Assembly: GCA_002269645.1 (NCBI GenBank)
Contig: NIVC01004000.1
Coordinates: 1,789 to 65,788 of the forward strand
Direction: 5' to 3'
DNA length: 64,000 nt
Source of the DNA: Macrostomum lignano
Lineage: Eukaryota
The position numbers were made by a program, and so were the translations under genes. This document shows, piece by piece, positions 1-64,000 of this stretch (positions within the stretch are counted from its first letter, which is position 1; each line of letters begins with the position of its first letter). The notes below the pieces were generated by a model. That model had not been told where the DNA came from. It did no database searches and saw only the letters and a program-made list of their open reading frames with translations.

Positions 1-251
1 TACCAATCTTATATCATACGGGTCAGTGAAAACTTTTGCTAATTTTTTTAGTATCAACTACTCGAACTGTACTCGGTTTTCGACATAAGATGACATGACA
101 TGCTTGGAATCAAATTAAAAGGATATTCAAATAGATTTAGCACACTTTTTGACTCAGAGTCTTGGCAAAATCATAATTGGATTCTGAACACATGAGCAGT
201 GATGGCAGGTACACTGACTCGTACAGATACAAATGACCACTCTTAAGTCAC

Positions 252-401
252 CTTCAAATTGCAAACGGCCACCCAAGACTGATCAGGGAAGTCTTGCAGT
301 AGCGGGATTAAGAACTGCAAGCAGGCATTCCAGTGGGCCAGCAGCAGCATCAGCAGTACTAGGTTAAATATGCCTATGAACTTATTTGCTATGTTCAGCA
401 G
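252..401 (-). CDS. HCN: HCN S4-S5 linker/S5/turret exon, copy b (150 nt, phase 0-0)
   Basis: [50 protein letters not shown]; acceptor ttgcag, donor gtgact. Confidence 0.9.
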
Positions 402-3400
402 CTGCAACATAAGATGGTGAAAGAGTGGAAAAATGTTATGCATAGTTCTAGCCTTTTTACAGTGAATCAGTCATCACAGCTTTGAACAGGATTTTAAATA
501 AAGTTCACTTTGAAATCGGTCGATAATTTTTCAAAAAACCTTTTTGAAATAATAAGCATTGTGTACATTTGAGAATTTATAGATTTTTTTTATATTTTCT
601 TGTGGTGTGAGTACTTTTAGCTGAGGATTTATCGATAATGTTATTTGTTTTCCTGAACTTATCGCCTAGTTAAATTTAGTTAAATCATTGAGTTTTTGCC
701 GACATCCGGTTAACGCAGTCAAATTAATTGGTGCTAGTCAGTCATTGCGTCAATTAAATTTAGAGCTGTCGTTTTTTATTCAGTGTTGTTGTTGATTATA
801 CCGTTTCGATTTCAAATTCTACAGAGTCAAATTCGTCAGTATGTAGCTATATGTTGCCATGGAGCAGCTAACAGCGAATGAACATCAACTTACAATTGAA
901 TAACCGCCACCTACCTAAGTACCTAAGTTACGAAATGATTGATTTTGTTGCATTATGATGCAAAGCAAAGCATGACACGAGAGTGGCAGAAAGATATAGG
1001 GTGAGAGGGAGACAGGAATACAGGCTGGCTGTAGAGACACAGAAGCTCACTTATTTCTTCGAATTTGAAGTGAAATTGGTAAGCTTTTTTACCCAAGACA
1101 CATGCGTTTCCTACCCGAGCAGAATGCAGTAAAGGTCTGAGCGTCTGAGCTAAGGACGTCTTAATCTTAGCTGACGAATTTCAGTTAGTCAAATTAGAAG
1201 TCGGTTGTCTCTACTCTACCAACGACACTAGCTTAATTCTTGCTTGTCGGGAAAAAGGCAACCAAGTTGATAATTTGGCCATAGACATCAGCAAAATAAG
1301 GATGCCAGTAGCAACGTCTTATAGAAATTATGCTGCCTTTCCCGTCTATGTCTCAGTCTCTGGGCAAGGCCAAATCTACTGCTGCCAAATGGGAAGTCTT
1401 AACTTGGTTGGCCTAACTATTAACTTGGCTGACAAAAGAAATACTTTGGCTTCTCTCTGCTGCTTACCTTTGCATTTCATAATCAAGACTTATTTTTTTA
1501 TATAATCTTCGTAGCTAGTAGCATTTTAATTCCAACCTCAGAAAAACACTATCGAAGTCTCATTATCGAAGTCAGGCTAACACAAACAGCCAATTAGGCT
1601 TGGAGTTATTGCAAAACTAGGCAGGTTCTAGTATCGGCATCTAGTATGCGCTAAGCGAGCGTGCGAACATCATCCGGTATTCGTGAATTGCCCGGGTCTA
1701 CCGATTGCAGTGAACTGCGGCTTCACCTTTAATCCTTCCTTGGTTACCCAAGAGTCGTCTGGGAAGTCGTTGAGAAACGGCACAAGGAATTGGAGGCAAG
1801 CGTTCCAGTGGCCAAGGAGCAGCATTATTAGAATCAGCTTTACTATTCCAAGGCACTTTGTTGCAACTTGCAATAGCTGAAATTTATATTGATTTCTTAC
1901 GTTACATTTTAGTGCACTAAATACTGGCGACTCGGAAAATGTAGTAAAATGTTTTATGCAAGTGACATGTGTTAGAAATGTACCAAACCAAAAAACTGCA
2001 GTAAACAAGGTGTTGTTACAGTAATTACAATTGATGAATTATGGGCGTTTAAAAATATCCTGGTATCTGTATGATATTGAGACGCAAAAGAGTTTGCAGC
2101 TTTGATAATAAAATCCACTCACCTCTTCCCATTGGCTGACATAGCGAACCAATCGCGAGAGCCGTAGCAGTCTTAGCAGGCTGAGCAACTTGGCTAGACG
2201 TAGGATCCTCAGTGCTCGACCTGGATGAGCAAGGATTTGATGGGCTTTGGAGCTGTGCGCTTAAGTTGGTTTAGGTTTATTTCACTTCTACATCAGAGTG
2301 AAAAAATGGGGCACCATTGGTGCTACTTGTCCTTGACCACTCTCATGGTGAGATATCGGCATATGGCAGCTGTTAAACTCACCCGCATGTACCAGTTGGC
2401 TAACATTGCCTCGCTGATTCAGAGCCAAAAATATATAATCCATTGGAATAGAGGACACTAGATCGAGAAAGAACCACGACTTGACGTAGTGTTGAGCTAT
2501 CAGCTTTGGATCCAGTATGATTTCGTCCGCGAAGTCGTTTGTTATTACGCCTGCAATATTTGATAAAATTTAGATGCTTAAATAGGAAGTATAGAGAGCA
2601 TCATGTCTTTCACAGGTGAAGGAAAAGTCTGGAAACAAACCGGTTCGAAAGTTGACGGCAATATCGCTTAAAAAGATGGTGTCGGACAAGCAGTTAAATA
2701 TGATCCAATGCGCGCTGAGGTCGTCGTTGAAGAACGATATCGCCACCGGTAGCACAACCAAGTTGGTTATCAGGAGGATCAGCATCAGGAGGTCCCAGTA
2801 GAAACTGAGAGTCACAAAGGAGGAAGCGGTGATGCATTTCCATTGAAGTCTGTCTAAAACTCTTCTTTGCTTAATTTTCAGAATGCGAGAGCTAACTGCA
2901 AATGAAATTGTACTATTAAATAAAGAACAATGTCTCATGCGCCTTGTCTGTCAGGCTCATTAAAATAATTTTCAAGCGGCTCTGCGGGAGCCGCGTATGT
3001 TCGCCTTTGATGCATGTTTTGCGTAGCTTTCCGCAATGGAAAGAAGTGAAACAAAGAATTCCACCCGGTCCACCCGGCAGCTGGAGGAATGTAGCGAGAG
3101 TGAAGTGCCTGAATGAGTGGAGGAACTTTCCATAGCTAGATGGTAGGCAAGTTGACAAATAGCACAACAATAGCATCTACATCGGTAGCGATGGAAGTAC
3201 CCCGTTAAGCAGCTATGATAAAGAGCCTTGGTGCTGTGTTTTGAAATGGAAATTACCCAACTGTCTAGTAGCCCGCCAACTCTAGACAGGAGAGAAGCGT
3301 GATGACGAATGATGGACAGTCAGGTTAATTAGGCCCATGGGTTGAGAGAGTGGAAGAGCATTGAAGAGTCGTGACTACAGTGTTCATGCTTTAGTTACTG

Positions 3401-4362
3401 GAAGCCGAGCCAAGCATAGTTGCTATACGTGTATAATTAGAGTAAAACTACAAATTGCTTGGACAATTGACTAACAGCCAATGTTAAATAAATACTGACT
3501 TCACGCCTTACCGAAAGTTGCTGCACGGATGAATGATCCATTTGCCAGACTGCTGCTGTCTCTGCTTCTCTTTTAACAGAGCGTTTTTATTGCCAAACAG
3601 CTTCATTGCCAGCTTGTTGTCCGACGGCTGGAAGAAGGCGAAGAACTGCTCTTTCAGGTAGCTGGACGTGCTCTGCTTCTGATCTTCGGGCAATTCACAG
3701 CCCGTCTCCAGCACTGCAGCATCGTCTAGTTGGCTGTTAGAGTCGCATTTCTCAATGCAATCGGGCTGCATGCATTGCTGCTGTTGCTGCTGTTGCAATC
3801 CGTTCGATGGCTGCTGCAGAGACTGCAGCGAAGGATTCTGCTGGAGAGTCTGCTGCCTTCGAAGGGAGCCAAGGCGGGAGCCGATGCGGGACCTCAGGCT
3901 GGGCCAGCGGCGCACTTTGGAAGAATTCCTGCTTGGACTGTCCTGCTGCTTCTGGCCCTGGGAAGAGTAGCCGGAAAATTCCGTGCACGACTCCATCGAT
4001 TTTGACGACTTCCGGTTTGGAGGAGACGCGGAGGTGCACACAGAAGAGGAGGCTGCGGCTGCCGAGTTGGCAGGTGCTGCCACGGATGATGAGGTGTCGA
4101 GCGATTTAAAGGCCCGCATAGCTTTCAAATCCGGACGGCGCGTTCTCGGCTGTGGCTCAGGCGGGGTCTGGGAGTGCTGACCGGAGGTTGCAGCTGACTG
4201 CTTGCTCAACAGGCGCAGCCCGAAATCATCAACAGGCAGAGACTCGCTGCGGTCTATCAGAGCAGTGGCGCTGTCGGAGTCTGCATGGTTTTGATGGGGT
4301 GGGTTTGGACTGGAGTCTGATTGGCTATAAAAGTCTTGCTTGCAGACCAATCTCAAAGTTGA
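252..4362 (-). CDS. HCN: HCN/Ih hyperpolarization-activated cyclic nucleotide-gated channel, 5' part (N-terminus to S5/turret); continues beyond window start
   Basis: Exons 4362-3512 (..[11 protein letters not shown]), 2804-2641 (S1-S2 [14 protein letters not shown]), 2550-2383 (S3 [30 protein letters not shown]), 2220-2123 (S4 [33 protein letters not shown]), then S5 exons 1876-1727 and 401-252. All junctions are GT-AG with compatible phases. True start exon not identified. Confidence 0.95.
1727..1876 (-). CDS. HCN: HCN S4-S5 linker/S5/turret exon, copy a (150 nt, phase 0-0)
   Basis: [50 protein letters not shown]; acceptor tttcag, donor gtgaag. Confidence 0.9.
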
Positions 4363-6711
4363 CTGGCAATGAAATGAAAAACATAGGAAACTGAATAAGA
4401 ATTTCGACCCTAATAAGATTCAACTGAGATGAAATCTCACTTCGCGAGCGTGCATAAGACTATCGTGAGACTGCATTGAGGATAAATAAATCAAGATGTA
4501 TGTTATTGTGCAGGATATTCAAACTACAAGCAACGGAAACGGGTTTCGTGACCGAATCTCCGGTATCAGTTGAGTCCCAGTTTCCAGACGGGTTCATGAA
4601 TGTTTCCCGACTAGCAAGCTAGAGGATAAAAGTGTACAGTTCAAGTTTTCGCGCCTGCATGGTGCTCAATATTCGATCAGGCCGAATTGAGACTTATTTA
4701 TCCTCAACTCAGCACCATAGTCGCAGAACTATGACAGGCAGTCATCGCTCAGTCAGAGTCAGCAGCGCGAGTTCTGTTAAACTTCGGCTAAATTTGACGG
4801 CCCAATTTGAGATGCCTCCGCCCGCGGCGAGTGCCACCAGTCAGCTAGGATCTAGATGCGGCTTAGTGCGCATCGAGATGCCGCTACGAGAGTATGCACT
4901 GTGCATCAGCTGGTATTGCATCGGCATAACTTGTTCTTGTGCAGACTTTTCAGTTCTACCGCCTACCAGATAGCTGACTTCATCCAAAAATGTCCTAATA
5001 CTATTCGTGTACTTTTATCATGTCTATGCACTATTAGCGTCAAATATCCATCTACATGTAGTGGCTAATAAATAGCATGAAATTAAAGTCAAACTAGAAA
5101 CTGATAGCTTCTTATTTTGACATTCAGTATTTTGAACTTGTTGACTATATGAAAAAATTAACATATTATATTACTAGTACACTACTTATGGAACACTATA
5201 ATTTTCAGTAGTATACCAAGAGAAAAAACGGTCAATTCTTTTAGTTTTGATCATGGAAAATGGCTGCTCGCCTTATACTCGTAGCCACGAATTTAACAGG
5301 TATAAAACACGCCCTTGCGACTCAAAGAGTTAGTAACAAGCGACAAGGACTAATAAAGTTTGTTACACTAAAACAAACAAGGATTGTGATACATGAGTTG
5401 ATAGGATTAACTCGAGGACTTCCTGAGTAGATGTTTCTTTCTTCGCAGTTTAGAGTCAAAAGGAACTCGTATAGATCTATAAATAAAAAAACATTCCCAA
5501 ACAGAAAAAAATATGAGTTCAAAGGCGGAGTCGCTGCAAAAAATCTGACTGCTCATCCTTGAGAATTTACTCAGCACTTACGCCCCCAGTATATCTATAG
5601 TGTACGGAGTCATCACGTGTTTCTTCGGGCGCATAAATACATATTACATATTAGGCTTTTTTCCGATCCTATTTTGCCTGAGACCGCGATCGAAAATTAG
5701 AAGGCCCTCGGGCTTCCGCCCCGGTCTCACCTGTCTCTCCCTTTGTGTCCCGTATCGTCTTCAAGCCAGGCTATCTGCCCACCCCAATGCGGTCTCTTGT
5801 TTCCCCTGTATATGCATGCTGTGTGCTCTAGACATCAACTAGTGCACAGATCACTGTCACTCAGATTGCAAATTGGGCTCGGGGTCGAGAGGGTTGACGA
5901 CTTCATCGGATTATATACAGATGAAAGCGAGAGGATCGGGCATGTGGTGAAAAAAATCTTGGGTGTGGAGCTAAGATAGGTTGGATAATTATACCGCAAG
6001 GTTACTGCAAATAATGGATGTCGCATTAAAGGCATGAATAATTCTATAGCACTGCGCCGAGCCCAGCGCACTCCCGATGGACTTGGTTTCCCTTACTAAT
6101 TTCCTTTGCCATGTATGCATCCTATGTAACGCCAATGGTACCGGCAACCATAAGAATATTGGACTTTTGTAATGCCACTAAGACAAACTCTAAGCTTTCG
6201 ATCGAGTCAATGGTGTATCAATTCCGGGTGGCGCTAAAAATCTAAAATCAAAATCATTTTAACAAACTCAATTCTCTAACTAGCCAATGCGTTTCGACAG
6301 TTATCTTTGCCCGCCGATGTTTGTCAACTAGAGGGGTGTTTCTCAGAGCAAATTTTTATCTTAGGTTCCAACGTAGCCCTGAGGTTAGGATACATAGGTG
6401 TTTTATGAACCAGACTCGAAGAGAGAAACAATCGAAATTAAGAGTGACAGTGTTTCATAAAAGAAGAGATAGTCTGTGGTGAACCCCGTCCCGATGTGGA
6501 CAAGGATTTGTCCTAAGTCGAATAGAATTGATATTTGACATATCTCAGCTCATCCACTGTGAAGAATATATGACTACAAACATTGACGGTCCGTAGCAAT
6601 TATCAGACGAGTGACTTGGCATTTGTCGGCAACTTACACTTCTATTGTCTAGACGAGAAATCCATGATCCCCACCAAGATGGCTCAGTCTTAACTGGCAT
6701 CGATGTTGGAA

Positions 6712-6921
6712 GTGACGATCGGTTAGATGTGACGAGGTTACAAGTGACGAGGTTATGTGACGAGGTTAGATGTGACGAGGTTAGAAGTGACGAGGTTAGA
6801 AGTGACGAGGTTAGAAGTGACGAGGTTAGAAGTGACGAGGTTAGAAGTGACGAGGTTAGAAGTGACGAGGTTAGAAGTGACGAGGTTAGAAGTGACGAAG
6901 TTAAAGGTGACGAGGTTAGAA
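6712..6921. repeat. 15-bp tandem repeat GTGACGAGGTTAGAA
   Basis: About 13 copies read directly; explains the SDEVR/TSSLL repeat ORFs. Confidence 0.95.
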
Positions 6922-8195
6922 GCAATATTGGAACGCACAAACAATTCAGTATAAAGTTCGTGCTCAACTTGGAAGTTAAGGATCAGCCCTAGGACGCAGT
7001 TTGTAAAACATCCACTCCCTTTGATCCATCTTTGCACATTGTGTAATTATTTTAGCGTAGCCTAGAGTTAATAGTTGTAATGTTTATTAACTTATTAGCC
7101 GATATCGTTATACACAGCGTAATGATCCAATCTGGAACATGGCCATATAGGTAAAAAAAACATCACAATTTGTAGAGTGTCAGGTGTACAGATCTTATGT
7201 ACTGTAGCCAATATTGAACTTCAAACTTTCTCTAATTGATCTGAATGCCTAACTAAGTTTTTCAAGAATGAGCTTTACTTTTATAAAGCAATAAACGCAC
7301 AGTAAAGGCGAAGAATAGATCAAAGGGTGACGTGGGTCTCTACCGAAGCGTACAGAGTGCATCATTTAATCTTTGGAGCAGCTTATAAACTAGTATAGCC
7401 TGGCTCCGAAATGCACTGCAATAACGCTGGAGCAGTCTATAAATGGCATGGACAATATTTTATAATAGCATATAATACATTTTTGTGTATAATAAATACA
7501 AAGCTATCGTACAGGATCAATGAGGTTTCTCAGTTCCAGTCTCTTTGTTGCCGGACTTACTATAGATTTATTCTCCTATCTGTTTCCTATCTGTATCTGT
7601 TTGTTACAGTTATCATTTTGCTACCAAGGTATTATTGATTCTCGAGCTTGTTAATAGATTCAGAGTGTCAGAGGTCGTCACATGCTCTCTCCTAAAATAA
7701 TAGATTTTCTGTTGTGACCTCACAACAACTCTGAAGTCGTGTGACGCGCCGTAGCTTTTTTGGAACTTGTCAGTAGGCAGCCAACAGTTTTTACAGCCGA
7801 GTGAGCTGAGGGTAAGTCGGACAGTTTTTTTGTATTTGTCTGACTCCAGACACCCTAGCTTCATCAAAGGCTTCATTGTAACACCTTCTCTACATCCGGT
7901 GTCTCCTCTGTTGTGACTGAAACAGTCGCACAATTCGCATTTGCTTCCTTGAAGCCTTTTTCTTTCCTGTGGCTAACATCATAATTCTATAATCCTTGTT
8001 TGTCCCTTTTCTACGAGTAAATAAAGAGAAAAAGTTTTTCCAAAGGACAGTTGTCACTTTGATTTAAGATTTGGATTTTAATCTCATCCTTACTTTCAAA
8101 CTTTCACCCTTTTAGGCTCTTTACCTCGGTTGTCACGAGCAATAGCTTGAACGTCTTTATCCCTTTCATATATGGTTCTCTTAAACATCTCTAGT

Positions 8196-8560
8196 AAGGG
8201 AGTCCGTAGCCCAGTGGTCAAGCGCGTCGCTCTGATCTGCCAGCGGCCGAGGCTCGAGTCCAAGTGCAGTCACATTAATTGTGGCTGAATTGGAATCTTG
8301 GCTTGGCTCTGCTCGTGCAATTAACGGCCTTGAGGGCCAACCCCCAAGGCACAGTGAAGTGTACATGCCTAACGATAAATAAAGTTAGGGCCGCTGTGCA
8401 CTCCTGTGTGAGTGTGCGCCTGTTTGTATGACTGAGTACGTATCCGCGCAAATGTGTGCCTGCTCAGGGGAGTCGGCGGAATGAGCAGCAATGCCTCTCG
8501 CCTGTTGTGTGACAATGTCACTTAAAGTGCGCCACAGCCCCCTGGCCTCTAATAAAAAAT
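8196..8560 (+). mobile_element. tRNA-derived SINE, family A
   Basis: Box A TAGCCCAGTGG, box B-like GGCTCGAGTCC, A-rich tail (TAATAAAAAA); colinear second copy at 56219-56580. Confidence 0.85.
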
Positions 8561-10629
8561 GACGTTACTGAGCTCGTGTCTCAGTGAGGCGCATGTATAT
8601 TGCTGTAGTCAGGAGAAAATAATCAGTATTCGTGAGCACTCACCACCGTATGGTGCACTGCCAATGGTCTGCTGTCGGATCATTTTTCTCAGCAGAGATC
8701 TGTCAGTTCTCGACTGCCCTGACCTCGAGGCCGCGGCTCTCGTGTAAATGTGCGCCGGAGACGCCTGCGGCATCATCGGCCTGCAGTCGTCGTATTCGTA
8801 GTTTATCATATTCTATTTTAGCGCGACTGAATATTGCACCAATAATCTCATGCAATATGAATCCAGTTCAGGTTTAAACCAGATTTTCAGCTTTAAAATT
8901 TATCACAGTACCGAGTGGCGCACGCAAGTGGAGACTCCTCGGTAAGACGGGAAAGCAAGCAGTAGAATGAATGCCCAGGAGAAATTCATCCGCTCCTGCT
9001 CAGTCCGTGCAGAATCGTGCAGACGCACTCCAATTGGTTGTGGCGCAGGCTCCGACTCTGGACTGTGGGAATTCTGCACGCGAATGAGCTTTCTGCATGG
9101 CCTGCGTGACTGCGAGGCTCAAGCGAAAGGCATGGCTGAGCAGGGCCGGGACATCCGCTCCCAACAAGTTCTCTCTAGGGGCTGCATCTGGATCTTTTGT
9201 CTCTGTTGCTTCTGAGTGGCTCAATAGGAATTCTAGCTGCCTTGCCTCCCCTTTGTCCCCTCCCCAGGGATGGCTGTGTACAGCACCTCTTCCAGTACGC
9301 AATAATCTGAGCTATGCAGATGTGCGTCTGTATGGGAATGACAATCGACAATCAATAATAGGCATAAAATTAATTGGGCCTTTGAACTCTTCCAATTAAA
9401 TTTCATACAGCTACTCTCTCCACCCGCTCACCATCTCCTCTTACTCTAGTAGCAGCAGCAGTGCAACATTACGCTCGGCTGCTTCGGGCGAAAAAGCATT
9501 GATTAGACTAGTGATTTTCAGTTATGTTGCAAACATTATTGAGAAACTGAAGGCCGCTACTCTGTGAGTGAATAAAAGGCATCACCTGAAAGGTGAGGCA
9601 AAGGGCGAGACAGGAGGGGGGCAGGGAAAGAGATTAAAAGCCGACAAGGGAGATAACGATGATTACAACTTGGCAGTCATGGGCTGAACCTGTCCAGTCG
9701 AACAATAATTACATCCCGGATTTGCAGTTGAATTACCTTCGCTGGCTTAATCAGTCGGAGCCATACGCTGCTCTATTTGATTTACTGGGATTTAGTATAG
9801 CTCTAGTTTAGTCCTAGGCGGTAAATCCGTTAGTACCTTGTGACCTTTCAATTTTGAAGCCAAAGTTCTGATGAGCTAACCCTAAAAATTATTTTATAAA
9901 TACTGTCATACGAGCGTAGTGAAAGTTTCTATCGATCCTTTCTCAATCCACACCTGGAGGCTTGCGGGCACCCGGGCCGCACTCATGCACACGCTCACAC
10001 GGGGTGTACAGTAAAGATTTATTCAAGATTGCACCTGATTGGGCACTCGTTATAAACGCTTTAGCAGTAAATGTTGTGTATATAGTGGCCTGTGTGATTA
10101 GTAATAAATGAGCTACATCCACGCATGAGCACTTGATCTGGCTCTCATCCGCTTCATTCTTTGTTTCCTGGGCTATTTTATTGCTATATGCTTTCCTGCC
10201 AAAGCGTGTCACTGTGTGGCACAATGCACTATCCGACCCCACAATCTCAGTCCGCAGCTGCTCGGTTCACCTATGTGCTTATTATTCCCCTACTCCCATT
10301 AAATCCCCATCCGGCCCTTCAATTGCCTTGCCCAGCTGCGTGCCTCCAGTCTCTCTGCCGAGGCAGTTGAGGCAGTAAAGCCAAGCCAAGGAGAGCCAGA
10401 GCCAGAATCTGGATGCGGTTTCTCATTCTATGCACAAATTTACTTTACAGTAGAAACACTCGGCTCATTGTTCAGGTCATTTCTACCGAACCTGAGTAAA
10501 TAACCATTGGATTCCAAGCAATAACCTGCAGTGAGCATGCAGTCGGAGGTCAAATAGGTTGTGTGTGTTGCATGACGCAAAAAAGTTTTTTAGTCGAAGT
10601 TTTGCCAGGGGGTTGTTGTGCAATTCACA

Positions 10630-10760
10630 CCTTTGATCGGCGATTCTTAGGGCACACAGAGTGTACGTGCCTGACGATTAGACAGTCAAAGGAACGCTGT
10701 ACACCCCGTGTGAGCGTGTGTATGAGTGCCTGTGTACGGTATTGGCGCGCTTGTTTGCTC
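10630..10760 (+). repeat. Dispersed repeat sharing the central domain of SINE family A (GATTAGACAGTCAAAG..CGCTGTACACCCCGTGTGAG)
   Basis: Related pieces at about 9962-10012(-), 21310-21430(+), 33785-33905(-), 45095-45900(-, interrupted) and 61955-62100(+). Confidence 0.7.
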
Positions 10761-11119
10761 TCAGCTTAGAGTTGTCTGAAAATATGAGGGATCTAGAAAG
10801 AGTTGCCACTCCAGTTTCTGGTTGCGAGGTTCCTTGGCCAAGCCTACGAGCTCCGTCTCCACCCGCCTTTGGCCATCGGCACATCCTTTTTCCTAACGTT
10901 CTGCGCGCTGAACTTCAGGCTGAGGTCAATAGCAAAGGAGAGTTGGACAAAGGAGTATTACTGAGAATGGCCCACTCGTACCCAAGCGCTGACTTATTCA
11001 ACAATGCCAGCACAAAGCGGCTTGGTTTTATTATTCTGCTCAGTGCTTTTGTGCGAAGCTGCCGTCCTCAAATTAGCTTCCTTGTGAGAATTGCACGTAG
11101 AAATTACAAACTAATACAT

Positions 11120-11425
11120 GGTAACCTAGTGGTTAGAGCGTCGGACTCACGACTTGAAGGTCGGAGGTTCGATTCCCGATCCCACTTGGAACAATTTGTG
11201 TCCTTGAGCAAGAGACACTTAGCTCTGCATTGCATCAGTTCACACAAAAAATGTAAAATGGGTGCCAGTATCAGCTGGGGTAATTGATGGTGTGTGTGGC
11301 GACCCCAAAGTCCTTTGACTGAACAGCCGTACGCAGCCTTCAGATGCGCCGCGCAATAGCTGCGGCTGAGCTTTCGGTTGCACATCTAGCCCAATTGGGG
11401 CAGGTGTAATCAAATGTTATTATTA
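11120..11425 (+). mobile_element. tRNA-derived CORE-type SINE, family B
   Basis: Box A TAGTGGTTAGAGCG, box B GGTTCGATTCCC, then GTGTCCTTGAGCAAG..CACTT..CAGTTCAC..TGTAAAATGGG resembling the MIR/CORE domain; three copies in the window. Confidence 0.85.
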
Positions 11426-12204
11426 CGGGTGTGCGACCGCTGAGTGCAGAACAAAACATTTTTTTTCAGAAATGCTGAAGTCGCCTGGACGGGAATATAA
11501 AATGCTGAATGCCAAAAATAGCCTCAGCTAAAGCCAGCATCGGTGACTATCTTACATCTTGCACTTAAATGCATTCGAATTCGAACTAAATCAGTTATTC
11601 GAGTTCCTAATCTTCTTCCATCTATGGAATGATAATTTCCCTGTCGGCACTCTGAAAATTTCCCAGGATGACTGGCTTATAGAAAGAGACAAGCGTGACT
11701 TTTCATCATTCTTTTTTTACCCAACCGAGCAAGTTGCCTTCGATAGGAAGACCCGCTCGAGTAGGCGAGCCCCGAGGGCAGTGCTGCTCGGGTTGCCTGT
11801 GAAGCTCTCAAGCCAACCCCTTGAGACCGCTACAATACTGAAGTCTCTTTGACTGACACCCCCTGAAGATGCTGGAGGTTCTGCAGGCTCGCATGGCTCG
11901 GCAAAAGGGAAGCAAAGTAAATGCTGTAGCATCAACTTTTCCATATTATCTATGCGCTCTGAAGTCCCTCTTGTTGAACCGGCTTCTACGAGTATCTACA
12001 ATTTCACGCAAAGCTACATGTAGTTGAGAGTGAGTAGACTTTTGACTGCAGGGAAAAATTTCCCCGACTTAATAGCGAAAAAGGCGGTTGGGATTAGTGC
12101 GATATGATTTAAACCTGTCGCAAGTACCAACTCAAGGACATTTGTACCTACCAACTAGAATGAGAAAGTGCGAGCCTATGAATCAATGTAAACAATTGAT
12201 TACA

Positions 12205-12488
12205 CCAGCCCTAATGGCCAGATGTGCAACCGACAGCTCAGCCGCAGCTATTGCGCGGCGCATCTGAAAGCTGCGTACGGCTGTTCAGTCCAAGGACTGG
12301 GGGGTCGCCACACCCTTAATTACCCCAGCTAATTAATGCTGGCACCCATTTTACAGCTGGGTGAACTGCAGCAATGCAGAGTTAAGTGTCTTGCTCAAGG
12401 ACACAAATTGTGTCTGAGTGGGTCGAGAATCGAACCCCGGGCGTTCCAGTTGTGAATCCGACGCTCTAACCACTAGACTACAACCCCT
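12205..12488 (-). mobile_element. CORE-type SINE, family B copy
   Basis: Reverse complement of the 11120 element including head and CORE. Confidence 0.85.
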
Positions 12489-12728
12489 TCTAGTCAGAGC
12501 CGTGAAATTCACCGATACTTCAATACGAAATGTTAACTTCTCCTTCATTACCTCGTATAAACCAATGTCTTGTGTAGCACAGCAGCCAAAATACATGCTT
12601 GGGAATTTTATTTTTAATCTGTACACCTATTATTGATTATTGAGACATGCAATAGAATTCGAGTAAATGTTGATTATGACGTCAACGCATAGTAATAATT
12701 AATTAATTGCCATCGAATACAGCAAAAA

Positions 12729-13148
12729 TCACTTCCTCTGGTTACTAGTCGGGACGTTCGTGAACCGCAGGTTGTTATGATAATCTTTGTTCTTCTGCTT
12801 GGCCTTCAGCTTACGACTGACCCCCTCGTTGGACTCCTCGATGACGCAATTGCAGGGGAATAGTTCGGTCGACCTGCCGGCCTGCCTGCTGCACGCAAAG
12901 TAGAGCACCAGAGTGAGCAAGAACATCAGGTTGATGAGCAGCAGAACAGTGAGGATGCCGTGCTGAAGTCTGTCAGGCGAAATCGACCTCTTCAGAGCGT
13001 GTCGCATTGACGCGAGATTTTGTCTCAACAGCAGTATGTCGATGGGCATTTCCTTGACGTGAGCATTGAAAAATTTTCGCAGCAAGTCTTTGTCGTGCTC
13101 GGAGAGTCGCATCCAGAGCTTTGAAATATAGTTTTCCGAGTCCGACAT
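12729..13148 (-). CDS. Orphan 139-aa protein with one predicted transmembrane helix
   Basis: ATG at 13148 (MSDSENY..); GC-richer coding-like composition; hydrophobic GILTVLLLINLMFLLTLVLYFAC; no recognised homology. Confidence 0.55.
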   Translation of the reverse strand: MSDSENYISKLWMRLSEHDKDLLRKFFNAHVKEMPIDILLLRQNLASMRHALKRSISPDRLQHGILTVLLLINLMFLLTLVLYFACSRQAGRSTELFPCNCVIEESNEGVSRKLKAKQKNKDYHNNLRFTNVPTSNQRK

Positions 13149-13694
13149 TGTCGCTAAGCTACCGTTTGATTGGGCAGTGTTCAGTTCGATCAATATTGAA
13201 GTCTTTAGTTTGATAGCGTTTGCATTAAATTGCGAGTACTTATTTATACACTTTCATTGTAATCATTAAATAGTTCATCCTGTTTCTCGATAGCTCGTAT
13301 AGCCATAGACATGTTGGACTTTATTGTCCCGATAAAAGTACATACGGCTGGTATACTGAATACATCTGTATCAAACAACAAAGAAGAAAGTAAACTGATA
13401 TCCGCAAATCAGTATCGAGAAAAACAATAATTTATCAATGCCTACTGATTGGCTTTTGGAAAATATTTAATTATAAAGCAGTCCAAAGCGATGTATACAT
13501 CTAAAATACATCTTGTTTCGATAATTTGTCAAAGTTCACACTCATAAAAGTGCTCAGAGGAAAATCTATTGCAGGAGAATTCACGTACTCGAGTGATTCA
13601 ATAAGGAAAACAGAGGAAATTCGATCAATTTTAGAGTCCATGACATTGGATTGCTCATTTTATATTGGTTGAAACGGCATATCCGCTTTTTTAG

Positions 13695-16600
13695 TTATTG
13701 CCTTCCACCGCCCGTGCGAATGTAGGAGATCGTCGTTGGAACGTGGACCTCCTCGAATGTGCACAAGAATGCGTCTGCGCTCTGCAATGCAGTACATGTA
13801 GGTTCGAGCGTGTAACAATGGGCATAATGCTTTAACAGTCTAGACTACTGGAGTTCGCCCAGTCAAGTAGTCATGCTGGAGTATATTAAGCCTTTCAAAC
13901 CTTTTCGTCCGGCAGGCAGGCACCGAGAGCCTGCAACAGGAGTGGCTCATCAACAACGCTGCTCTTGAACTGGGCATAGTCAATGGTACCCTTCTTCTGC
14001 GTGTCCTGCGGGTTGAATGCATGAATTGTGTTTGAAGCTGATGTTGGAACACGTCTATGGCCAAAATACCAGCTATTGAATATAGACCGACACTGTGGAA
14101 AGCTTCTTTATATATTTAAGAATTTGAGCATTCATTTAAGGCATTTAAGGCCACTACCAATCATATTACTTTCATCTACCTACATGCACCGTCTATGGTC
14201 AAAACACCGCGTCTATGGTCAAAACACCGTCTATGGTCAAAACACCGTCTATGGTCAAAACACCGTCTATGGTCAAAACACCGTCTATGGTCAAAACACC
14301 GTCTATGGTCAAAACACCATCTATGGCCAACTTAAAACTTGTCTATGGTCAAAACACTGTCTATGGTCAAAACACTGTCTATGATCAAAACACCGTCTAT
14401 GGTCAAAACACCATCTATGGCCAACTTAAAATCTTGTCTATGGTCAAAACACCGTCTATGGTCAAAACACCGTCTATGGTCAATGGGACAGGCAAAGGCA
14501 GAGCATTAAATTCAATGCTCTCCCCATACGCGGCTTAGACCATAGACAATTCCAAGTTTAAGATAAGCAATCCATGTTATTCCAGGTTCATCCATGGTTG
14601 GCAGGGTCTTGAATTAAATGCAAAATTTCCTAAATAATTTTTTTTAAATCTTGCAATTAGGGGGCGCAATGGGCGGTTTCATGACCCACTGAGAATGTCT
14701 ATGGTAAAAAGACCGCGCAATTCAATGACGTCACAAAATTCAAAGACAGGTCTTCTCTAAAGAAAGGAGTGCTTGTATGGACTTACATAATTTTGATTAG
14801 TCAAATTTCCTTTGAATTATTTACTATATCATTAAAGTTTACTAAACAGATAAAGGATATATCTGTTTAATAAATACGTAGATTCCGCCCATCTACGAAG
14901 TCGCAATTAATTACGCTAACGTCAAATGAAAATTGTCGCTTTAGAATGCGACTTCTGACTTAAGTTTTAATAAAAATTATTGTTATTATTTGTTTGCTCC
15001 GTTACTAAAATTACTCACAAACTTTTTGAAGACAATCTCCACCAGGTCCCTGACACCCTCGTCGGGATCCTCTTCCACGGGTTGCTGAAATTTAAAGTTT
15101 GTTACTGTTTTAATACACTGTTTAAACAGGTATTTCTGCTTTAAGTTTCCAGTCTAAAACCATACATGGAATTCTGAATCTGCTTCAAATTTATTCGAAA
15201 CATTAGCAACAATTTGAAAAGATGTTCTTAAATTTTTTTTGTGACAGGCAGTGAATTTTTGCTATTTTTGTGCAAGTTCAATGAATTTAACTTTGCAGTT
15301 TAAACAGCCGATGTTCAGGTCCATAACGCGTTCATATTAGGAGCATATTGCGCAAGGAAAGTACTTTATCAAGCAAACATGCCGATTAAAATGGCTAATA
15401 TAGCCGATGATAATTAGCATTTTTCACGAGTCTAGGAATTGAATGCCAAAAAGTAACCCATAGCAAATACAATAAATCATTAGTAGGCCATAGGCGCAGT
15501 ACAACTGGATTGAATTGAATGAAACTTCTAAGAAAACGAGATTCCAAGTGCAAGTTTAATTTATTATCAAAATTGTGCAAATTGTTCACATCTTGCAATT
15601 GCTGCATTCAGACATGCGTATGACGTGTGTGTTGAACCATAAAAAATTACAGCAAGTTTGGAACTTTATCTAGCAAATACGAGACAGCACTTACGTAGTC
15701 CAGGCTTCCCTAAGGTGGGTTTGGTAGGATTTGTTAATATAATTGTATAAATTTATAAATTGCAAATCGTAATTTAGGCTTTCGACAGGAATAGATTTGG
15801 TAATAACACAGGGTGAAAAAATCAGAGCCAATTTTATAAATAGCTATATCTGATCGTCTTCTTGCTGAAGTTGATTATTGCGCTAAGTTTAAAGATGTTA
15901 TCTCGGGTATAGATAGAAGCATTTAAATATGTTCAACATAACAGTTCGTAGAAACATTATTTACCATTCAGACGACAATTGAAACCCAAAATCGTTTAAA
16001 TATAGCTACTCACCCTAATCAGAGTTGACTTCAGCAGCTGAAACATCTCGTCCCTGCTGATGACTCCATCCGAGTTGAGATCGTACGCTCGGAATGCAAC
16101 TGAAACCGCGAGAAATTGTCAATTTGTTATGATTGGGGGGCAAAATAGGTGCAAATCCTGGGAACTTGTAATCATAACCTCATACTGCATGGCTAAAAGC
16201 GGAATTCTTACAACTGGTTTTCTCTTCCAATGTGCCTCTGAGAAACGTTGAAATGCCTTTGAGCCACTCTTCCTGACTGATGTTGGAGTCGGAGTCTGTG
16301 TCGAAGGCTCGAAATACTGAAGCGTCATTTTCGCGTGTAAATGTCTGATATATTATGATTTTTGAAAAAATATATCAATTCTAAAAAAAGTTTATTACCT
16401 TGGTCCATCATCAAATCGTCTGTCATGCCGAACGAATTGTGCAAGATGTCCTTGAACTTATTTCTGTCTAGTTTAGCATCATCTGCACCGCCAGTAATGT
16501 CTTTGTACATGTTCAAGAGATGCTCGCATTCCTTTTTTGTAACTGAAATTGTAGGAACTTAATTTTTTTACAAAACTGAATCGTCAGATGGTATCATGAT

Positions 16601-17038
16601 TGAAAATAAAGTAACTGCGGAACTTCGGCGTTACTAATGACTGAGATGTACTGCTTTTGATACTCCTACTCGTACCAATTTAATTTGTATCATGCTTTCC
16701 CCTCTAAATTAATGATGTGTGACATCATAGACCTACATGAGCCAACGGACTAGACCTAATTAAGTGTAATTTATATCTACATCTACTTAATAAGTAGTCA
16801 GAGCGAGCAGAAAGCCAGTCTGGCTGCGTGGCCGTGGGAGTGGGAAAGATCGATCAATCTGATTTCTGCGGCTTTCTGATTTTTACGTGGAATGTCAATG
16901 ACCACTGCATGTTTTAGTAGGGGACCACTGCAACTCTAAAATAAAAGTATATATTTTTTCGCATTGTTTCTCACAGTTTGTTTGTGAATGTAGAGCTTCC
17001 GCTATTTTTGAAATATTCGCTTTTGCTGACGCTTCCAT
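13695..17038 (-). CDS. EFCAB1: Calaxin / EF-hand calcium-binding protein EFCAB1 (outer dynein arm-associated)
   Basis: Seven exons: 17038-16975, 16542-16399, 16316-16212, 16099-16014, 15084-15019, 14005-13901, 13781-13695, phases consistent. Motifs [76 protein letters not shown]. Confidence 0.95.
14187..14482. repeat. 18-bp tandem repeat GTCTATGGTCAAAACACC (EFCAB1 intron)
   Basis: About 15 copies; explains the VYGQNT ORFs. Confidence 0.95.
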
Positions 17039-17947
17039 TGTGAGGTTGTGGTTATCGTATTATCATATACTCGAAAAAAATGATTAAACAGCTTTTAAAA
17101 GCTTATATAGCAAGCGTCAAACGTGAATAAAAAGTGCTTTCAAATATCTCAAGAATTAAACGAACTTGAATTTGCGCTAGTTAAAGTAACTTTAGTGATA
17201 CAAGAATAAACAAATGCATTTGTGTCCATATAATATTTACGCAAACTTTACACAGAGACTATCTTATGTTATTTATAGTTTAAAAGTTGATGTCGCAGTA
17301 GGTAACTTGTTCGTCTGAATATTGATATTGGAATATTTTTGACTTTGTAATTATTCTTAGAAACAATGACGAAACTTTAAATTTTAAACGTTGCCGCTAT
17401 AACTGTACATGCATTGATTGTCAGTATCTTGATTTCCTAATAGCATTGTGTATTAGATTATTCTTTTACATGTAATGCTATCCAATATAATTTTTTACGA
17501 TTTTAGGCTTATATGCTAAAAATTTTACCATACTACTAAATCTCATCTCACCCATCATTTATTTTTATTTCTATGACTAGATTCCAATTATAAATTAAGT
17601 TTTCCATTTTTCGAAAGGGCTGGGACTGGGAGCTATTCTTCATAATCAAAATTTAGCTGCTGTAACTATGTACATGGAGACTAGGCCAAACTTAATCATT
17701 TTGTACACTAACTGTGTACAGAGGCACGCCTGGCTCCTCTGTACGCCAAGTTGTATGCCAATGGTGTACTCTATGTCCCTCTATACGCCGAGTGAGTCTG
17801 GCCTACAAGTAAAAGAATTTTACTAAACTTTAAAATGTCAATTTTTTGCTTAAAACTATTATTCTTTGTTTCACCTTGGTCTGTTTTCCATGTAAATAGC
17901 ATTATTATTTCTAGTTTTGTTTCCTATCTTTGTAAAGGAGCTTTCCT

Positions 17948-18391
17948 GGCAATCCTACACTTCCGTTCGGTAAATTATTTTGACATTGAATTTTGAACAG
18001 GCGTGGTAAATAACACTGTAACCAAACAAAACTAAAACAGTGGAACATGGTAGCAGTCTATTAGAGCGCATAGTCACTTAGAGTGTGTCTGCAGGTCATT
18101 AAGGTGTCTACAATGGATAGTAATGTCCAATCCAGTACAGGATAGCCCCAAATGGACATTGGGGATACAGACAATGCCAGAGAAATTCCTCAATGTGTTC
18201 TCTCAATCTATTCAATTAATTTAACTCAAGCAGCTCACAAGCAACAGCTCCCTTAAACTGACACCCCTTTAAACTCTGTTCGCTCAAACTTTTGGCCATA
18301 GTCATAGACACATTGCCAATCGACGTCATTTGACTCGGTGGTACGAATTCAAATGTGAAAATAATTTACCGAACGGAAGTGTAGGATTGCC
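17948..18391. mobile_element. MITE with GGCAAT termini, 444 bp
   Basis: TIR GGCAATCCTACACTTCCGTTCGGTAAATTATTT (33 bp perfect, degenerate beyond); 8-bp TSD GCTTTCCT at 17940-17947 and 18392-18399. Confidence 0.9.
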
Positions 18392-19744
18392 GCTTTCCTT
18401 GGTTGATATTCAACTATAAACTCTATACTATACTTAACTTCAAATCTATATTAGCCTATATACTAAAAATAAGTTGTTTTATTATATACACTAAGCCTGA
18501 ACTTAGCTTTTTTGTATACCAACTGTGTATACTAATGTTGACACTGAAAGTTCTATAAAAATTGTATGCTATGAATGTTAATAAACAGAAAAAGACTACA
18601 ATTTTCTATAAGGAAAAGAAGTATAGAAGTGTAAAGGCTATTTGCCCAACTATGTTTGCTATTAAATATCATGGAATAATATAGACCTATAGTAGCTAGA
18701 GCTAGTTCTTTTGCAAAAAACTTAGAAAAGAGAAATTTCATATAAGAAATATTGGTAAAACTTTGACTATAAAAAACTAAACAAAAAATAAAAGAAAAGC
18801 TTATATGTAGCTATATTATCATCTGGTTAGGCAATCTTTTGTTTTGAGCATTTAATTATTTTTCTATAGAATTTCATAGTTTCTATTTATTTTAATAGTT
18901 AATATAATCATTAAATCAACTATATAATTGATTTAATGAAGATATTGATACATTTCAATAGATAAATTGTTAATTTTCAACTAATAAAACTAATAAATAA
19001 GTGAATAAGCATAAAATAAACAATGGTTATCCTGGTATATGTAGGTTAGCATTAGCAACTAGATAGATAATTGAGTTGCATGATTACTTCAGTTATGAGT
19101 CTATTGCATCTGCCCTACATTGACTAACTATTGACTGAGTCTACCTACCTAGCTAATAGTCAAAGACTATATTAGAAACAAATATTCCAAGCCATATCAT
19201 TTTGTGCCCATTTAGATGATACATTTCTATTACCTAAATATATCAAAATGCTAAGATTAACATTCATCAATATATTTGATGATATAAAATTTCTTTTATA
19301 CTATAATTGTCTATAAAGCCAAGGGATTAGTAAAGCAACTTCTATTTTTGTACATTTCTTATAACTCAATCAAGGTTGCTATAAAGTAGCATATAAGCTA
19401 AGGTTCAACAAACTGCAGCCTCAAAGTCTCTATATGACCTTTTAGTACTTTAAAACTTCACTATTATTGCAATCCAGCCTACACAAGTTGAAGGCTTCTA
19501 TCTCTTATTAGCTCTCTCTTCTCCTTTCTTTCCTTATACCTCTCTTTTCATCTCTCATCTATCTCCCCCTCTTTTGTGTCTATTCCCCTCTTCTCATCTC
19601 TGATCTGGCTCAAAGTCATGAGCTAGATTATTTGTTTGAATCTTGAGGTAAAATGTTTGCTGACCCCTGATGTAACCAGGCCTAGCAGACACTTAATTTC
19701 CATGTCTTAATTTACAACTTATTTCAGCTCGGCGACGATCTGTT

Positions 19745-20785
19745 ATGGAGGCCGACGAGCAGTTTGACTTTCTATTTAAAATAGTACTAATTGGCGACGC
19801 CGGTGTTGGCAAGTCCTGCGTTGTTCAACGCTTCAAATCTGGAAATTTTCTAGAAAAGCAAAGCAGCACTATTGGCGTAGATTTCACTATGAAGACTCTG
19901 GTTGTTGATGGTGCCAGGATTAAACTGCAAGTATGGGACACTGCTGGACAAGAGAGGTTCAGAACTATCACTCAGTCCTATTACAGATCCGCCAATGCTG
20001 TCATACTGGCTTACGATATTACCAAGCGGGTATGTCTAATTTGTTGTTTGCTATCAATATTGTCCCTTCTCACCCATCATCCCCTCAGCCATCACCTCAG
20101 ATATCACCCACCAGCCATCACCTCAGCCATCACCTCAGCCATCACCTCAGCCATCACCTCAGCCATCACCTCAGCCATCACCTGAGGCTGAGGCTATCAC
20201 CCTCTTAGCTATCACCTCATCAGCCATCACCCCTCAGCCATCACCTCATCAGCCATCACCTCCTCAGCAATCACCTCATCAGCCATCACCTCATCAGCCA
20301 TCACCTCCTCAGCCATCACCTCATCAGCCATCACCTCCTCAGCAATCACCCCTCAGCCATCACAGCTATCGCTCCCTCAGCTATCACCTCATCAGCCATC
20401 ACCTCATCAGCCATCACCTCATCAGCCATCACTCATCACTTAACCTGATTTCCAGGAATCATTCGACTCCCTTACCACGTGGATTGATGACGTCAGTCGG
20501 TACGCCGGCTCCGGCATGTGTCAGATTTTAATCGGGTGCAAGAAAGATTTAGAACACCTGCGCGAAGTTCGAGTGACTGACGGAGTTGATTTCGCGGCCA
20601 AGATGGCCATGCTGACCTGCTTGGAGACCTCGGCCAAGGAGAACTCCAATATTGATCAGCTATTCGAGACGTTGGCCGCTGAACTGAAACGCCGACACGA
20701 TGGCGGCATCTCCGGCGGTCAGGGCGACACTTCAGCAATTCACCTTAATAGCCGGTCACTTGGCAGTGGCTGGTCCTGTTGCTAG
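19745..20785 (+). CDS. RAB43: Rab GTPase of the Rab43/Rab19 family
   Basis: Exons 19745-20029 and 20456-20785; [45 protein letters not shown]-terminal CC prenylation signal; G4 motif reads CKKD. Confidence 0.9.
20065..20436. repeat. 12/15-bp minisatellite CAGCCATCACCT(CAT) filling the RAB43 intron
   Basis: Read directly; ends next to the branch point/acceptor. Confidence 0.95.
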
Positions 20786-22112
20786 GGAGATTTGTGTTTT
20801 GAATATTATATTTCAAGAACCACTAGCAGCTAGGGAGCTAAAAGCACAGTTTTTTGAAGGCTTCAGTTAAGTTAAGATAAAATAGTGACTAACCACGGTC
20901 AATTCTGCTTAACCTGCTACAGACAAAATGGTCTTGGCGCGCTTGTATGTGCTTAGGAGTCAACAGAAAATTAACATTGTATTGAATGTCAGGTAATCTT
21001 ACGCATTCTCTTACCAATCAGTGGTTCTTGTTATTATAGTATACAAATCTTGCCTCTAGGGGAGTCTGTATTTTCGGTTTTTTTTTCTTTCTGAACTGGC
21101 AAAATCATGGTACAGTGTAAAACTTGTTAACCGGTATTTACTGCATGTCTTGGCCTATTGTTTCTGGGGTTCCGAGCTCTTTTATCTTTAAATCTGCGTG
21201 CATTTTTGAGGCTTTCTGTTTTATACAATTGTCGCAATATTTGCGCTTTGAATTTGCTGATAGGCTGTGAGTAGGCTATTCAAGCATCGACTCAAACTCT
21301 TGTTAATTGTAAAGTATTTAACGTGTCTGACTTTAGTCCCCTTTAGAGAGTGCACGTGTCCGATGATTAGAGAGTCAAAGGGCCACTGTACACACTGTGT
21401 GAGCGTGTGTGCTCAGGAGCCAGCGGTATTGTTATTTACTGATTTCCTCCTGGACTTGCGGTAGTGCAACTCACAACTATATATTTAGCAACCTTCTAGA
21501 AGGGATCCTTGAATATTTAAACTATCGTTGCAATATAAAATCTTGGATAAATTCTATAAATTTTTCCTGCCTATGTTGTTCTTGTTTAGTTCAGATGCAC
21601 TAAATGAGCTGCTCATGGTGCGTCATGCGTGTTTTCCTCTGTTAATGTTATTGTTGTTTGGTTAGTTATTACATAATGCAGATGGAGTATAAATATCTTA
21701 TAATAATAATTTGCAATGTCCCTTTCTGTATCACTGATATACTGGAATACTGATATACTGATAAGCGGCTCTTTTACAAAGCGCTCATGTACTCTTTTTT
21801 CACAGGTAAAATTAGCGTCTTGCTTTTAAAGATATTAAGTTTTGAAAACTGCAACAATCACCTCTGGCTTTCTACAAGCAAAACCATTAAATTGGCATCG
21901 TCACTCTGTTTTACCGACTCCCGACAGCCTTAGACACAAAATTATTTAAAAAGAAATCAATTCAAGACCGAAGATTGCAGGAAAACTTGAAGAAGCCAAA
22001 TCCAGTGCGTTTGCATAGCGAGCAAAAGAGAAAAAGGGGAGGGGGGCGCCCAGCCCCCATCAAGGTCGATAAACAGCTGGCTTTCCTCTTGCCCGCTTGT
22101 GTCTGCATTTGA

Positions 22113-22660
22113 ACTCTCTCCTTACTGCTATCTCATTGGCTGAGCTAGATTGAGCCTGCCCCCTAGGCTGAGTTTCATCGGTCTAACGTTGACCTCTCTC
22201 CTTACTGCTATCTCATTGGCTGAGCTAGATTGGGCCTGCCCCCTAGGCTGAGTTTCATCGGTCTAACGTTGACCTCTCTCCTTACTGCTCTCTCATTGGC
22301 TGAGCTAGATTGGGCCTGTCCCCTAGGCTGAGTTTCATCGGTCTAACGTTGACCTCTCTCCTTACTGCTCTCTCATTGGCTGAGCTAGATTGGGCCTGTC
22401 CCCTAGGCGAGTTTCGTCCGTCTGACTTTGACCTCTCTCCTTACTGCTCTCTCATTGGCTGAGCTAGATTGGGCCTGCCCCCTAGGCTGAGTTTCATCGG
22501 TCTAACGCTGACCTCTCCTTACTGCTCTCTCATTGGCTGAGCTAGATTGAGCCTGTCCCCTAGGCTGAGTTTCATCGGTCTAACGCTGACCTCTCTCCTT
22601 ACTGCTCTCTCATTGGCTGAGCTAGATTGGGCCTGCCCCCCAGGCTGAGTTTTGTCCGTC
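22113..22660. repeat. 80-bp tandem repeat containing ATTGGCTG (reverse CCAAT box)
   Basis: Period 80 (22121, 22201, 22281); about 7 copies. Confidence 0.95.
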
Positions 22661-23236
22661 TTGCGTTCACTTGTGCACATCGAGTTAAATGCTTGTTCGA
22701 TCTTAACCCCATTATGCTCCGGAGGCCGCAAACCCCAGACAGAGGAAGGGAAGGCAATTTTAGCTGCCATAGTAAAGTCAAGTGACACTGCGCATATAAA
22801 CTACTGAAACCTAAAAGAGGCTCTGCTTTTCTACAACTAATTGCAAGTGACGTATTCAGTTATTATGGTATATTTGTGGTTTGGATGCGTAAGAGTTGCA
22901 TTCCATATTGTTTTTTCCGTGTTAATTAGCTCTAAAAACTGTAATTACTAGCCTGATTTATCTATTTTAGATAGTAAAATTGTCTCTTCTCTTGCTCACC
23001 TTGTTTGATTCACTAATTGCCTGCTGTTTAATAGAGAGAACATATTTTACCGATTTTGTCCAATTTTAGTTATTGTTTTTTTGTTCGTAATTATTGACAG
23101 GCACAACTTTCTGTTCTCCGCATTCCTGTTAATGCAAGGGGGTTGGTTAAACTTATTTATTGTGAAGAATTACCTATTTCTGGCTTATACTTTTTTCAAC
23201 GGTACCATCCTATATACTAAAATGTTATCACTGTAA

Positions 23237-23895
23237 TCACCTAACAGTGTCCCAGATTCTCCTAAAAGACTATATAATCGCCTAACAGTGTCCCAGATTC
23301 TCCTAAAAGACTATATAATCGCCTAACAGTGTCCCAGATTCTCCTAAAAGACTATATAATCGCCTAATAGTGTCCGAGATTGTACTAATAGACTCTATAT
23401 AATCGCCTAATAGTGTTTGATATTCTCCTAATAGACTATATAATCGCCTAACAGTGTCTCAGATTATCCTAATAGACTCTATATAATCGCCTAACAGTGT
23501 CCCAGATTCTCCTAAAAGACTATATAATCGCCTAATAGTGTCCGAGATTGTCCTAATAGACTCTATATAATCGCCTAATAGTGTCTGATATTCTCCTAAT
23601 AGACTATATAATCGCCTAACAGTGTCTCAGATTCTCCTAATAGACTATATAATCGCCTAATAGTGTCTGATATTCTCCTAATAGACTCTAATCGCCTAAT
23701 AGTGTCTGAGATTCTTCTAATAGACTATATAATCGCCTAATAGTGTCCCAGATACTCCTAATGGACTATATAATCGCCTAACAGTGTCCCAGATACTCCT
23801 AATGGACTATATAATCGCCCAATAGTGTCCCAGATACTCCTACTAGACTCTATAGAATAATATCCTAACAGTGTCCCAGATACTCCTAATGGAAT
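23237..23895. repeat. 41-43-bp tandem repeat CTATATAATCGCCTAACAGTGTCCCAGATTCTCCTAAAAGA
   Basis: About 16 copies directly upstream of the OSBPL1A-like ATG. Confidence 0.95.
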
Positions 23896-23933
23896 CTCTA
23901 AATATTCTGATTAGCTAGCTTAACCTTGCAGCC

Positions 23934-26900
23934 ATGACCGAGTGCCACCAGCCTGAGGCGAAAACGGACTATGCCAACGGCTGCCTGCTAGAGCTGGATG
24001 AGCTTCGCGAGCTGGTGAGCCAGTGCGCCAGAAACAATTCAGTAGACGATTTGCAACAATTGCTCAGCCTCAACCGAGCAATGCCCGGCTTCAGCTTGAA
24101 CCTACCCAGCTACTCCAAGAGCTTCTTTGGTTGGACTCCGCTGCACCTGGCTGCTTTCTTTGGCCACTCTGAGGCCTGCCGATTCCTGCTGGAACATGGC
24201 GCCGATGTCGACGCCCCAGCCGACAATGGCGACACTCCTTTGCACAAGGCCAGCTATACTGGCCGGTCGTCCGTGGTTCGAATCCTCCTAGACGCCGGCT
24301 GCGATGTCCGCCTGACAAACTACGCCAATCAGACCCCGTCAGATTTGGCTAAAACGCCTGAGGTTGCCGACATGATTGCTGCCGCTGAGATTCACGCTGG
24401 CAAACAGCTGGAGCAGAGATTGCTAGCGGCTGCTCAGGCTGGTGACTGCGGCACCGCGGACCAACTGCTGGGTAATTGAAAGCCTTAGACATTGAGAATC
24501 TTCACTAAACAGACTTGGGAATTAAGAGAAACCGACTTTACGAATCGTAGGAGCCGCCTCTTAGCAGTTATTCTGATTCCCTGAGTTACCCCTGCGCAGC
24601 ACCTGACTAACCCCTGAGTAACCCAAGAGCAGCACCTGACTAACCCCTGAGTAACCCAAGAGCAGCACTTGACTAACCCCTGAGTAACCCAAGAGCAGCA
24701 CTTGACTAACCCCTGAGCCGCACCTGACCAACCCCTGAGTAACCCTGAGCAGCACCTGACTAACCCCTGAGCAGCACCTGACCAACCCCTGACTAACCCC
24801 TGACTAACCCCTGAGCAGCACCTGACCAACCCCTGACTAACCCCTGAGCAGCACCTGACCAACCCCTGACTAACCCCTGAGCAGCACCTGACCAACCCCT
24901 GACTAACCCCTGAGCAGCTCCTGACTAACTCCTGACCAACCCCTGACTAACCCCTGAGCAGCACCTGACTAACCCCTGAGCAGCACCTGACTAACCCCTG
25001 AGCAGCACCTGACTAACCCCTGAGCAGCACCTGACCAACCCCTGAGCAGCACCTGACCAACCCCTGAGCAGCACCTGACCAACCCCTGACCAACCCCTGA
25101 CTAACCCCTGAGCAGCACCTGACTAACCCCTGACCAACCCTTGACTAACCCCTGAGCAGCACCTGACTAACCCCTGACCAACCCTTGACTAACCCCTGAG
25201 CAGCTCCTGACTAACCCCTGAGCAGGACATGACCAACCCCTGACTAACCCCTGAGCAGCATCTGACCAACCCCTGAGTAACCCCTAAGCAGCATGTAACC
25301 AAGCAGCCTCTGAGCAGCACTTGATCAACTCTTTAGTAGCCTCTGAGCAGTGTCTGAGCAGTGTCTGAGCATATCCATGCCCCCCCTCTCGCGCAGGCCT
25401 GACCTGCCCGCCAGACCTGCACTGCACAGACCGGTACGGCAACACGCCGCTACACCTGGCTGCCAGATCCAACCGCAGCCAATTAGCAGTACAGTTATTA
25501 GAGCGAGGCGCCGATCCGTCTAAACGAAACCTGGCCGGTTGCTGTCCAGCTGATCTGGCTGTCAGCTCAGCGATGCGCCAGCTGCTCGCCTCGGTGCCCA
25601 GCCTACCGTCCCTGCTGCACCGGGACCCGCCCGCGCCTCGGTCCGGTCTGATGCAGAAGAAAGCCGCCTTCTTGTTGCTAGGCTGGCGGACTATACACGT
25701 AGAATTGGACAACGCCGAGCTCAGGTATTATCGGGCGTCAAAATCTGGCGGACAGTACAGAGCAACCCAGAGTCTGGCGTTTCAACGGGCATTGAATGGC
25801 AGCGTGGTGACCAGCACGGATGTGCAAGCCGATTGTCTTGTTGTCTGCTTCAGCAATGGCGCCAGGTATTTATTGCATATGCTTATTATAGTGTATATTG
25901 GCACTACCCTTATCTCTATCTGCCCCTTGTCTCTATCGGCCCCTTATCTCTATCTACCCTTATCTCTATCTACCCTTATCTCTATCTGCCGCTTATATCT
26001 ATCTACCCTAATCTCTATCTGCTCCTTATATCCCTGTCTGCCCCTTATCTCTATATGCTCTTATCTCTATCTAATCTTATCTTTATCTACCCTTATCTCT
26101 ATCTGCCTCTTATCTCTATCTGCCCATTATATCTATCTACCCTTAGCAGAGGAGAGCGGGGAAAAAGACGGGGAAACTGAGTCGCCTCCGAGCTCTTTCC
26201 ACTGAGTTTAGAATTTGAATCGGCATTCAATTTAAAGAATTTCACCGTCTCATTTCGGAGAATCTGGATGTCTCAATTTAATAGAGTATCTCATTATGTC
26301 AATCTGGAGACTCTCAAGACTCAAGTGGAAAGGTAAATATCAATTCTGCAGATCTTTGTCCAGAGAGTCTCAAACCAGAGCAGAAAATCTCAAACCAAAC
26401 CAGAGAATCTCAATCCAGACCAGAGAATCTCAATCCACACCCTCTAGACACACCCTCCGCTGCATGCCGGAGGATGACTCGCCAGTTGCCAGGCAACTGT
26501 GGCTCACCGCTATTCGGCGTCACATCGAATTCGGCGACCGCCGGTTGGCCACCGACATCGAGGCGGCCGGATCTGCTAGCGACAGCAGCGGCGTAGGCGG
26601 CGGTCTGGAAAACGGCGGCGGCGGCGGCTTTGTGCCGATCCGGTCAATGGCCGAGTCCGTCCGGGCCGCCGAGGCGCACCAGCAGATTCTGGTTGATCAG
26701 GTTGGCACTTACAGCTGAGCACTCTGACACAGGCAGTCAATTACAGATGAGCACTCTGACACAGACAGTCAATTACAGCTGAAGCATTCTGACACCGACA
26801 GTCAATTACAGCTCAAGCATTCTGACACAGACAGTCAATTACAGCTCAAGCAGTCTGACACAGACAGTCAATTACAACTGAAACACTCTGACACAGACAG

Positions 26901-29900
26901 TCAATTACAGCTCAAGCATTCTGACACAGACAGTCAATTACAGCTGAAGCATTCTGACACAGACAGTCAATTACAGCTGAAGCATTCTGACACAGACAGT
27001 CAATTACAGCTCAAGCATTCTGACACAGACAGTCAATTACAGCTGAAGCATTCTGACACAGACAGTCAATTACAGCTCAAGCAGTCTGACACAGACAGTC
27101 AATTACAGCTGAAGCACTCTGACACAGACAGTCAATTACAGCTCAAGCATTCTGACACAGACAGTCAATTACAGCTGAAGCATTCTGACACAGACAGTCA
27201 ATTACAGCTCAAGCATTCTGACACAGACAGTCAATTACAGCTGAAGCATTCTGACACAGACAGTCAATTACAGCTCAAGCAGTCTGACACAGACAGTCAA
27301 TTACAGCTGAAGCACTCTGACACAGACAGTCAATTACAGCTCAAGCATTCTGACACAGACAGTCAATTACAGCTGAAGCATTCTGACACAGACAGTCAAT
27401 TACAGCTGAAGCATTCTGACACAGACAGTCAATTACAGCTCAAGCACTCTGACACAGGCAATTACAGCTCAAGTATTCTGACACAGATAGTCAATTACAG
27501 CTCAAGCATTCTGACACAGACAGTCAATTACAGCTGAAGCATTCTGACACAGACAGTCAATTACAGCTGAAGCATTCTGACACAGACAGTCAATTACAGC
27601 TGAAGCACTCTGACACAGACAGTCAATTACAGCTGAAGCATTCTGACACAGACAGTCAATTACAGCTGAAGCATTCTGACACAGACAGTCAATTACAGCT
27701 GAAGCATTCTGACACAGACAGTCAATTACAGCTCAAGCACTCTGACACAGGCAATTACAGCTCAAGTATTCTGACACAGATAGTCAATTACAGCTCAAGC
27801 AGTCTGACACAGACAGTCAATTACAGCTGAGCACTCTGACACAGGCAGTCACTTACAGCTGAGCAGTCTGACACAGACAGTCAATTACAGCTCAAGCAGT
27901 CTGACACAGACAGTCAATTACAGCTCAAGCAGTCTGACACAGACAGTCAATTACAGCTCAAGCAGTCTGACACAGACAGTCAATTACAGCTGAAGAAGTC
28001 TGACACAGACAGTCAATTACAGCTCAAGCAGTCTGACACAGACAGTCAATTACAGCTGAGCACTCTGACACAGACAGTCAATTACAGCTGATGCAGTCTG
28101 ACACAGACAGTCAATTACAGCTCAAGCAGTCTGACACAGGCAGTCAATTACAGCTCAAGCAGTCTGACACAGACAGTCAATTACAGCTGAAGCATTCTGA
28201 CACAGACAGTCAATTACAGCTCAAGCATTCTGACACAGACAGTCAATTACAGCTCAAGCAGTCTGACACAGACAGTCAATTACAGCTGAAGCACTCTGAC
28301 ACAGACAGTCAATTACAGCTCAAGCATTCTGACACAGACAGTCAATTACAGCTGAAGCATTCTGACACAGACAGTCAATTACAGCTCAAGCAGTCTGACA
28401 CAGACAGTCAATTACAGCTGAAGCACTCTGACACAGACAGTCAATTACAGCTGAAGCATTCTGACACAGACAGTCAATTACAGCTGAAGCATTCTGACAC
28501 AGACAGTCAATTACAGCTGAAGCATTCTGACACAGACAGTCAATTACAGCTGAGCACTCTGACACAGGCAGTCAATTACAGCTGATGCAGTCTGACACAG
28601 ACAGTCAATTACAGCTCAAGCAGTCTGACACAGACAGTCAATTACAGCTCAAGCAGTCTGACACAGACAGTCAATTACAGCTGAAGCATTCTGACACAGA
28701 CAGTCAATTACAGCTCAAGCATTCTGACACAGACAGTCAATTACAGCTCAAGCAGTCTGACACAGACAGTCAATTACAGCTGAAGCACTCTGACACAGAC
28801 AGTCAATTACAGCTCAAGCATTCTGACACAGACAGTCAATTACAGCTGAAGCATTCTGACACAGACAGTCAATTATAGCTCAAGCAGTCTGACACAGACA
28901 GTCAATTACAGCTGAAGCACTCTGACACAGACAGTCAATTACAGCTGAAGCATTCTGACACAGACAGTCAATTACAGCTGAAGCATTCTGACACAGACAG
29001 TCAATTACAGCTGAAGCATTCTGACACAGACAGTCAATTACAGCTCAAACACTCTGACACAGGCAATTACAGCTCAAGTATTCTGACACAGATAGTCAAT
29101 TACAGCTCAAGCAGTCTGACACAGACAGTCAATTACAGCTGAGCACTCTGACACAGGCAGTCAATTACAGCTGAGCAGTCTGACACAGACAGTCAATTAC
29201 AGCTCAAGCAGTCTGACACAGACAGTCAATTACAGCTGAGCACTCTGACACAGGCAGTCAATTACAGCTCAAGCAGTCTGACACAGACAGTCAATTACAG
29301 CTCAAGCAGTCTGACACAGACAGTCAATTACAGCTCAAGCAGTCTGACACAGACAGTCAATTACAGCTGAAGAAGTCTGACACAGACAGTCAATTACAGC
29401 TCAAGCATTCTGACACAGACAGTCAATTACAGCTGAGCACTCTGACACAGGCAGTCAATTACAGCTCAAGCAGTCTGACACAGACAGTCAATTACAGCTC
29501 AAGCAGTCTGACACAGGCAGTCAATTACAGCTCAAGCAGTCTGACACAGACAGTCAATTACAGCTCAAGCAGTCTGACACAGACAGTCAATTACAGCTGA
29601 AGCATTCTGACACAGACAGTCAATTACAGCTGAAGCAGTCTGACACAGACAGTCAATTACAGCTGAAGCATTCTGACACAGACAGTCAATTACAGCTGAG
29701 CACTCTGACACAGGCAGTCAATTACAGCTGAAGCATTCTGACACAGGCAGTCAATTACAGCTGAAGCATTCTGACACAGGCAGTCAATTACAGCTCAAGC
29801 AGTCTGACACAGACAGTCAATTACAGCTCAAGCATTCTGACACCATAGCAAACATTTCCTGTACTTCATTAACTCAGTTTAAGTTAAATTTTTTTACGTT

Positions 29901-30434
29901 TAAGTTAGAATCTATTTCAGAATCTTTTAAAAGCGAAAACCCTGCTCAAACTCCCAGGTGGCCGCTGTTGAGTCTTTACTCCGCCTCATCGAACAGCCGC
30001 AGTCTCCAAGCGACGCCAGCCGCTGCCTGTCCGCTGTACAGCCGAAGCTTCGAGCCTTGTCCAAAAGCTCAGCGGAGGTGGCTGGCGCTCTGTCCAGCTG
30101 CCTGGCGCAGATCACCCAGCAGGAGGAGCTGCGCCGATCCCGCCTGCACCAGCTCACCGTCAAATGCCGCTTCTTGGAGGACTCGCTCAGCGCGCTGGCC
30201 GAGCGCGGCGACCACTCCGTTGAAGAGTCGGTGCTGCGCACCTTCACCCAGAGCGAACGGATTCTGCCTGGAGCCGCGTCAGCGTCCGAGCACTACGAAG
30301 ATGAGACCTTTGCCGACTGTCTGTCATCTAATGACGGCGACTGCGCATCCGCCCGGGCCGCCAGCGCCGCCGCCTCTTCTGTTGACTTCTATTCGCCATC
30401 GCCCAGTCCGCCTGCTTCGCCTCCGGCCTCTTGA
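23934..30434 (+). CDS. OSBPL1A: OSBPL1A/ORP1L-like protein: ankyrin repeats, PH domain, coiled coil and FFAT-like motif; no ORD found
   Basis: Exons 23934-24471, 25397-25865, 26448-26700, 29958-30434 in phase. SKSFFGWTPLHLAAFFGH, GDTPLHKASYTGR, QLEQRLLAAAQAG, GNTPLHLAA and PH-like LLGWRTIHVELDNAELRYYR..RQLWLTAIRRH follow the ORP1L N-terminal order; EDETFADCLS is FFAT-like. Confidence 0.85.
24580..25290. repeat. Composite 12/22-bp minisatellite CAGCACCTGACTAACCCCTGAG (intron 1)
   Basis: Read directly. Confidence 0.95.
25905..26142. repeat. Degenerate ~16-bp repeat TATCTCTATCTACCCT (intron 2)
   Basis: Read directly. Confidence 0.85.
26715..29842. repeat. 33-bp satellite CTGACACAGACAGTCAATTACAGCTSAAGCAKT, 3.1 kb (intron 3)
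   Basis: About 95 copies with 32-bp variants; explains the QSDTDSQLQLK ORFs. Confidence 0.97.
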
Positions 30435-30461
30435 TTGTTGCTATGAAGATTCTGTTTCTTT

Positions 30462-31627
30462 GACCCTATTCTATCCTGATCCCATTCTATCCTGATCCCA
30501 TTCTATCCTGATCCTATTCTATCCTGATCCCATTCTATCCTGATCCTATTCTATCCTGATCCCATTCTATCCTGATCCTATTCTATCCTGATCCCATTCT
30601 ATCCTGATCTCATTGTATCCTGATCCTATTCTATCCTGATCCCACTCTATCCTGATCCCATTCTATCCTGATCCCATTCTATCCTGATCCCATTCTATCC
30701 TGATCCCATTCTATCCTGATCCCATTCTATCCTGATCCCATTCTATCCTGATCCCATTCTATCCTGATCCCATTCTATCCTGATCCCATTCTATTCTAAC
30801 CCCATTTCTATCCGGATCCCATTCTATCCTGATCCCATTCTATTCTGATCCCATTCTATCCTGATCCCATTCTATCCGGATCCCATTCTATCCTGATCCT
30901 ATTCTATCCTGATCCCATTATATCCTGATCCCATTATATCCTGATCCCATTCTATCCTGATCCCATTCTATTCTAACCCCATTTCTATCCGGATCCCATT
31001 CTATCCTGATCCCATTCTATCCTGATCCCATTCTATCCTGATCCCATTCTATCCTGATCCCATTTTATCCTGATCCCATTCTATCCTGATCCCATTCTAT
31101 CCTGATCCCATTCTATCCTGATCCCATTCTATTCTAACCCCATTTCTATCCTGATCCCATTCTATTCTAACCCCATTTCTATCCGGATCCCATTCTATTC
31201 TGATCCCATTCTATCCTGATCCCATTCTATCCTGATCCCATTCTACCCTGATCCCATTCTATCCTGATCCCATTCTATTCTAACCCCATTTCTATCCGGA
31301 TCCCATTCTATTCTGATCCCATTCTATCCTGATCCCATTCTATCCTGATCCCATTCTATCCTGATTCCATTCTATTCTAACCCCATTTCTATCCTGATCC
31401 CATTCTATCCTGATCCCATTCTATCCTGATCCCATTCTATCCCGATCCCATTGTATCCTGATCCCATTCTATCCTGATCCCATTCTATCCTGATCCCATT
31501 CTATCCTGATCTCATTGTATCCTGATCCTAAACTATCCTGATCCTTATTCTATCCTGATCATATTCTATCCTGCTCCCATTCTATCCGGATCCCATTCTA
31601 TCCTGATCCCATTCTATCCATATCCCA
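30462..31627. repeat. 16-bp satellite CCCATTCTATCCTGAT
   Basis: About 70 copies immediately after the OSBPL1A-like stop codon. Confidence 0.97.
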
Positions 31628-32342
31628 GTAAATGTCAAGCTGACTCAAGCACAACGATAGCCGGTGTTCACAAGGATGCGCTTGTACGGCTCTCCAAGTT
31701 CTTATTCCAGTTTAACTTGTCCTAAATTTGTCAACCCAGAAGTCAGTAATTATATTTATATATTTATTAGGCCCCAGCCTATAAATTAAATATTTGGTAT
31801 TCGATGAGTTCTTGGGAACTACTTTATTATTGCTCACAATAGACCAAACTGTTCAAATATGTGTACAATTAGTTTATGTTCATAATAAATAATCAGATAT
31901 ATTTAATAGTTTGTCATCCACAGCACGGTATTGAATATCAAAGCTGAGCCTTGTGCTAAATGCCGAATAGATTGATGTACACAAAAAAGCGTTTTTTTCG
32001 GGCTATCTGTGTGTGTCTTTGTCAACCAATAATACCGATCTATCATCATATCATCAACTGTACAAATGTTTTATTGCATTGTCTTGCAGTTTGCTGCCAA
32101 AATTATTTAATTGTTATTGTCATTGAAACACGAAATTGTAATATAAATTTTATCAATTATGAGTCATCAGTCATGCGATCTAAAAATAGTCTTGACACGA
32201 TTTTCAGGTGATAATTGTTTGTGTTCCACTAATCCAATACCGGAATTTATGCTTTCAACTAGTCTGTAATCTGTTAAATAAGATGGTTAACTGATTTTAC
32301 AGTTCTGATTTTATTTACTGTTTTCTTTGTTGCACTTTTATT

Positions 32343-32682
32343 TCACTGATGGAATTCACTGACATCCACTTTATGACTGATGGAACTCACTGACATCCAC
32401 TTTATGACTGATAGAACTCACTGACATCCCCTTTATGACTGATGGAATTCACTGACATCCCCTTTATGACTGATGGAATTCACTGACATCCCCTCTATGA
32501 CTGATGGAACTCACTGACATCCCCTTTATGACTGATGGAATTCACTGACACCCACCCCTCTATGACTGATTGAACTCGCTGACCCCCCCCTCTCTATGAC
32601 TGCTTGAACTCGCTGACCCCCCTCTATGACTGATTGAACTCGCTGACCCCCCCTCTATGACTGATTGAACTCGCTGACCCGC
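32343..32682. repeat. 31-bp minisatellite ATGACTGATGGAATTCACTGACATCCCCTYT
   Basis: About 11 copies, drifting in sequence and ending at the acceptor-like CCCGCAG before ZNRD2. Confidence 0.92.
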
Positions 32683-32696
32683 AGCCCGGCAGCAGC

Positions 32697-33278
32697 ATGG
32701 ATTTTCGCAGTCTACTCCGCGAACAAGCAGCCGCATCTTCATCATCAACTGCCGACAATGGCGACGCCAGCTTCGATGCCGAGTGGCGCCCGCCAACCGA
32801 GGCGGAGCAGAAAGTTTTGAAAGCTCGCCGCGAGCGCTCGGACAAGATCGCCAAACGGATGGGCGAGTACCTGCTCAAAGGCTGGAAAATGCTGGACCAC
32901 GTGTGCCCCGACTGCGGCACCATCCTCATGGAGGTGAGCAACGGCGGTGGCAACTATTGCATCGCCTGTCGCGAGCTCGAGTCCGACGTTAGCAAAGACG
33001 ACCCGGCTCAGTCGGAGTCGGCCGCCCGAGTCCACGCCAGAGAGGCCGCCGCAGCCGCCGCCTCCGTTGCCAGCTCGCAGGCGTCATCGCGCAGCCAAAC
33101 ACAGGCTGCCGCTGGCAAGGACCGAGTCTGTGTTGAAGAGAGACTGCGGGCGGCCACTCTTGACCGGATTGATTACTATCAGGCTCGCCTGCTGGAAAGT
33201 TCGGACTGCGCCAAGACTGATGCCATTGTGAGCACACTGGACCGGCTGCTCGGCCTTCTGAACAGCCTGTCGAAATAA
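32697..33278 (+). CDS. ZNRD2: Zinc-ribbon protein ZNRD2/SSSCA1 (Sjogren/scleroderma autoantigen 1), intronless CDS
   Basis: WRPPTEAEQKVLKARRERSDKIAKRMGEYLLKGWKMLDHVCPDCGTILM..YCIAC.ELESDVSKDDP is the family signature with two CxxC pairs. Confidence 0.95.
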   Translation: MDFRSLLREQAAASSSSTADNGDASFDAEWRPPTEAEQKVLKARRERSDKIAKRMGEYLLKGWKMLDHVCPDCGTILMEVSNGGGNYCIACRELESDVSKDDPAQSESAARVHAREAAAAAASVASSQASSRSQTQAAAGKDRVCVEERLRAATLDRIDYYQARLLESSDCAKTDAIVSTLDRLLGLLNSLSK

Positions 33279-33944
33279 TTGGAGACTCAATCACTCCTCA
33301 ATGTTACTCGCTAGGATTGAGATTGGTCAGAGGGTTCATAGACTTGAGGGCCAGCCGGCAGTGAGTGGGTGTACATGTTTAAAGAGGGGGGGGTGTTTTT
33401 TCTTACAAAGTTAGTCTTCTAAATAACTGGCGACGAAGCACCACCGATGTTCATGTCATCTGGCCAATATTTTGTGCAAAAATATAATTTGCTAATTCAA
33501 TTTGAGTTCACGACTGAGTCATCGCTGAATAAATTCACAATATGCTTTTTTGTATCCGCTGTACTCTGTAAGTGTGTTCTCTTGAACTGGTTTTATTGGA
33601 TTGACTTGGGAATGTTTGAAATATTTGTACTGTGTTGTAATATCATAGTAAATTTCGAGGTAGCTAAAATATAAAAGTTAATATTCTGATTGCATTTATT
33701 GCGATTGTGCTGCATCAGTTTGTTAACCAAATTTGCTTACTTCTTATTTCAAGCTTATTTTCTTTTGATGTATAATAACCTACTGAACCGAGGAACCGAG
33801 GTACGCAGTCACGCACTCACACACCCGCTCCACGGGGTGTACAGCGGGCCCTTTGTTGACTTTCTAATCGTATTGGCCTTCATTGGTACTACGGCCACTT
33901 AACGACTTAAGTAGCTAATAACTAGACTCAATATTCATGCGCTC

Positions 33945-34795
33945 TGCAAGATGCAATAAGACTGATGTGTAAGATGCAATAAGACTAATGTGTAAGATGC
34001 AATAAGACTAATGTGTAAGATGCAATAAGACTAATGTGTAAGATGCAATAAGACTAATGTGTAAGATGCAGTAAGACTAATGTGTAAGATGCAATAAGAC
34101 TAATGTGTAAGATGCAATAAGACTGATGTGTAAGATGCAGTAAGACTGATGTGTAAGATGCAATAAGACTAATGTGTAAGATGCAGTAAGACTAATGTGT
34201 AAGATGCAGTAAGACTAATGTGTAAGATGCAATAAGACTAATGTGTAAGATGCAATAAGACTGATGTGTAAGATGCAATAAGACTGATGTGCAAGATGCA
34301 ATAAGACTGATGTGCAAGATGCAATAAGACTAATGTGTAAGATGCAATAAGACTAATGTGTAAGATGCAATAAGACTAATGTGTAAGATGCAATAAGACT
34401 GATGTGCAAGATGCAATAAGACTAATGTGTAAGATGCAATAAGACTAATGTGTAAGATGCAATAAGACTAATGTGCAAGATGCAATAAGACTGATGTGCA
34501 AGATGCAATAAGACTAATGTGTAAGATACAATAAGACTAATGTGTAAGATGCAATAAGACTAATGTGTAAGATGCAATAAGACTAATGTGTAAGATGCAA
34601 TAAGACTAATGTGTAAGATGCAATAAGACTAATGTGTAAGATGCAATAAGACTAATGTGTAAGATGCAATAAGACTAATGTGTAAGATACAGTAAGACTA
34701 ATGTGTAAGATGCAATAAGACTAATGTGCAAGATACAATAAGACTAATGTGTAAGATGCAATAAGACTAATGTGCAAGATGTGATAAGACTAATC
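33945..34795. repeat. 23-bp satellite AAGATGCAATAAGACTAATGTGT
   Basis: About 37 copies. Confidence 0.97.
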
Positions 34796-35243
34796 TCGAG
34801 CGCTTGTTAGCCTGGCCTGTTCGCAAGTTCCAAATAATTTTTCATTGCTCGCATCCGGCAAGACTTTGCGAGTCCAGTTTGTGCTTAAAAATGAAACCGA
34901 CCTCCAAGTGGTCCTGCTATCCTGACTAGTTCGTGTACAGCTTTATTTTTAGCGGTTTGTATTGGTTTATTTGTTTAAAGAGTTACAGTACGAATTTCTC
35001 GGAAACTTTGGGAAGATTCAAAATAATTGCCTGCTAACTATAGTGTGTTTGAATAAAAATGTTACAGTGTTAAAGGGTTCAAGCTTTGGTAAGATGCTCT
35101 AACAGGCTTTGTTAAACTAAAAAAACTCTTCCATCTCTTATTCTGTCAGAGGAAATGAGCTGCATTTACAAATGGAAATTACATTTGCCCGTCGCGGGTG
35201 CTCTGTCGGTTTGTCACTAAGCGGACGCCGCCAATCAAAGGTC

Positions 35244-35752
35244 TCATATGACAAGCTGGGTGCCTGTTACCTCCGCGTCGACACCGTATATTTTCTGAGC
35301 CCCGCTCTTTTTGCGCTTCTTCATCAGAGCAATCTGGTATGATCGCTGGGCCGCGACCAAGTTTAGAATCTTCTCTTTGCGCTCCTTCATTTTCGCTTTT
35401 GCCTCCTTCAATTCCTTCTTGTATTGCTCTTCTTTCTTCTTTTGTTCGGCTCTTCGCCGCAACCTCTCGGCGTTGTCACGCTCGCGCTGTTCTTGCGCCA
35501 GCCGCTGTTCTAGCTCATAGTTTGCTTCAACATTCTGCTGAACTGTGGGGCGGGTTCAATGACTGCATCGAATCAGGTCCTACAGATCGCTACTTTTAAT
35601 ATGCTGGTCCAATAATAACATAATAGTAACGGCGGCACAACTTTGACTCACTCACCCTGCTGCACAGGAGCCGGTTTTTTGCATCCTTCGCTGTATTGTA
35701 CAAAAACCGCGAACAAGATTGCAGGCAATGCTAGGTATCTGAAAAATGCCAT
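35244..35752 (-). CDS. P1: secreted charged-helix protein, 131 aa, uncharacterised
   Basis: Exon 1 35752-35656 MAFFRYLALPAILFAVFVQYSEG|CKKPAPVQQ, donor gtgagt (phase 1); exon 2 35542-35244 (V)QQNVEANYELEQRL..EEQYKKELKEAKAKMKERKEKIL..KKRKKSGAQKIYGVDAEVTGTQLVI; paralog of P2. Exact acceptor is less certain. Confidence 0.8.
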
Positions 35753-36499
35753 TACTTGTTGGCATCCGAAAGGAGCGTTGCCGATAAGATAGATGGGCTT
35801 AGCCTCGCAGCTTTACTTTCCTAGTAAACTACACTTTGACAGCTCGCCCTAGAGTATAGTCTATGGCCTTCTCACTCAGGCTTCAGTGCGCGCGTAAAAT
35901 TCCACTTATTTACTTTTTGTTTCTGGGTAAAAAGATGCAGGGAACCGCGCGGGTGAAGAGTGATTGGAATTCGTCATTCACTCAGCTACATGTTAAAGCC
36001 AACAAATGGCAGCTTGAATCCAACTCGATCTAGCAGCCAAAACACTTTCTCACTCTCAACCACTCGATTGCAAACTAATTGTGACCTATTTAAGCGTGTC
36101 TAAAATAACTACAAAATGAAACTAAGGGAAGAATTTATAGTCTAGATTAATAAGCTGAGAACTCACAACTCGTCAGGTACCAACATCAGGGTTGACATGA
36201 CTACGACGTATCTTCTCCGACCCATCCCATTGGTTCTTCCTCTTCAACCATCATCGGTCTGGCCATCTTCGGTCAACGAGGTAGTTAAAAACTTTGAAAA
36301 ACTGCAACAGAAACCAAGATACCGCACACTGCCCGCATTCACACAGTGCACTGAAATTTACAGTCTCCTGCAGTGGCTCCAAATAAGTTTAAATCTCTAA
36401 ATCTATAACGCTGGCACAGGGGGTCAGTGACGCTGGCACAGGGGGGTCAGTGAAGCACCTGCTGGTGGAAAACAGCTGAGTCCATCCTAGCTGCAGACA

Positions 36500-37670
36500 G
36501 TGGGGGGGGGGTAAGACTGCAAGTTAGAGAGTACAGTGTCCGTCAGAGTGGTGGCTGAGCAGCAGGTCGGTGAGCTGGGGCCCGGTGCCCCGTGTGTGGG
36601 CACGCAGGCAGAGGCCGATCAACATCTGGCGTCGTCTCTGCGACCACGCGGGTCCGGGCCGCCAGCTCGGCGTTGCTCACGCGCTCGGGGAACCGGATGC
36701 CCAGGGCATTGTGCATGAGGTGGCGATGGCAGCCCTCCAAGCTCGCCTGACGAGTGGCAGTCATGGGAACAGCTACCAGCAGCCCGTAGGTCAGCACCGT
36801 CTCAACTGCCGAGCGGAATAGGGCGACGTTCAGGCTGTCGGTGGCGAGCCAGTAGTTGAAGATGGAGCGGAGAAGGTGGGAGGCCCACCAGGCTGTGCTT
36901 GCGGTTGTTGACAATGACATCCGGGTCAGAGACCAGGACACCCCAGATACTTGAACTGGTTGCACAGGGCGATGGTGTTGCTGTCCGGCAGAAGCAGCAG
37001 TGGAGAGTTGGCAATGCCAACATGCAGCACCTCTGCCTTGCCGTAGTTGATGTGGAGCCCCACGCGCTTCCCCTCGTTGGTCCGCCGACTCACCGCCGTC
37101 TGCGCAGCTTTGAGACTGCAGCAGGTCAGCGCCAGGTCGTCGGCGCAGGCGAGGCAGGTCGGCTTGACGCAGGCAAAGCGGGAGCTACGGCGAAGCACCA
37201 CTTCATAGCCGTCTTCATCGCGCAGAGCCAACCGCATGACGAAGTCGATCAGGATGACGAATACAAACAGGTGTCGCTTTGCGGAAGTGGTTGTCAATTC
37301 AGCTTTAGGGCCGTGGTCAGTCTAGACGAAAGCGCCTTGGATGAGCTGTAGAGGTCCATGATCGCCTGGACCAGCATCTGAGAAACTCCATGCTGCTGGA
37401 GGAGCTACGCAATGGCCTGGCCGCCCGGCTGACTGAGTCAAAAGCTTTGCACAAATCTGCAAAAACAATTGACACCGCCTTTTGGCGAGTCTTGCAGGTG
37501 TCTATGATGCACCGGACCGCAGCGACTTGTTTTTGCTGTTGACCGTCCAGGTTGGAAGCCGTTCTGGATATTGAGAAGCCTCTGGTTGATGATGGGTTGA
37601 ATGCGGTTTCGAAGGATGGTGTTAGGACTTTGGCCAGGGTGCACTCCAGGGCGAAGTGACTGATATTGAC
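36500..37670 (-). pseudogene. Degenerate non-LTR (LINE) reverse transcriptase, RTE/RTEX-like
   Basis: Frameshifted pieces IQNGFQPGRST, SIVFADLCKAFDSVSR, FVILIDFVMR, CLACADDLAL, VGLHINYGKAEVL, QFKYLG. Confidence 0.85.
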
Positions 37671-37789
37671 GTACGATATTGACCCACAATATTGACGTAC
37701 ACTGTCGTTTCCTTTACTCACATTTCGAGTTCATACTAGCAAATATTGACTTAATGTTCCCACTTTTATACCTTCATTTTATTTATTCT

Positions 37790-38362
37790 AATTGTGTTGT
37801 ACTTCCGGATGTGCTTCGCGGATTGCTAGCTGGATTACGCTGGGGTGATTGGCCAGGTGCACGCTGTAGCCGCCTTCAGAGAGCCAGCGCTGAGAAGACT
37901 GATCCGACACCAACCTTTGTGAACTGTAGTCTGTTCCCCGGCGGTGTGCGTTGTTGTTTTTTTAGAAGCTCATACGACTTGCCTCCCACGCTGGGATTAG
38001 CTGCATCGATTGGGAAAATACCAGCCCACCTGCTACGTGTATCACATTCCTGGGAGTGCAAATCGACAGCACATCCGGTCTAGCTGCTATCCCTGCCGCA
38101 GAGCAAGACAGATGAGCTGCGGATGTTGCTGCGTGGAGGTTTGAGCGCTAAGAGTCTGTCAAAGCTTCAACTTCAAAAGCTGGTGGGCAAAATCGGCTGG
38201 TTTTTGCAAGGTGGCTCGCCCCGCTCGAGTCTTTCTGCGAGCTCGAATTGACGTCACCAACACCATCAATGGGTGTCATCGCCGGATTCCCGTGGCGGGC
38301 GAGCTCCGCGTTCAACTGGACTGGTGGCAGCATGGCCTTCCGCCTTTCCATGCAATCGTCTC
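37790..38362 (+). pseudogene. DIRS/Ngaro-type (tyrosine recombinase retrotransposon) pol remnant
   Basis: TSPPATCITFLGVQIDS, LPQSKTDELR, LSKLQLQKLVGKIGWF, ARVFLRARID..RRIPVAGELRVQLDWW resemble the DIRS RT C-terminal/connection region; frameshifted. Confidence 0.7.
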
Positions 38363-39118
38363 TGGTGCTAAAGCCCCTGGTGCTAAAGCCCCTGGTGCTA
38401 AAGCCCCTGGTGCTAAAGCCCCTGGTGCTAAAGCCCCTGGTGCTAAAGCCCCTGGTGCTAAAGCCCCTGGTGCTAAAGCCCCTGGTGCTAAAGCCCCTGG
38501 TGCTAAAGCCCCTGGTGCTAAAGCCCCTGGTGCTAAAGCCCCTGGTGCTGAAGCATTTGGTGCTAAAACCACTGGTGCTAAAGCACTTGGTGCTAAAGCC
38601 ACTGGTGCTAAAACCACTGGTGCTAAAACCACTGGTGCTAAAGCCACTGGTGCTAAAACCACTGGTGCTAAAACCACTGGTGCTAAAGCCACTGGTGCTA
38701 AAGCCACTGGTGCTAAAACCATTGGTGCTAAAGCCACTGGAGCTAAAGCCACTGGTGCTAAAGCCACTGGTGCTAAAGCCACTGGTGCTAAAGCCACTGG
38801 TGCTAAAGTCCCTGGTGCTAAAGCCACTGGTGCTAAAACCATTGGTGCTAAAGCCCCTGGTGCTAAAGCCCCTGGTGCTAAAGCCCCTGGTGCTAAAGCC
38901 CCTGGTGCTAAAGCCCCTGGTGCTAAAGCCCCTGGTGCTAAAGCCCTTGGTGCTAAAGCCCCTGGTGCTAAAGCCCCTGGTGCTAAAGCCCCTGGTGCTA
39001 AAGCCCCTGGTGCTAAAACCACTGGTGCTAAAACCACTGGTGCTAAAGCCACTGGTGCTAAAGCCCCTGGTGCTAAAGCCACTGGTGCTAAAACCACTGG
39101 TGCTAAATATCCTGGTGC
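38363..39118. repeat. 15-bp minisatellite CTGGTGCTAAAGCCC
   Basis: About 50 copies, reading GAKAP/GAKTT in the DIRS frame. Confidence 0.97.
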
Positions 39119-39547
39119 TGACGCTTCAGCGCCCTCCATAATTAATCCTACCCGGCAGCTTACACTCCTGCAAGCTGAAACCGAGCAGTCCGTGCCAGCG
39201 GTAATTGCCATAGCAGTTTTTTTCTCTCTAATACCACAATAGACAATACAGTGCTGCACAAATAGCTCGTACTTCTCTATCCTCTTGAAAATCGCAATAC
39301 ATCTAATTGAATGAGAAATTGCAATAAAACAGGCAATTAAAAATGAGTTAAAACACTGTCCTGTGTATTATTTATAAACCGATCCAGTAAAGTAAACGAA
39401 ATTAAATTTCCTGACCAGTAGAACTCTAGAATATTAACAAAACTTCTCAGGCTTTTGTCTTGAGCTGCGCCTTAAACTGTCAATTATCTCGGTTTCGTCC
39501 TTAATAAATAAAACTGCAGCTGATGGTTGCGGAGCGGTCTCCGCAAT

Positions 39548-40096
39548 CTAGAGGATTATTTGCGTACCAGTGGTGGTGGCCACAATGCCTGCGATCTTCT
39601 TCTCGCCTTTCTTCTTCCGCTGCTCCAGCAGAGACTCCTGCTTGGTGCGCTCGGTTGCTATGGTTTCAAGGAGCTGTTTGTTTCGCTGTCGCATTTTCGC
39701 TTTGGCCTCGTCCAATTTCTTCTTGTATTCTTTTTCTTCTGCCTCCTGCTTTTTCTTCTTTTCGGCTTCGTCAGTTTCCTCTTTCGGCTTTTTCTTTAGC
39801 GTGTAAGACTTGTAGAACTCTTTCACTGTTAATATAGCATGGGGAAAAGTGTGTTTTGTCAGAGTCTGTTCATAAACTGACTGACTTTTTAAGGCTTTGT
39901 CATCACGGCTGTTAATGGCATGAAATTCCCCTCTTATAGTCCTTTTTACTGTTTTTACTGAATGAAAACATGCGGTTGGAATTGCCAACTCACCCTTATT
40001 GACCGCCGCTTTGCATCCGCTGCTATAGTCCGGCAGCACAGCTAGCAGAATGACTGCCAGCAACAGGCATTTCATCGACCATTTCAATAGCACCAT
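39548..40096 (-). CDS. P2: secreted charged-helix protein, 126 aa spliced (182 aa if the intron is retained)
   Basis: Exon 1 40096-39994 MVLLKWSMKCLLLAVILLAVLPDYSSG|CKAAVNK, donor gtgagt (phase 1); acceptor ttaacag at 39826; exon 2 39825-39548 ..EEKEYKKKLDEAKAKMRQRNKQLL..RKKKGEKKIAGIVATTTGTQIIL. Confidence 0.85.
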   Translation of the reverse strand: MVLLKWSMKCLLLAVILLAVLPDYSSGCKAAVNKGELAIPTACFHSVKTVKRTIRGEFHAINSRDDKALKSQSVYEQTLTKHTFPHAILTVKEFYKSYTLKKKPKEETDEAEKKKKQEAEEKEYKKKLDEAKAKMRQRNKQLLETIATERTKQESLLEQRKKKGEKKIAGIVATTTGTQIIL

Positions 40097-40542
40097 TTCA
40101 AGCTAATCTGATTTGCAGTCCGAGCTTCTTCTTCTAGCCCGCGTCTCGCAAAGTGCACTTTTGTCTACCTAACTATGATTTTCTCAGCCGCTTCTTTACC
40201 TGTGAGTGAGCCCATAGATAGGGTGGCTGCTGTAGACTGTGGGCAATCTTTTAACTATTAACTGTGCATGTTTTATGGCTAGCAAACTCTGCGAGTTCGC
40301 AATCGATCAAAACGTAAATTTTAACAAAAAAAACTTTGCGAACTTTAGTCCCAGAGATGCCAACCGGAAAAAAACACATGCTAAACTTTCAAAGTCAACC
40401 ATGCACTTGGATGACATTGTTGACTTATCAAGTTTGCAAAGTATCATTGTCATGAACTTAAACAGTATATGCAATGCTTTTGTCAAAGTTCAATCGACTT
40501 GAAAAGTTTACAAAGTACACGCCTGTCTCTACATCCAAGTAC

Positions 40543-41240
40543 CAAGGACGACTTAAGTAGAAGGACGGGAAACCTCGTTTCTTAGAAAATTTTTGAAGGC
40601 ACTTTTTCCCGAAAAAATACACTACGGAGATAGGAAATTTTCATTTTTTCAGCACAAAAATTGCTATTACTTTTGATAGGAGGCAGATCCAGTGCTCATC
40701 TTTTGATATGTTGTGCCTTTTTTATTGCTCTATCGATATTTATAAAGCTTTTAGTTCAGAAAATTAGGATTATATGTCAATTTTTTATTCTACGTACATT
40801 TCCTGTATCTGAAAATCACAAAAATGCATGACACAGCTCCAATATTTGCTTTTATGAACCTGTTTTATCATCTCTGTTACGAATATTTGCTAAACAGTCA
40901 GTTAAGAATGATAAAATAGACTTCTAAAACCAAAGAGCCGAGCCGTGGCATTCTAATGTATTTCAATCACAAGACACGTGGAAATATACGGAGAATAAAA
41001 AATTTACATAGAATCCTAATTTTCTGAACTAAAAGCTTTGTAAATATCGATAGAGCAATAAAAAAGGCACAACATATCAAAAGATGAGCACTGGATCTGC
41101 CTCCTATCAAAAGTAATAGCAATTTTTGTGCTGAAAAAATGAAAATTTCCTATCTCCGTAGTGTATTTTTTCGGGAAAAAGTGCCTTCAAAAATTTTCTA
41201 AGAAACAAGGTTTCCCGTCCTTCTACTTAAGTCGTCCTTG
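40543..41240. mobile_element. Foldback MITE with CAAGG termini, P-superfamily-like, 698 bp
   Basis: About 255-bp near-perfect TIRs; 8-bp TSD CCAAGTAC at 40535-40542 and 41241-41248. Confidence 0.92.
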
Positions 41241-41774
41241 CCAAGTACTTGGAAAGTACTTATCGAATGTACTTTACTTAGGCTGTCCTCGCCACGAGGT
41301 TCCATTGTTGACTTATCAAGTAATTAGCAAGTTTGGTTTGTTTTTTCCTCGGGCAGGCACAACCCCCCTTGGAAGCAGTGTTGCTTTCGCTTTTCTGTGA
41401 TCTTCCTCTCCATGCAGCCACGGTGTGCACATGTACTTTTAACCTGATAAGCAATTAATAGGAAAGTCAAGTAAAGTTTTTCGAAATTCACTGCCGCCAC
41501 ACTTAGTGGAACATGAGTCTGTATTCTGTCTAACTGTAATTGTTGAAAGTGTTTAAGCATTTTTCCAGCATCAGATAAACTAAATACAAAAGTTGCCAAT
41601 GCTAATGAAACAACTACGAGTATAAATGCATTACAGAGGCCTTAAAATGTAGAGGAAATCAAATTGCACTCAATTAACAAATGAAAGCTGGAAAGAAATA
41701 GTAAATGTCTGTCATGGTGTACTAAGCGTAGAGATTGTAAGGTCGTAGCCAACATTTTTGTCCGTGGCCGGCTT

Positions 41775-43521
41775 CTATTTGTATGTGACAGGAGGCGGAG
41801 CGCTCTCGCTTTGCATCCGATTCTTCTTGTTATTTGTGTAGCCCAAACTGACACCACCAATGGTACCGGCGGCAAGCATTCCAGTGCCAACACTGATTCC
41901 GGCTGTTTTTGTCGCACTGGGGCTTTTTTTAGCTGTTTTGCCCACCTTCTCGGCGCTTTGGGCAATATCGGCGGCCGCTTTCGGCGCCTTCTTTCCGCGT
42001 CCGAATACTCGACCGACGCGCCTGCCAACCGCCTTGACCGCTGCGTGCGAATTAGAAGCGGGTTGGGGTTGCGGCTCTCAGTTTCGGATCAGTGCCTGCC
42101 TATACTATAGTTGTAACAATATTCACAGGGGACTGTAGCCTAGTGGTTCAAGGTCGGGGGTTCGATTCCTGATCCTACTGGAACAATTTGTGTCCTTGAG
42201 AAAGACACTTAACCTCTGCATAGCTTCAGTTCACCCAGCTGTAAAATGGGTGCCAGCATTAGCTGGGGTAATTGAGGCTGTGTGTGGCGACCCCCCAGTC
42301 CTTGGACTGAACAGCCGCTGAGATAACTGCGGCTGAGCTGTCGGTTGCACATATTTCCATTACGGCAGCACAAAGTCCCGAGCACATTTAAGTGCGCCAA
42401 TATCAAAACTTTTCGGCCTATGATATAAGCATTCTTTCTTTCAGAATTAAATCTTAGCAGCGCATTCGAGGCCACTCGGCAACTCCCCCATACGCCCCCG
42501 AACCAAATGGGTGATTCCCTATGAGCCCTGAATCAATTAACAGGGTGATTCCTCTAGAGGCCTGAACCTACTAGGTGATTCCCTATGAGCCCTGAACCAA
42601 CTGGGTGATTCCCTATGAGCCCTGAACCAACTGGGTGATTCCCTATGAGCCCTGAATCAATTAACAGGGTGATTCCTCTAGAGGCCTGAACTTACTAGGT
42701 GATTCCCTATGAGCCCTGAACCAACTGGGTGATTCCCTATGAGCCCTAAATCAATTAACAGGGTGATTCCTCTAGAGGCCTGAACCTACTAGGTGATTCC
42801 CTATGAGCCCTGAACCAACTGGGTGATTCCCTATGAGCCCTAAACCAACTGGGTGATTCCTCATGAGCCCTGAACCAACTGGATGATTCCCCTCATGAGC
42901 TCTGAACCAACTGGGTGATTCCTCATGAGCCCTGAACCAACTGGGTGACTCCTCATGAGCCCTGAACCAACTGGGTGATTCCTCATGAGCTCTGAACCAA
43001 CTGGGTGATTCCTCATGAGCTCTGAACCAACTGGGTGATTCCTCATGAGCCCTGAACCAACTGGGTGATTCCTCATGAGCCCTGAACCAACTGGGTGACT
43101 CCTCATGAGCCCTGAACCAACTGGGTGATTCCTCATGAGCCCTGAACCAACCGGGTGATTCCCCCCATGAGCCCTGAACCAACTGGGTGATTCCTCATGA
43201 GCCCTGAACCAACCGGGTGATTCCCCCCATGAGCCCTGAACCAACTGGGTGATTCCTCATGAGCCCTGAACCAACCGGGTGATTCCCCCCATGAGCCCTG
43301 AACCAACCGGGTGATTCCGCAAGAGCACTACTGTAAACCAATTTTGATACTAATGCCAATTGGGTAATTCTCTTATGCATTATAGTATAATTTCTAATTT
43401 TAAGGCACATAAGCAAGGCTGACTACTTACCACCTTTCAATTTCCTAAAGCAGCCATCGCCAGGTTCGATGAGGATCACCAGCACAATGGTAAATAACAA
43501 TGCTAATCTTATGTAACCCAT
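41775..43521 (-). CDS. P3: secreted cationic amphipathic peptide precursor, 118 aa
   Basis: Exon 1 43521-43431 MGYIRLALLFTIVLVILIEPGDG|CFRKLKG, donor gtaagt; exon 2 42040-41775 (A)VKAVGRRVGRVFGRGKKAPKAAADIAQSAEKVGKTAKKSPSATKTAGISVGTGMLAAGTIGGVSLGYTNNKKNRMQSESAPPPVTYK. The ORF track gives the wrong frame here. Confidence 0.88.
42128..42352 (+). mobile_element. CORE-type SINE, family B copy with internal head deletion, inside the P3 intron
   Basis: TAGCCTAGTGGTT..GGTTCGATTCC..GTGTCCTTGAG..CAGTTCACCCAGCTGTAAAATGGGTGCCAG. Confidence 0.85.
42500..43316. repeat. 29-32-bp minisatellite TCATGAGCCCTGAACCAACTGGGTGATTCC (P3 intron)
   Basis: About 27 copies. Confidence 0.95.
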
Positions 43522-43954
43522 TATAGGTCCCAGTTATTCTCTACTCTCTTGTATGACTGCTCTATTGAAGTGATATTTCTACCAAGATGACAACTACAAC
43601 CGGCAAGTGATGCATCGAGGCTCAAGTTGCTTTTTTCGGCAATCAAATTTTTAGCGATTTCAAGCATTTAGGTTGATAGTAGATTACCATAGACATGATC
43701 TGACTGCCGTATAATAATAAAAAAGTCCCTTTATTAAAAAAGTAACAAATTACTGCAGCAAACAACAAGCTCTTATTCACTGCACCAGTATAATTATAAT
43801 TAGTCGTCTTGCAGTTTTGTTCGAGATAGAATTAAGTAAAACTTAAGCAAAGACCACCTTTGCAATGCATTTAAATGTTTATATTCGAATAAATGACATT
43901 ATTACGCTGTGGTTTATTTTATTCTGATCACCAAGGCGGATGGTGATGGGTGGG

Positions 43955-44216
43955 TGGTTACCAAGGTGGATGATTACCAAGGTGGGTGATTACCAAGGTG
44001 GGTGATTACCAAGGTGGATGATTACCAAGGTGGACGATTACCAAGGTGGGTGATTACCAAGGTGGGTGATTACCAAGGTGGGTGATTACCAAGGTGGGTG
44101 ATTACCAAGGTGGGTGATTACCAAGGTGGGTGATTACCAAGGTGGATGATTACCAAGGTGGGTGATTACCAAGGTGGGTGATTACCAAGGTGGGTGATTA
44201 CCAAGGTGGGTGATTA
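43955..44216. repeat. 16-bp tandem repeat CCAAGGTGGGTGATTA
   Basis: About 16 copies between P4 and P3. Confidence 0.95.
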
Positions 44217-44725
44217 CGCGACCCGCCAATTAAAGTCGCAGGATGGTAGACAGGCGTGGCAGCGAGGTCCTCGAGTGCAGAGCCATAAGTGGAGAACCAA
44301 ATAAAAACGAAACTTAAGTTAGAAGACTACTGTGCAAGCTTAAAAGAATTGAGTACATAGTCACTATAAGAATATATGAGATATAATCTGTGAAGCACAA
44401 CTGAAACTGTCTAAGAAGCTTTATTTATATTATATGTTAAAACTAAAGTCACGAGTCCTCTGCCGATGACATACCGGTAAAAATAACATCCAGTAAAACA
44501 AAATTTACAAAAACACATTTCAACTGCTCAAAGTGCAATTTTGGCAAACTACGTAGATCTGGATCTAATTTAAAAGAAACTGTGCTGATTTAAAAATAAA
44601 TTTTAAAAGAAAAATTTTTGGTAAATTGGCTATATACTTAACAATTGAATACGCAACGAGTATTTCGAGTATAAGAATACCGCAAAGTACACATTATTTC
44701 CTTATGCATGTCTGTGCAGGGTCTC

Positions 44726-46114
44726 TTAGTGGGTGACGTACGAACCGCTGCTCATGCCTTTTTTCTTCTCTTTTTCCCCCACGTACACGGCGCCCCCCAG
44801 TGCCGCACCTCCAACCGTGCCACCAATGAGGAGCGAGCGCGCCGTGCTGAAGCTCTTGGACTTCTTGGCCACCTTGCCAACGTCGTCCGCAGAATTCGCA
44901 ATGACTTTGGCGGCTTTTGGGCGTCTGGCTATTTTGAACACCTTGCCGACTCTCTTGAAAGCTGGGGGCGCGAGAAGTTTTGTTAGAATGAAATGAATGA
45001 ATGCCCAGTGGCATTTAGAAAATAATAGCAATAAAAATTGGGATACGCTTCGGCGACATCTTCCCGCAGCCGCAGCCCTGAGGCAATTCTGCATGCAAGC
45101 GCGCCTCACACAGGGTGTACACAAGCGCGCCTCACACAGGGTGTACACAAGCGCGCCTCACACAGGGTGTACACAAGCGCGCCTCACACAGGGTGTACAC
45201 AAGCGCGCCTCACACAGGGTGTACACAAGCGCGCCTCACACAGGGTGTACACAAGCGCGCCTCACACAGGGTGTACACAAGCGCGCCTCACACAGGGTGT
45301 ACACAAGCGCGCCTCACACAGGGTGTACACAAGCGCGCCTTACTCGAAATCTAATGGTAAATGTTTTGAAGGCAACTTTTCGCCTTTATATTGGTCTTGT
45401 AATTATTTTAAACTTTTTTTTAAGTGACAGACCAATTTAACATAAAAAATCGATTAATGCGTCGTTAGAGCAGCATGTGAGGCACAAAATAGTGTGATTA
45501 GAACTTTCTCTGACACTATTAAGAGACCCAATCACTGTTTTAGTGTTGAAAATCGGGAAATTTCCTATCTCCTTTGTGTATTTTTCCGGTGAAACCGCTG
45601 CCTTTAAAACCATTTCTGGACGAAAAGCTTTATGAATATCGATAGAGCAATAAAAAAAGGCACAACATATCAAAATATGAACACTGGATCTGCCTCCTAT
45701 CAAAAGCAATAACAATTTTTGTGCTACAAAGATTAAATCCTCTTATCTCTCTAGTGTATTTTTCGGCGAAAAGTTGCCGTCAAAATATTTACCATTAGAT
45801 TTCGAGTGTTGCGTTCTTCTACTTAAGTTGTCCTTGGGTGTACAGCGGCCCTTTGACTGTCTAATCATCAGGCATGTACACTTTCTGTGCCCGAATCGCA
45901 CGACAGCTCCCTCCCGCGTTGATCTCAGTACGAGCGTGTTAAAAAAGGCCGTATGAATTCGAACAGTCTCAAGTTTTACCAATTTCATTGCCAACTGCAA
46001 GACTGACTACTTACCACCTTTCAAAGCCTTCAATTTCTTGACACAGCCTTCACCAGGTTCGATGAGGATCACCAGCACAATGCTAAATAGCAATGCTAAT
46101 CTTATGCATCCCAT
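44726..46114 (-). CDS. P4: secreted cationic amphipathic peptide precursor, 111 aa
   Basis: Exon 1 46114-46015 MGCIRLALLFSIVLVILIEPGEG|CVKKLKALKG, donor gtaagt; exon 2 44961-44726 (A)FKRVGKVFKIARRPKAAKVIANSADDVGKVAKKSKSFSTARSLLIGGTVGGAALGGAVYVGEKEKKKGMSSGSYVTH. Confidence 0.9.
45096..45339. repeat. 26-bp tandem repeat CAAGCGCGCCTCACACAGGGTGTACA
   Basis: Nine perfect copies plus a 10-nt partial copy. Confidence 0.97.
45122..45836. mobile_element. Second, diverged copy of the CAAGG foldback MITE family (P4 intron)
   Basis: Right end CTACTTAAGTTGTCCTTG and sub-terminal block match 40543-41240; 8-bp TSD GGTGTACA at 45114-45121 and 45837-45844; left end replaced by the 26-bp array. Confidence 0.8.
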
Positions 46115-46439
46115 TTAGGTTGCAGTTAAGTTATTTTTTAAACAGACACTCCTGTAGGGCTGTTGAAGAACAGATTAAACCGATATTTCTACGAAGATTA
46201 CGAAAAAGTTTTGTTGGCAATAAATAAATTTCGTTGGTTTGACAATAAATTGCCATAGACAATTTTAAATTGGCATCTTAAGAAAGACGCCGCTCATCTA
46301 AAATGCGATCAGAAGCAAACAGGAGAAACTGAGAGTAGGTGGGCTTGTTAAAATTGTGTTTTGACACAGCCTATGTCAAATTATTTATTGTAAAAAGCCT
46401 ACAGCGTCATCAAAACAGCATGACGTTAGAATCTAAGAC

Positions 46440-47505
46440 TTAGAAGAGGAAGGAGAAGATAAGAGGATAGATGAGATGAGAGATTAAAGGAAAGAGGAGA
46501 TAAGAGTATAGATGAGATCAAATATGAAAGGAAAGCGGAGATAAGAGGATAGATAATTTGAGAGATGAAAGGAAAGAGGGGATGAGAGGATAAATGAGAT
46601 GAGAGATGGAGAGATGAAAGAAGAAATGAGATGAAAGAAGAGATAAGAGGAAAGAAGAGATGAGAGATGAAAGAAGAGTTGAGGGATGAAAGAAGAGATG
46701 AGAGGAAAGAAGAGATGAGAGGAAAGATAAGATAAGAGGATAGATGAGATGAAGGATGAGAGATGAGAGGAAGAAGAGATAAGAGGATAGATGAGATGAG
46801 AGATGAGAGATGAAAGGAAAGAAGAGATGAGAGGATAAATGAGAGGAGAGATGAAAGAAGAGATGAGATGAAAGAAGAGATAAGAGGAAAGAAGAGATGA
46901 GATGAAAAAAGAGATGAGAGATGAAAGAAGAGTTGAGAGATGAAAGAAGAGATGAGAGTAAAGAAGAGATAAGAGGATAGATGGGATGAGTGATGAGAGA
47001 TGAGAGGAAGAAGAGATAAGAGGATAGATGAGATGAGAGATGAGAGATGAAAGGAAAGAAGAGATAAGAGGATAAATGAGAGGAGAGATGAAAGAAGAGA
47101 TGAGATGAAAGAAGAGATGAGATGATAGATGAGAGGAGAGATGAAAGAAGGGATGAGATGAAAGAAGAGATGAGATGATAGATGAGAGGAGAGATGAAAG
47201 AAGGGATGAGATGAAAGAAGAGATGAGAGATGAAAGAAGAGATGAGAGGATAGATGAGATGAGGGATGAGAGATGAGAGGAAAGAAGAGATAAGAGGATA
47301 AATGAGATGAGAGATGAGAGGAAAGAAGAGATAAGAGGATAGATAAGATGAGAAATGAGAGATGAAAGAAAAGAAGAGATGAGATGATAGATGAGAGGAG
47401 AGATGAAGAAAGAAATGAGATGAAAGAAGAGATGAGAGGAAAGAAGAGATGAGAGATGAAAGGAAAGAAAAGAGAGGAGAGAGAGGAGATGAGAGGGGAG
47501 ATTAG
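46440..47505. repeat. Purine-rich low-complexity satellite (GAAAGAAGAGATGAGA-like)
   Basis: Almost no C on the plus strand for 1 kb; lies between divergent genes P4 and P5. Confidence 0.95.
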
Positions 47506-47925
47506 AGAGCGGAGGTAGGCCAGATGATTGCTATTGTGAAGTTTCAAAGGACTCGAGGGCCAGATAGAAAGGCAATTCGCAGGTCGCGTGTGGAATCTAT
47601 CACTTCTTTCGTCTTCACCTTGAATTAAACCCATGGGATTCTTCCGTCATAGCCGAGCAGTAAACTATTTATGTATTTATTTGTTTAAATAATCTTCAAG
47701 TTACAAAAATAGTATCTACATCAATCGATAGAGAGTAGTTGTATCTATGGTCTGAATTAATTATATGTAGTAATTCTGGATATAGAAAAAAATCTGATTG
47801 CCCCAAATAACCAAGCAAGCTAGCGAAGGCCAATATTGAAATAATATTGATTTTCCAACTAAAACAACAGACCCACACAAATTTCTTCATGTACAAGCTC
47901 CAGTAAATGCTCAGGCAGACTTCTC

Positions 47926-49463
47926 ATGCGAACTCAAAGCTTTATAGCAATTTACTTTATTCTGCTCACGATTGTCAGCCAGTTTCCAAGCGGCGGCCAA
48001 TGCTGCCCGAAAGCAGTAAAATCATGTGAGTTTATCGAGTTTATGGAAATAATGCTTTATTATTAATTTGCACATTGAATGTCTGAGAAATTCAATAATT
48101 TTATTAGTAGGAAGTGAAGTCGAGGGAAGCTGTGATTGGTGAGAGCAGGCTGTGATTGGTGAGAGAAGCTGTGATTGGTGAGAGCAGGCTGTGATTGGTG
48201 AGAGCAGGCTGTGATTGGTGAGAGAAGCTGTGATTGGTGAGAGAAGCTGTGATTGGTGAGAGCAGCTGTGATTGGTGAGAGAAGCTGTGATTGGTGAGAG
48301 CAGCTGTGATTGGTGAGAGAAGCTGTGATTGGTGAGAGCAGCTGTGATTGGTGAGAGAAGCTGTGATTGGTGAGAGCAGCTGTGATTGGTGAGAGCAGCT
48401 GTGATTGGTGAGAGAAGCTGTGATTGGTGAGAGCAGCTGTGATTGGTGAGAGCAGGCTGTGATTGGTGAGAGCAGCTGTGATTGGTGAGAGAAGCTGTGA
48501 TTGGTGAGAGCAGCTGTGATTGGTGAGAGCAGGCTGTGATTGGTGAGAGCAGCTGTGATTGGTGAGAGCAGGCTGTGATTGGTGAGAGAAGCTGTGATTG
48601 GTGAGAGCAGTTGTGATTGGTGAGAGCAGCTGTGATTGGTGAGAGCAGCTGTGATTGGTGAGAGCAGGCTGTGATTGGTGAGAGCAGCTGTGATTGGTGA
48701 GAGAAGCTGTGATTGGTGAGAGCAGCTGTGATTGGTGAGAGCAGGCTGTGATTGGTGAGAGCAGGCTGTGATTGGTGAGAGCAGCTGTGATTGGTGAGAG
48801 CAGCTGTGATTGGTGAGAGCAGCTGTGATTGGTGAGAGAAGCTGTGATTGGTGAGAGCAGCTGTGATTGGTGAGAGCAGGCTGTGATTGGTGAGAGCAGG
48901 CTGTGATTGGTGAGAGCAGCTGTGGTTGGTGAGAGTAGCTGTGATTGCTACAATTTATTCAATCCTTGTTTGCAGTGAAATCGCGAGCGAAATCGTTTTT
49001 TAAGCTGAAATCTGCTAAGAAAGCCGGCGACGCGCCGGGCAACGCAAACAGGAAGTCCAGCGTTACCGACATGGATAATCCCGGGTGTAAAAATCCCTTT
49101 TTTCCCTGCAACGAGGGCGGCCTGGTGAAATCCGTGGGTAAAAAGGCCGGTGCGGCTCAAAAGGGGAAATCAAAAAAGTCCGCCGACTTGGATAATCCCG
49201 GCTGCCAGAATCCGTTTCTGCCCTGCAAAAAGAGCGGAGGCTTCTTTAAAAGAGCGGGCGGGGCTATCGGTCCACACAAAAAGAAAATCGGCTTCATAGG
49301 TGCTGGCGCTGCCACAACCGGCTTGGCCGCTACTGGAGCTGCTGGCATTGCTCTATCCAAATCCGGAAAAAGTGATCCGACAGCTCAAACAATTGATCCC
49401 GACAGAACGGGTCTCGCTGGTGGAGCGAAAGCTTATCTTGGTATTGACAAACAAACCGCGTGA
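47926..49463 (+). CDS. P5: secreted Lys/Gly-rich precursor with two Cys-loop modules, 195 aa
   Basis: Exon 1 47926-48025 MRTQSFIAIYFILLTIVSQFPSGGQCCPKAVKS, donor gtgagt (phase 1); acceptor tttgcag at 48975; exon 2 48976-49463 with DMDNPGCKNPFFPC, DLDNPGCQNPFLPC and IGFIGAGAATTGLAATGAAGIAL. Confidence 0.88.
48128..48946. repeat. 19/20-bp minisatellite GCTGTGATTGGTGAGAGCA(G) (reverse CCAATCAC) filling the P5 intron
   Basis: About 42 copies. Confidence 0.97.
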
Positions 49464-50199
49464 ACATTCTAATAAGTTACTGTCAGGATCCGGACTAAGT
49501 ATGGTCAAGAATGAATTTAGCAAAAAAACTGCTGTTGAAGTTTGTTAGCCATTAAGTTAAAGGAAATTATTACAATATGGTTGGCTGACGGCTATTTAAT
49601 CGGGCCTTTTGGACCAGCCTCATTACTAGCAAACAGTAAATACCATTAGCTAATCGAAGACTTTAAATAACCCGTTCACTTCTCAGTCAGCATGTCGTCA
49701 AAAGACTCTTTCTTCTCTGTGTAAAATTAAGCTAAACTATTTTTAAGTGTATGTTAATTATTTGTGCTATTTTTGTTGCTAGTTTTTGTTAGCAAACGAG
49801 TATATTGAAAGTTTTTCTTTTATAAATACATAAATGTATTATTCTGCCTAAACAATCTTTAACTCAGCGTCCAAGCCAAGGAGATGGATGTTACTACAAT
49901 TTATTTTTACTTTAACAGTGTACGTGTAACAAGCTAAAATACACGCGAGTATAATGTATTTCATTTCTTACGGGAACCTAATTATAATGCCTTAGCTATT
50001 TTGAAGCCCTTTAAAATTAAAGATCTACAGTTTCCGTTTGTAAAATCTATTTGTACTTTATAATTACATGTACACATATGTACATGTATATGTACTGCAT
50101 GCACGTGTTCTGCATGGGTATGATCCAATCATATTCTGTTGGGGCAGCTGAGACTTGCATGGCGCCAAGAAAAAAGTTATGCATTTTCATTGCGTTTCA

Positions 50200-51140
50200 T
50201 CAAACAGTTTCATCAATCTTTGTCGACTTCCTCAAGGCTTTCGACTCGGTGGCCCGCGGTGCGCTCCCTCACGTGCTCCGTACCGCAGTAGCTGATCTTC
50301 GCAAACATGGCGCTGTACCAGGACACGACCGCTGCGGTAGCGACGCCGACGGACCGTCGGACCTGTTCAGCACGACCTCCGGAGTGCTGCAGGCCGTGAC
50401 ACTCTGGCGCCCTTCTCCTCTTTGTTTTGCTGATGGACTGTGTGCTCAGGAGGCGGCGGCCTGCCGACAGCAGAGAACGGCCTTCTACTGCAAAGGCGAC
50501 ACCAGTCGGCGACACCCGGAGAAGAGGCTGTTCCTCCTCGGCTACTAGCTCGGACGACCTCGCCCTGCATGCTGTCTACGACGGCCGAAGGCGCCCCAAC
50601 GGCTGCTGGATGGCCTGATTGTGGCGGCTGCAAGGGTCGGCCTCGTCATCAACGCCAAAAATACCGAGGTGCTGACAGTTCCCCACGATCTACCCGCCAA
50701 GATAAGACTCAGAGACGGCACGATGGCCCTGGGACGGTGCACCAAGTGCCGTCAGCCCCTCTACTTTAGCGGGCTGGTGACGGATGTGAGCGACGACCTG
50801 GGAGACGGCGCGGCCGGCAAGGCCTGGGCCGCCTTTCGATCTGTGGGCGGAGCTGCTTTCAGAGGCTCTATTGGACAGCTTTAGGTTCCAATGGCAGCTG
50901 TTCCAGGCTGTTGTCGAGACCGCCCTCGACCCTGTACTGGGCGCTCGAGAGGCAGCTCGATGTGGCGCATACGGCTCTGATTCGTGCCGCGTTCGGCGCC
51001 CGCCGCGGCCCTGGCAGCAAGATGACCGACTCCCCGTACCAGCGAGAGCGCACCTGACGCGGCCTTCTGTCCTGCTGAGCAAGCGACGTCTGCAGCTTGC
51101 CGGGCATGTCATCCGGGCCGAAGTCTATCTTGACAGCTGA
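50200..51140 (+). pseudogene. Degenerate LINE reverse transcriptase, same family as 36500-37670
   Basis: IFVDFLKAFDSVARGAL, TTSGVLQ, SDDLAL, AARVGLVINAKNTEVL, FQAVVETAL, RRLQLAGHVIR in shifting frames. Confidence 0.85.
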
Positions 51141-52021
51141 GGTTGCATGTGGATGTCATGTGCACAAGTACGTACATGTGCTTACACAGTATCCATCTGT
51201 TACATTTACGTTACGCATTAGAACCCACGAGAAGCGCATCAGCGCGTTGGCGAATATTTATTTTTGCATAGACTTTGTTGCCATGCATCTAGAAACTTTA
51301 GAGTTAAAATTTAATCTGATCTAATTCAAAATCCAAGCAAAATATTTTTATCTACATGTATGTAAACATTATGAACTTCGACCCTTCATCAGTTCCTTGC
51401 CTGATTTGATTGCAATAAAATTGTCGTTATACGAGTACGAGCTAAAATAATCTTCGCGGCTCGCGCACTCTTTGAATGCATACCTTTTGCGGTTCTTTAT
51501 TAAAGAATAATTAATTATTTGGAATTGTAGACGGCCATAAGCAGCATATGCACGATAGATAGCGCGTACTTCATCATAGTCTTGTCTGAATTCTTTAATT
51601 GATTGGCAAAACTAGACGTGTTAACTTACTACTACTACTACTACCCAATACATGCAGTGTGAATCTAGTATTAGTAATGTATAGCCGGTGCTATTGTTCT
51701 CAGCCATGTATTAAGCCTAAGGCAAGAATCCATGACATTTAGGAAGTTAAAGTAAACTATAATACTATTATATAAGCCTAGTCTAGTCAAAGTGTGTATA
51801 TGCACCTTGAATTTTGAAATTATACCCTAAGGCTTAAATTAGGCCTAAATTGGGTTTGGGTGTAGTTTAAGTGTAGCCATAGGACTAGTCTCACAACCTA
51901 TTCTAATTTTTCTTTTTTTAAAGCCTCATTTGCATTCAATCAAAAAAACACAAGCCAAGAAGTCAAAGCATTCTCTGAGTCTAAACACAAGAAAAGACAT
52001 GCCTATAGGCCTATTCTAGGT

Positions 52022-52315
52022 GGCAATGGATGGCTAGAGTTCCGGCACCGGAACCCATTTTCTAACAGCTAGGGATCCGGCAGTGCCGTATAGAAGCATA
52101 TAAAGACTGGTAAGAACATATCTTAAGAAGTCTGAATATTAGAAGCATCTCATCCCAAATCTTATCATATCATCTTAAATTTTAATCTAGAACAAAATCT
52201 CAATATCAGCCACCTATAGAAAGAAAAATATAATGTTCCATCTATATTATAATGGCACTACCGGATCCGTAGCCATTAGAAAATGGGTTCCGGTGCCGGA
52301 ACTCTAGCCATTGCC
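52022..52315. mobile_element. MITE with GGCAAT termini, about 295 bp
   Basis: About 60-bp TIR GGCAAT..GGCTAGAGTTCCGGCACCGGAACCCATTTTCTAA; flanked by (A)TTCTAGG direct repeat (7-8 bp). Confidence 0.85.
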
Positions 52316-52988
52316 ATTCTAGGCCCTATTCCTAATTTTCTAAAATCAGAGAAAGTGCACTCTGAGCCTTAAAGTTGCACCTTGAAATGACATTCAAGGT
52401 ACAATTTTGCATTTGTTTCTCACAAAAAACCCAGGCTAGGCCCTCTAAATTAAGATAAAATTAGATTTAATCACATTCATGCTTTAAAATGTATTAATTA
52501 GGCCTAGGCCCTACTTAAACTAAAGTTAAAGTGTACAATATTTAAATTAATATTGCATTACTAGGCCTATAGCAAACTATTTCAATGATCAAAGATATAA
52601 TCTTTTCAGTGGTTTTGTAATAGAAAATGGAACAAATTTTTCATGCAGGTTTTCCCTTAATGAAAGTTTTAGGCACTTAAATTTTATAGGCCTAGTATAG
52701 GCAACTTTTTATCAGTTTTTCTATAATCTAAATATACTAAATCTTTAAGTCTAAGGTTTGTTTGTTTGTATGCTTGTCCATAATGCTCTAGTTTTTTTTA
52801 TAAAATCCTAGTCTCAGAATTCTAGAAATCTTTTTTATTATTCTTTAATGTTTGTATAGTGCTCTATAGGAAAAAGTTATAAAACATTGCCTCTTCCTTC
52901 TGGCAGCTGCTCTAGCAAACAAACATACATGGAAAGCGCCTAATAATACCTCTGTGGAAAGGCGTATACACTTGTCATTTATAATGCT

Positions 52989-53822
52989 TAGAGATGTTCC
53001 AAGATTTTGATTCTGATTTTCTTAAATTTGGAACTTTTATGAGTGAATTACAATTTCAAAATATTTAAAAGTCAAAATTTTGTCGTGTCTAAAAAGTGGC
53101 AAAAATAAACTAATTTCTGTTACATATACGAGGGTCATCCCAAAAGTTTCAGCAAACACCTACTAATTTTCAACAAACGAGTGTCAGAACAATGAACATG
53201 TCAAAAACCTTCAAAATAACTTCTATTGACTTGAATTGTGCGCTCTTAGCAGCCAGGCAACTTCTGAACGCTATCAGCAGCGCTGGATTCGCATAGGTCT
53301 TTTGCAATATGGCCGACCTTGCTGAACAGGTCATCCAGGCAATGGAAATGATGCCCTCGGAGCTGGTTCTTAAGCTTCGGAAAAAGGTCAAAATTGTAGG
53401 GACTGAGGTCTAGGGAGTAAGGAGGATGAGGCAGCACCTCCCACTGGTAGTCCCGCAGTAGGTCCTGCACAATGCAGGCTGTGTGCAAACTGGCATTGTC
53501 GTGCAGAAGGAGTGGACCAAGTTCCAGGGTCTGTGGCCACTTTTTGCATAAGGCAGGCCAAAGATGGTGAATAATGAAGCTCTGGTAGTATTGTTGGTTG
53601 ATGTTTTGGCCCTCAGGAATGCAGTGGATGAGAATAATGCCAAAGCTGTTGTAGCATGCGATGATCACCATCTTGTCGGCTCCCTTGGTGCGCCAAGTTT
53701 CAATTGTACTAAAGTTTGTTTTTCTAAATTTTGATTACAGAAAGGCAGAAAATATCAATTTTGATTTTGGAAAGTTATCAAATTTCAATTTCAATAGAAA
53801 ATGCTCCTTTAGAACATCTCTA
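52989..53822. mobile_element. hAT-like non-autonomous element containing a mariner fragment
   Basis: TIR TAGAGATGTTC; 8-bp TSD ATAATGCT at 52981-52988 and 53823-53830. Confidence 0.8.
53129..53695 (-). pseudogene. Mariner (DD34D-type) transposase, C-terminal fragment with one TIR
   Basis: LLLHDNASLHTA, EVLPHPPYSLDLSPYNFDLFPKLK; end TA|CGAGGGTCATCCCAAAAGTTTC is a mariner-type TIR. Confidence 0.9.
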
Positions 53823-53944
53823 ATAATGCTAAAGCATAGTACAATAATTTGACTATTCTAAAGTGCATGTCCATGGGTTTTCAACATTTATTCCAATAGG
53901 GGTGTAGTGTAGTACTCTATGTATATGGCTTTGATTTTAATATA

Positions 53945-55850
53945 TAAGAAGTGTTTCAAAATTAACAAGAATTTTGTTATAACTTATCAACTTGAAAATT
54001 CATGCAATAATTTTTCTAATATTCATGTAACATACTGCTTTAGTTCTGGCTCTATAAGCCAATACTCAACAGTAGCATCCTGTGTGAAAATCTAAACCTC
54101 AAGATAAACAACTATAATTTTTTGTTTATAGAAAAGTGAATAAGTTAAACATGTTTACTGTGTAAAAAAACTAGTGCCTCCATCTATTTTTTAACAATTT
54201 CAAAATGTTCCACAAAGCTGTCATTGAGCTAAATATATTTCTTATACAATATAGCTGCTTGTCAACATTCTCTTCCCAGAAGCTCATAGGCAAGAAATAA
54301 AAATATTTGTTGGCCTCCACTACAAGTTTCTCATGACTGGTGAAGGCACAACCTTGCATAGGCTTCTTCATTCACAAGTGAAAGTTAGCAATGGGGAGGT
54401 CTGGTAAATAAGCGGATAATTGAGCAGCTAAAAGCCAAGCTCTTCCACTTTCTTTATGGTGGCTGCAGCAATATGAGGGTGAACATTGTCCCATAGGATG
54501 AAAGTCCTAGCATGTATAATGTGGCGCTTCCTTGTTAAACTCCTTGTTAAAATTTGAAGACCTTGTGCAAACAAGCTGATCTTGCAAGTAAGTGGAATTG
54601 ATAGTCTTTTCTGGCAGATAGTTGACTATCAGAATACCACAGGCATCAAACCACATAGTGCACATGATGTTGCACGTCCAAGCCAACTTCATTGGCTTTG
54701 TGTATGGCTGATAGCCCCCAGTGGCATAGGGAGGGGGGGATCAGGGGGGATGTATCCCCCCCCCCGAAGAAGAGCCTGACCAAAACTTTTTTGTTGCACT
54801 TTTTCGCTATACATGCTACCATGTGAGCACTTTTACCTTGGTGTATCCCCCCGTAGGAAATTCACCTTGGTGTATCCCCCCCGTAGGAAATTCCTGGCTA
54901 CGCCCCTGATAGCCCCTAGGCCCCCACTGCATTGACTGTTGCTTAGTGAGTGGGTTGAACATTGGCAGCTGCATCTTATCCATGATGATAAAAAGTTGTT
55001 TAAGCTCTTCATCACTAACTTGTTGCCACACCCACAAGTTTTCCATAGCACATTGAACTTGCTACCTTTTTGCTCCAGGGTCAACTCATGCAGCACCCAC
55101 TTAGCATAGACCAATTGATCTCCTTGACCTTGAAGATGTGGCTCATAGAAGTGATGGAAAGGTAACAAACCTTAATTTTATGCATTGTAATAAATGAATT
55201 GGTGCAAAGATAATCATAGGCAATTTCCTTGCTTTTATTGCCTGTTGACCATGCAGTGAGGACCAAACTTTGGTGCATCACCACATCCTATTGCACCCTT
55301 GTAGAATGCCTTGCAGTGAGCATAAACCCATGCAGTGATCTCCAAAGGGTTGGTTTAGGTCCCAAGTGGTTTTGTATAGCCTCTTTCCAAGTTAGACCAG
55401 ACTGGCAATAAAATGTCATTGGCCTATCCTTTGATCTAATTTCTGTGTGATCTTTTGGATGCTCTCACTTGTAACTTTAAGGCACTTTGATTAGTCCAGT
55501 CACTGAGCTAAACATTTGCAAATTGGCATGACACTGCAGTTTAAAACAAAAAATCAAATCAGCTTTGTCTATAAATAATGGAAGAAGGAGCCAGCACTAA
55601 GAGCCAGCTTTAAAATTCAAGAATTTTTTTATAGTCTCCAGACCATAGACAAGATACATAATTTTTTTATCTCTAAGTTCAGACTTTTACGCAGGATACT
55701 ACTTGTTTTGAATTGGCTTATAGAGCTGAAACTGAAGCTATGTATTTCATGAATATTTGAAAAATTGTTGTGTGAAAACTTCAAGTTGATAAGTTCATCT
55801 GTTCAAAAGTTATAACACAAAATTCTTGTTACTTTTGAATCACCCCGCAT
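53945..55850 (-). mobile_element. Old mariner-like element with ~180-bp degenerate TIRs
   Basis: Inverted similarity 53945-54125 vs 55660-55850; internal fragments KWVLHELT (WVPHEL motif), MCTMWFDACGILIVNYLPEKTINSTY and KPMQGCAFTSHEKLV. Confidence 0.7.
54719..54908. mobile_element. hAT-like MITE (CAG..CTG), 190 bp, nested in the mariner remnant
   Basis: Ends CAGTGGCATAGG / CTGGCTACGCCCCTG; 8-bp TSD ATAGCCCC at 54711-54718 and 54909-54916. Confidence 0.85.
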
Positions 55851-56218
55851 GCTCATATTTCAAAGCTCTGATATTGAAAATAGACAAGAATTGTATTTAT
55901 AATATGTGGTAGGAAATATCAGAAGCAATTTTATTTGGTATTAGCTTTTTTAATATTCAAGATTTGGCCTATACAGTATGCACCTTTCATTGTCAAATAG
56001 TTTTATTATGTTTGGCATTGTCAGATCTATAGACATTAGTAATATAAACTTTATAGTGCTAATAATTTTATGTTTACTTCGTCATTTCTATGTTAATATC
56101 AATTTAATAAACCCAATAAAAATAAGTTGGCTTGGCCATGAGGCACTAACTCATGTCATGTGGCCCTTGGCTTAGTTGAGTTGATTATTATAAATATTCA
56201 ATTGTTAGGCTTAGCTAA

Positions 56219-56580
56219 TGGGGGCCATAGCCCAGCGGTAGCGCAGCTGCTCTAGTGTGCCAGAGACCCAGGCTCGATTCCAAGTGCAGTCACATTAATT
56301 TGGGGCTAAAATGGAATCTTGGCTTGGCTCTGCTTATGCAATTAATGGCCTTGAGAGCCAACCCCCCAAGGCGCAATGAAGTGTACATACGTAATGATAA
56401 TATAAAGTCAGGGCTGCTGTACACTCCTGTGTGAGTTTGTGCCTGCGTACGTATCCGCGCGCTTGTATGCCTGCTCAGGGGAGTTGGCGGAATGGGCAGT
56501 AATGCCTCTCGCCGGTTGTGTGCCAATGTCGCTTAAAGTGTGCCAGGGTGCACACAACCTCCCTGCCACTAATAAAAAAA
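56219..56580 (+). mobile_element. tRNA-derived SINE, family A, full length
   Basis: Box A TAGCCCAGCGG, box B GGCTCGATTCC, poly(A) tail, 11-bp TSD AGGCTTAGCTA (56207-56217 and 56580-56590). Confidence 0.9.
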
Positions 56581-56779
56581 GGCTTAGCTATTTTAGATTC
56601 TTTAGTAAATGAAAATATTTTAATAGCTTTTTAAAATATAGTCAGTTAATGAAAAATACATGAAGTGTTGCTGGATAATCCAGAGGTTAAATAAGTTCTG
56701 ATTAATTATAACTAATTATGCTATTAAAGTATTGCAATAACATTACATTGCAGCCTTTGACCTTATTTATTAGTAAGGA

Positions 56780-58163
56780 ATGGAAAACTGTCAGCCATCG
56801 GTGGTGAGGCAGCTGTCAAAGGAAGTGAAGGAACTGCTGCTTCATCCACCAGAAGGCATTAGAATTGTGTTCAATGAATCCAACCTCGCAGACATCCAGG
56901 CCTATATTGATGGTCCTGTTGACACACCCTACGCTGGCGGCAGTTTTCACATCAAGCTGCATCTGGGTTCCAACTATCCTAATGAGCCGCCGAAGGGCTA
57001 CTTTATCACTAAGATATTTCATCCGAATATTGCACCTCAGACTGGGGAGATCTGTGTTAACACGCTCAAACGGGATTGGACACCGGACACCGGGCTTAAG
57101 AAGCTTCTCCTAGTGATTAAATGCCTGCTCATTGTGCCTAATCCCGAGTCAGCCTTAAATGAAGATGCTGGCCGACTTTTGCTAGAAGAGTACTCTGAGT
57201 ACTTTGCTCGGGCTCGACTCTACACGGAGATTCACGCGTTAAAGTGTACAGAAGGCGGCGACTCTGCTGCTATGTGAGTTTAAGTAATCATCATAGTCTA
57301 TTCAGTTATGATTTTAAGTCTAAGCATATTTCCCAAATCCCAAACCTAATCTCCAAATCCATAGCATAATCCTCAAATCCCAAATCTAATCCTCAAATCC
57401 CAAACATACTCCCAAATCCCAAACTTAACCCCAAATCCCTAGCATAATCATCAAATCCCAAAACGAATTCTCAAATTTCAAACCTAATCTCCAAATCCCT
57501 AGCGTAATCCTCAAATCCCAAACCTAACCCCAAATCCCAAAATCCCAAATATAAGTCACCAGCTTAAAAAAGCCATCTCAAATCCCAAACCTTAATCCCA
57601 AATCCCAAATCTAATCCACAAATCCCAAACCTAATCCCTAAATCCCAAGCCTAATCTCCAAATCCCAGACCTGATCTTCAAATCCATAGCATAATCCTGA
57701 ACTCCCAAATCTAATCCGCAAATCCCAAACCTAACCCCAAATCCCTAGCATAATCCTCAAATCCTAAACCTAACCCCAAACTCCAAAATCCCAAATCTAA
57801 GTCACCAGCTTAAAAATCCATCTCAAATCCAAAACATTAATCCCAAAATCCAAAATCTAAGTCACCAGCTTAAAAATCCATCTCAAATCCCAAACCTTAA
57901 TCCCAAAATCTCAAATCTAAGTCAGCAGCTTAAGAATCCATCTCAAATCCCAAACCTTAATCCCAAATCCAAAATTTAAGTCACCAGCTTAAAAATCCAT
58001 CTCAAATCCCAAACCGCCGTCCAGCCTGAAGGATTCCAACGAGAACGGATCTGGCAGCGACAGCTCAAAGAAGCCCTCTGCAGCGTCAGCCTCATCAACT
58101 GGAACCGCAGCCGGAGCCAATGCAGCTAAAAGCAAGACTAAAAAGGCGCTGAAACGTTTGTGA
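56780..58163 (+). CDS. UBE2S: Ubiquitin-conjugating enzyme E2 S
   Basis: Exons 56780-57273 and 58025-58163 (phase 2); [47 protein letters not shown] and the diagnostic basic C-terminus KKALKRL. Confidence 0.95.
57330..58015. repeat. Degenerate CCCAAATCCCAAACCTAAT minisatellite with ~60-bp higher-order unit (UBE2S intron)
   Basis: Read directly. Confidence 0.9.
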
Positions 58164-58874
58164 TGCGGTGCGGTCGCTTAAGCGTTCAGCTGAGAATAAA
58201 TGAACCGCTTTTATTAACTTTAAATATCTAAATGGTCCTCGTTGCTTAAAATGACCTGTTACTATTAGTAGTGTGATTTACTTTCATCAAGTGTGTGTAC
58301 ATTTTGTATCATTGTTTTAATACAGTAATAAACGTCAATAGCCTATACTTGTACACGGCCGATGCTTTTATTAATTTTTTTACATTCTGCTAACTAAAAG
58401 TCTTCGGTATGTATTCTAATTTATTTCATTTTATTATTGCGTTTACCTATCTATTTAATAACAATTAAGTTGCGGCTATGCCAATTGTAGCACACAGTGC
58501 ACAAAAATTAATAATGCTTTTGTTAACTCAACTGAGTGGCGTCTTATTTTATTCCAACAACTCATTTTGTACTTGACCAATTGAAAGTAATGCTAGTATG
58601 AAATTGATTTTTCTCATTTTTTACATCCCTTGCTGCACGAGCAAATGCCAATAATTGACCGGTATTTTTTATGACAACAGCTAATATTTGTTTTCCACAA
58701 CATTCGCAATTAATGACTCAACCAATATTTGTTTAAAATGTAATAAACTGTAGCACGTATTTTAACGAACTACTTACTGACTGGTTTAATTTATATTACT
58801 GTAGTTTAATACAATTTATGACCAGTCTGTGCATAGATACTCGTATTTTAGTAGTTTAAAACAGTTCTATTACT

Positions 58875-59590
58875 CATTCAGTAGTCTGTCATTCCTCCCT
58901 CTATGACTCATTCAGTAGTCTGTCATTCCTCTCTATGACTCATTCAGTAGTCTGTCGTTCCTCTCTCTATGACTCATTCAGTAGTCTGTCATTCCTCCCT
59001 CTATGACTCATTCAGTAGTCTGTCGTTCCTCTCTCTATGACTCATTCAGTAGTCTGTCATTCCTCCCTCTATGACTTATTCAGTAGTCTGTCATTCCTCC
59101 CTCTATGACTCATTCAGTAGTCTGTCATTCCTCCCTCTATGACTCATTCAGTAGTCTGTCATTCCTCTCTCTATGACTCATTCAGTAGTCTGTCATTCCT
59201 CTCTATGACTCATTCAGTAGTCTGTCATTCCTCTCTCTATGACCCATTCAGTAGTCTGTCCTTCCTCTCTCTATGACCCATTCAGTAGTCTGTCCTTCCT
59301 CTCTCTATGACCATTCAGTAGTCTGTCATTCCTCTCTCTATGACTCATTCAGTAGTCTGTCATTCCTCTCTCTATGACCATTCAGTAGTCTGTCCTTCCT
59401 CTCTCTCTATGACCCATTCAGTAGTCTGTCATTCCTCTCTCTATGACTCATTCAGTAGTCTGTCATTCCTCCCTCTATGACTCATTCAGTAGTCTGTCAT
59501 TCCTCTCTCTATGACTCATTCAGTAGTCTGTCATTCTTTCCTCTATGACTCATTCAATGGTCTGACACCACTCTATGACTCATTCAGTCC
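58875..59590. repeat. 32-36-bp minisatellite ATGACTCATTCAGTAGTCTGTCATTCCTCTCTCT
   Basis: About 21 copies, about 15 with ATGACTCAT intact; ends ~125 bp before the EARS2 ATG. Confidence 0.95.
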
Positions 59591-59714
59591 TCTGGGGTAT
59601 CACTCTCTCCCTCTCTGTAGTACTATTCAGCTCTAGTCCTAATAAGCCATTTCATAAGTCATTAGTAAAGCACTAGCAACCATGCATTAAATTATAGTTT
59701 TCTAAATATCTTGC

Positions 59715-62700
59715 ATGCGAAAATCTACTGGAATTATTGGCCACATCAGCCGCCTGCGGCTCTGCTCAAGCAGCGGAGGCGGCGGCTGCCGCGAGCCTCA
59801 GCCGTAGTGGTTCGTTTTGCACCTTCACCCACCGGTCGCATGCACGTTGGCGGAGCTCGTACAGCTCTAGTAAATTTTGCCTTCGCCAAACGGCATAGCA
59901 ACGGCCGGTTTCTATTACGCCTAGAGGATACGGATGCTAAGCGTTGCAAACCGGAAGCTGCTAGCGATATATTAGAGTCATTGGATTGGCTAGGACTGAG
60001 GCCGGACAATGCAGACTCAGTGCCGGTTCAGTCTAACAGGCTGGACAAATACAGAGACGCCGCTGCTAGGCTAGTGGATAGCGGCCTGGCCTATCCGTGC
60101 TTCTGCTCCGAGCACCGGCTGGAGCTCTTGCGTCGGCACCAACGGGCCGCCGGGCAGACGCCCGGCTACGATGGCAAATGCCGATTGTTGACGGCTGACG
60201 AGCGACAGCAGCTGATGGCGGCTGGTCAGTTGACAATTTAATCATCTGTAACACCTCGTTGAAAATGTTACAGTGACAAGAATTTCTGAAAAGTCATTGC
60301 AAACGACTTTCTAGTGACTCTGGGGAGACTCCTGTGACTTAATTACGATTCAGATGTGTCTTGATACGACGGTAGAGGCGACTGCTGCGTGACAAGCCCG
60401 TCACTTGAGTTGTAGAATCGTAAACTAGCAATCTTTGCCCCCCGATGGGGGACATCTGGATAGAACTCTCTGACTCTCTCTCTCTCTCTCTCTCTGACTC
60501 TCTCTGACTCTGACTCTCTGACTCTGTAACGTATACAAAGCGCTACAGTGGCTTAAGCGCTTTAGCGACTGGAGAATGCCGCTGAAACGCCGCTGTGACT
60601 CTAATTTATCAAGCGACTCAAATGCGCTTCAGACACAACTCAGTGACTCAATAGCGACTCTATCACATTCAGACACAACTCAGTGACTCAATAGCGTCTC
60701 TATCACATTCAGACACAACTCAGTGACTCAATAGCGACTCTATCACATTCAGACACAACTCAGTGACTCAATAGCGACTCTATCACATTCAGACACAACT
60801 CAGTGACTCAATAGCGACTCATCACATTCAGACACAACTCAGTGACTCAATAGCGACTCTATCACATTCAGACACAACTCAGTGACTCAATAGAGACTCT
60901 ATCACATTCAGACACAACTCAGTGACTCAATAGCGACTCTATCACATTCAGACACAACTCAGTGACTCAATAGCGACTCTATCACATTCAGACACAACTC
61001 AGTGACTCAATAGCGACTCTATCACATTCAGACACAACTCATGACTCAATAGCGACTCTATCACATTCAGACACAACTCAGTGACTCAATAGCGACTCTA
61101 TCACATTCAGACACAACTCAGTGACTCAATAGCGTCTCTATCACATTCAGACACAACTCAGTGACTCAATAGCGACTCCATCACATTCAGACACAACTCA
61201 GTGACTCAATAGCGACTCCATCACCTTCAGACACAACTCAGTGACTCAATAGCGACTCTATCACATTCAGACACAACTCAGTGACTCAATAGCGACTCTA
61301 TCACATTCAGACACAACTCAGTGACTCAATAGCGACTCTATCACATTCAGACACAACTCAGTGACTCAATAGCGACTCTATCACATTCAGACACAACTCA
61401 GTGACTCAATAGCGATCTATCACATTCAGACACAACTCAGTGACTCAATAGAGACTCTATCACATTCAGACACAACTCAGTGACTCAATAGCGACTCTAT
61501 CACATTCAGACACAACTCAGTGACTCAATAGCGACTCTATCACATTCAGACACAACTCAGTGACTCAATAGCGACTCTATCACATTCAGACACAACTCAG
61601 TGACTCAATAGCGACTCATCACATTCAGACACAACTCATTGACTCAATAGCGACTCTATCACATTCAGACACAACTCATTGACTCAATAGCGACTCTATC
61701 ACATTCAGACACAACTCAGTGACTCAATAGCGCCAACGATTCTTGGGACGACTCTTTCGCGACTCTGATTCAACAACTCACGTGACGCACTTGTGACGCA
61801 ACAGTCGCCTCTCTGTCGCATCAATTGCGAAAGCACAAAAACAGAAGAATTTATTAAGCATTGGCAACAGTCTTTGAAGATCTTCGAAAAAGCAGAACAG
61901 CTGATTTGATTCCGTGCGCGGCCACTTTCATTTCGGGATTGTGTGCTCGAGAAATTAGAAATCAAAGACCCGCTGTACACCCTATGTAAGCCTGTGTATG
62001 AGTGCGTGCCCGCGTACAGTGGCTTACCGGTAGCTTGTATGTGCCCAGGGAGTCAGCGGATTGGGTAGAATTGCCTCAATGCCCCTCCTGCAATTACCTA
62101 ATATGTATAGAATAATTAGCTGGGCCACTCAGGCATATATGCTTAGTAAAAACAGCTTTCTACTGTCAGTTCGGTAGCAAAGAAGATACAGAAGCTATTT
62201 TATAAAAATAAAGGCAGCTGAAATGACTTAAATAAGTTTTGAAGCCCAAGCAAAGCTTGCAGGTGCTTTGGGGCGGGGCGGAGGGGGGTAGTGTGGAAAG
62301 GCGCGGTTGAAGGGTTTAAGCTGGGGGTTAAGAACCTATAAATGAGCCTTGGCTCTAAAAATACATCAAACTGCTTCAGTTTAACTTACTACTGAACTGA
62401 CAGTAGCTTACACGCAAATGTACTGACTGGCCAATCTGGTTATTCTACTATCTGTGAGCTAGACTGGCAGCCCGTGTCCGACTGAACACTTTTTGCCTCA
62501 TCAGGTGAGCGCTCACCAGTGATTCGCTTTAACATGCGCGCCGCAGCTGCTCGTCTACTTCCGTCATCATTGTCATCCTCATCATCAACATCGCCATCAA
62601 CGATTCGAGTCCGCGACCTCCTGCTAGGCGATCTAAGCTTCCCCCTAACCGGCATGGAAGCCGATCCTGTGCTATTGAAGTCTGACGGCTGGCCAGTGTA

Positions 62701-64000
62701 CCATCTTGCCAGCGTGTTCGACGACCGATGCTCTGGCGTTACTCACGTCATCCGCGGCCGGGAATGGCTGCCATCGGCGCCGAAGCATGTGCTACTGCGA
62801 GCCGCGCTCGACTCTGTGCTGCCGTCGAACACTGACGCGCCGCCGCCGCCGTCGTCGTTGCTGTTCGCTCATCTACCGCTGTTGTTAGACTGGCGAGACG
62901 GTGCCAAGCTGTCTAAACGGAAGGCGGCGGCGGCGGCGGCGGGCGGCAGTAGCGGCAAAGACGGACCGGCGGTTGCTACGGAGATTCGCGAGCTGCGCGC
63001 TCTCGGCTACCTGCCGAGGCTGTTATTGATTGGCTGGTGTCGGCCACTTGGACTGGACGGCGGATTGGAGAGTCGTCTGCTGAGCAGGAACTGGTAACTG
63101 AGTGGGTGGATTATCGAAGGGTCAAATTGGGCGGATTATCGAGGGGTCAAATGAGGGCTCATTATCGAAGTGTCAAAAAGGCGGATTATCAAAAGGCAAA
63201 TGAGCGGCTTATCGAAGGGTAAAATCAAATGGGCGGATTTTCAAAGGGTCAAAGGGGCGCATTATCGAAGTGTCTGAGTGAGTGGATTATCGAAGGGTCT
63301 GAGTAAGTGGATTATCAAAGGGTCAAAGAGGTGGATTATCGAAGTGTCAGAGAGAGCGGATTATCGACGGGTCAGAGAGAGCGGATTATTCGAAGAGTCA
63401 GAGTGAATGTATTATCAAAGGGCCAGAGAGCGGATTATTCGAAGAGTCAGAGTGAATGGATTATCGAAGGGCCAGAGGGGGATGGATTATCGAAGGGTCA
63501 GAATGGGGCGGATTATCGAAGGTCAGAGTGGTTGGATTATCGAAGTTCAGAGTGGACGGATTATCGAAGTGCCAGAATGGGTGCTGATTATCGAAGGGTC
63601 AGGCGGATTATCGAAGGGTCAGAGTGGTTGGATTATCGAAGGTTCAGAGTGGACGGATTATCGAAGTGCCAGAATGGGCTGCTGATTATCGAAGGGTCAG
63701 GCGGATTATCGAAGGGTCTAATAAGGAGGCGGATTATCTAAGGGTCAGGCGGATTATCAAAGGGTCAGGCGGATTATCGAAGGGTCTAATAAGGAGGCGA
63801 ATTATCGAAGGGTAGCCTATCTGCATGTATATCTAGCACTAATCCGCCGCTATTCAGACACAGCAGTCGCCAGCCAAAACGCTGTCAGAGTTCTGCAGCG
63901 CAATCGAGCTCACTGAGCAGTGTCTGGCTAGTCGGGATGCCCGGTTGGATCTGCCGCTCTGCGATCTGCCGGGCTGCGTTCGCTAACTCCGGAATTAGCA
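59715..64000 (+). CDS. EARS2: Mitochondrial glutamyl-tRNA synthetase, 5' part, with apparent 1-nt frameshifts
   Basis: Exon 1 59715-60224 (VVVRFAPSPTGRMHVGGARTAL, FLLRLEDTD, AYPCFCS, GYDGKCR); exon 2 62505-63093 (DPVLLKSDGWPVYHLASV, THVIRG.EWLPS, AHLPLL, KLSKR); probable exon 3 from 63858. Confidence 0.88.
60625..61732. repeat. 40-bp satellite CAGTGACTCAATAGCGACTCTATCACATTCAGACACAACT (EARS2 intron 1)
   Basis: Period 40; about 28 copies. Confidence 0.97.
63095..63812. repeat. Degenerate GGATTATCGAAGGGTC minisatellite (EARS2 intron 2)
   Basis: Read directly; explains the 63307-63815 ORFs. Confidence 0.92.

Follow-up and report, generated by a model that had tools for sequence, protein, structure and literature searches.

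A Macrostomum-restricted cluster of five transcribed genes predicted to encode polycationic secretory proteins

Results

Five neighboring two-exon genes form a transcribed, lineage-restricted cluster

The window analyzed here, a 64,000-nt stretch of the Macrostomum lignano genome (GCA_002269645.1 NIVC01004000.1:1789-65788), contains at positions 35244-49463 a real, lineage-restricted, and transcribed gene cluster of putative secretory proteins. Its five neighboring two-exon genes, designated P1 to P5, were rebuilt from sequence, and their introns (113, 168, 1390, 1053, and 950 nt in P1, P2, P3, P4, and P5, respectively) were all found to be in phase 1 with GT..AG ends. The spliced products, of 131, 126, 118, 111, and 195 aa, respectively, were all a 100% match to M. 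lignano proteins PAA48995-PAA48999, which are already in GenBank as "hypothetical proteins"; the five models that an earlier note on this DNA had proposed, with their coordinates and sizes, were reproduced. Since the annotation holding these exact matches was built from RNA-seq and de novo transcripts only (PMC5730564), the splice junctions are RNA-supported. The exons are as follows, with a slash at the predicted cleavage site.

35656..35752, minus strand: P1 exon 1 (97 nt), MAFFRYLALPAILFAVFVQYSEG/CKKPAPVQQ, followed by a GT donor in phase 1; PAA48995.1 / Mlig007023
35244..35542, minus strand: P1 exon 2 including stop; Lys/Arg/Glu-rich, helical-looking, C terminus ..TGTQLVI; paralogue of P2
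39994..40096, minus strand: P2 exon 1 (103 nt), MVLLKWSMKCLLLAVILLAVLPDYSSG/CKAAVNK; PAA48996.1 / Mlig025199
39548..39825, minus strand: P2 exon 2 including stop
43431..43521, minus strand: P3 exon 1 (91 nt), MGYIRLALLFTIVLVILIEPGDG/CFRKLKG; PAA48997.1 / Mlig014360; 88-91% nt identity to P4 exon 1
41775..42040, minus strand: P3 exon 2 including stop; a cationic amphipathic helix is predicted at aa 24-44, and a Gly-zipper-like segment at aa 79-97 precedes a short basic tail
46015..46114, minus strand: P4 exon 1 (100 nt), MGCIRLALLFSIVLVILIEPGEG/CVKKLKALKG; PAA48998.1 / Mlig005534
44726..44961, minus strand: P4 exon 2 including stop; a cationic amphipathic segment, then a Gly-zipper-like one at aa 77-95 and a basic tail
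47926..48025, plus strand: P5 exon 1 (100 nt), MRTQSFIAIYFILLTIVSQFPSGG/QCCPKAVKS; PAA48999.1 / Mlig010768
48976..49463, plus strand: P5 exon 2 including stop; D[ML]DNPGCxNPF[FL]PC occurs in both of two ~40-aa repeats, and a Gly/Ala-rich hydrophobic segment follows at aa 140-158

The order of the genes was identical on three near-identical (homeologous) contigs, on which 15 of the 15 ORF copies were intact, and tblastn within the 64-kb window found no sixth member. The cluster is flanked by a p27-autoantigen-like gene (Auto_anti-p27) and an E2 ubiquitin-conjugating enzyme gene (UQ_con), with a Glu/Gln-tRNA synthetase fragment also among the flanks, in agreement with the housekeeping surroundings described earlier. 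The description of the locus as packed with repeats stood for a LINE-type reverse transcriptase and a foldback MITE, and numerous tandem arrays were present as well; the SINE came down to tRNA-like A/B boxes at 42128-42175, for which neither ARAGORN nor Rfam gave a match.

36543..37721, minus strand: remnant of a non-LTR (LINE-type) reverse transcriptase, decayed and frameshifted, lying between P1 and P2; RVT_1 E=2.5e-4 on ORF 36926-37297
40543..41240, unstranded: 698-bp foldback MITE between P2 and P3; 8-bp target-site duplication CCAAGTAC

The LINE-type remnant carries the motifs ..FADLCKAFDSV.. and ..ADDLAL.. in neighboring frames, and the MITE is missing from the other two homeologous contigs.

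No relatives were found outside M. lignano

A search of 5.8 billion proteins turned up no homologues of P1 to P5 beyond M. lignano itself, and for P5 phmmer, run in full against 1.84 billion representatives, likewise gave none; none of the five proteins had a match in Pfam, NCBIfam, or PDB, so that the earlier failure to recognize a named family was borne out. A look-up of the five gene IDs returned no expression, localization, proteomic, or functional record.

Two families suggested by database names were tried and rejected. UniRef names P2 "DUF148 domain-containing," but neither P1 nor P2 matched SXP/RAL-2 (DUF148, PF02520) at full length (E<=1) or as mature chains (E<=10), and the label was not reproduced. 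The UniRef label "Gly-zipper_YMGG" sits on an old chimeric model; P3, P4, P5, and the chimeric P0011 had no Pfam match at E<=10 to the Gly-zipper families (PF13441 YMGG, PF13488, PF05433), and NCBIfam returned nothing.

Two paralogue pairs under long-term coding constraint and a singleton

BLASTP gave E values of 3e-15 for P1/P2 and 1e-29 for P3/P4, versus 0.32 for P5 against P3; judged by sequence similarity, the cluster is composed of two paralogue pairs and the singleton P5, the same three sequence types as had been distinguished before. Within the pairs, the amino acid identity was 41-51% and synonymous divergence was saturated, with a pN of ~0.35-0.37 versus a pS of ~0.85 (pN/pS ~0.4). 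Saturation of the synonymous sites together with a pN far below pS shows long-term purifying selection, or coding constraint, on the proteins of the paralogue pairs.

In P3/P4 the signal codons showed 91% nt identity and a dS of 0.20, versus 51% nt identity and saturated synonymous sites in the mature part, and the ~90% identity extended from the signal codons into ~15 nt of the 5' flank and 18 nt of the intron. In P1/P2 the nt identity was 51% in the signal versus 55% in the mature part. The proposed pattern of a conserved leader and a fast-diverging mature exon therefore holds for P3/P4 but fails for P1/P2. Between homeologous copies, the small counts were of ~21 nonsynonymous versus 7 synonymous differences with the five genes pooled, and in P1 of 13 nonsynonymous, all in the mature part, versus 3 synonymous.

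The two-exon architecture is common to P1 to P5, and an invariant G-C follows the leader. The common phase-1 intron position is weak evidence of a shared origin because secretory genes generally are said, by Tordai and Patthy in 2004, to have it.

Leaders and mature chains

Signal-peptide, cleavage, and secretion calls were made by a rule-of-thumb reading of the sequence. All five proteins have an N-terminal hydrophobic core (KD19 1.6-2.4), then small residues at -3/-1, and their leaders end in YSEGC, YSSGC, PGDGC, PGEGC, and SGGQCC; if the cut is placed after the Gly preceding Cys, 7-10 of the residues encoded by exon 1 lie beyond the hydrophobic leader. Exon 1 would supply a cleavable signal peptide cut after Gly (-1 Gly, -3 Ser/Gly), and the mature chain would have a Cys at or beside its first position; this Cys is the sole one in P1 to P4 and part of (G)QCC in P5. 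The bacterial lipobox [LVI][ASTVI][GAS]C does not describe these ends, as -3 is not L/V/I, -3/-2 are S-E, S-S, G-D, and G-E, and the genes are eukaryotic and spliced; the Lgt/Lsp pathway, which processes lipobox leaders, is not known from animals.

The mature chains, of 88-171 aa, have net charges of +12, +12, +17, +17, and +21 and a Lys+Arg content of 18-29%, as expected from the earlier description of Lys/Arg-rich cationic products. The hydrophobic moment was 0.73 in P3 (25-42), 0.66 in P4 (30-47), 0.50 in P5, and 0.41-0.44 in P1 and P2, and the putative amphipathic helix of P3 and P4 carries a charge of +7 over 18 residues. The low-confidence AlphaFold model of P3 has helices at 3-18 and 24-44 (the models have pLDDT of 52 and 46). 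P1 and P2 are Lys/Glu-rich, with 15-17% acidic residues, and are helical or coiled-coil in appearance. Mature P1 to P5 are probably largely disordered or helical polycations.

Overlooked in the earlier note was a Gly/Ala-rich, weakly hydrophobic stretch of ~19-22 residues (KD19 1.27-1.53), one each in P3, P4, and P5 and none in P1 and P2. It shows GxxxG spacing in P3 (G78xxxG82, G93xxxG97) and P4 (G85xxxG89) and has G139xxG142xG144...G154xxG157 in P5. This segment may anchor P3, P4, and P5 in a membrane instead of allowing their release.

A TCTATGG element precedes all five genes

A TCTATGG element was found, post hoc, 114-182 nt upstream of all five ATGs, and P3 and P4 share two conserved promoter islands. 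Any 7-mer was common to four independent promoters within a comparable positional span in 22 of 5000 dinucleotide shuffles; when position was left free, ~7-8% of controls had a 7-mer in common.

35860..35866, plus strand: TCTATGG, P1, 114 nt upstream of ATG; inverted relative to P1
40212..40218, minus strand: TCTATGG, P2, 122 nt upstream of ATG
43673..43695, minus strand: conserved box TGTCTATGGTAATCTACTATCAA, P3, containing TCTATGG at -172; matched by the P4 box
46239..46261, minus strand: conserved box TGTCTATGGCAATTTATTGTCAA, P4, containing TCTATGG at -145
47744..47750, plus strand: TCTATGG, P5, 182 nt upstream of ATG
43572..43588, minus strand: second P3/P4-conserved promoter island, P3 copy ATCTTGGTAGAAATATC
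46182..46198, minus strand: second P3/P4-conserved promoter island, P4 copy ATCTTCGTAGAAATATC

Discussion

Our tentative reading, in which we place slightly less than even confidence, is that P1 to P5 form a Macrostomum-restricted tandem cluster of secretory-pathway polycations, most likely released by one secretory cell type and having an antimicrobial, host-defense, or mucus role. Signal peptidase would cut after Gly, leaving a Cys-first (P1 to P4) or (G)QCC (P5) mature chain whose N-terminal Cys would be available to form an intermolecular disulfide or to take another N-terminal modification. The mature chains of P3 and P4 would begin with an antimicrobial-peptide-like amphipathic helix, and the glycine-zipper-like segment of P3, P4, and P5 could enter a membrane. 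The five proteins would be co-regulated in a single type of secretory cell, epidermal/rhabdite or gland, and, once released, would act as an antimicrobial, host-defense, or mucus component by binding polyanions or membranes. Rhabdite-forming cells are acidophilic, that is, rich in basic proteins (PMC3001876), which for P1 to P5 is a lead only. With signal-peptide-like leaders, polycationic products, and no outside relatives, "lineage-specific secretory locus," as the cluster had been called, seems a fair label. An antimicrobial role is opposed by mature chains exceeding those of typical helical antimicrobial peptides, by the missing anionic pro-piece, and by P1 and P2 not being antimicrobial-peptide-like.

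Release, in turn, is opposed by the Gly/Ala segments, which may hold P3 to P5 in the membrane. That these three are unreleased, small single-pass type I proteins of the cell surface or of secretory-granule membranes we consider rather unlikely. On this view, the signal peptide would be removed, the polybasic domain would face the lumen or the cell exterior, the glycine zipper would span the membrane as a helix, and the short basic tail would lie in the cytoplasm; each Gly/Ala-rich stretch is followed by Lys-rich residues (NNKKNR in P3, EKEKKK in P4, SKSGKS in P5), short tail motifs are kept between P3 and P4 (KK..M.S.S...VT), and the old UniRef model bears the Gly-zipper_YMGG label. However, the hydrophobicity of the segments is below the usual Kyte-Doolittle transmembrane threshold (~1.6), the low-confidence AlphaFold models have no helix there, a Pfam Gly-zipper match is absent even at E<=10, and the segment is lacking in P1 and P2; basic residues on both flanks make the positive-inside rule nondiscriminating. 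An origin of all five in reproductive glands, as seminal-fluid (prostate) or cement/shell-gland proteins, is unlikely. M. lignano proteins of this kind are as a rule short and quickly evolving, with a signal peptide and without homologues, and the 76 prostate-limited transcripts of Weber et al. 2018 (signal peptides in 38/65, no BLAST match for 31) have the same profile as P1 to P5 (PMC5977470); the change between homeologous copies is also near neutral, albeit on small counts. Nevertheless, no matching gene ID or peptide string was found in supplementary tables of that seminal-fluid protein screen, and orphan secreted proteins occur beyond reproductive glands.

The remaining two explanations we regard as very improbable. 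A signal peptide followed by a short precursor is the usual layout of prohormones, and P3 has G-RR and G-KK sites right after its signal peptide (..KAVGRR/VGRVFGRGKK/..), as would befit neuropeptide precursors that yield short, partly amidated peptides through dibasic cleavage; yet these Gly-dibasic sites are not kept in the paralogue P4 (..AFKRVGKVFKIARRP..), the Lys+Arg composition of P1 to P5 by itself predicts dibasic pairs, and repeated conserved peptide units and acidic spacers are absent. It is just as hard to credit that P1 to P5 are chance ORFs in transcribed repeat-rich DNA, captured by transcript-based annotation: the locus is indeed full of repeats and transposon remnants, homologues are found nowhere, and the structure models are of low confidence, but two pairs retain 41-51% amino acid identity at a pN/pS of ~0.4 despite saturated synonymous sites, every ORF copy on the three contigs is intact, and the G-C after the leader, the architecture, and the canonical splice sites are shared.

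Set against known systems, the putative secreted polycations show partial likenesses only. P1 and P2, as read from sequence, resemble nematode SXP/RAL-2 (DUF148) proteins in being small, secreted, helical, and Lys/Glu-rich, but they lack a PF02520 match in current Pfam. Bacterial glycine-zipper outer-membrane lipoproteins (OsmB, SlyB/Pcp, YMGG) are likewise small, with a leader ending in ..G-C and a later Gly-x3-Gly-rich hydrophobic stretch; the cluster genes, in contrast, are eukaryotic and intron-bearing, and we take this as resemblance only. The seminal-fluid candidates of the same species (Mlig-pro, Weber et al. 2018) are also short, carry signal peptides, and lack domains and BLAST homologues, whereas that set is defined by a prostate-limited in situ signal and yielded no ID or sequence link to P1 to P5. 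As in conotoxin and frog-skin (preprodermaseptin-type) families, the signal region of P3/P4 is far better conserved than the mature part, and the signal plus a few residues has its own exon; unlike in those families, the P1/P2 pair has no signal-versus-mature contrast, and P1 to P5 have no acidic propeptide (basic mature sequence comes directly after the leader), cysteine framework, or homology. From cationic alpha-helical antimicrobial peptides of the cecropin and magainin type they differ in having no sequence kinship, no anionic pro-region, longer mature chains, an additional Gly/Ala-rich hydrophobic segment plus tail, and, in P1 and P2, a Lys/Glu-rich composition, but they appear to share with them a signal-peptide-like leader, positive charge, and lineage-restricted tandem duplicates and, in P3 and P4 only, an N-terminal amphipathic helix (muH 0.66-0.73).

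Results

We read both strands of positions 35,000-50,500 of the window, which is the final 64 kb of NIVC01004000.1, and then rebuilt five gene models. The cluster is a real, transcribed, lineage-restricted set of five genes for small polycations with secretory-type leaders.

Rebuilt gene models of the cluster (exon coordinates in the window, strand, protein length, GenBank protein, M. lignano identifier)
P1: exon 1 35656-35752 (97 nt), exon 2 35244-35542; minus strand; 131 aa; PAA48995.1; Mlig007023
P2: exon 1 39994-40096 (103 nt), exon 2 39548-39825; minus strand; 126 aa; PAA48996.1; Mlig025199
P3: exon 1 43431-43521 (91 nt), exon 2 41775-42040; minus strand; 118 aa; PAA48997.1; Mlig014360
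P4: exon 1 46015-46114 (100 nt), exon 2 44726-44961; minus strand; 111 aa; PAA48998.1; Mlig005534
P5: exon 1 47926-48025 (100 nt), exon 2 48976-49463; plus strand; 195 aa; PAA48999.1; Mlig010768

All five introns are in phase 1 with GT..AG ends, and the spliced products proved identical, by exact-sequence look-up, to GenBank and UniRef entries for M. lignano hypothetical proteins (PAA48995.1-PAA48999.1). The five two-exon genes of 111-195 aa proposed in an earlier note stand exactly at the limits drawn there. For this assembly, the GenBank annotation comes from transcripts only, namely StringTie/TACO on RNA-seq and a de novo transcriptome, with ORFs called by TransDecoder (PMC5730564). Since the rebuilt models agree exactly with this annotation, the predicted junctions have been seen in RNA, and the lack of spliced transcripts that would have spoken against the genes was not observed. 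The protein collection holds the genome's genes from the NCBI assembly only, as a housekeeping neighbor gene, likewise present solely from that source, shows; the absence of RNA-derived contigs for P1-P5 is therefore uninformative. A tblastn search with the five proteins revealed no sixth member or pseudogene in the whole window, the other weak matches being low-complexity tandem arrays. There was no consistent pattern of poly(A) signals 3' of the five stop codons, and no expression or functional record for the five Mlig identifiers was found in the main texts and M. lignano supplements that were searched.

All five proteins have a short N-terminal segment of positive charge, followed by a hydrophobic core of 12-16 residues (Kyte-Doolittle hydrophobicity over a 19-residue window [KD19], 1.6-2.4) and a polar stretch ending in small residues (YSEG/C, YSSG/C, PGDG/C, PGEG/C, and PSGG/QCC in P1-P5, respectively). 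Small residues precede signal peptidase cleavage sites (the -3/-1 rule), and by this rule the obvious reading would be cleavage of the leader after Gly (slash) in all five. Besides one Ile, G23 and C24 are the sole invariant non-Met positions of the five-way alignment. Predicted mature P1-P4 contain exactly one Cys each, at the new N terminus, and mature P5 contains six, comprising an N-terminal CC and two C-x6-C loops in a duplicated D[ML]DNPGCxNPF[FL]PC unit. The net charges of mature P1-P5 are +12, +12, +17, +17, and +21. Mature P3 and P4 begin with a strongly amphipathic basic segment (hydrophobic moment, 0.73 and 0.66; +7 over 18 residues), and AlphaFold places a helix at residues 24-44 of P3 with low confidence. 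Gly/Ala/Thr-rich stretches with GxxxG spacing lie at residues 79-97 of P3, 77-95 of P4, and 140-158 of P5. P1 and P2 are devoid of such a stretch, are rich in Lys, Arg, and Glu with heptad-like hydrophobic spacing, and have a common C terminus, ..TGTQ[LI][VI][IL]. P5 beyond its leader is predicted to be disordered in the structure model. Because the AlphaFold models were poor (pLDDT 52 and 46), fold searches were not justified.

The proteins are orphans by every test applied. Among 5.8 billion proteins, no homologue outside M. lignano was found for P5 alone or for the P1/P2 and P3/P4 profiles, and full phmmer with P5 against 1.84e9 representatives returned its own copy only. Nothing meaningful was obtained for P1-P5 in Pfam (E up to 10), NCBIfam, or the PDB sequences, in keeping with the claim of the earlier note that no named family is represented. 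Two UniRef labels could not be reproduced: P2 did not turn out to belong to SXP/RAL-2, despite its "DUF148 domain-containing" label, and no match to the Pfam Gly-zipper families was obtained for P3-P5 or for P0011, an older gene model labeled "Gly-zipper_YMGG." P0011 (older assembly, UniRef A0A1...) is a chimera in which P4 exon 2 is fused to P3 exon 2, with a frameshifted tail end; it is a misprediction that could mislead database users. The ..G-C leader end was also compared with bacterial lipobox lipoproteins, and the proteins with prohormones, and neither membership was borne out.

Significant similarity was confined to the paralogue pairs P1/P2 (E=3e-15) and P3/P4 (E=1e-29), and P5 showed none to either pair. 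In profile-profile comparison, P3/P4 aligned with P1/P2 over just the leader and G-C (probability, 21%) and not significantly with P5 (E=0.38), which neither establishes nor excludes that the three types share an ancestor. Secretory genes reportedly often carry a phase-1 intron directly behind the signal peptide. The shared two-exon blueprint alone is no proof that the genes descend from one ancestor; better arguments for this are that the G-C junction is invariant and that the genes are neighbors.

In the mature regions of both pairs, synonymous sites are saturated (pS ~0.85), which dates both duplications as old, while pN is just 0.35-0.37, indicating purifying selection on the proteins; together, these results argue strongly against chance ORFs. 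The earlier note had invoked the pattern of conserved leaders joined to fast-diverging mature exons. This holds for P3/P4, in which identity is 91% over the 23 signal codons (dS 0.20) versus 51% in the mature part, and fails for P1/P2, in which the leader (51%) is no better kept than the rest (55%). The high-identity tract of P3/P4 begins ~15 nt before the ATG and ends 18 nt inside the intron. It fits either a local gene conversion that happened long ago or constraint at the nucleotide level, the latter being described for the signal regions of cone-snail toxins.

NIVC01001374.1 and NIVC01000464.1 carry the five genes too, with order and orientation unchanged and exons 95-100% identical across the contig copies. 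The three cluster copies fit the known neopolyploidy of M. lignano (PMC10733133). On NIVC01001374.1, ~3.7 kb (13032-16773 of locus L001) lie between P2 and P1 that are missing from the window copy (36400-36619). The three homeologous copies differ little and mostly at nonsynonymous sites, by roughly 21 nonsynonymous versus 7 synonymous changes over all five genes; this is near-neutral, though the counts are small. P1 is the fastest evolving among the copies, with 13 nonsynonymous and 3 synonymous changes (14382-14888 of another homeologous copy, L003, against 35244-35752 of the window) and all amino-acid changes in the mature part; P2-P5 carry 0-4 changes per gene. The cluster does lie between housekeeping genes, as had been noted: one flank holds a p27 autoantigen-like gene (Auto_anti-p27, E=4.7e-15) and, further out, an ankyrin-repeat gene, and the other flank holds a ubiquitin-conjugating E2 (UQ_con, 2e-37) together with a fragment of a Glu/Gln-tRNA synthetase.

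The heptamer TCTATGG, counted in either orientation, is the sole 7-mer that the 300-nt upstream regions of the four independent promoters (P1, P2, P3/P4, and P5) have in common.

Positions of TCTATGG in the upstream regions
P1: -114 (inverted)
P2: -122
P3 and P4: -172 and -145
P5: -182

Of the shuffled or random genomic controls, 7-8% had a 7-mer shared anywhere in such regions, and 22 of 5000 shuffles had one shared within a span of <=68 nt. Five of the 10 occurrences in the 64-kb window, one tandem array excluded, are the promoter sites themselves. That array (14054-14698) holds TCTATGG ~17 times and must be left out of background counts. The neutral sequence of P3 and P4 cannot otherwise be aligned; in both, the heptamer lies within a 23-nt conserved box, and a second conserved island of 17 nt (ATCTTSGTAGAAATATC) lies nearer the ATG. 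The sharing of TCTATGG, found post hoc, would fit co-regulation of P1-P5 and is only suggestive.

As to the repeat insertions listed in the earlier note, a LINE remnant and a foldback MITE were recovered, and the SINE was reduced to tRNA-like boxes. The P1-P2 spacer carries the frameshifted remnant of a LINE-type reverse transcriptase (RVT_1, E=2.5e-4) and a 15-nt array (38362-39119; 50 copies, 93% matches), which keeps open a 343-aa ORF, (GAKAP/GAKAT)n, at 38211-39242 on the plus strand, without gene annotation. The array gave the only Rfam match, a weak one to isrG, which was far below threshold and is taken as chance. Between P2 and P3 lies a 698-bp foldback MITE (40543-41240; arms of 261 nt, 98% complementary) with an 8-bp direct repeat, CCAAGTAC, on either side (40535-40542 and 41241-41248). 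Both other homeologous contigs have an empty site; the element is a recent insertion, with a duplication of hAT-like length. A decayed relative (45331-45818, 81-93% matches to parts of 40586-40762) lies in the P4 intron and adjoins a 26-nt array (45096-45340; 9.4 copies, 100% identical). Tandem arrays make up most of the long P3, P4, and P5 introns and account for their length of 950-1390 nt versus 113-168 nt in P1/P2. The P3 intron also contains, as a single copy in the window, a tRNA-like head (42128-42175) with A-box- and B-box-like motifs (TAGCCTAGTGG ... GGTTCGATTCC); it is possibly a SINE, for which neither ARAGORN nor Rfam gave tRNA support. A strongly strand-asymmetric, purine-rich (GA) degenerate array (46457-47507; GC skew of +0.52 in its 2-kb bin) makes up most of the 1.8-kb spacer between the divergent P4 and P5 start codons. 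Just past P5, an ORF (50051-50548, plus strand) with the LINE-type reverse-transcriptase motif ..FVDFLKAFDSV.. had no Pfam match at E<=0.01; it is probably a further retroelement in decay.

Discussion

We tentatively favor, as the most likely single reading, a role of the putatively secreted products in extracellular defense or mucus. P1-P5 would enter the ER and lose their leader before the Cys, and the mature proteins would be stored as basic secretory products and later released. The one Cys at the N terminus could serve as a handle for disulfide pairing, and membranes or polyanions would be bound by the P3/P4 helix, possibly together with the Gly-zipper-like stretch. The rhabdite-forming cells of flatworms are classically acidophilic, that is, rich in basic protein (PMC3001876), which offers a lead to the role of P1-P5 and is not evidence for it.

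Other readings have to be weighed against this one. The Gly/Ala/Thr-rich stretch of P3-P5 is of borderline hydrophobicity (KD19, 1.27-1.53) and is followed by Lys-rich residues; that these three proteins are kept as small type I membrane proteins is conceivable but doubtful. Reproductive-gland proteins of M. lignano have the same short, signal-peptide-bearing, homologue-less profile (PMC5977470), and a seminal or cement function of P1-P5 seems rather unlikely to us. Prohormones are unlikely, as conservation of the dibasic sites is lacking between P3 and P4, and nonfunctional ORFs are unlikely because pN/pS is ~0.4 and 15 copies are intact.

A bolder reading is a long shot: P3-P5, perhaps partnered by P1/P2, would constitute the first locus for gene-encoded antimicrobial or pore-forming effectors to be described in a free-living flatworm. 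The proteins would be a new class of secreted polycation that couples a glycine-zipper segment for membrane insertion with an amphipathic helix and with an N-terminal Cys, the latter dimerized by a disulfide or modified by a lipid. One cell type would express them via the shared TCTATGG, and their signal exon would be kept almost unchanged at synonymous sites, in the manner of cone-snail toxins.

Should the products be secreted effectors, they would be the first candidate gene-encoded antimicrobial or mucus polycations of M. lignano, a flatworm model open to transgenesis and RNAi, and the genes would form a compact short-promoter set, with a shared candidate element, for one secretory cell type. 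For now, the cluster is one among many orphan secreted-protein clusters in this genome, and nothing in it is contrary to expectation for an orphan-rich flatworm genome. It is a clean small case of orphan secretory gene evolution, with two old, constrained tandem duplications, one pair whose signal exon is frozen at the nucleotide level, and three neopolyploid copies gathering mostly nonsynonymous changes. Following it up in a small set of experiments would be reasonable, given its shared promoter motif and frozen signal exon as well as the AMP-like helix and N-terminal Cys of its products.

Among known systems, the cluster resembles the helical cationic AMP families in its proposed working without being a member. 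P3/P4 alone resemble the peptide families with a conserved signal and a hypervariable mature part, to which they do not belong either, and the resemblance of the cluster to bacterial glycine-zipper lipoproteins is superficial only and not one of membership. Already annotated as hypothetical proteins, the five genes are an uncharacterized new case of taxonomically restricted tandem genes for small secreted basic proteins.

Follow-up and report, generated by a model that had tools for sequence, protein, structure and literature searches.

Why do five small secreted-pathway proteins, encoded in one cluster of the Macrostomum lignano genome, all carry a cysteine right where the signal peptide is predicted to end, or beside that point? 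The window analysed here, a 64,000-nucleotide stretch of a contig of this genome (assembly Mlig_3_7), contains five two-exon genes, P1 to P5, which we rebuilt from GT...AG splice sites (Table 1). The spliced translations exactly match GenBank entries PAA48995 to PAA48999 of M. lignano, the annotation of which was derived from RNA-seq and transcriptome assemblies; their splicing is therefore backed by transcripts, and the five gene models are real. The introns are all in phase 1 and lie 7 to 10 residues past the Cys, and that of P2 is open in frame, with a 184-aa open frame running through it. P5 lies head to head with P4. All of the strings quoted in a preliminary description of the locus are present in the sequence. 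A search of literature full text and paper supplements by the P1-P5 gene identifiers returned no mention and no tissue of expression.

Table 1 Genes and features of the P1-P5 cluster (window positions; a slash in a sequence marks the cut)
Feature	Identifier or sequence	Position	Strand	Basis
P1	Mlig007023, PAA48995, 131 aa	35244..35752	-	splice model, exact GenBank match
P1 exons 1; 2		35656-35752; 35244-35542	-	
P1 signal peptide codons; Cys24 codon		35684-35752; 35681-35683	-	rule-based site
P2	Mlig025199, PAA48996, 126 aa	39548..40096	-	splice model, exact GenBank match
P2 exons 1; 2		39994-40096; 39548-39825	-	
P2 signal peptide codons; Cys28 codon		40016-40096; 40013-40015	-	rule-based site
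P3	Mlig014360, PAA48997, 118 aa	41775..43521	-	splice model, exact GenBank match
P3 exons 1; 2		43431-43521; 41775-42040	-	
P3 signal peptide codons; Cys24 codon		43453-43521; 43450-43452	-	rule-based site
P3 Gly-zipper-like hydrophobic segment	AGISVGTGMLAAGTIGGVSLGY	41838-41903	-	
P3 intron minisatellite	30-nt unit	42496-43326		
P4	Mlig005534, PAA48998, 111 aa	44726..46114	-	splice model, exact GenBank match
P4 exons 1; 2		46015-46114; 44726-44961	-	
P4 signal peptide codons; Cys24 codon		46046-46114; 46043-46045	-	rule-based site
P4 Gly-rich segment	LLIGGTVGGAALGGAVYVG	44777-44833	-	
P5	Mlig010768, PAA48999, 195 aa	47926..49463	+	splice model, exact GenBank match
P5 exons 1; 2		47926-48025; 48976-49463	+	
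P5 signal peptide codons; Gln25; Cys26-Cys27		47926-47997; 47998-48000; 48001-48006	+	if cut is SGG/Q
P5 two repeats	DNPGC[KQ]NPF[FL]PC (C-x6-C)	49086-49109; 49203-49226	+	
P5 Gly/Ala-rich hydrophobic segment		49287-49355	+	
P5 intron minisatellite	19-nt unit	48122-48947		

The preliminary description held that cleavage exposes an N-terminal Cys in all five proteins. We searched each protein for cuts that satisfy the -3/-1 rule and leave a c-region of 3 to 7 residues, a purely rule-based prediction. In P1, P3 and P4, G/C was the sole conforming site, and in P2 it was the best, with SGC/K and CKA/A also conforming more weakly. The well-placed site of P5 was SGG/QCC, which yields an N-terminal Gln; of the two cuts proposed earlier, GGQ/CC breaks the rule by placing Gln at -1, and GQC/CPK conforms as a second choice with a c-region of 8. 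The mature P5 chain thus probably starts with Gln, not Cys, and an N-terminal Cys is predicted for four of the five proteins. The count in the spliced chains confirmed a single Cys downstream of the signal peptide in each of P1-P4, Cys10 of P2 and Cys3 of P4 sitting within that peptide. A lone Cys placed at random in a chain of 95 to 108 residues would fall at +1 in about 1 case in 100, and it is seen there in both P1/P2 and P3/P4, lineages that have diverged separately; together, these points argue that the placement exceeds chance. For comparison, about 87 human proteins, a few percent of those with signal peptides, are predicted to start with Cys after cleavage (PMC8061759).

P1-P5 are restricted to M. 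lignano: no relatives were detectable outside this species, and within its genome we found no further paralogues of the five and, for P5, no paralogue at all. P2 is a paralogue of P1 (42% identity, exon 2 matching at an E-value of about 5e-11). Synonymous sites between the two are saturated throughout and the signal-region pN is 0.34; YS[ES]GCK is nonetheless kept, as is a C-terminal TGTQ[LI][VI][IL]. The preliminary description stressed that the Cys is retained while the rest diverges. The Cys common to P3 and its paralogue P4 (58% identity) is not independent evidence for this, since homogenisation has left their exon 1 with a dS of 0.28, whereas exon 2 is saturated at synonymous sites; the near-identity takes in exon 1 together with about 80 nt ahead of it and some 20 nt of the intron. 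The exon 1 peptides of all five are alignable with an invariant G-C, and the near-N-terminal Cys is the single feature common to all five, P5 included. Among three homeologous copies, exon 1 had 2 synonymous changes and no amino-acid change, all amino-acid changes falling at residue 35 or later; outside exon 1 the proteins evolve fast, with pN/pS of about 0.85 (pooled across the five genes).

The predicted mature chains, 88 to 171 residues long, are of two designs. That of P1 starts with CKKPAP, and AlphaFold2 predicted one helix at residues 29-112, beginning 5 residues past the Cys (block-mean pLDDT >90 for about residues 51-100), and a short beta hairpin at the end (...TGTQLVI). P1 and P2 are each predicted to form one long, highly charged helix; hydrophobic heptad positions are sparse, and each may stand as a lone alpha-helix instead of entering a coiled coil, a point against dimers. 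P3, P4 and P5 have in common a cationic amphipathic N-terminal region, a Gly-rich hydrophobic segment and a short tail. In P3, the amphipathic helix is predicted to begin at the Cys (residues 24-44, low AlphaFold2 confidence), with a hydrophobic moment of 0.73 (residues 25-42) and a Kyte-Doolittle 19-residue mean of 1.32 in the Gly-zipper-like segment (residues 79-97); the corresponding values for P4 are 0.66 and 1.53. The label of cationic peptides given to the products earlier is loose, both for chains of this length and for the charged helices of P1 and P2, which are not typical cationic amphipathic peptides.

The best reading of the N-proximal Cys, which we advance tentatively, is that it forms interchain disulfide dimers; joining two chains is a more likely role for it than carrying a lipid. 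Thiol-mediated quality control normally holds a secretory protein with an unpaired Cys in the ER until that Cys pairs, and a secreted protein with a lone Cys usually ends up as a covalent dimer. Judging from the sequences, a covalent dimer would fit P1-P5 alike, the Cys-Cys pair of P5 included, and since a disulfide needs proximity whereas acylation needs exact position 1, the near-N-terminal Cys of all five favours the disulfide. The P5 pair, spare beside two C-x6-C loops, would suit two interchain bonds, and the predicted helix onsets in P1 and P3 would suit a parallel stapled dimer. The unchanged exon 1 peptide amid fast evolution also counts for the disulfide. The dimers envisaged in the preliminary description are thus consistent with the Cys layout of P1-P5 and the P1 and P3 helix onsets, the bond itself being a prediction. 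Against it, a disulfide does not require Cys at +1, yet all four single-Cys proteins have it there, and a Cys precisely at +1 is otherwise typical of N-terminal lipidation; shared ancestry of exon 1, or gene conversion, could explain part of this precision.

Natural single-Cys dimeric antimicrobial peptides include distinctin, halocidin and dicynthaurin (PMC2931633), in which each chain likewise has a single Cys and, as in P3, P4 and P5, is cationic and helical; homo- or heterodimers would here, too, be possible among co-expressed chains. Those peptides have 15 to about 30 residues, are cut from larger precursors and carry the Cys away from the signal-peptide junction; the far greater length of the present chains speaks against the likeness, as do the charged rather than amphipathic helices of P1 and P2. 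Human apolipoprotein A-II, a small secreted amphipathic-helical protein that binds lipid in plasma lipoproteins, forms a disulfide homodimer and mixed dimers through a single near-N-terminal Cys; this Cys is at position 6, and P1-P5 are unrelated to the protein in sequence.

Common descent of the signal exon could explain the recurrence of the invariant G-C, and P3 and P4 have a homogenised exon 1, so that the Cys might have been inherited passively and have no dedicated chemistry. The cleavage sites being rule-based, the cut might also lie elsewhere (for example SGC/K in P2), or the thiol might stay free, carry a glutathione or cysteine cap, or serve to cross-link the protein to mucus, glue or matrix. 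We consider these possibilities unlikely, given that P1 and P2 are old duplicates by their synonymous saturation and signal-region pN and still have YS[ES]GCK in common, that exon 1 is free of amino-acid changes among the homeologues despite fast evolution elsewhere, and that free thiols are rare in secreted proteins.

P3, P4 and P5 might instead be anchored in the membrane. Close to its C-terminus, each has a single hydrophobic stretch (19 to 23 residues) with Lys-rich residues after it, in keeping with the positive-inside rule, and dimers of transmembrane helices often show GxxxG-type spacing. The three could be small type I membrane proteins, with the Gly-rich segment as transmembrane helix, the cationic part luminal or outside, a cytoplasmic tail of 14 to 37 residues, and a membrane-distal Cys that links two subunits or has no special role. 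However, the Kyte-Doolittle 19-residue means of the segments (1.27 to 1.53) are below the usual transmembrane threshold of about 1.6, the rough sum on the biological scale is +3.5 to +4.4 kcal/mol, and AlphaFold2 predicted no helix there (low confidence). In addition, the part that would form the ectodomain has the strongly cationic, amphipathic character of soluble membrane-active peptides, and P1 and P2 share the N-terminal design of the cluster but have no Gly-rich hydrophobic segment. Such a topology appears rather improbable.

Lipidation, the other fate proposed in the preliminary description, would have an HHAT-like MBOAT enzyme amide-link palmitate to Cys1 of P1-P4, the products being gene-encoded lipoproteins or lipopeptides that adhere to membranes. 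As in Hedgehog and Drosophila Spitz, Keren and Gurken, the N-palmitoylated substrates of HHAT/Rasp, the signal cut would expose Cys1 (exactly at the predicted +1 in 4/4), and in all four proteins a basic residue falls among the first seven, an HHAT requirement (PMC8061759). The enzyme family is also present: in M. lignano, about 20 genomic loci are HHAT-like and fall into at least five diverged types, with human HHAT as the best match among solved structures (E-values of 5e-31 and 2e-24), and the tested copies retain the catalytic residues (Asp of FDxGL, His of HG), the longest open frame of one type (L041) being without the His motif. The genome likewise has a Hedgehog gene. However, an enzyme of the HHAT/GUP1 clade may remodel GPI anchors and lack peptide acyltransferase activity (bioRxiv 10.64898/2026.08.27.744591), which makes the gene expansion circumstantial. 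An N-terminal Cys alone is insufficient for palmitoylation, and Lys at position 2, as in P1 (CKK) and P2 (CKA), abolishes that of Shh (PMC8061759). The proven substrates are 3 of the 87 human predicted Cys-start proteins (Shh, Ihh and Dhh; PMC8061759), so that the prior is low. None of P1-P5 resembles Hedgehog or EGF ligands or has a sequence or domain relationship to Hedgehog or Spitz, and P5 most likely starts with Gln. Thus, Cys1, the nearby basic residue and the HHAT-like genes agree with N-acylation, whereas Lys2, the P5 start and the prior weigh against it; the putative lipid on P1-P4 is, in our view, unlikely.

Two kinds of bacterial outer-membrane lipoprotein are strikingly parallel in layout: Braun's lipoprotein Lpp, with Cys1 and a helical coiled coil, recalls the signal peptide, Cys1 and long helix of P1/P2, and the glycine-zipper lipoproteins of the SlyB/Pcp type recall the signal peptide, Cys1 and Gly-zipper segment of P3/P4/P5. 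P1-P5 differ from both: the sequences (YSEG/C, PGDG/C) have no lipobox ([LVI][ASTVI][GAS]C), the genes have spliceosomal introns and animal housekeeping neighbours, a full HMMER search gave no bacterial matches, no Pfam Gly-zipper match was found in P1-P5 and, to our knowledge, the Lgt/LspA/Lnt pathway is absent from animals.

With interchain disulfides as the preferred reading, the small proteins of these five lineage-restricted genes would enter the secretory pathway, signal peptidase would cut right before the Cys in P1-P4 and one or two residues before the Cys-Cys of P5, and the lone N-proximal thiol would pair in the ER. Secretion would then deliver chains linked covalently and in parallel, as homodimers or as heterodimers of different cluster members. 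In P1/P2, two charged helices, each of about 84 residues, would be stapled in register by the disulfide; in P3/P4/P5, the bond would bring together two cationic amphipathic helices, and a weakly hydrophobic Gly-zipper-like segment would follow each of them. In cecropin- and dermaseptin-type peptides and in the nemertean cytolysin A-III, too, the N-terminal helix is cationic and amphipathic and the C-terminal part after it Gly/Ala-rich and hydrophobic; a tandem gene cluster, a conserved signal exon and a fast-evolving mature part are further shared traits. There is no homology to these families, to which an N-terminal Cys is foreign, and P1-P5 are longer, with an extra polar tail. By analogy, the putative dimers of P3, P4 and P5 resemble membrane-active host-defence or cytolytic proteins in design, and may have membrane or antimicrobial activity.

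The cluster holds five two-exon orphan secreted-protein genes, P1 to P5 (GenBank PAA48995-PAA48999), whose models we assembled by hand from the reading frames of both strands with GT...AG introns. Each has a single phase-1 intron, 7 to 10 residues past a conserved Cys. The hand-spliced frames were exactly the deposited GenBank proteins, and since the Mlig_3_7 annotation draws on StringTie/TACO assembly of RNA-seq data, on TransDecoder and on a de novo transcriptome (PMC5730564), this match provides transcript-level support for the models. The five signal-peptide exons were also prominent when the whole window was roughly scanned for hydrophobic N-termini. Spliced transcript contigs for the exact P1-P5 proteins were not on record, in a collection that may omit the window's own genome, and no expression site was found for the five Mlig identifiers by full-text literature search or in the M. 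lignano paper supplements. In P2 the reading frame runs unbroken from one exon through the intron to the other, so that intron retention would lengthen, not truncate, the protein.

Among the surrounding open frames, we recognised by reading an ion channel that looks cyclic-nucleotide-gated (HCN-type), a Rab GTPase, an ankyrin-repeat protein, a ubiquitin-conjugating E2 and a glutamyl-tRNA synthetase, and the cluster is also set amid transposon debris and many minisatellites. A foldback element, similar to a miniature inverted-repeat transposon, has 261-nt arms that are 98% complementary and lie 176 nt apart, and an arm copy (84% similar) is found elsewhere in the cluster. Within the cluster, nearly all introns and spacers carry a minisatellite of their own, built from units of 15-30 nt repeated up to ~55 times; the array in the P4 intron consists of 9.4 copies that are 100% identical, and more than 20 distinct arrays occur in the whole window. 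GC-rich frame fragments resembling reverse transcriptase (LINE-type, by eye) flank the cluster. The P3 intron looked by eye like a tRNA-derived SINE at ~42100-42300, where ARAGORN detected no tRNA.

Coordinates of the genes, associated features and HHAT-like acyltransferase loci (C4000, window positions; many more minisatellites occur across the window; the HHAT-like loci lie outside it)
Feature	Contig	Coordinates	Strand	Remarks
P1 (Mlig007023)	C4000	35656-35752 + 35244-35542	-	131 aa; canonical GT...AG intron
P2 (Mlig025199)	C4000	39994-40096 + 39548-39825	-	126 aa; canonical GT...AG intron
P3 (Mlig014360)	C4000	43431-43521 + 41775-42040	-	118 aa; canonical GT...AG intron
P4 (Mlig005534)	C4000	46015-46114 + 44726-44961	-	111 aa; canonical GT...AG intron
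P5 (Mlig010768)	C4000	47926-48025 + 48976-49463	+	195 aa; canonical GT...AG intron
P2 continuous frame	C4000	39548-40102	-	184 aa
P5 C-x6-C repeats	C4000	49086-49109, 49203-49226	+	
P1 homeologue	C464	172469-172975		compared with window 35244-35752
Foldback element	C4000	40543-41240		between P2 and P3
Foldback arm copy	C4000	45653-45790		inside P4 intron
LINE-type fragments	C4000	36500-37700, 50200-51150		
Cluster minisatellites	C4000	38362-39119, 42496-43326, 43949-44217, 45096-45340, 46457-47507, 48122-48947		
HHAT-like	C493	559165-559767		
HHAT-like	C2730	2160-2762, 41007-41609		
HHAT-like	C2729	48061-48663, 56752-57354, 95726-96324		
HHAT-like	C4183	7097-7699, 22241-22843		
HHAT-like	C3352	42982-43575, 51587-52189		
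HHAT-like	C2063	11702-12295		
HHAT-like	C215	291572-308356		three genes
HHAT-like	C421	138882-159877		three genes
HHAT-like	C894, C4683, C754			

Signal-peptidase sites were predicted by listing all positions that obey the -3/-1 rule, those leaving a c-region 3 to 7 residues long being well placed (a slash marks the cut). The preliminary description had placed a Cys at the mature N-terminus of all five proteins. In this rule-based scan the prediction held for P1-P4: G/C was the sole well-placed site in P1, P3 and P4, and the best of three conforming sites in P2 (the others being SGC/K and CKA/A). P5 is doubtful. Its well-placed site is SGG/QCC, predicting an N-terminal Gln followed by Cys-Cys; GQC/CPK is a weaker second choice, and the previously proposed GGQ/CC cut puts Gln at -1, against the rule. 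The Cys is preceded by YSEG in P1, YSSG in P2, PGDG in P3, PGEG in P4 and SGGQ in P5. Past the signal peptide, P1-P4 have exactly one Cys each, in agreement with the earlier observation that it is the only one of the mature chain, whereas P5 has six, an adjacent pair and two C-x6-C pairs. A random single Cys in a chain of 95-108 residues would fall at +1, the first mature position, about once in 100; because these odds were met in two separately diverging lineages, the predicted position is beyond chance.

These lineages are the P1/P2 and P3/P4 pairs. P1 and P2 are 42% identical with synonymous sites saturated throughout and a signal-region pN of 0.34, and by these measures they are old paralogues that nevertheless have YS[ES]GCK in common; here the Cys has been kept despite divergence, as proposed. 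The same cannot be said of P3 and P4 as two cases. They are 58% identical, with saturated synonymous sites in exon 2, but their exon 1 is nearly the same DNA (dS 0.28), the identity reaching ~80 nt upstream and ~20 nt into the intron (windows 43380-43700 and 45960-46290). This points to a 5' module that was homogenised or recently copied, by gene conversion or signal-module re-use, and the P3/P4 Cys therefore counts once. No relative of P5 was detected by a protein search of the genome (E up to 10). In an alignment of all five exon 1 peptides, M, I, G and C are the sole invariant residues; this alignment is compatible with a common ancestral signal exon and too short for proof.

The cluster is present in three homeologous copies, on contigs C4000, C1374 and C464, as expected since M. 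lignano is neopolyploid. All amino-acid differences among the copies are at residue 35 or beyond, and exon 1 has two synonymous changes only. Pooled over the five genes, pN/pS was ~0.85, exceeding 1 for P1, P3 and P4, values that come from small counts between homeologous copies. The C464 homeologue of P1 shows 11 amino-acid and 3 synonymous changes (pN/pS ~1.2); 10 of the 11 fall within helix residues 35-68, which may reflect relaxed or positive selection acting on the surface of the helix. The picture from these comparisons is of a constrained signal-plus-Cys module joined to fast-evolving mature parts. Protein searches of the 764-Mb Mlig_3_7 assembly with P2, P3 and P5 (E up to 10) gave the cluster and its C1374/C464 copies only, with no further paralogues. 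Outside M. lignano, no relatives were found by word-indexed searches of 5.8 billion clustered proteins or by a HMMER profile search of 1.84 billion representatives, which returned the species' own proteins only.

Pfam gave no significant domain in P1-P5, and no Gly-zipper-family match even at E up to 10. Two UniRef names were rejected: PF02520 (DUF148, SXP/RAL-2, nematode) was absent from the P2 matches at E up to 1, and 'Gly-zipper_YMGG domain-containing' sits on a mis-fused older gene model and was not reproduced by Pfam. The AlphaFold2 model of P1 is a single helix (29-112; block-mean pLDDT >90 for ~51-100) followed by a small C-terminal beta hairpin, the part conserved in P2 as TGTQ[LI][VI][IL]. 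The modelled helix is charged, being rich in Lys, Glu, Arg and Gln, and its hydrophobic positions are few, so that it may form either a single alpha-helix or a weak coiled coil; the mixed-charge helices of P1 and P2 have a hydrophobic moment of ~0.4 and a mean hydrophobicity of ~-1.1 to -0.2. In P3, AlphaFold2 placed a helix from Cys24 to residue 44, with the remainder at low confidence. The segment after the Cys is cationic and amphipathic, strongly in P3 and P4 (hydrophobic moments 0.73 for 25-42 and 0.66 for 30-47) and moderately in P5 (0.50 for 26-43), and the mature pI is 10 to 11. A neuropeptide precursor reading of P3/P4 was discarded, since their alignment shows no conservation of the dibasic or Gly-dibasic sites. 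The two P5 repeats, DNPGC[KQ]NPF[FL]PC, matched no family and bring to mind the 'Rana box' found in frog peptides; they probably form small disulfide loops of their own, which would leave the N-terminal Cys-Cys pair spare.

The sole feature common to all five proteins is a Cys at or next to the predicted mature N-terminus, directly before a helix. A lone Cys in a secretory protein ordinarily ends up in an interchain disulfide, through thiol-mediated ER quality control. Covalent dimers with a single Cys are known among cationic host-defence peptides, namely distinctin, halocidin and dicynthaurin (PMC2931633). On these three grounds we tentatively favour parallel dimers stapled by a disulfide. 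The lone N-proximal Cys would pair into an interchain disulfide, and chains of the cluster may combine as mixed dimers. P3, P4 and P5 would be secreted membrane-active proteins of cecropin-like layout (an amphipathic cationic helix, then a Gly-rich hydrophobic part) and P1 and P2 charged rod-like partners. The likeness of the cluster proteins to the dimeric antimicrobial peptides lies in their single Cys and cationic helix; in size and Cys position the two differ. Those peptides are short cationic amphipathic helices, whereas the mature chains here have 88 to 171 residues and P1/P2 are of mixed charge. We rate them with small secreted cationic or helical proteins that have a single pairing Cys. 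The main weakness of the dimer explanation is that a disulfide does not explain the exact +1 Cys in four of four single-Cys proteins.

In a rival view the Cys has no dedicated chemistry, or cleavage occurs at a different site, such as SGC/K in P2; we consider this unlikely. In another, P3, P4 and P5 would have a type I membrane topology, drawing on their Gly/Ala-rich hydrophobic stretch with GxxxG spacing, followed by a short Lys-rich polar tail. The stretch falls short of the usual hydrophobicity cut-off for transmembrane segments (Kyte-Doolittle means over 19 residues of 1.27 to 1.53; rough biological-scale sum of +3.5 to +4.4 kcal/mol), and such a topology seems rather improbable.

The preliminary description had also raised lipidation of the Cys by an enzyme like HHAT or Rasp, the MBOAT-family acyltransferases that N-palmitoylate Cys1 of Hedgehog and Spitz. 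A single HHAT and a single HHATL are typical of animals. On the enzyme side, M. lignano went beyond expectation: an MBOAT family search of the genome gave many frames whose best match among solved structures was human HHAT (E 5e-31 and 2e-24), at ~20 loci of the HHAT/GUP1 clade, which are partly in tandem arrays and fall into at least five diverged types, with 41-55% identity from one type to another. Most copies tested retain the catalytic Asp (WRVFDRG) and His (F[VI]S..HG), and by these conserved motifs M. lignano is predicted to have a catalytically competent HHAT. A Hedgehog signalling-domain gene is present in the genome; its N-terminal exon was not inside the 3.4-kb loci examined. However, members of this clade can be without peptide acyltransferase activity and are probably GPI-anchor remodelling enzymes (bioRxiv 10.64898/2026.08.27.744591, 2026 preprint), so that the expansion is circumstantial for lipidation.

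On the substrate side, which is weaker, the likeness to the Hedgehog/Spitz N-terminus is limited to Cys1 and a basic residue. A Cys at the N-terminus does not by itself suffice for palmitoylation (PMC8061759). HHAT substrates require a basic residue among the first seven positions, which all the cluster proteins have, and tolerate Gly, Ser, Ala, Pro or Gln at position 2, not Lys (PMC8061759). P1 (C-K-K) and P2 (C-K-A) break this latter rule, which was established with mammalian Hhat and Shh and might not apply to the flatworm paralogues, while the position-2 residues of P3 (C-F) and P4 (C-V) lie outside the set tried in that study. P5 probably lacks Cys as its first residue, and of ~87 human proteins predicted to be Cys-first after the signal peptide, only Shh, Ihh and Dhh are shown HHAT substrates (PMC8061759). 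Acylation of Cys1 by HHAT-type enzymes is therefore very unlikely on our assessment, and it would equally be a long shot that M. lignano uses Hedgehog-type N-palmitoylation generally for lipid-anchored secreted effectors, with the diverged HHAT-like enzymes acylating Cys1 of P1-P4 and perhaps of other Cys-first proteins.

The architecture of the cluster proteins mirrors that of bacterial Lpp/SlyB-type lipoproteins, whose lipidation pathway animals are not known to have. Origin by horizontal transfer from such lipoproteins was rejected, because the genes have introns, the proteins are without the bacterial lipobox ([LVI][ASTVI][GAS]C) and there is no sequence similarity, none of P1-P5 belonging to the bacterial lipoprotein and Gly-zipper families (Lpp, SlyB/Pcp, Pfam Gly-zipper_Omp/YMGG/OmpA, Rick_17kDa_Anti) by Pfam or by HMMER against 1.84 billion proteins.

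If the Cys were acylated, these would be the first animal gene-encoded N-lipidated secreted effector proteins beyond the Hedgehog/Spitz morphogens, in a layout like that of Lpp/SlyB; the substrate range of HHAT-type enzymes would be wider than morphogens, and the flatworm HHAT-like expansion would gain a purpose. If the favoured interchain disulfides form, the cluster would supply secreted helical proteins that pair covalently, in a compact set open to genetic manipulation. Transgenesis exists for M. lignano, and mixed dimers from the tandem paralogues are therefore testable; should they occur, they would represent an under-explored route to diversifying effector proteins. Under either reading, P1-P5 are orphans that evolve fast beyond a constrained signal-plus-Cys exon, and would offer a clean case of new secreted proteins arising around a reused signal exon.

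Follow-up and report, generated by a model that had tools for sequence, protein, structure and literature searches.

The tandem genes P3 and P4 are paralogues, and their family has been seen in Macrostomum only. Their products are best explained, tentatively and with a likelihood that we place somewhat below even, as lineage-restricted, secreted, strongly cationic and all-helical proteins acting on lipid membranes. Both genes lie in the analyzed window, a stretch of 64,000 nucleotides from the Macrostomum lignano contig NIVC01004000.1, and their anatomy, the divergence between them and their orphan status are described below together with three competing explanations.

Gene models and the surrounding cluster

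P3 and P4 each consist of two minus-strand exons separated by a GT-AG phase-1 intron (Table 1), and the exon coordinates therefore show that the interval 41775..46114 spans exactly from the stop codon of P3 to the ATG of P4. The spliced translations were identical to the GenBank entries PAA48997.1 for P3 (Mlig014360, 118 aa) and PAA48998.1 for P4 (Mlig005534, 111 aa), both named "hypothetical protein". The M. lignano annotation behind these protein models was built from RNA-seq transcript assemblies (PMC5730564), and transcription of both genes is thus supported through the annotation source. A bacterial reading of the window was ruled out, the sequence being eukaryotic with GT-AG introns, and an Rfam scan of the whole window gave no match. 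The 16-nt element common to the upstream regions of P3 and P4 may possibly be a core-promoter element.

The two genes are part of a five-gene cluster (PAA48995-PAA48999) of small, basic, putatively secreted proteins. In each of the five genes, exon 1 measures 91-103 nt, the intron is in phase 1 and the mature chain opens with Cys; the five proteins are signal-bearing, with net charges of +12 to +21. Scanning the window with tblastn and a sequence pattern identified P3 and P4 as the only family members, while the three neighbors add the Cys-at-position-1 design. The layout of N195 is like that of P3 and P4 (signal, CC, basic amphipathic stretch, Gly/Ala-rich hydrophobic segment and tail); its homology to them was rejected (hhalign probability 0.3%), and the likeness is architectural only. 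By eye, N131 resembles a paralogue of N126.

Table 1. Features of P3, P4 and the neighboring genes, in window positions
Feature	Position	Strand	Description
16-nt element of P4	46182..46197	-	TCTTCGTAGAAATATC; 68-83 nt upstream of P4 ATG; common to P3 only
P4 exon 1	46015..46114	-	100 nt; ATG, putative signal peptide MGCIRLALLFSIVLVILIEPGEG, then CVKKLKALKG; phase-1 end before GTAAGT
P4 intron	44962..46014	-	1053 nt
P4 intron, minisatellite	45096-45340		Perfect 26-nt minisatellite
P4 intron, repeat	45653-45790		Interspersed-repeat copy
P4 exon 2	44726..44961	-	Stop included; helix 1 remainder, RRPKAA hinge, helix 2
P4 exon 2, distal part		-	GxxxGxxxG segment at aa 81-89, then basic tail
16-nt element of P3	43572..43587	-	TCTTGGTAGAAATATC; 51-66 nt upstream of P3 ATG
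P3 exon 1	43431..43521	-	91 nt; ATG, putative signal peptide MGYIRLALLFTIVLVILIEPGDG, then CFRKLKG; phase 1
P3 intron	42041..43430	-	1390 nt; 30-nt minisatellite, ~27 copies (42496-43326)
P3 exon 2	41775..42040	-	Stop included; helix 1 remainder, APKAA hinge, helix 2
P3 exon 2, distal part		-	GxxxGxxxG segment at aa 89-97, then basic tail
N195 (PAA48999.1, Mlig010768)	47926..49463	+	195 aa; divergent from P4; exon 1 47926-48025, intron 48026-48975, exon 2 48976-49463
N126 (PAA48996.1, Mlig025199)	39548..40096	-	103-nt exon 1 (signal + CKAAVNK), 168-nt phase-1 intron, Lys/Glu-rich exon 2
N131 (PAA48995.1, Mlig007023)	35244..35752	-	97-nt exon 1 (signal + CKKPAPVQQ), 113-nt phase-1 intron

Anatomy of the predicted proteins

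The first 23 residues of P3 and P4 probably form a cleavable signal peptide, judging from their n/h/c layout and the small residues at -3 and -1; EPG(D/E)G comes after an N-terminal hydrophobic core, and the predicted cut lies directly before the next residue, a Cys. The resulting mature chains have 95 aa (P3) and 88 aa (P4), a net charge of +17 each, and one Cys, which is the first residue. The elements listed in the first-pass annotation were all recovered, namely mature N-terminal stretches carrying +10 and +11 with zero acidic residues, a PKAA hinge, the motif IA.SA..VGK.AKKS, a Gly-rich segment and a basic tail. Its claim of a helical spacing of hydrophobic residues was also borne out, as the amphipathic periodicity exceeded that of composition-matched shuffles (P = 0.003-0.05 for helix 1 and 0.0001-0.0025 for helix 2). 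The 18-residue hydrophobic moments of the P3/P4 helices around the PKAA hinge were 0.73 and 0.66, inside the range computed for cecropin A, moricin and stomoxyn (0.66-0.74). At the level of architecture only, both proteins thus present a cationic amphipathic helix, a Pro hinge and then a Gly-rich hydrophobic segment. The predicted secretory signal, the charge of +17 and the above-chance helical amphipathicity are among the features that mark linear cationic alpha-helical antimicrobial peptides.

AlphaFold2 monomer models placed helices at residues 24-44 and 48-78 in P4 and at residues 24-43, 49-67 and 71-108 in a P3 variant, at low confidence (pLDDT 50-65). Helix 2, the best-conserved part of the two proteins, is kept as a specific motif and not only in its physico-chemistry; this could point to a specific partner and counts against the membrane-active reading. 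The Gly-rich segment contains 20-24 uncharged residues, about 30-40% of them Gly, with K/R on both flanks, and includes a canonical GxxxGxxxG (GTIGGVSLG in P3 and GTVGGAALG in P4). The glycine-zipper motif was reportedly defined by Kim et al. in 2005 as GxxxGxxxG or small-xxx-G-xxx-small within a hydrophobic helix. The Kyte-Doolittle 19-residue mean of the segment was 1.3-1.5 (<1.6), and the summed Hessa-type dG, from position-independent scale values, was +3.5 to +4.4 kcal/mol. These values lie below the usual transmembrane thresholds, and the segment would therefore probably pass the translocon; although the estimates are crude, its weak hydrophobicity leans toward secretion over stable anchoring. 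Its length and flanks are nevertheless those expected of a stop-transfer segment, which takes about 19 or more residues. A GPI anchor was ruled out by the hydrophilic tail after the hydrophobic segment. P3 and P4 have neither an anionic pro-region that could neutralize the peptide nor a conserved dibasic/Gly processing site, and both absences speak against a membrane-active role.

Divergence of the paralogues and search for relatives

The signal regions of P3 and P4 differ at 6 of 69 nt and share 20 of 23 residues, exactly as claimed in the first-pass annotation, and their exons include an exact match of 26 nt, where shuffles expect 0. The estimate of about 40% identity for the mature parts likewise held, with 34 of 79 aligned exon-2 codons identical (43%). 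Divergence was far lower in the signal codons (pS 0.18, pN 0.06) than in exon 2 (pS 0.86, which is saturated, and pN 0.44) of this one paralogue pair. With just two paralogues, the pattern of a conserved signal and a divergent mature region is anecdotal. Gene conversion is an equally good cause of the near-identical signal block; since the conserved exon-1 block reaches into the UTR and the intron, it may be no more than a conversion tract.

P3 and P4 exist in three genomic copies, among which conservation is higher in the coding sequence of P4 than in the flanking DNA (Fisher P = 0.0009); P4 is therefore a constrained gene. Six nonsynonymous and zero synonymous changes were counted among the copies (P = 0.19), a suggestive ratio at which positive selection was not significant. 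Three substitutions in the L001 copy of P3 fall within the Gly-rich segment, where the canonical zipper is lost.

Both proteins are orphans. Two word-seeded searches of 5.8 G proteins and an hmmsearch of a P3+P4 profile against 1.84 G representative proteins returned only the M. lignano proteins themselves. Against Pfam-A, hmmscan gave no family match for P3 or P4 at E<=10, cecropins (PF00272) included, and the Gly-zipper families of Pfam were matched neither by P3 and P4 at this threshold nor by P0002 at E<=1; UniProt names an old fused model (A0A1I8JMV2) after Pfam Gly-zipper_YMGG. Nothing relevant was found by phmmer among PDB chains, and the Foldseek hits of the AlphaFold2 model in the PDB were generic helical bundles, all with E>1. 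Across Pfam, the PDB and the protein searches, P3 and P4 had no homology to known antimicrobial peptides. The gene IDs were not found in full-text literature or in the supplements of M. lignano papers, the peptide strings were absent from full text, and the literature yielded no expression, localization or activity data on P3 or P4.

The first-pass annotation had described the pair as cecropin-like and as analogous, probably convergent, membrane-active peptides; the GenBank identities, the three genomic copies and the five-gene cluster are new relative to it. The anatomy behind that description is real and non-random, whereas no sequence or profile link to cecropins or melittin emerged from Pfam or the PDB. 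In view of these null results for homology, "cecropin-like" is therefore an analogy and not a membership. Since the anatomy is real and a conserved signal exon is joined to a diverged mature exon, as in effector and antimicrobial-peptide families, reading P3 and P4 as membrane-active peptides is reasonable.

Candidate functions and comparison with known systems

We infer signal cleavage, secretion, helicity in membranes, pore formation and a biological role for P3 and P4 along the following lines. The N-terminal 23 residues would be cleaved as a signal peptide, leaving a mature chain of 88-95 aa with net +17 and Cys first. Helix 1 and the conserved helix 2, hinged at Pro, would bind flat to anionic membranes by their amphipathic faces, and the GxxxGxxxG hydrophobic helix would then insert, self-associate and permeabilize the bilayer, as the glycine zippers of other pore formers do. 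The lone N-terminal Cys may join two chains. The role would likely be to defend against microbes, or to lyse prey or further foreign cells, by means of a gland or epithelial secretion.

In insect cecropins, stomoxyn and moricin, too, the signal peptide precedes a cationic amphipathic helix at the N-terminus, which a Gly/Pro hinge connects to a more hydrophobic helix rich in Gly and Ala. However, mature P3 and P4 have 88-95 aa, compared with 31-42 aa in cecropin A, stomoxyn and moricin, and are 2-3 times longer than cecropins. They also differ from cecropins in an extra conserved middle helix, the N-terminal Cys, the absence of Trp, a basic tail of 16-20 residues after the hydrophobic helix, and the absence of a C-terminal Gly amidation signal. 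Members of the cecropin family are about 31-39 aa long when mature, Cys-free and often amidated, with a C-terminal hydrophobic helix, and P3 and P4 do not fit this description.

A second likeness is to glycine-zipper permeabilizers (the N-terminus of Helicobacter pylori VacA, the T6SS effectors Tde1/Tse4, the T7SS effector TelE and Caulobacter CdzC/D), which are secreted proteins and, like P3 and P4, carry tandem GxxxG motifs in a Gly-rich helix of weak hydrophobicity. Glycine zippers drive membrane permeabilization in VacA and in T6SS/T7SS effectors, and the motif is required for channel formation or permeabilization in VacA, Tde1/Tse4, TelE and CdzC/D (PMC10240207). These proteins are, however, bacterial and unrelated in sequence, none being detected by hmmsearch among the 1.84 G proteins; P3 and P4 have, in addition, a long N-terminal part that is polycationic and amphipathic, and their oligomerization is putative. 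Mussel myticalins, frog preprodermaseptins and conotoxins resemble the pair as tandem or multigene families with a near-identical signal and a strongly diverged cationic mature region; a conserved signal with a divergent mature region is a pattern of antimicrobial-peptide and toxin families, the myticalins among them (PMC5577615). Unlike in those effector families, only two paralogues are available here and the conserved block includes UTR and intron bases; unlike myticalins, P3 and P4 have no anionic propiece, and their intron directly follows the signal peptide. Among flatworms, the secreted schistosome protein MEG-8.2 was shown experimentally to lyse cells via amphipathic helices (PMC12998952). 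It is likewise a lineage-restricted, small secreted flatworm protein with several amphipathic helices, but there is no homology, and MEGs consist of many micro-exons and come from the gland of a parasite; P3 and P4 belong to a free-living species, have just two exons and encode far more basic products.

Among the other explanations, small type I single-pass membrane proteins, an alternative that the first-pass annotation had also named, are rather unlikely as the products of P3 and P4. Once the signal was cleaved, the cationic helices would be luminal or exterior, the glycine-zipper segment would span the membrane and perhaps oligomerize, the basic tail of 16-20 residues would be cytosolic, and the role would be structural or regulatory (e.g., as a component of the secretory-granule or surface membrane) and not lytic. 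The uncharged, K/R-bounded segment followed by KKNR or EKEKKK has the look of a classic anchor; its position and the tail motifs (KK, M.S.S, VT) are kept although synonymous sites are saturated and the segment residues mostly differ; the third helix of the P3 variant is modeled as a single long one; and GxxxGxxxG is a typical packing motif of transmembrane helices (PMC10240207). Nevertheless, the marginal hydrophobicity and high Gly content of the segment speak against anchoring, as does the P3 copy without a canonical zipper, and positive charge is equally dense on the putative luminal and cytosolic flanks, so the positive-inside rule gives no direction. Also somewhat improbable is a role as secreted polycations that target polyanions (glycosaminoglycans or mucus, extracellular matrix, adhesive or cement material, granule-packing partners or seminal fluid components), with the five-gene cluster as a battery of gland secretory products. 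The charge, size, signal and first-position Cys common to the five proteins suit this role, and an XBBXBX motif of the Cardin-Weintraub type stands at the start of both P3 (FRKLKG) and P4 (VKKLKA). Many gland-specific transcripts of M. lignano (prostate and adhesive organs) are also said to encode small novel secreted proteins. However, binding to polyanions needs neither strict helical amphipathicity nor a glycine-zipper hydrophobic segment, and no expression data found in the literature place the genes in a gland. A precursor of neuropeptides or hormones, cut at dibasic sites into short bioactive peptides, is very improbable: several KK/RR/KR pairs do occur after the signal peptide, and GRR and GKK of P3 could be amidation signals, but dibasic sites and Gly positions differ between the paralogues (e.g., ARR-P without Gly in P4), repeated peptide units are absent, and the basic residues instead track helical periodicity. 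This possibility was set aside because the cleavage sites are not conserved.

The secreted-effector reading could also be extended to the whole cluster, a proposal that we regard as quite doubtful. All five genes would then encode Macrostomum-specific secreted effectors of a common design, in which basic residues come after the first Cys of the mature chain and this Cys serves covalent dimerization or Hedgehog/Spitz-type N-lipidation. P3, P4 and N195 would represent a novel type of polycationic pore former with a glycine zipper, armed with a lipid or a disulfide and used in defense or prey lysis.

P3 and P4 are already annotated in GenBank but uncharacterized, and they are proposed here as candidate membrane-active proteins. 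M. lignano is a tractable model: its body is transparent, RNAi works by soaking, and transgenesis is available. The gain is moderate in either case, as the analysis provides a candidate list for experiments and the mechanism is not settled. If membrane-anchored or polyanion-binding, P3 and P4 would still belong to a compact, lineage-specific secretory gene cluster sharing the Cys-at-position-1 design. No antimicrobial or lytic peptide family of free-living flatworms was found described in the literature searched; should P3 and P4 prove membrane-active, this lineage would have its first effector family of the kind, and their unusually long design of three helices and a glycine zipper would be a model for cooperation between surface-binding cationic helices and a zipper.

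Gene models and genomic setting of P3 and P4

The six-frame ORF list of the window was uninformative, and gene models were built by reading the minus strand of 41500-46400, which contained a pair of small eukaryotic genes whose introns have canonical GTAAGT...AG borders, in minisatellite-rich surroundings. The interval that the first-pass annotation had assigned to them has the P3 stop codon and the P4 ATG as its exact ends. Both introns are in phase 1, and each harbours a minisatellite. The P4 product was 100% identical to the GenBank "hypothetical protein" BOX15_Mlig005534, and that of P3 was 97-100% identical to BOX15_Mlig014360. The M. lignano gene annotation was built from RNA-seq-based transcript assemblies (PMC5730564); thus, P3 and P4 are transcribed and spliced as modelled. 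The sole further matching entry, UniProt A0A1I8JMV2, is an old partial model in which the first 50 residues of P4 exon 2 are joined to P3 exon 2 (44961-44812 + 42040-41775), using a GT within P4 exon 2 and a frameshift in an A-run; this fused model probably arose as an artefact of prediction or assembly, and its name, "Gly-zipper_YMGG domain-containing", was not reproduced by current Pfam.

Coordinates of P3, P4, the neighbouring cluster genes and nearby repeats in the window
Feature	Position	Strand	Remark
N131 (PAA48995.1)	35752-35244	minus	Lys/Glu-rich
Reverse-transcriptase-like ORFs	~36540-37720 (18394-19572 in locus numbering)		between N126 and N131
N126 (PAA48996.1)	40096-39548	minus	Lys/Glu-rich
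Inverted repeat, 261 nt	40543-40803 and 40980-41240		between P3 and N126
P3 (PAA48997.1)	exon 1 43521-43431; intron 43430-42041; exon 2 42040-41775	minus	118 aa
Minisatellite, 30-nt x27	42496-43326		P3 intron
Minisatellite, 16-nt x17	43949-44217		intergenic spacer
P4 (PAA48998.1)	exon 1 46114-46015; intron 46014-44962; exon 2 44961-44726	minus	111 aa
Minisatellite, 26-nt x9.4, perfect	45096-45340		P4 intron
Partial inverted-repeat copy	45653-45790		P4 intron
Purine-rich imperfect repeats	46457-47507		P4/N195 spacer
N195 (PAA48999.1, Mlig010768)	47926-49463	plus	195 aa; divergent from P4

N131, N126, P3, P4 and N195 correspond to consecutive GenBank entries (PAA48995 to PAA48999). In all five genes, a first exon of 91-103 nt codes for the signal peptide and 7-10 further residues, and a phase-1 intron separates it from the only other exon. 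The predicted mature chains all start with Cys and then basic residues (CKKPAP, CKAAVNK, CFRKLK, CVKKLK, CCPKAVK), the net charges range from +12 to +21, and four of the five proteins lack a second Cys. By eye, N131 and N126 look like mutual paralogues. N195 repeats the architecture of P3 and P4 (basic amphipathic start, Gly/Ala-rich hydrophobic segment with a dG sum of +4.0, tail), had no detectable homology to them (hhalign probability 0.3%) or match in Pfam, and is an orphan with matches in M. lignano only. Between basic stretches before the Gly/Ala-rich segment, it also has a pair of near-identical loops, D(M/L)DNPGC(K/Q)NPF(F/L)PC. The region 35244-49463 has the appearance of a secretory gene cluster specific to the lineage, and the remainder of the window contains ordinary-looking genes.

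Several other elements were observed within this region. The arms of the inverted repeat are 98% complementary across a 176-nt spacer, and the partial copy in the P4 intron is 84% identical; the repeat has the look of an interspersed element of foldback or MITE-like type. The GAGA/GAAA-type repeats (~1 kb) make up most of the 1.8-kb P4/N195 spacer and account for the extreme GC/AT skew there as well as for a spurious 402-aa ORF. ORFs with reverse-transcriptase-type motifs by eye, e.g., FADLCKAFDSVSR, probably stem from a fragmentary, degraded non-LTR retroelement lying within the cluster.

Divergence between paralogues and among genomic copies

The contrast reported earlier between a conserved signal region and divergent mature parts was reproduced, with 6 differences in the first 69 nt (20/23 residues identical) and an exon 2 protein identity of 43% (34/79), against about 40% claimed. 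A 26-nt exact match between the P3 and P4 exons never occurred in shuffles. Nei-Gojobori estimates were pS 0.18 and pN 0.06 for the signal codons, and pS 0.86 (saturated) and pN 0.44 for exon 2. Likeness at the DNA level was confined to a block of ~130 nt (P4 46128-45997, P3 43536-43413), which starts 14-15 nt upstream of the ATG and ends 18 nt inside the intron, plus a 16-nt element, TCTTSGTAGAAATATC, located 51-83 nt upstream of both genes and nowhere else in the window. A conserved signal with a divergent mature peptide is the pattern of antimicrobial-peptide and toxin families, such as the myticalins (PMC5577615), and P3 and P4 share it. Since the conserved tract extends over synonymous sites as well as UTR and intron bases, gene conversion of a short stretch is an equally good explanation.

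Three copies of the locus are present in the assembly, on NIVC01000464.1, NIVC01001374.1 and the window's own contig (NIVC01004000.1, 65,788 nt, GCA_002269645.1; 100% identical over window 56114-34726). All three agree throughout exon 1 of both genes. One variant of P3 (S70G, G93A, V94G, G97A) and one of P4 (E96V, K97N) were found; all six substitutions are nonsynonymous (0 synonymous) and lie in exon 2, a count that is not significant alone (P = 0.19), and three of the four in P3 (G93A, V94G, G97A) fall inside the glycine-zipper segment. Among the three copies, P4 coding sequence carried significantly fewer changes in proportion to its length than the non-coding flanks around it (2/672 vs 53/2889, Fisher P = 0.0009), and P3 showed no significant difference (P = 0.33). 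The gene spans were 1389, 1672 and 1401 nt for P4 and 1747, 1719 and 1499 nt for P3 with nearly identical coding exons, from which we infer that the differences come from the introns, probably from their repeat arrays.

Mature-chain architecture and family status

Counted on the translations, the first 25-26 mature residues carry charges of +10 and +11 with zero acidic residues, and the PKAA hinge, the IA.SA..VGK.AKKS motif, the Gly-rich segment and the basic tail were all present, so that the original observation was fully borne out. The maximal 18-residue hydrophobic moment was 0.73 for P3 and 0.66 for P4 (Eisenberg scale, 100 degrees); the same script gave 0.55-0.74 for cecropin A, moricin, stomoxyn and melittin. 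When the residues of each segment were shuffled and the moment recomputed, helix 1 gave P = 0.02 (P3) and 0.04 (P4) for the best 18-residue window and 0.003 and 0.05 for the whole segment, and helix 2 gave 0.0025 and 0.00055, and 0.0001 and 0.00015, respectively. AlphaFold2, at low confidence (pLDDT 50-65) and with no usable alignment depth, placed the P4 helices at residues 24-44 and 48-78, and those of a P3 variant at 24-43, 49-67 and 71-108. A canonical glycine zipper (GxxxGxxxG) lies within the hydrophobic segment (P3 89-97, P4 81-89).

Searches of 5.8 billion proteins returned M. lignano entries only, as did hmmsearch with a P3+P4 profile against 1.84 billion representatives; no relative was found in Pfam (E<=10), among PDB sequences or by Foldseek against the PDB. 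P3 and P4 accordingly form an orphan family, for which "cecropin-like" holds as an analogy of architecture only: with no Pfam or PDB match, they stand outside the cecropin family. The Mlig gene IDs and peptide strings were absent from the searchable literature and from the supplements of six M. lignano papers, where no expression or functional data were found.

Candidate roles

In both proteins the N-terminus combines a basic residue with a hydrophobic core of 13 residues and a helix-breaking EPG(D/E)G, and positions -3 and -1 are small; from this layout we infer that the signal is cleaved just ahead of Cys24. The hydrophobic segment further along the chain resembles a type I anchor in its 20-24 uncharged residues between basic flanks, and the first-pass annotation had offered small type I membrane proteins as its alternative. 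The segment is, however, weakly hydrophobic, with peak 19-residue Kyte-Doolittle means of 1.32 (P3) and 1.53 (P4) and rough position-independent Hessa-type apparent free energy sums of +4.4 and +3.5 kcal/mol. This favours, without settling, translocation and secretion over anchoring, and the type I assignment is a less likely alternative. About equally likely is a secreted polycation with polyanions as its targets (such as mucus, matrix, adhesive material or seminal fluid), which is consistent with the XBBXBX motifs opening both mature chains. A neuropeptide precursor is very unlikely, as the dibasic/Gly sites are not conserved between P3 and P4.

We tentatively suggest, on sequence grounds, that P3 and P4 may be secreted, lineage-restricted, membrane-active peptides. 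Their polycationic amphipathic helices would bind anionic membranes, and the glycine-zipper helix would insert and oligomerise. The scheme agrees with the roles that experiments have established for amphipathic helices in MEG-8.2, a flatworm lytic protein (PMC12998952), and for glycine zippers in VacA and T6SS/T7SS effectors (PMC10240207). The membrane-active interpretation proposed earlier is plausible, and it gains modestly from the weakness of the stop-transfer segment, from the way the paralogues diverge and from their setting in the cluster. P3 and P4, an orphan flatworm family, are best filed as a longer version of the design that pairs a cationic amphipathic helix with a hydrophobic one.
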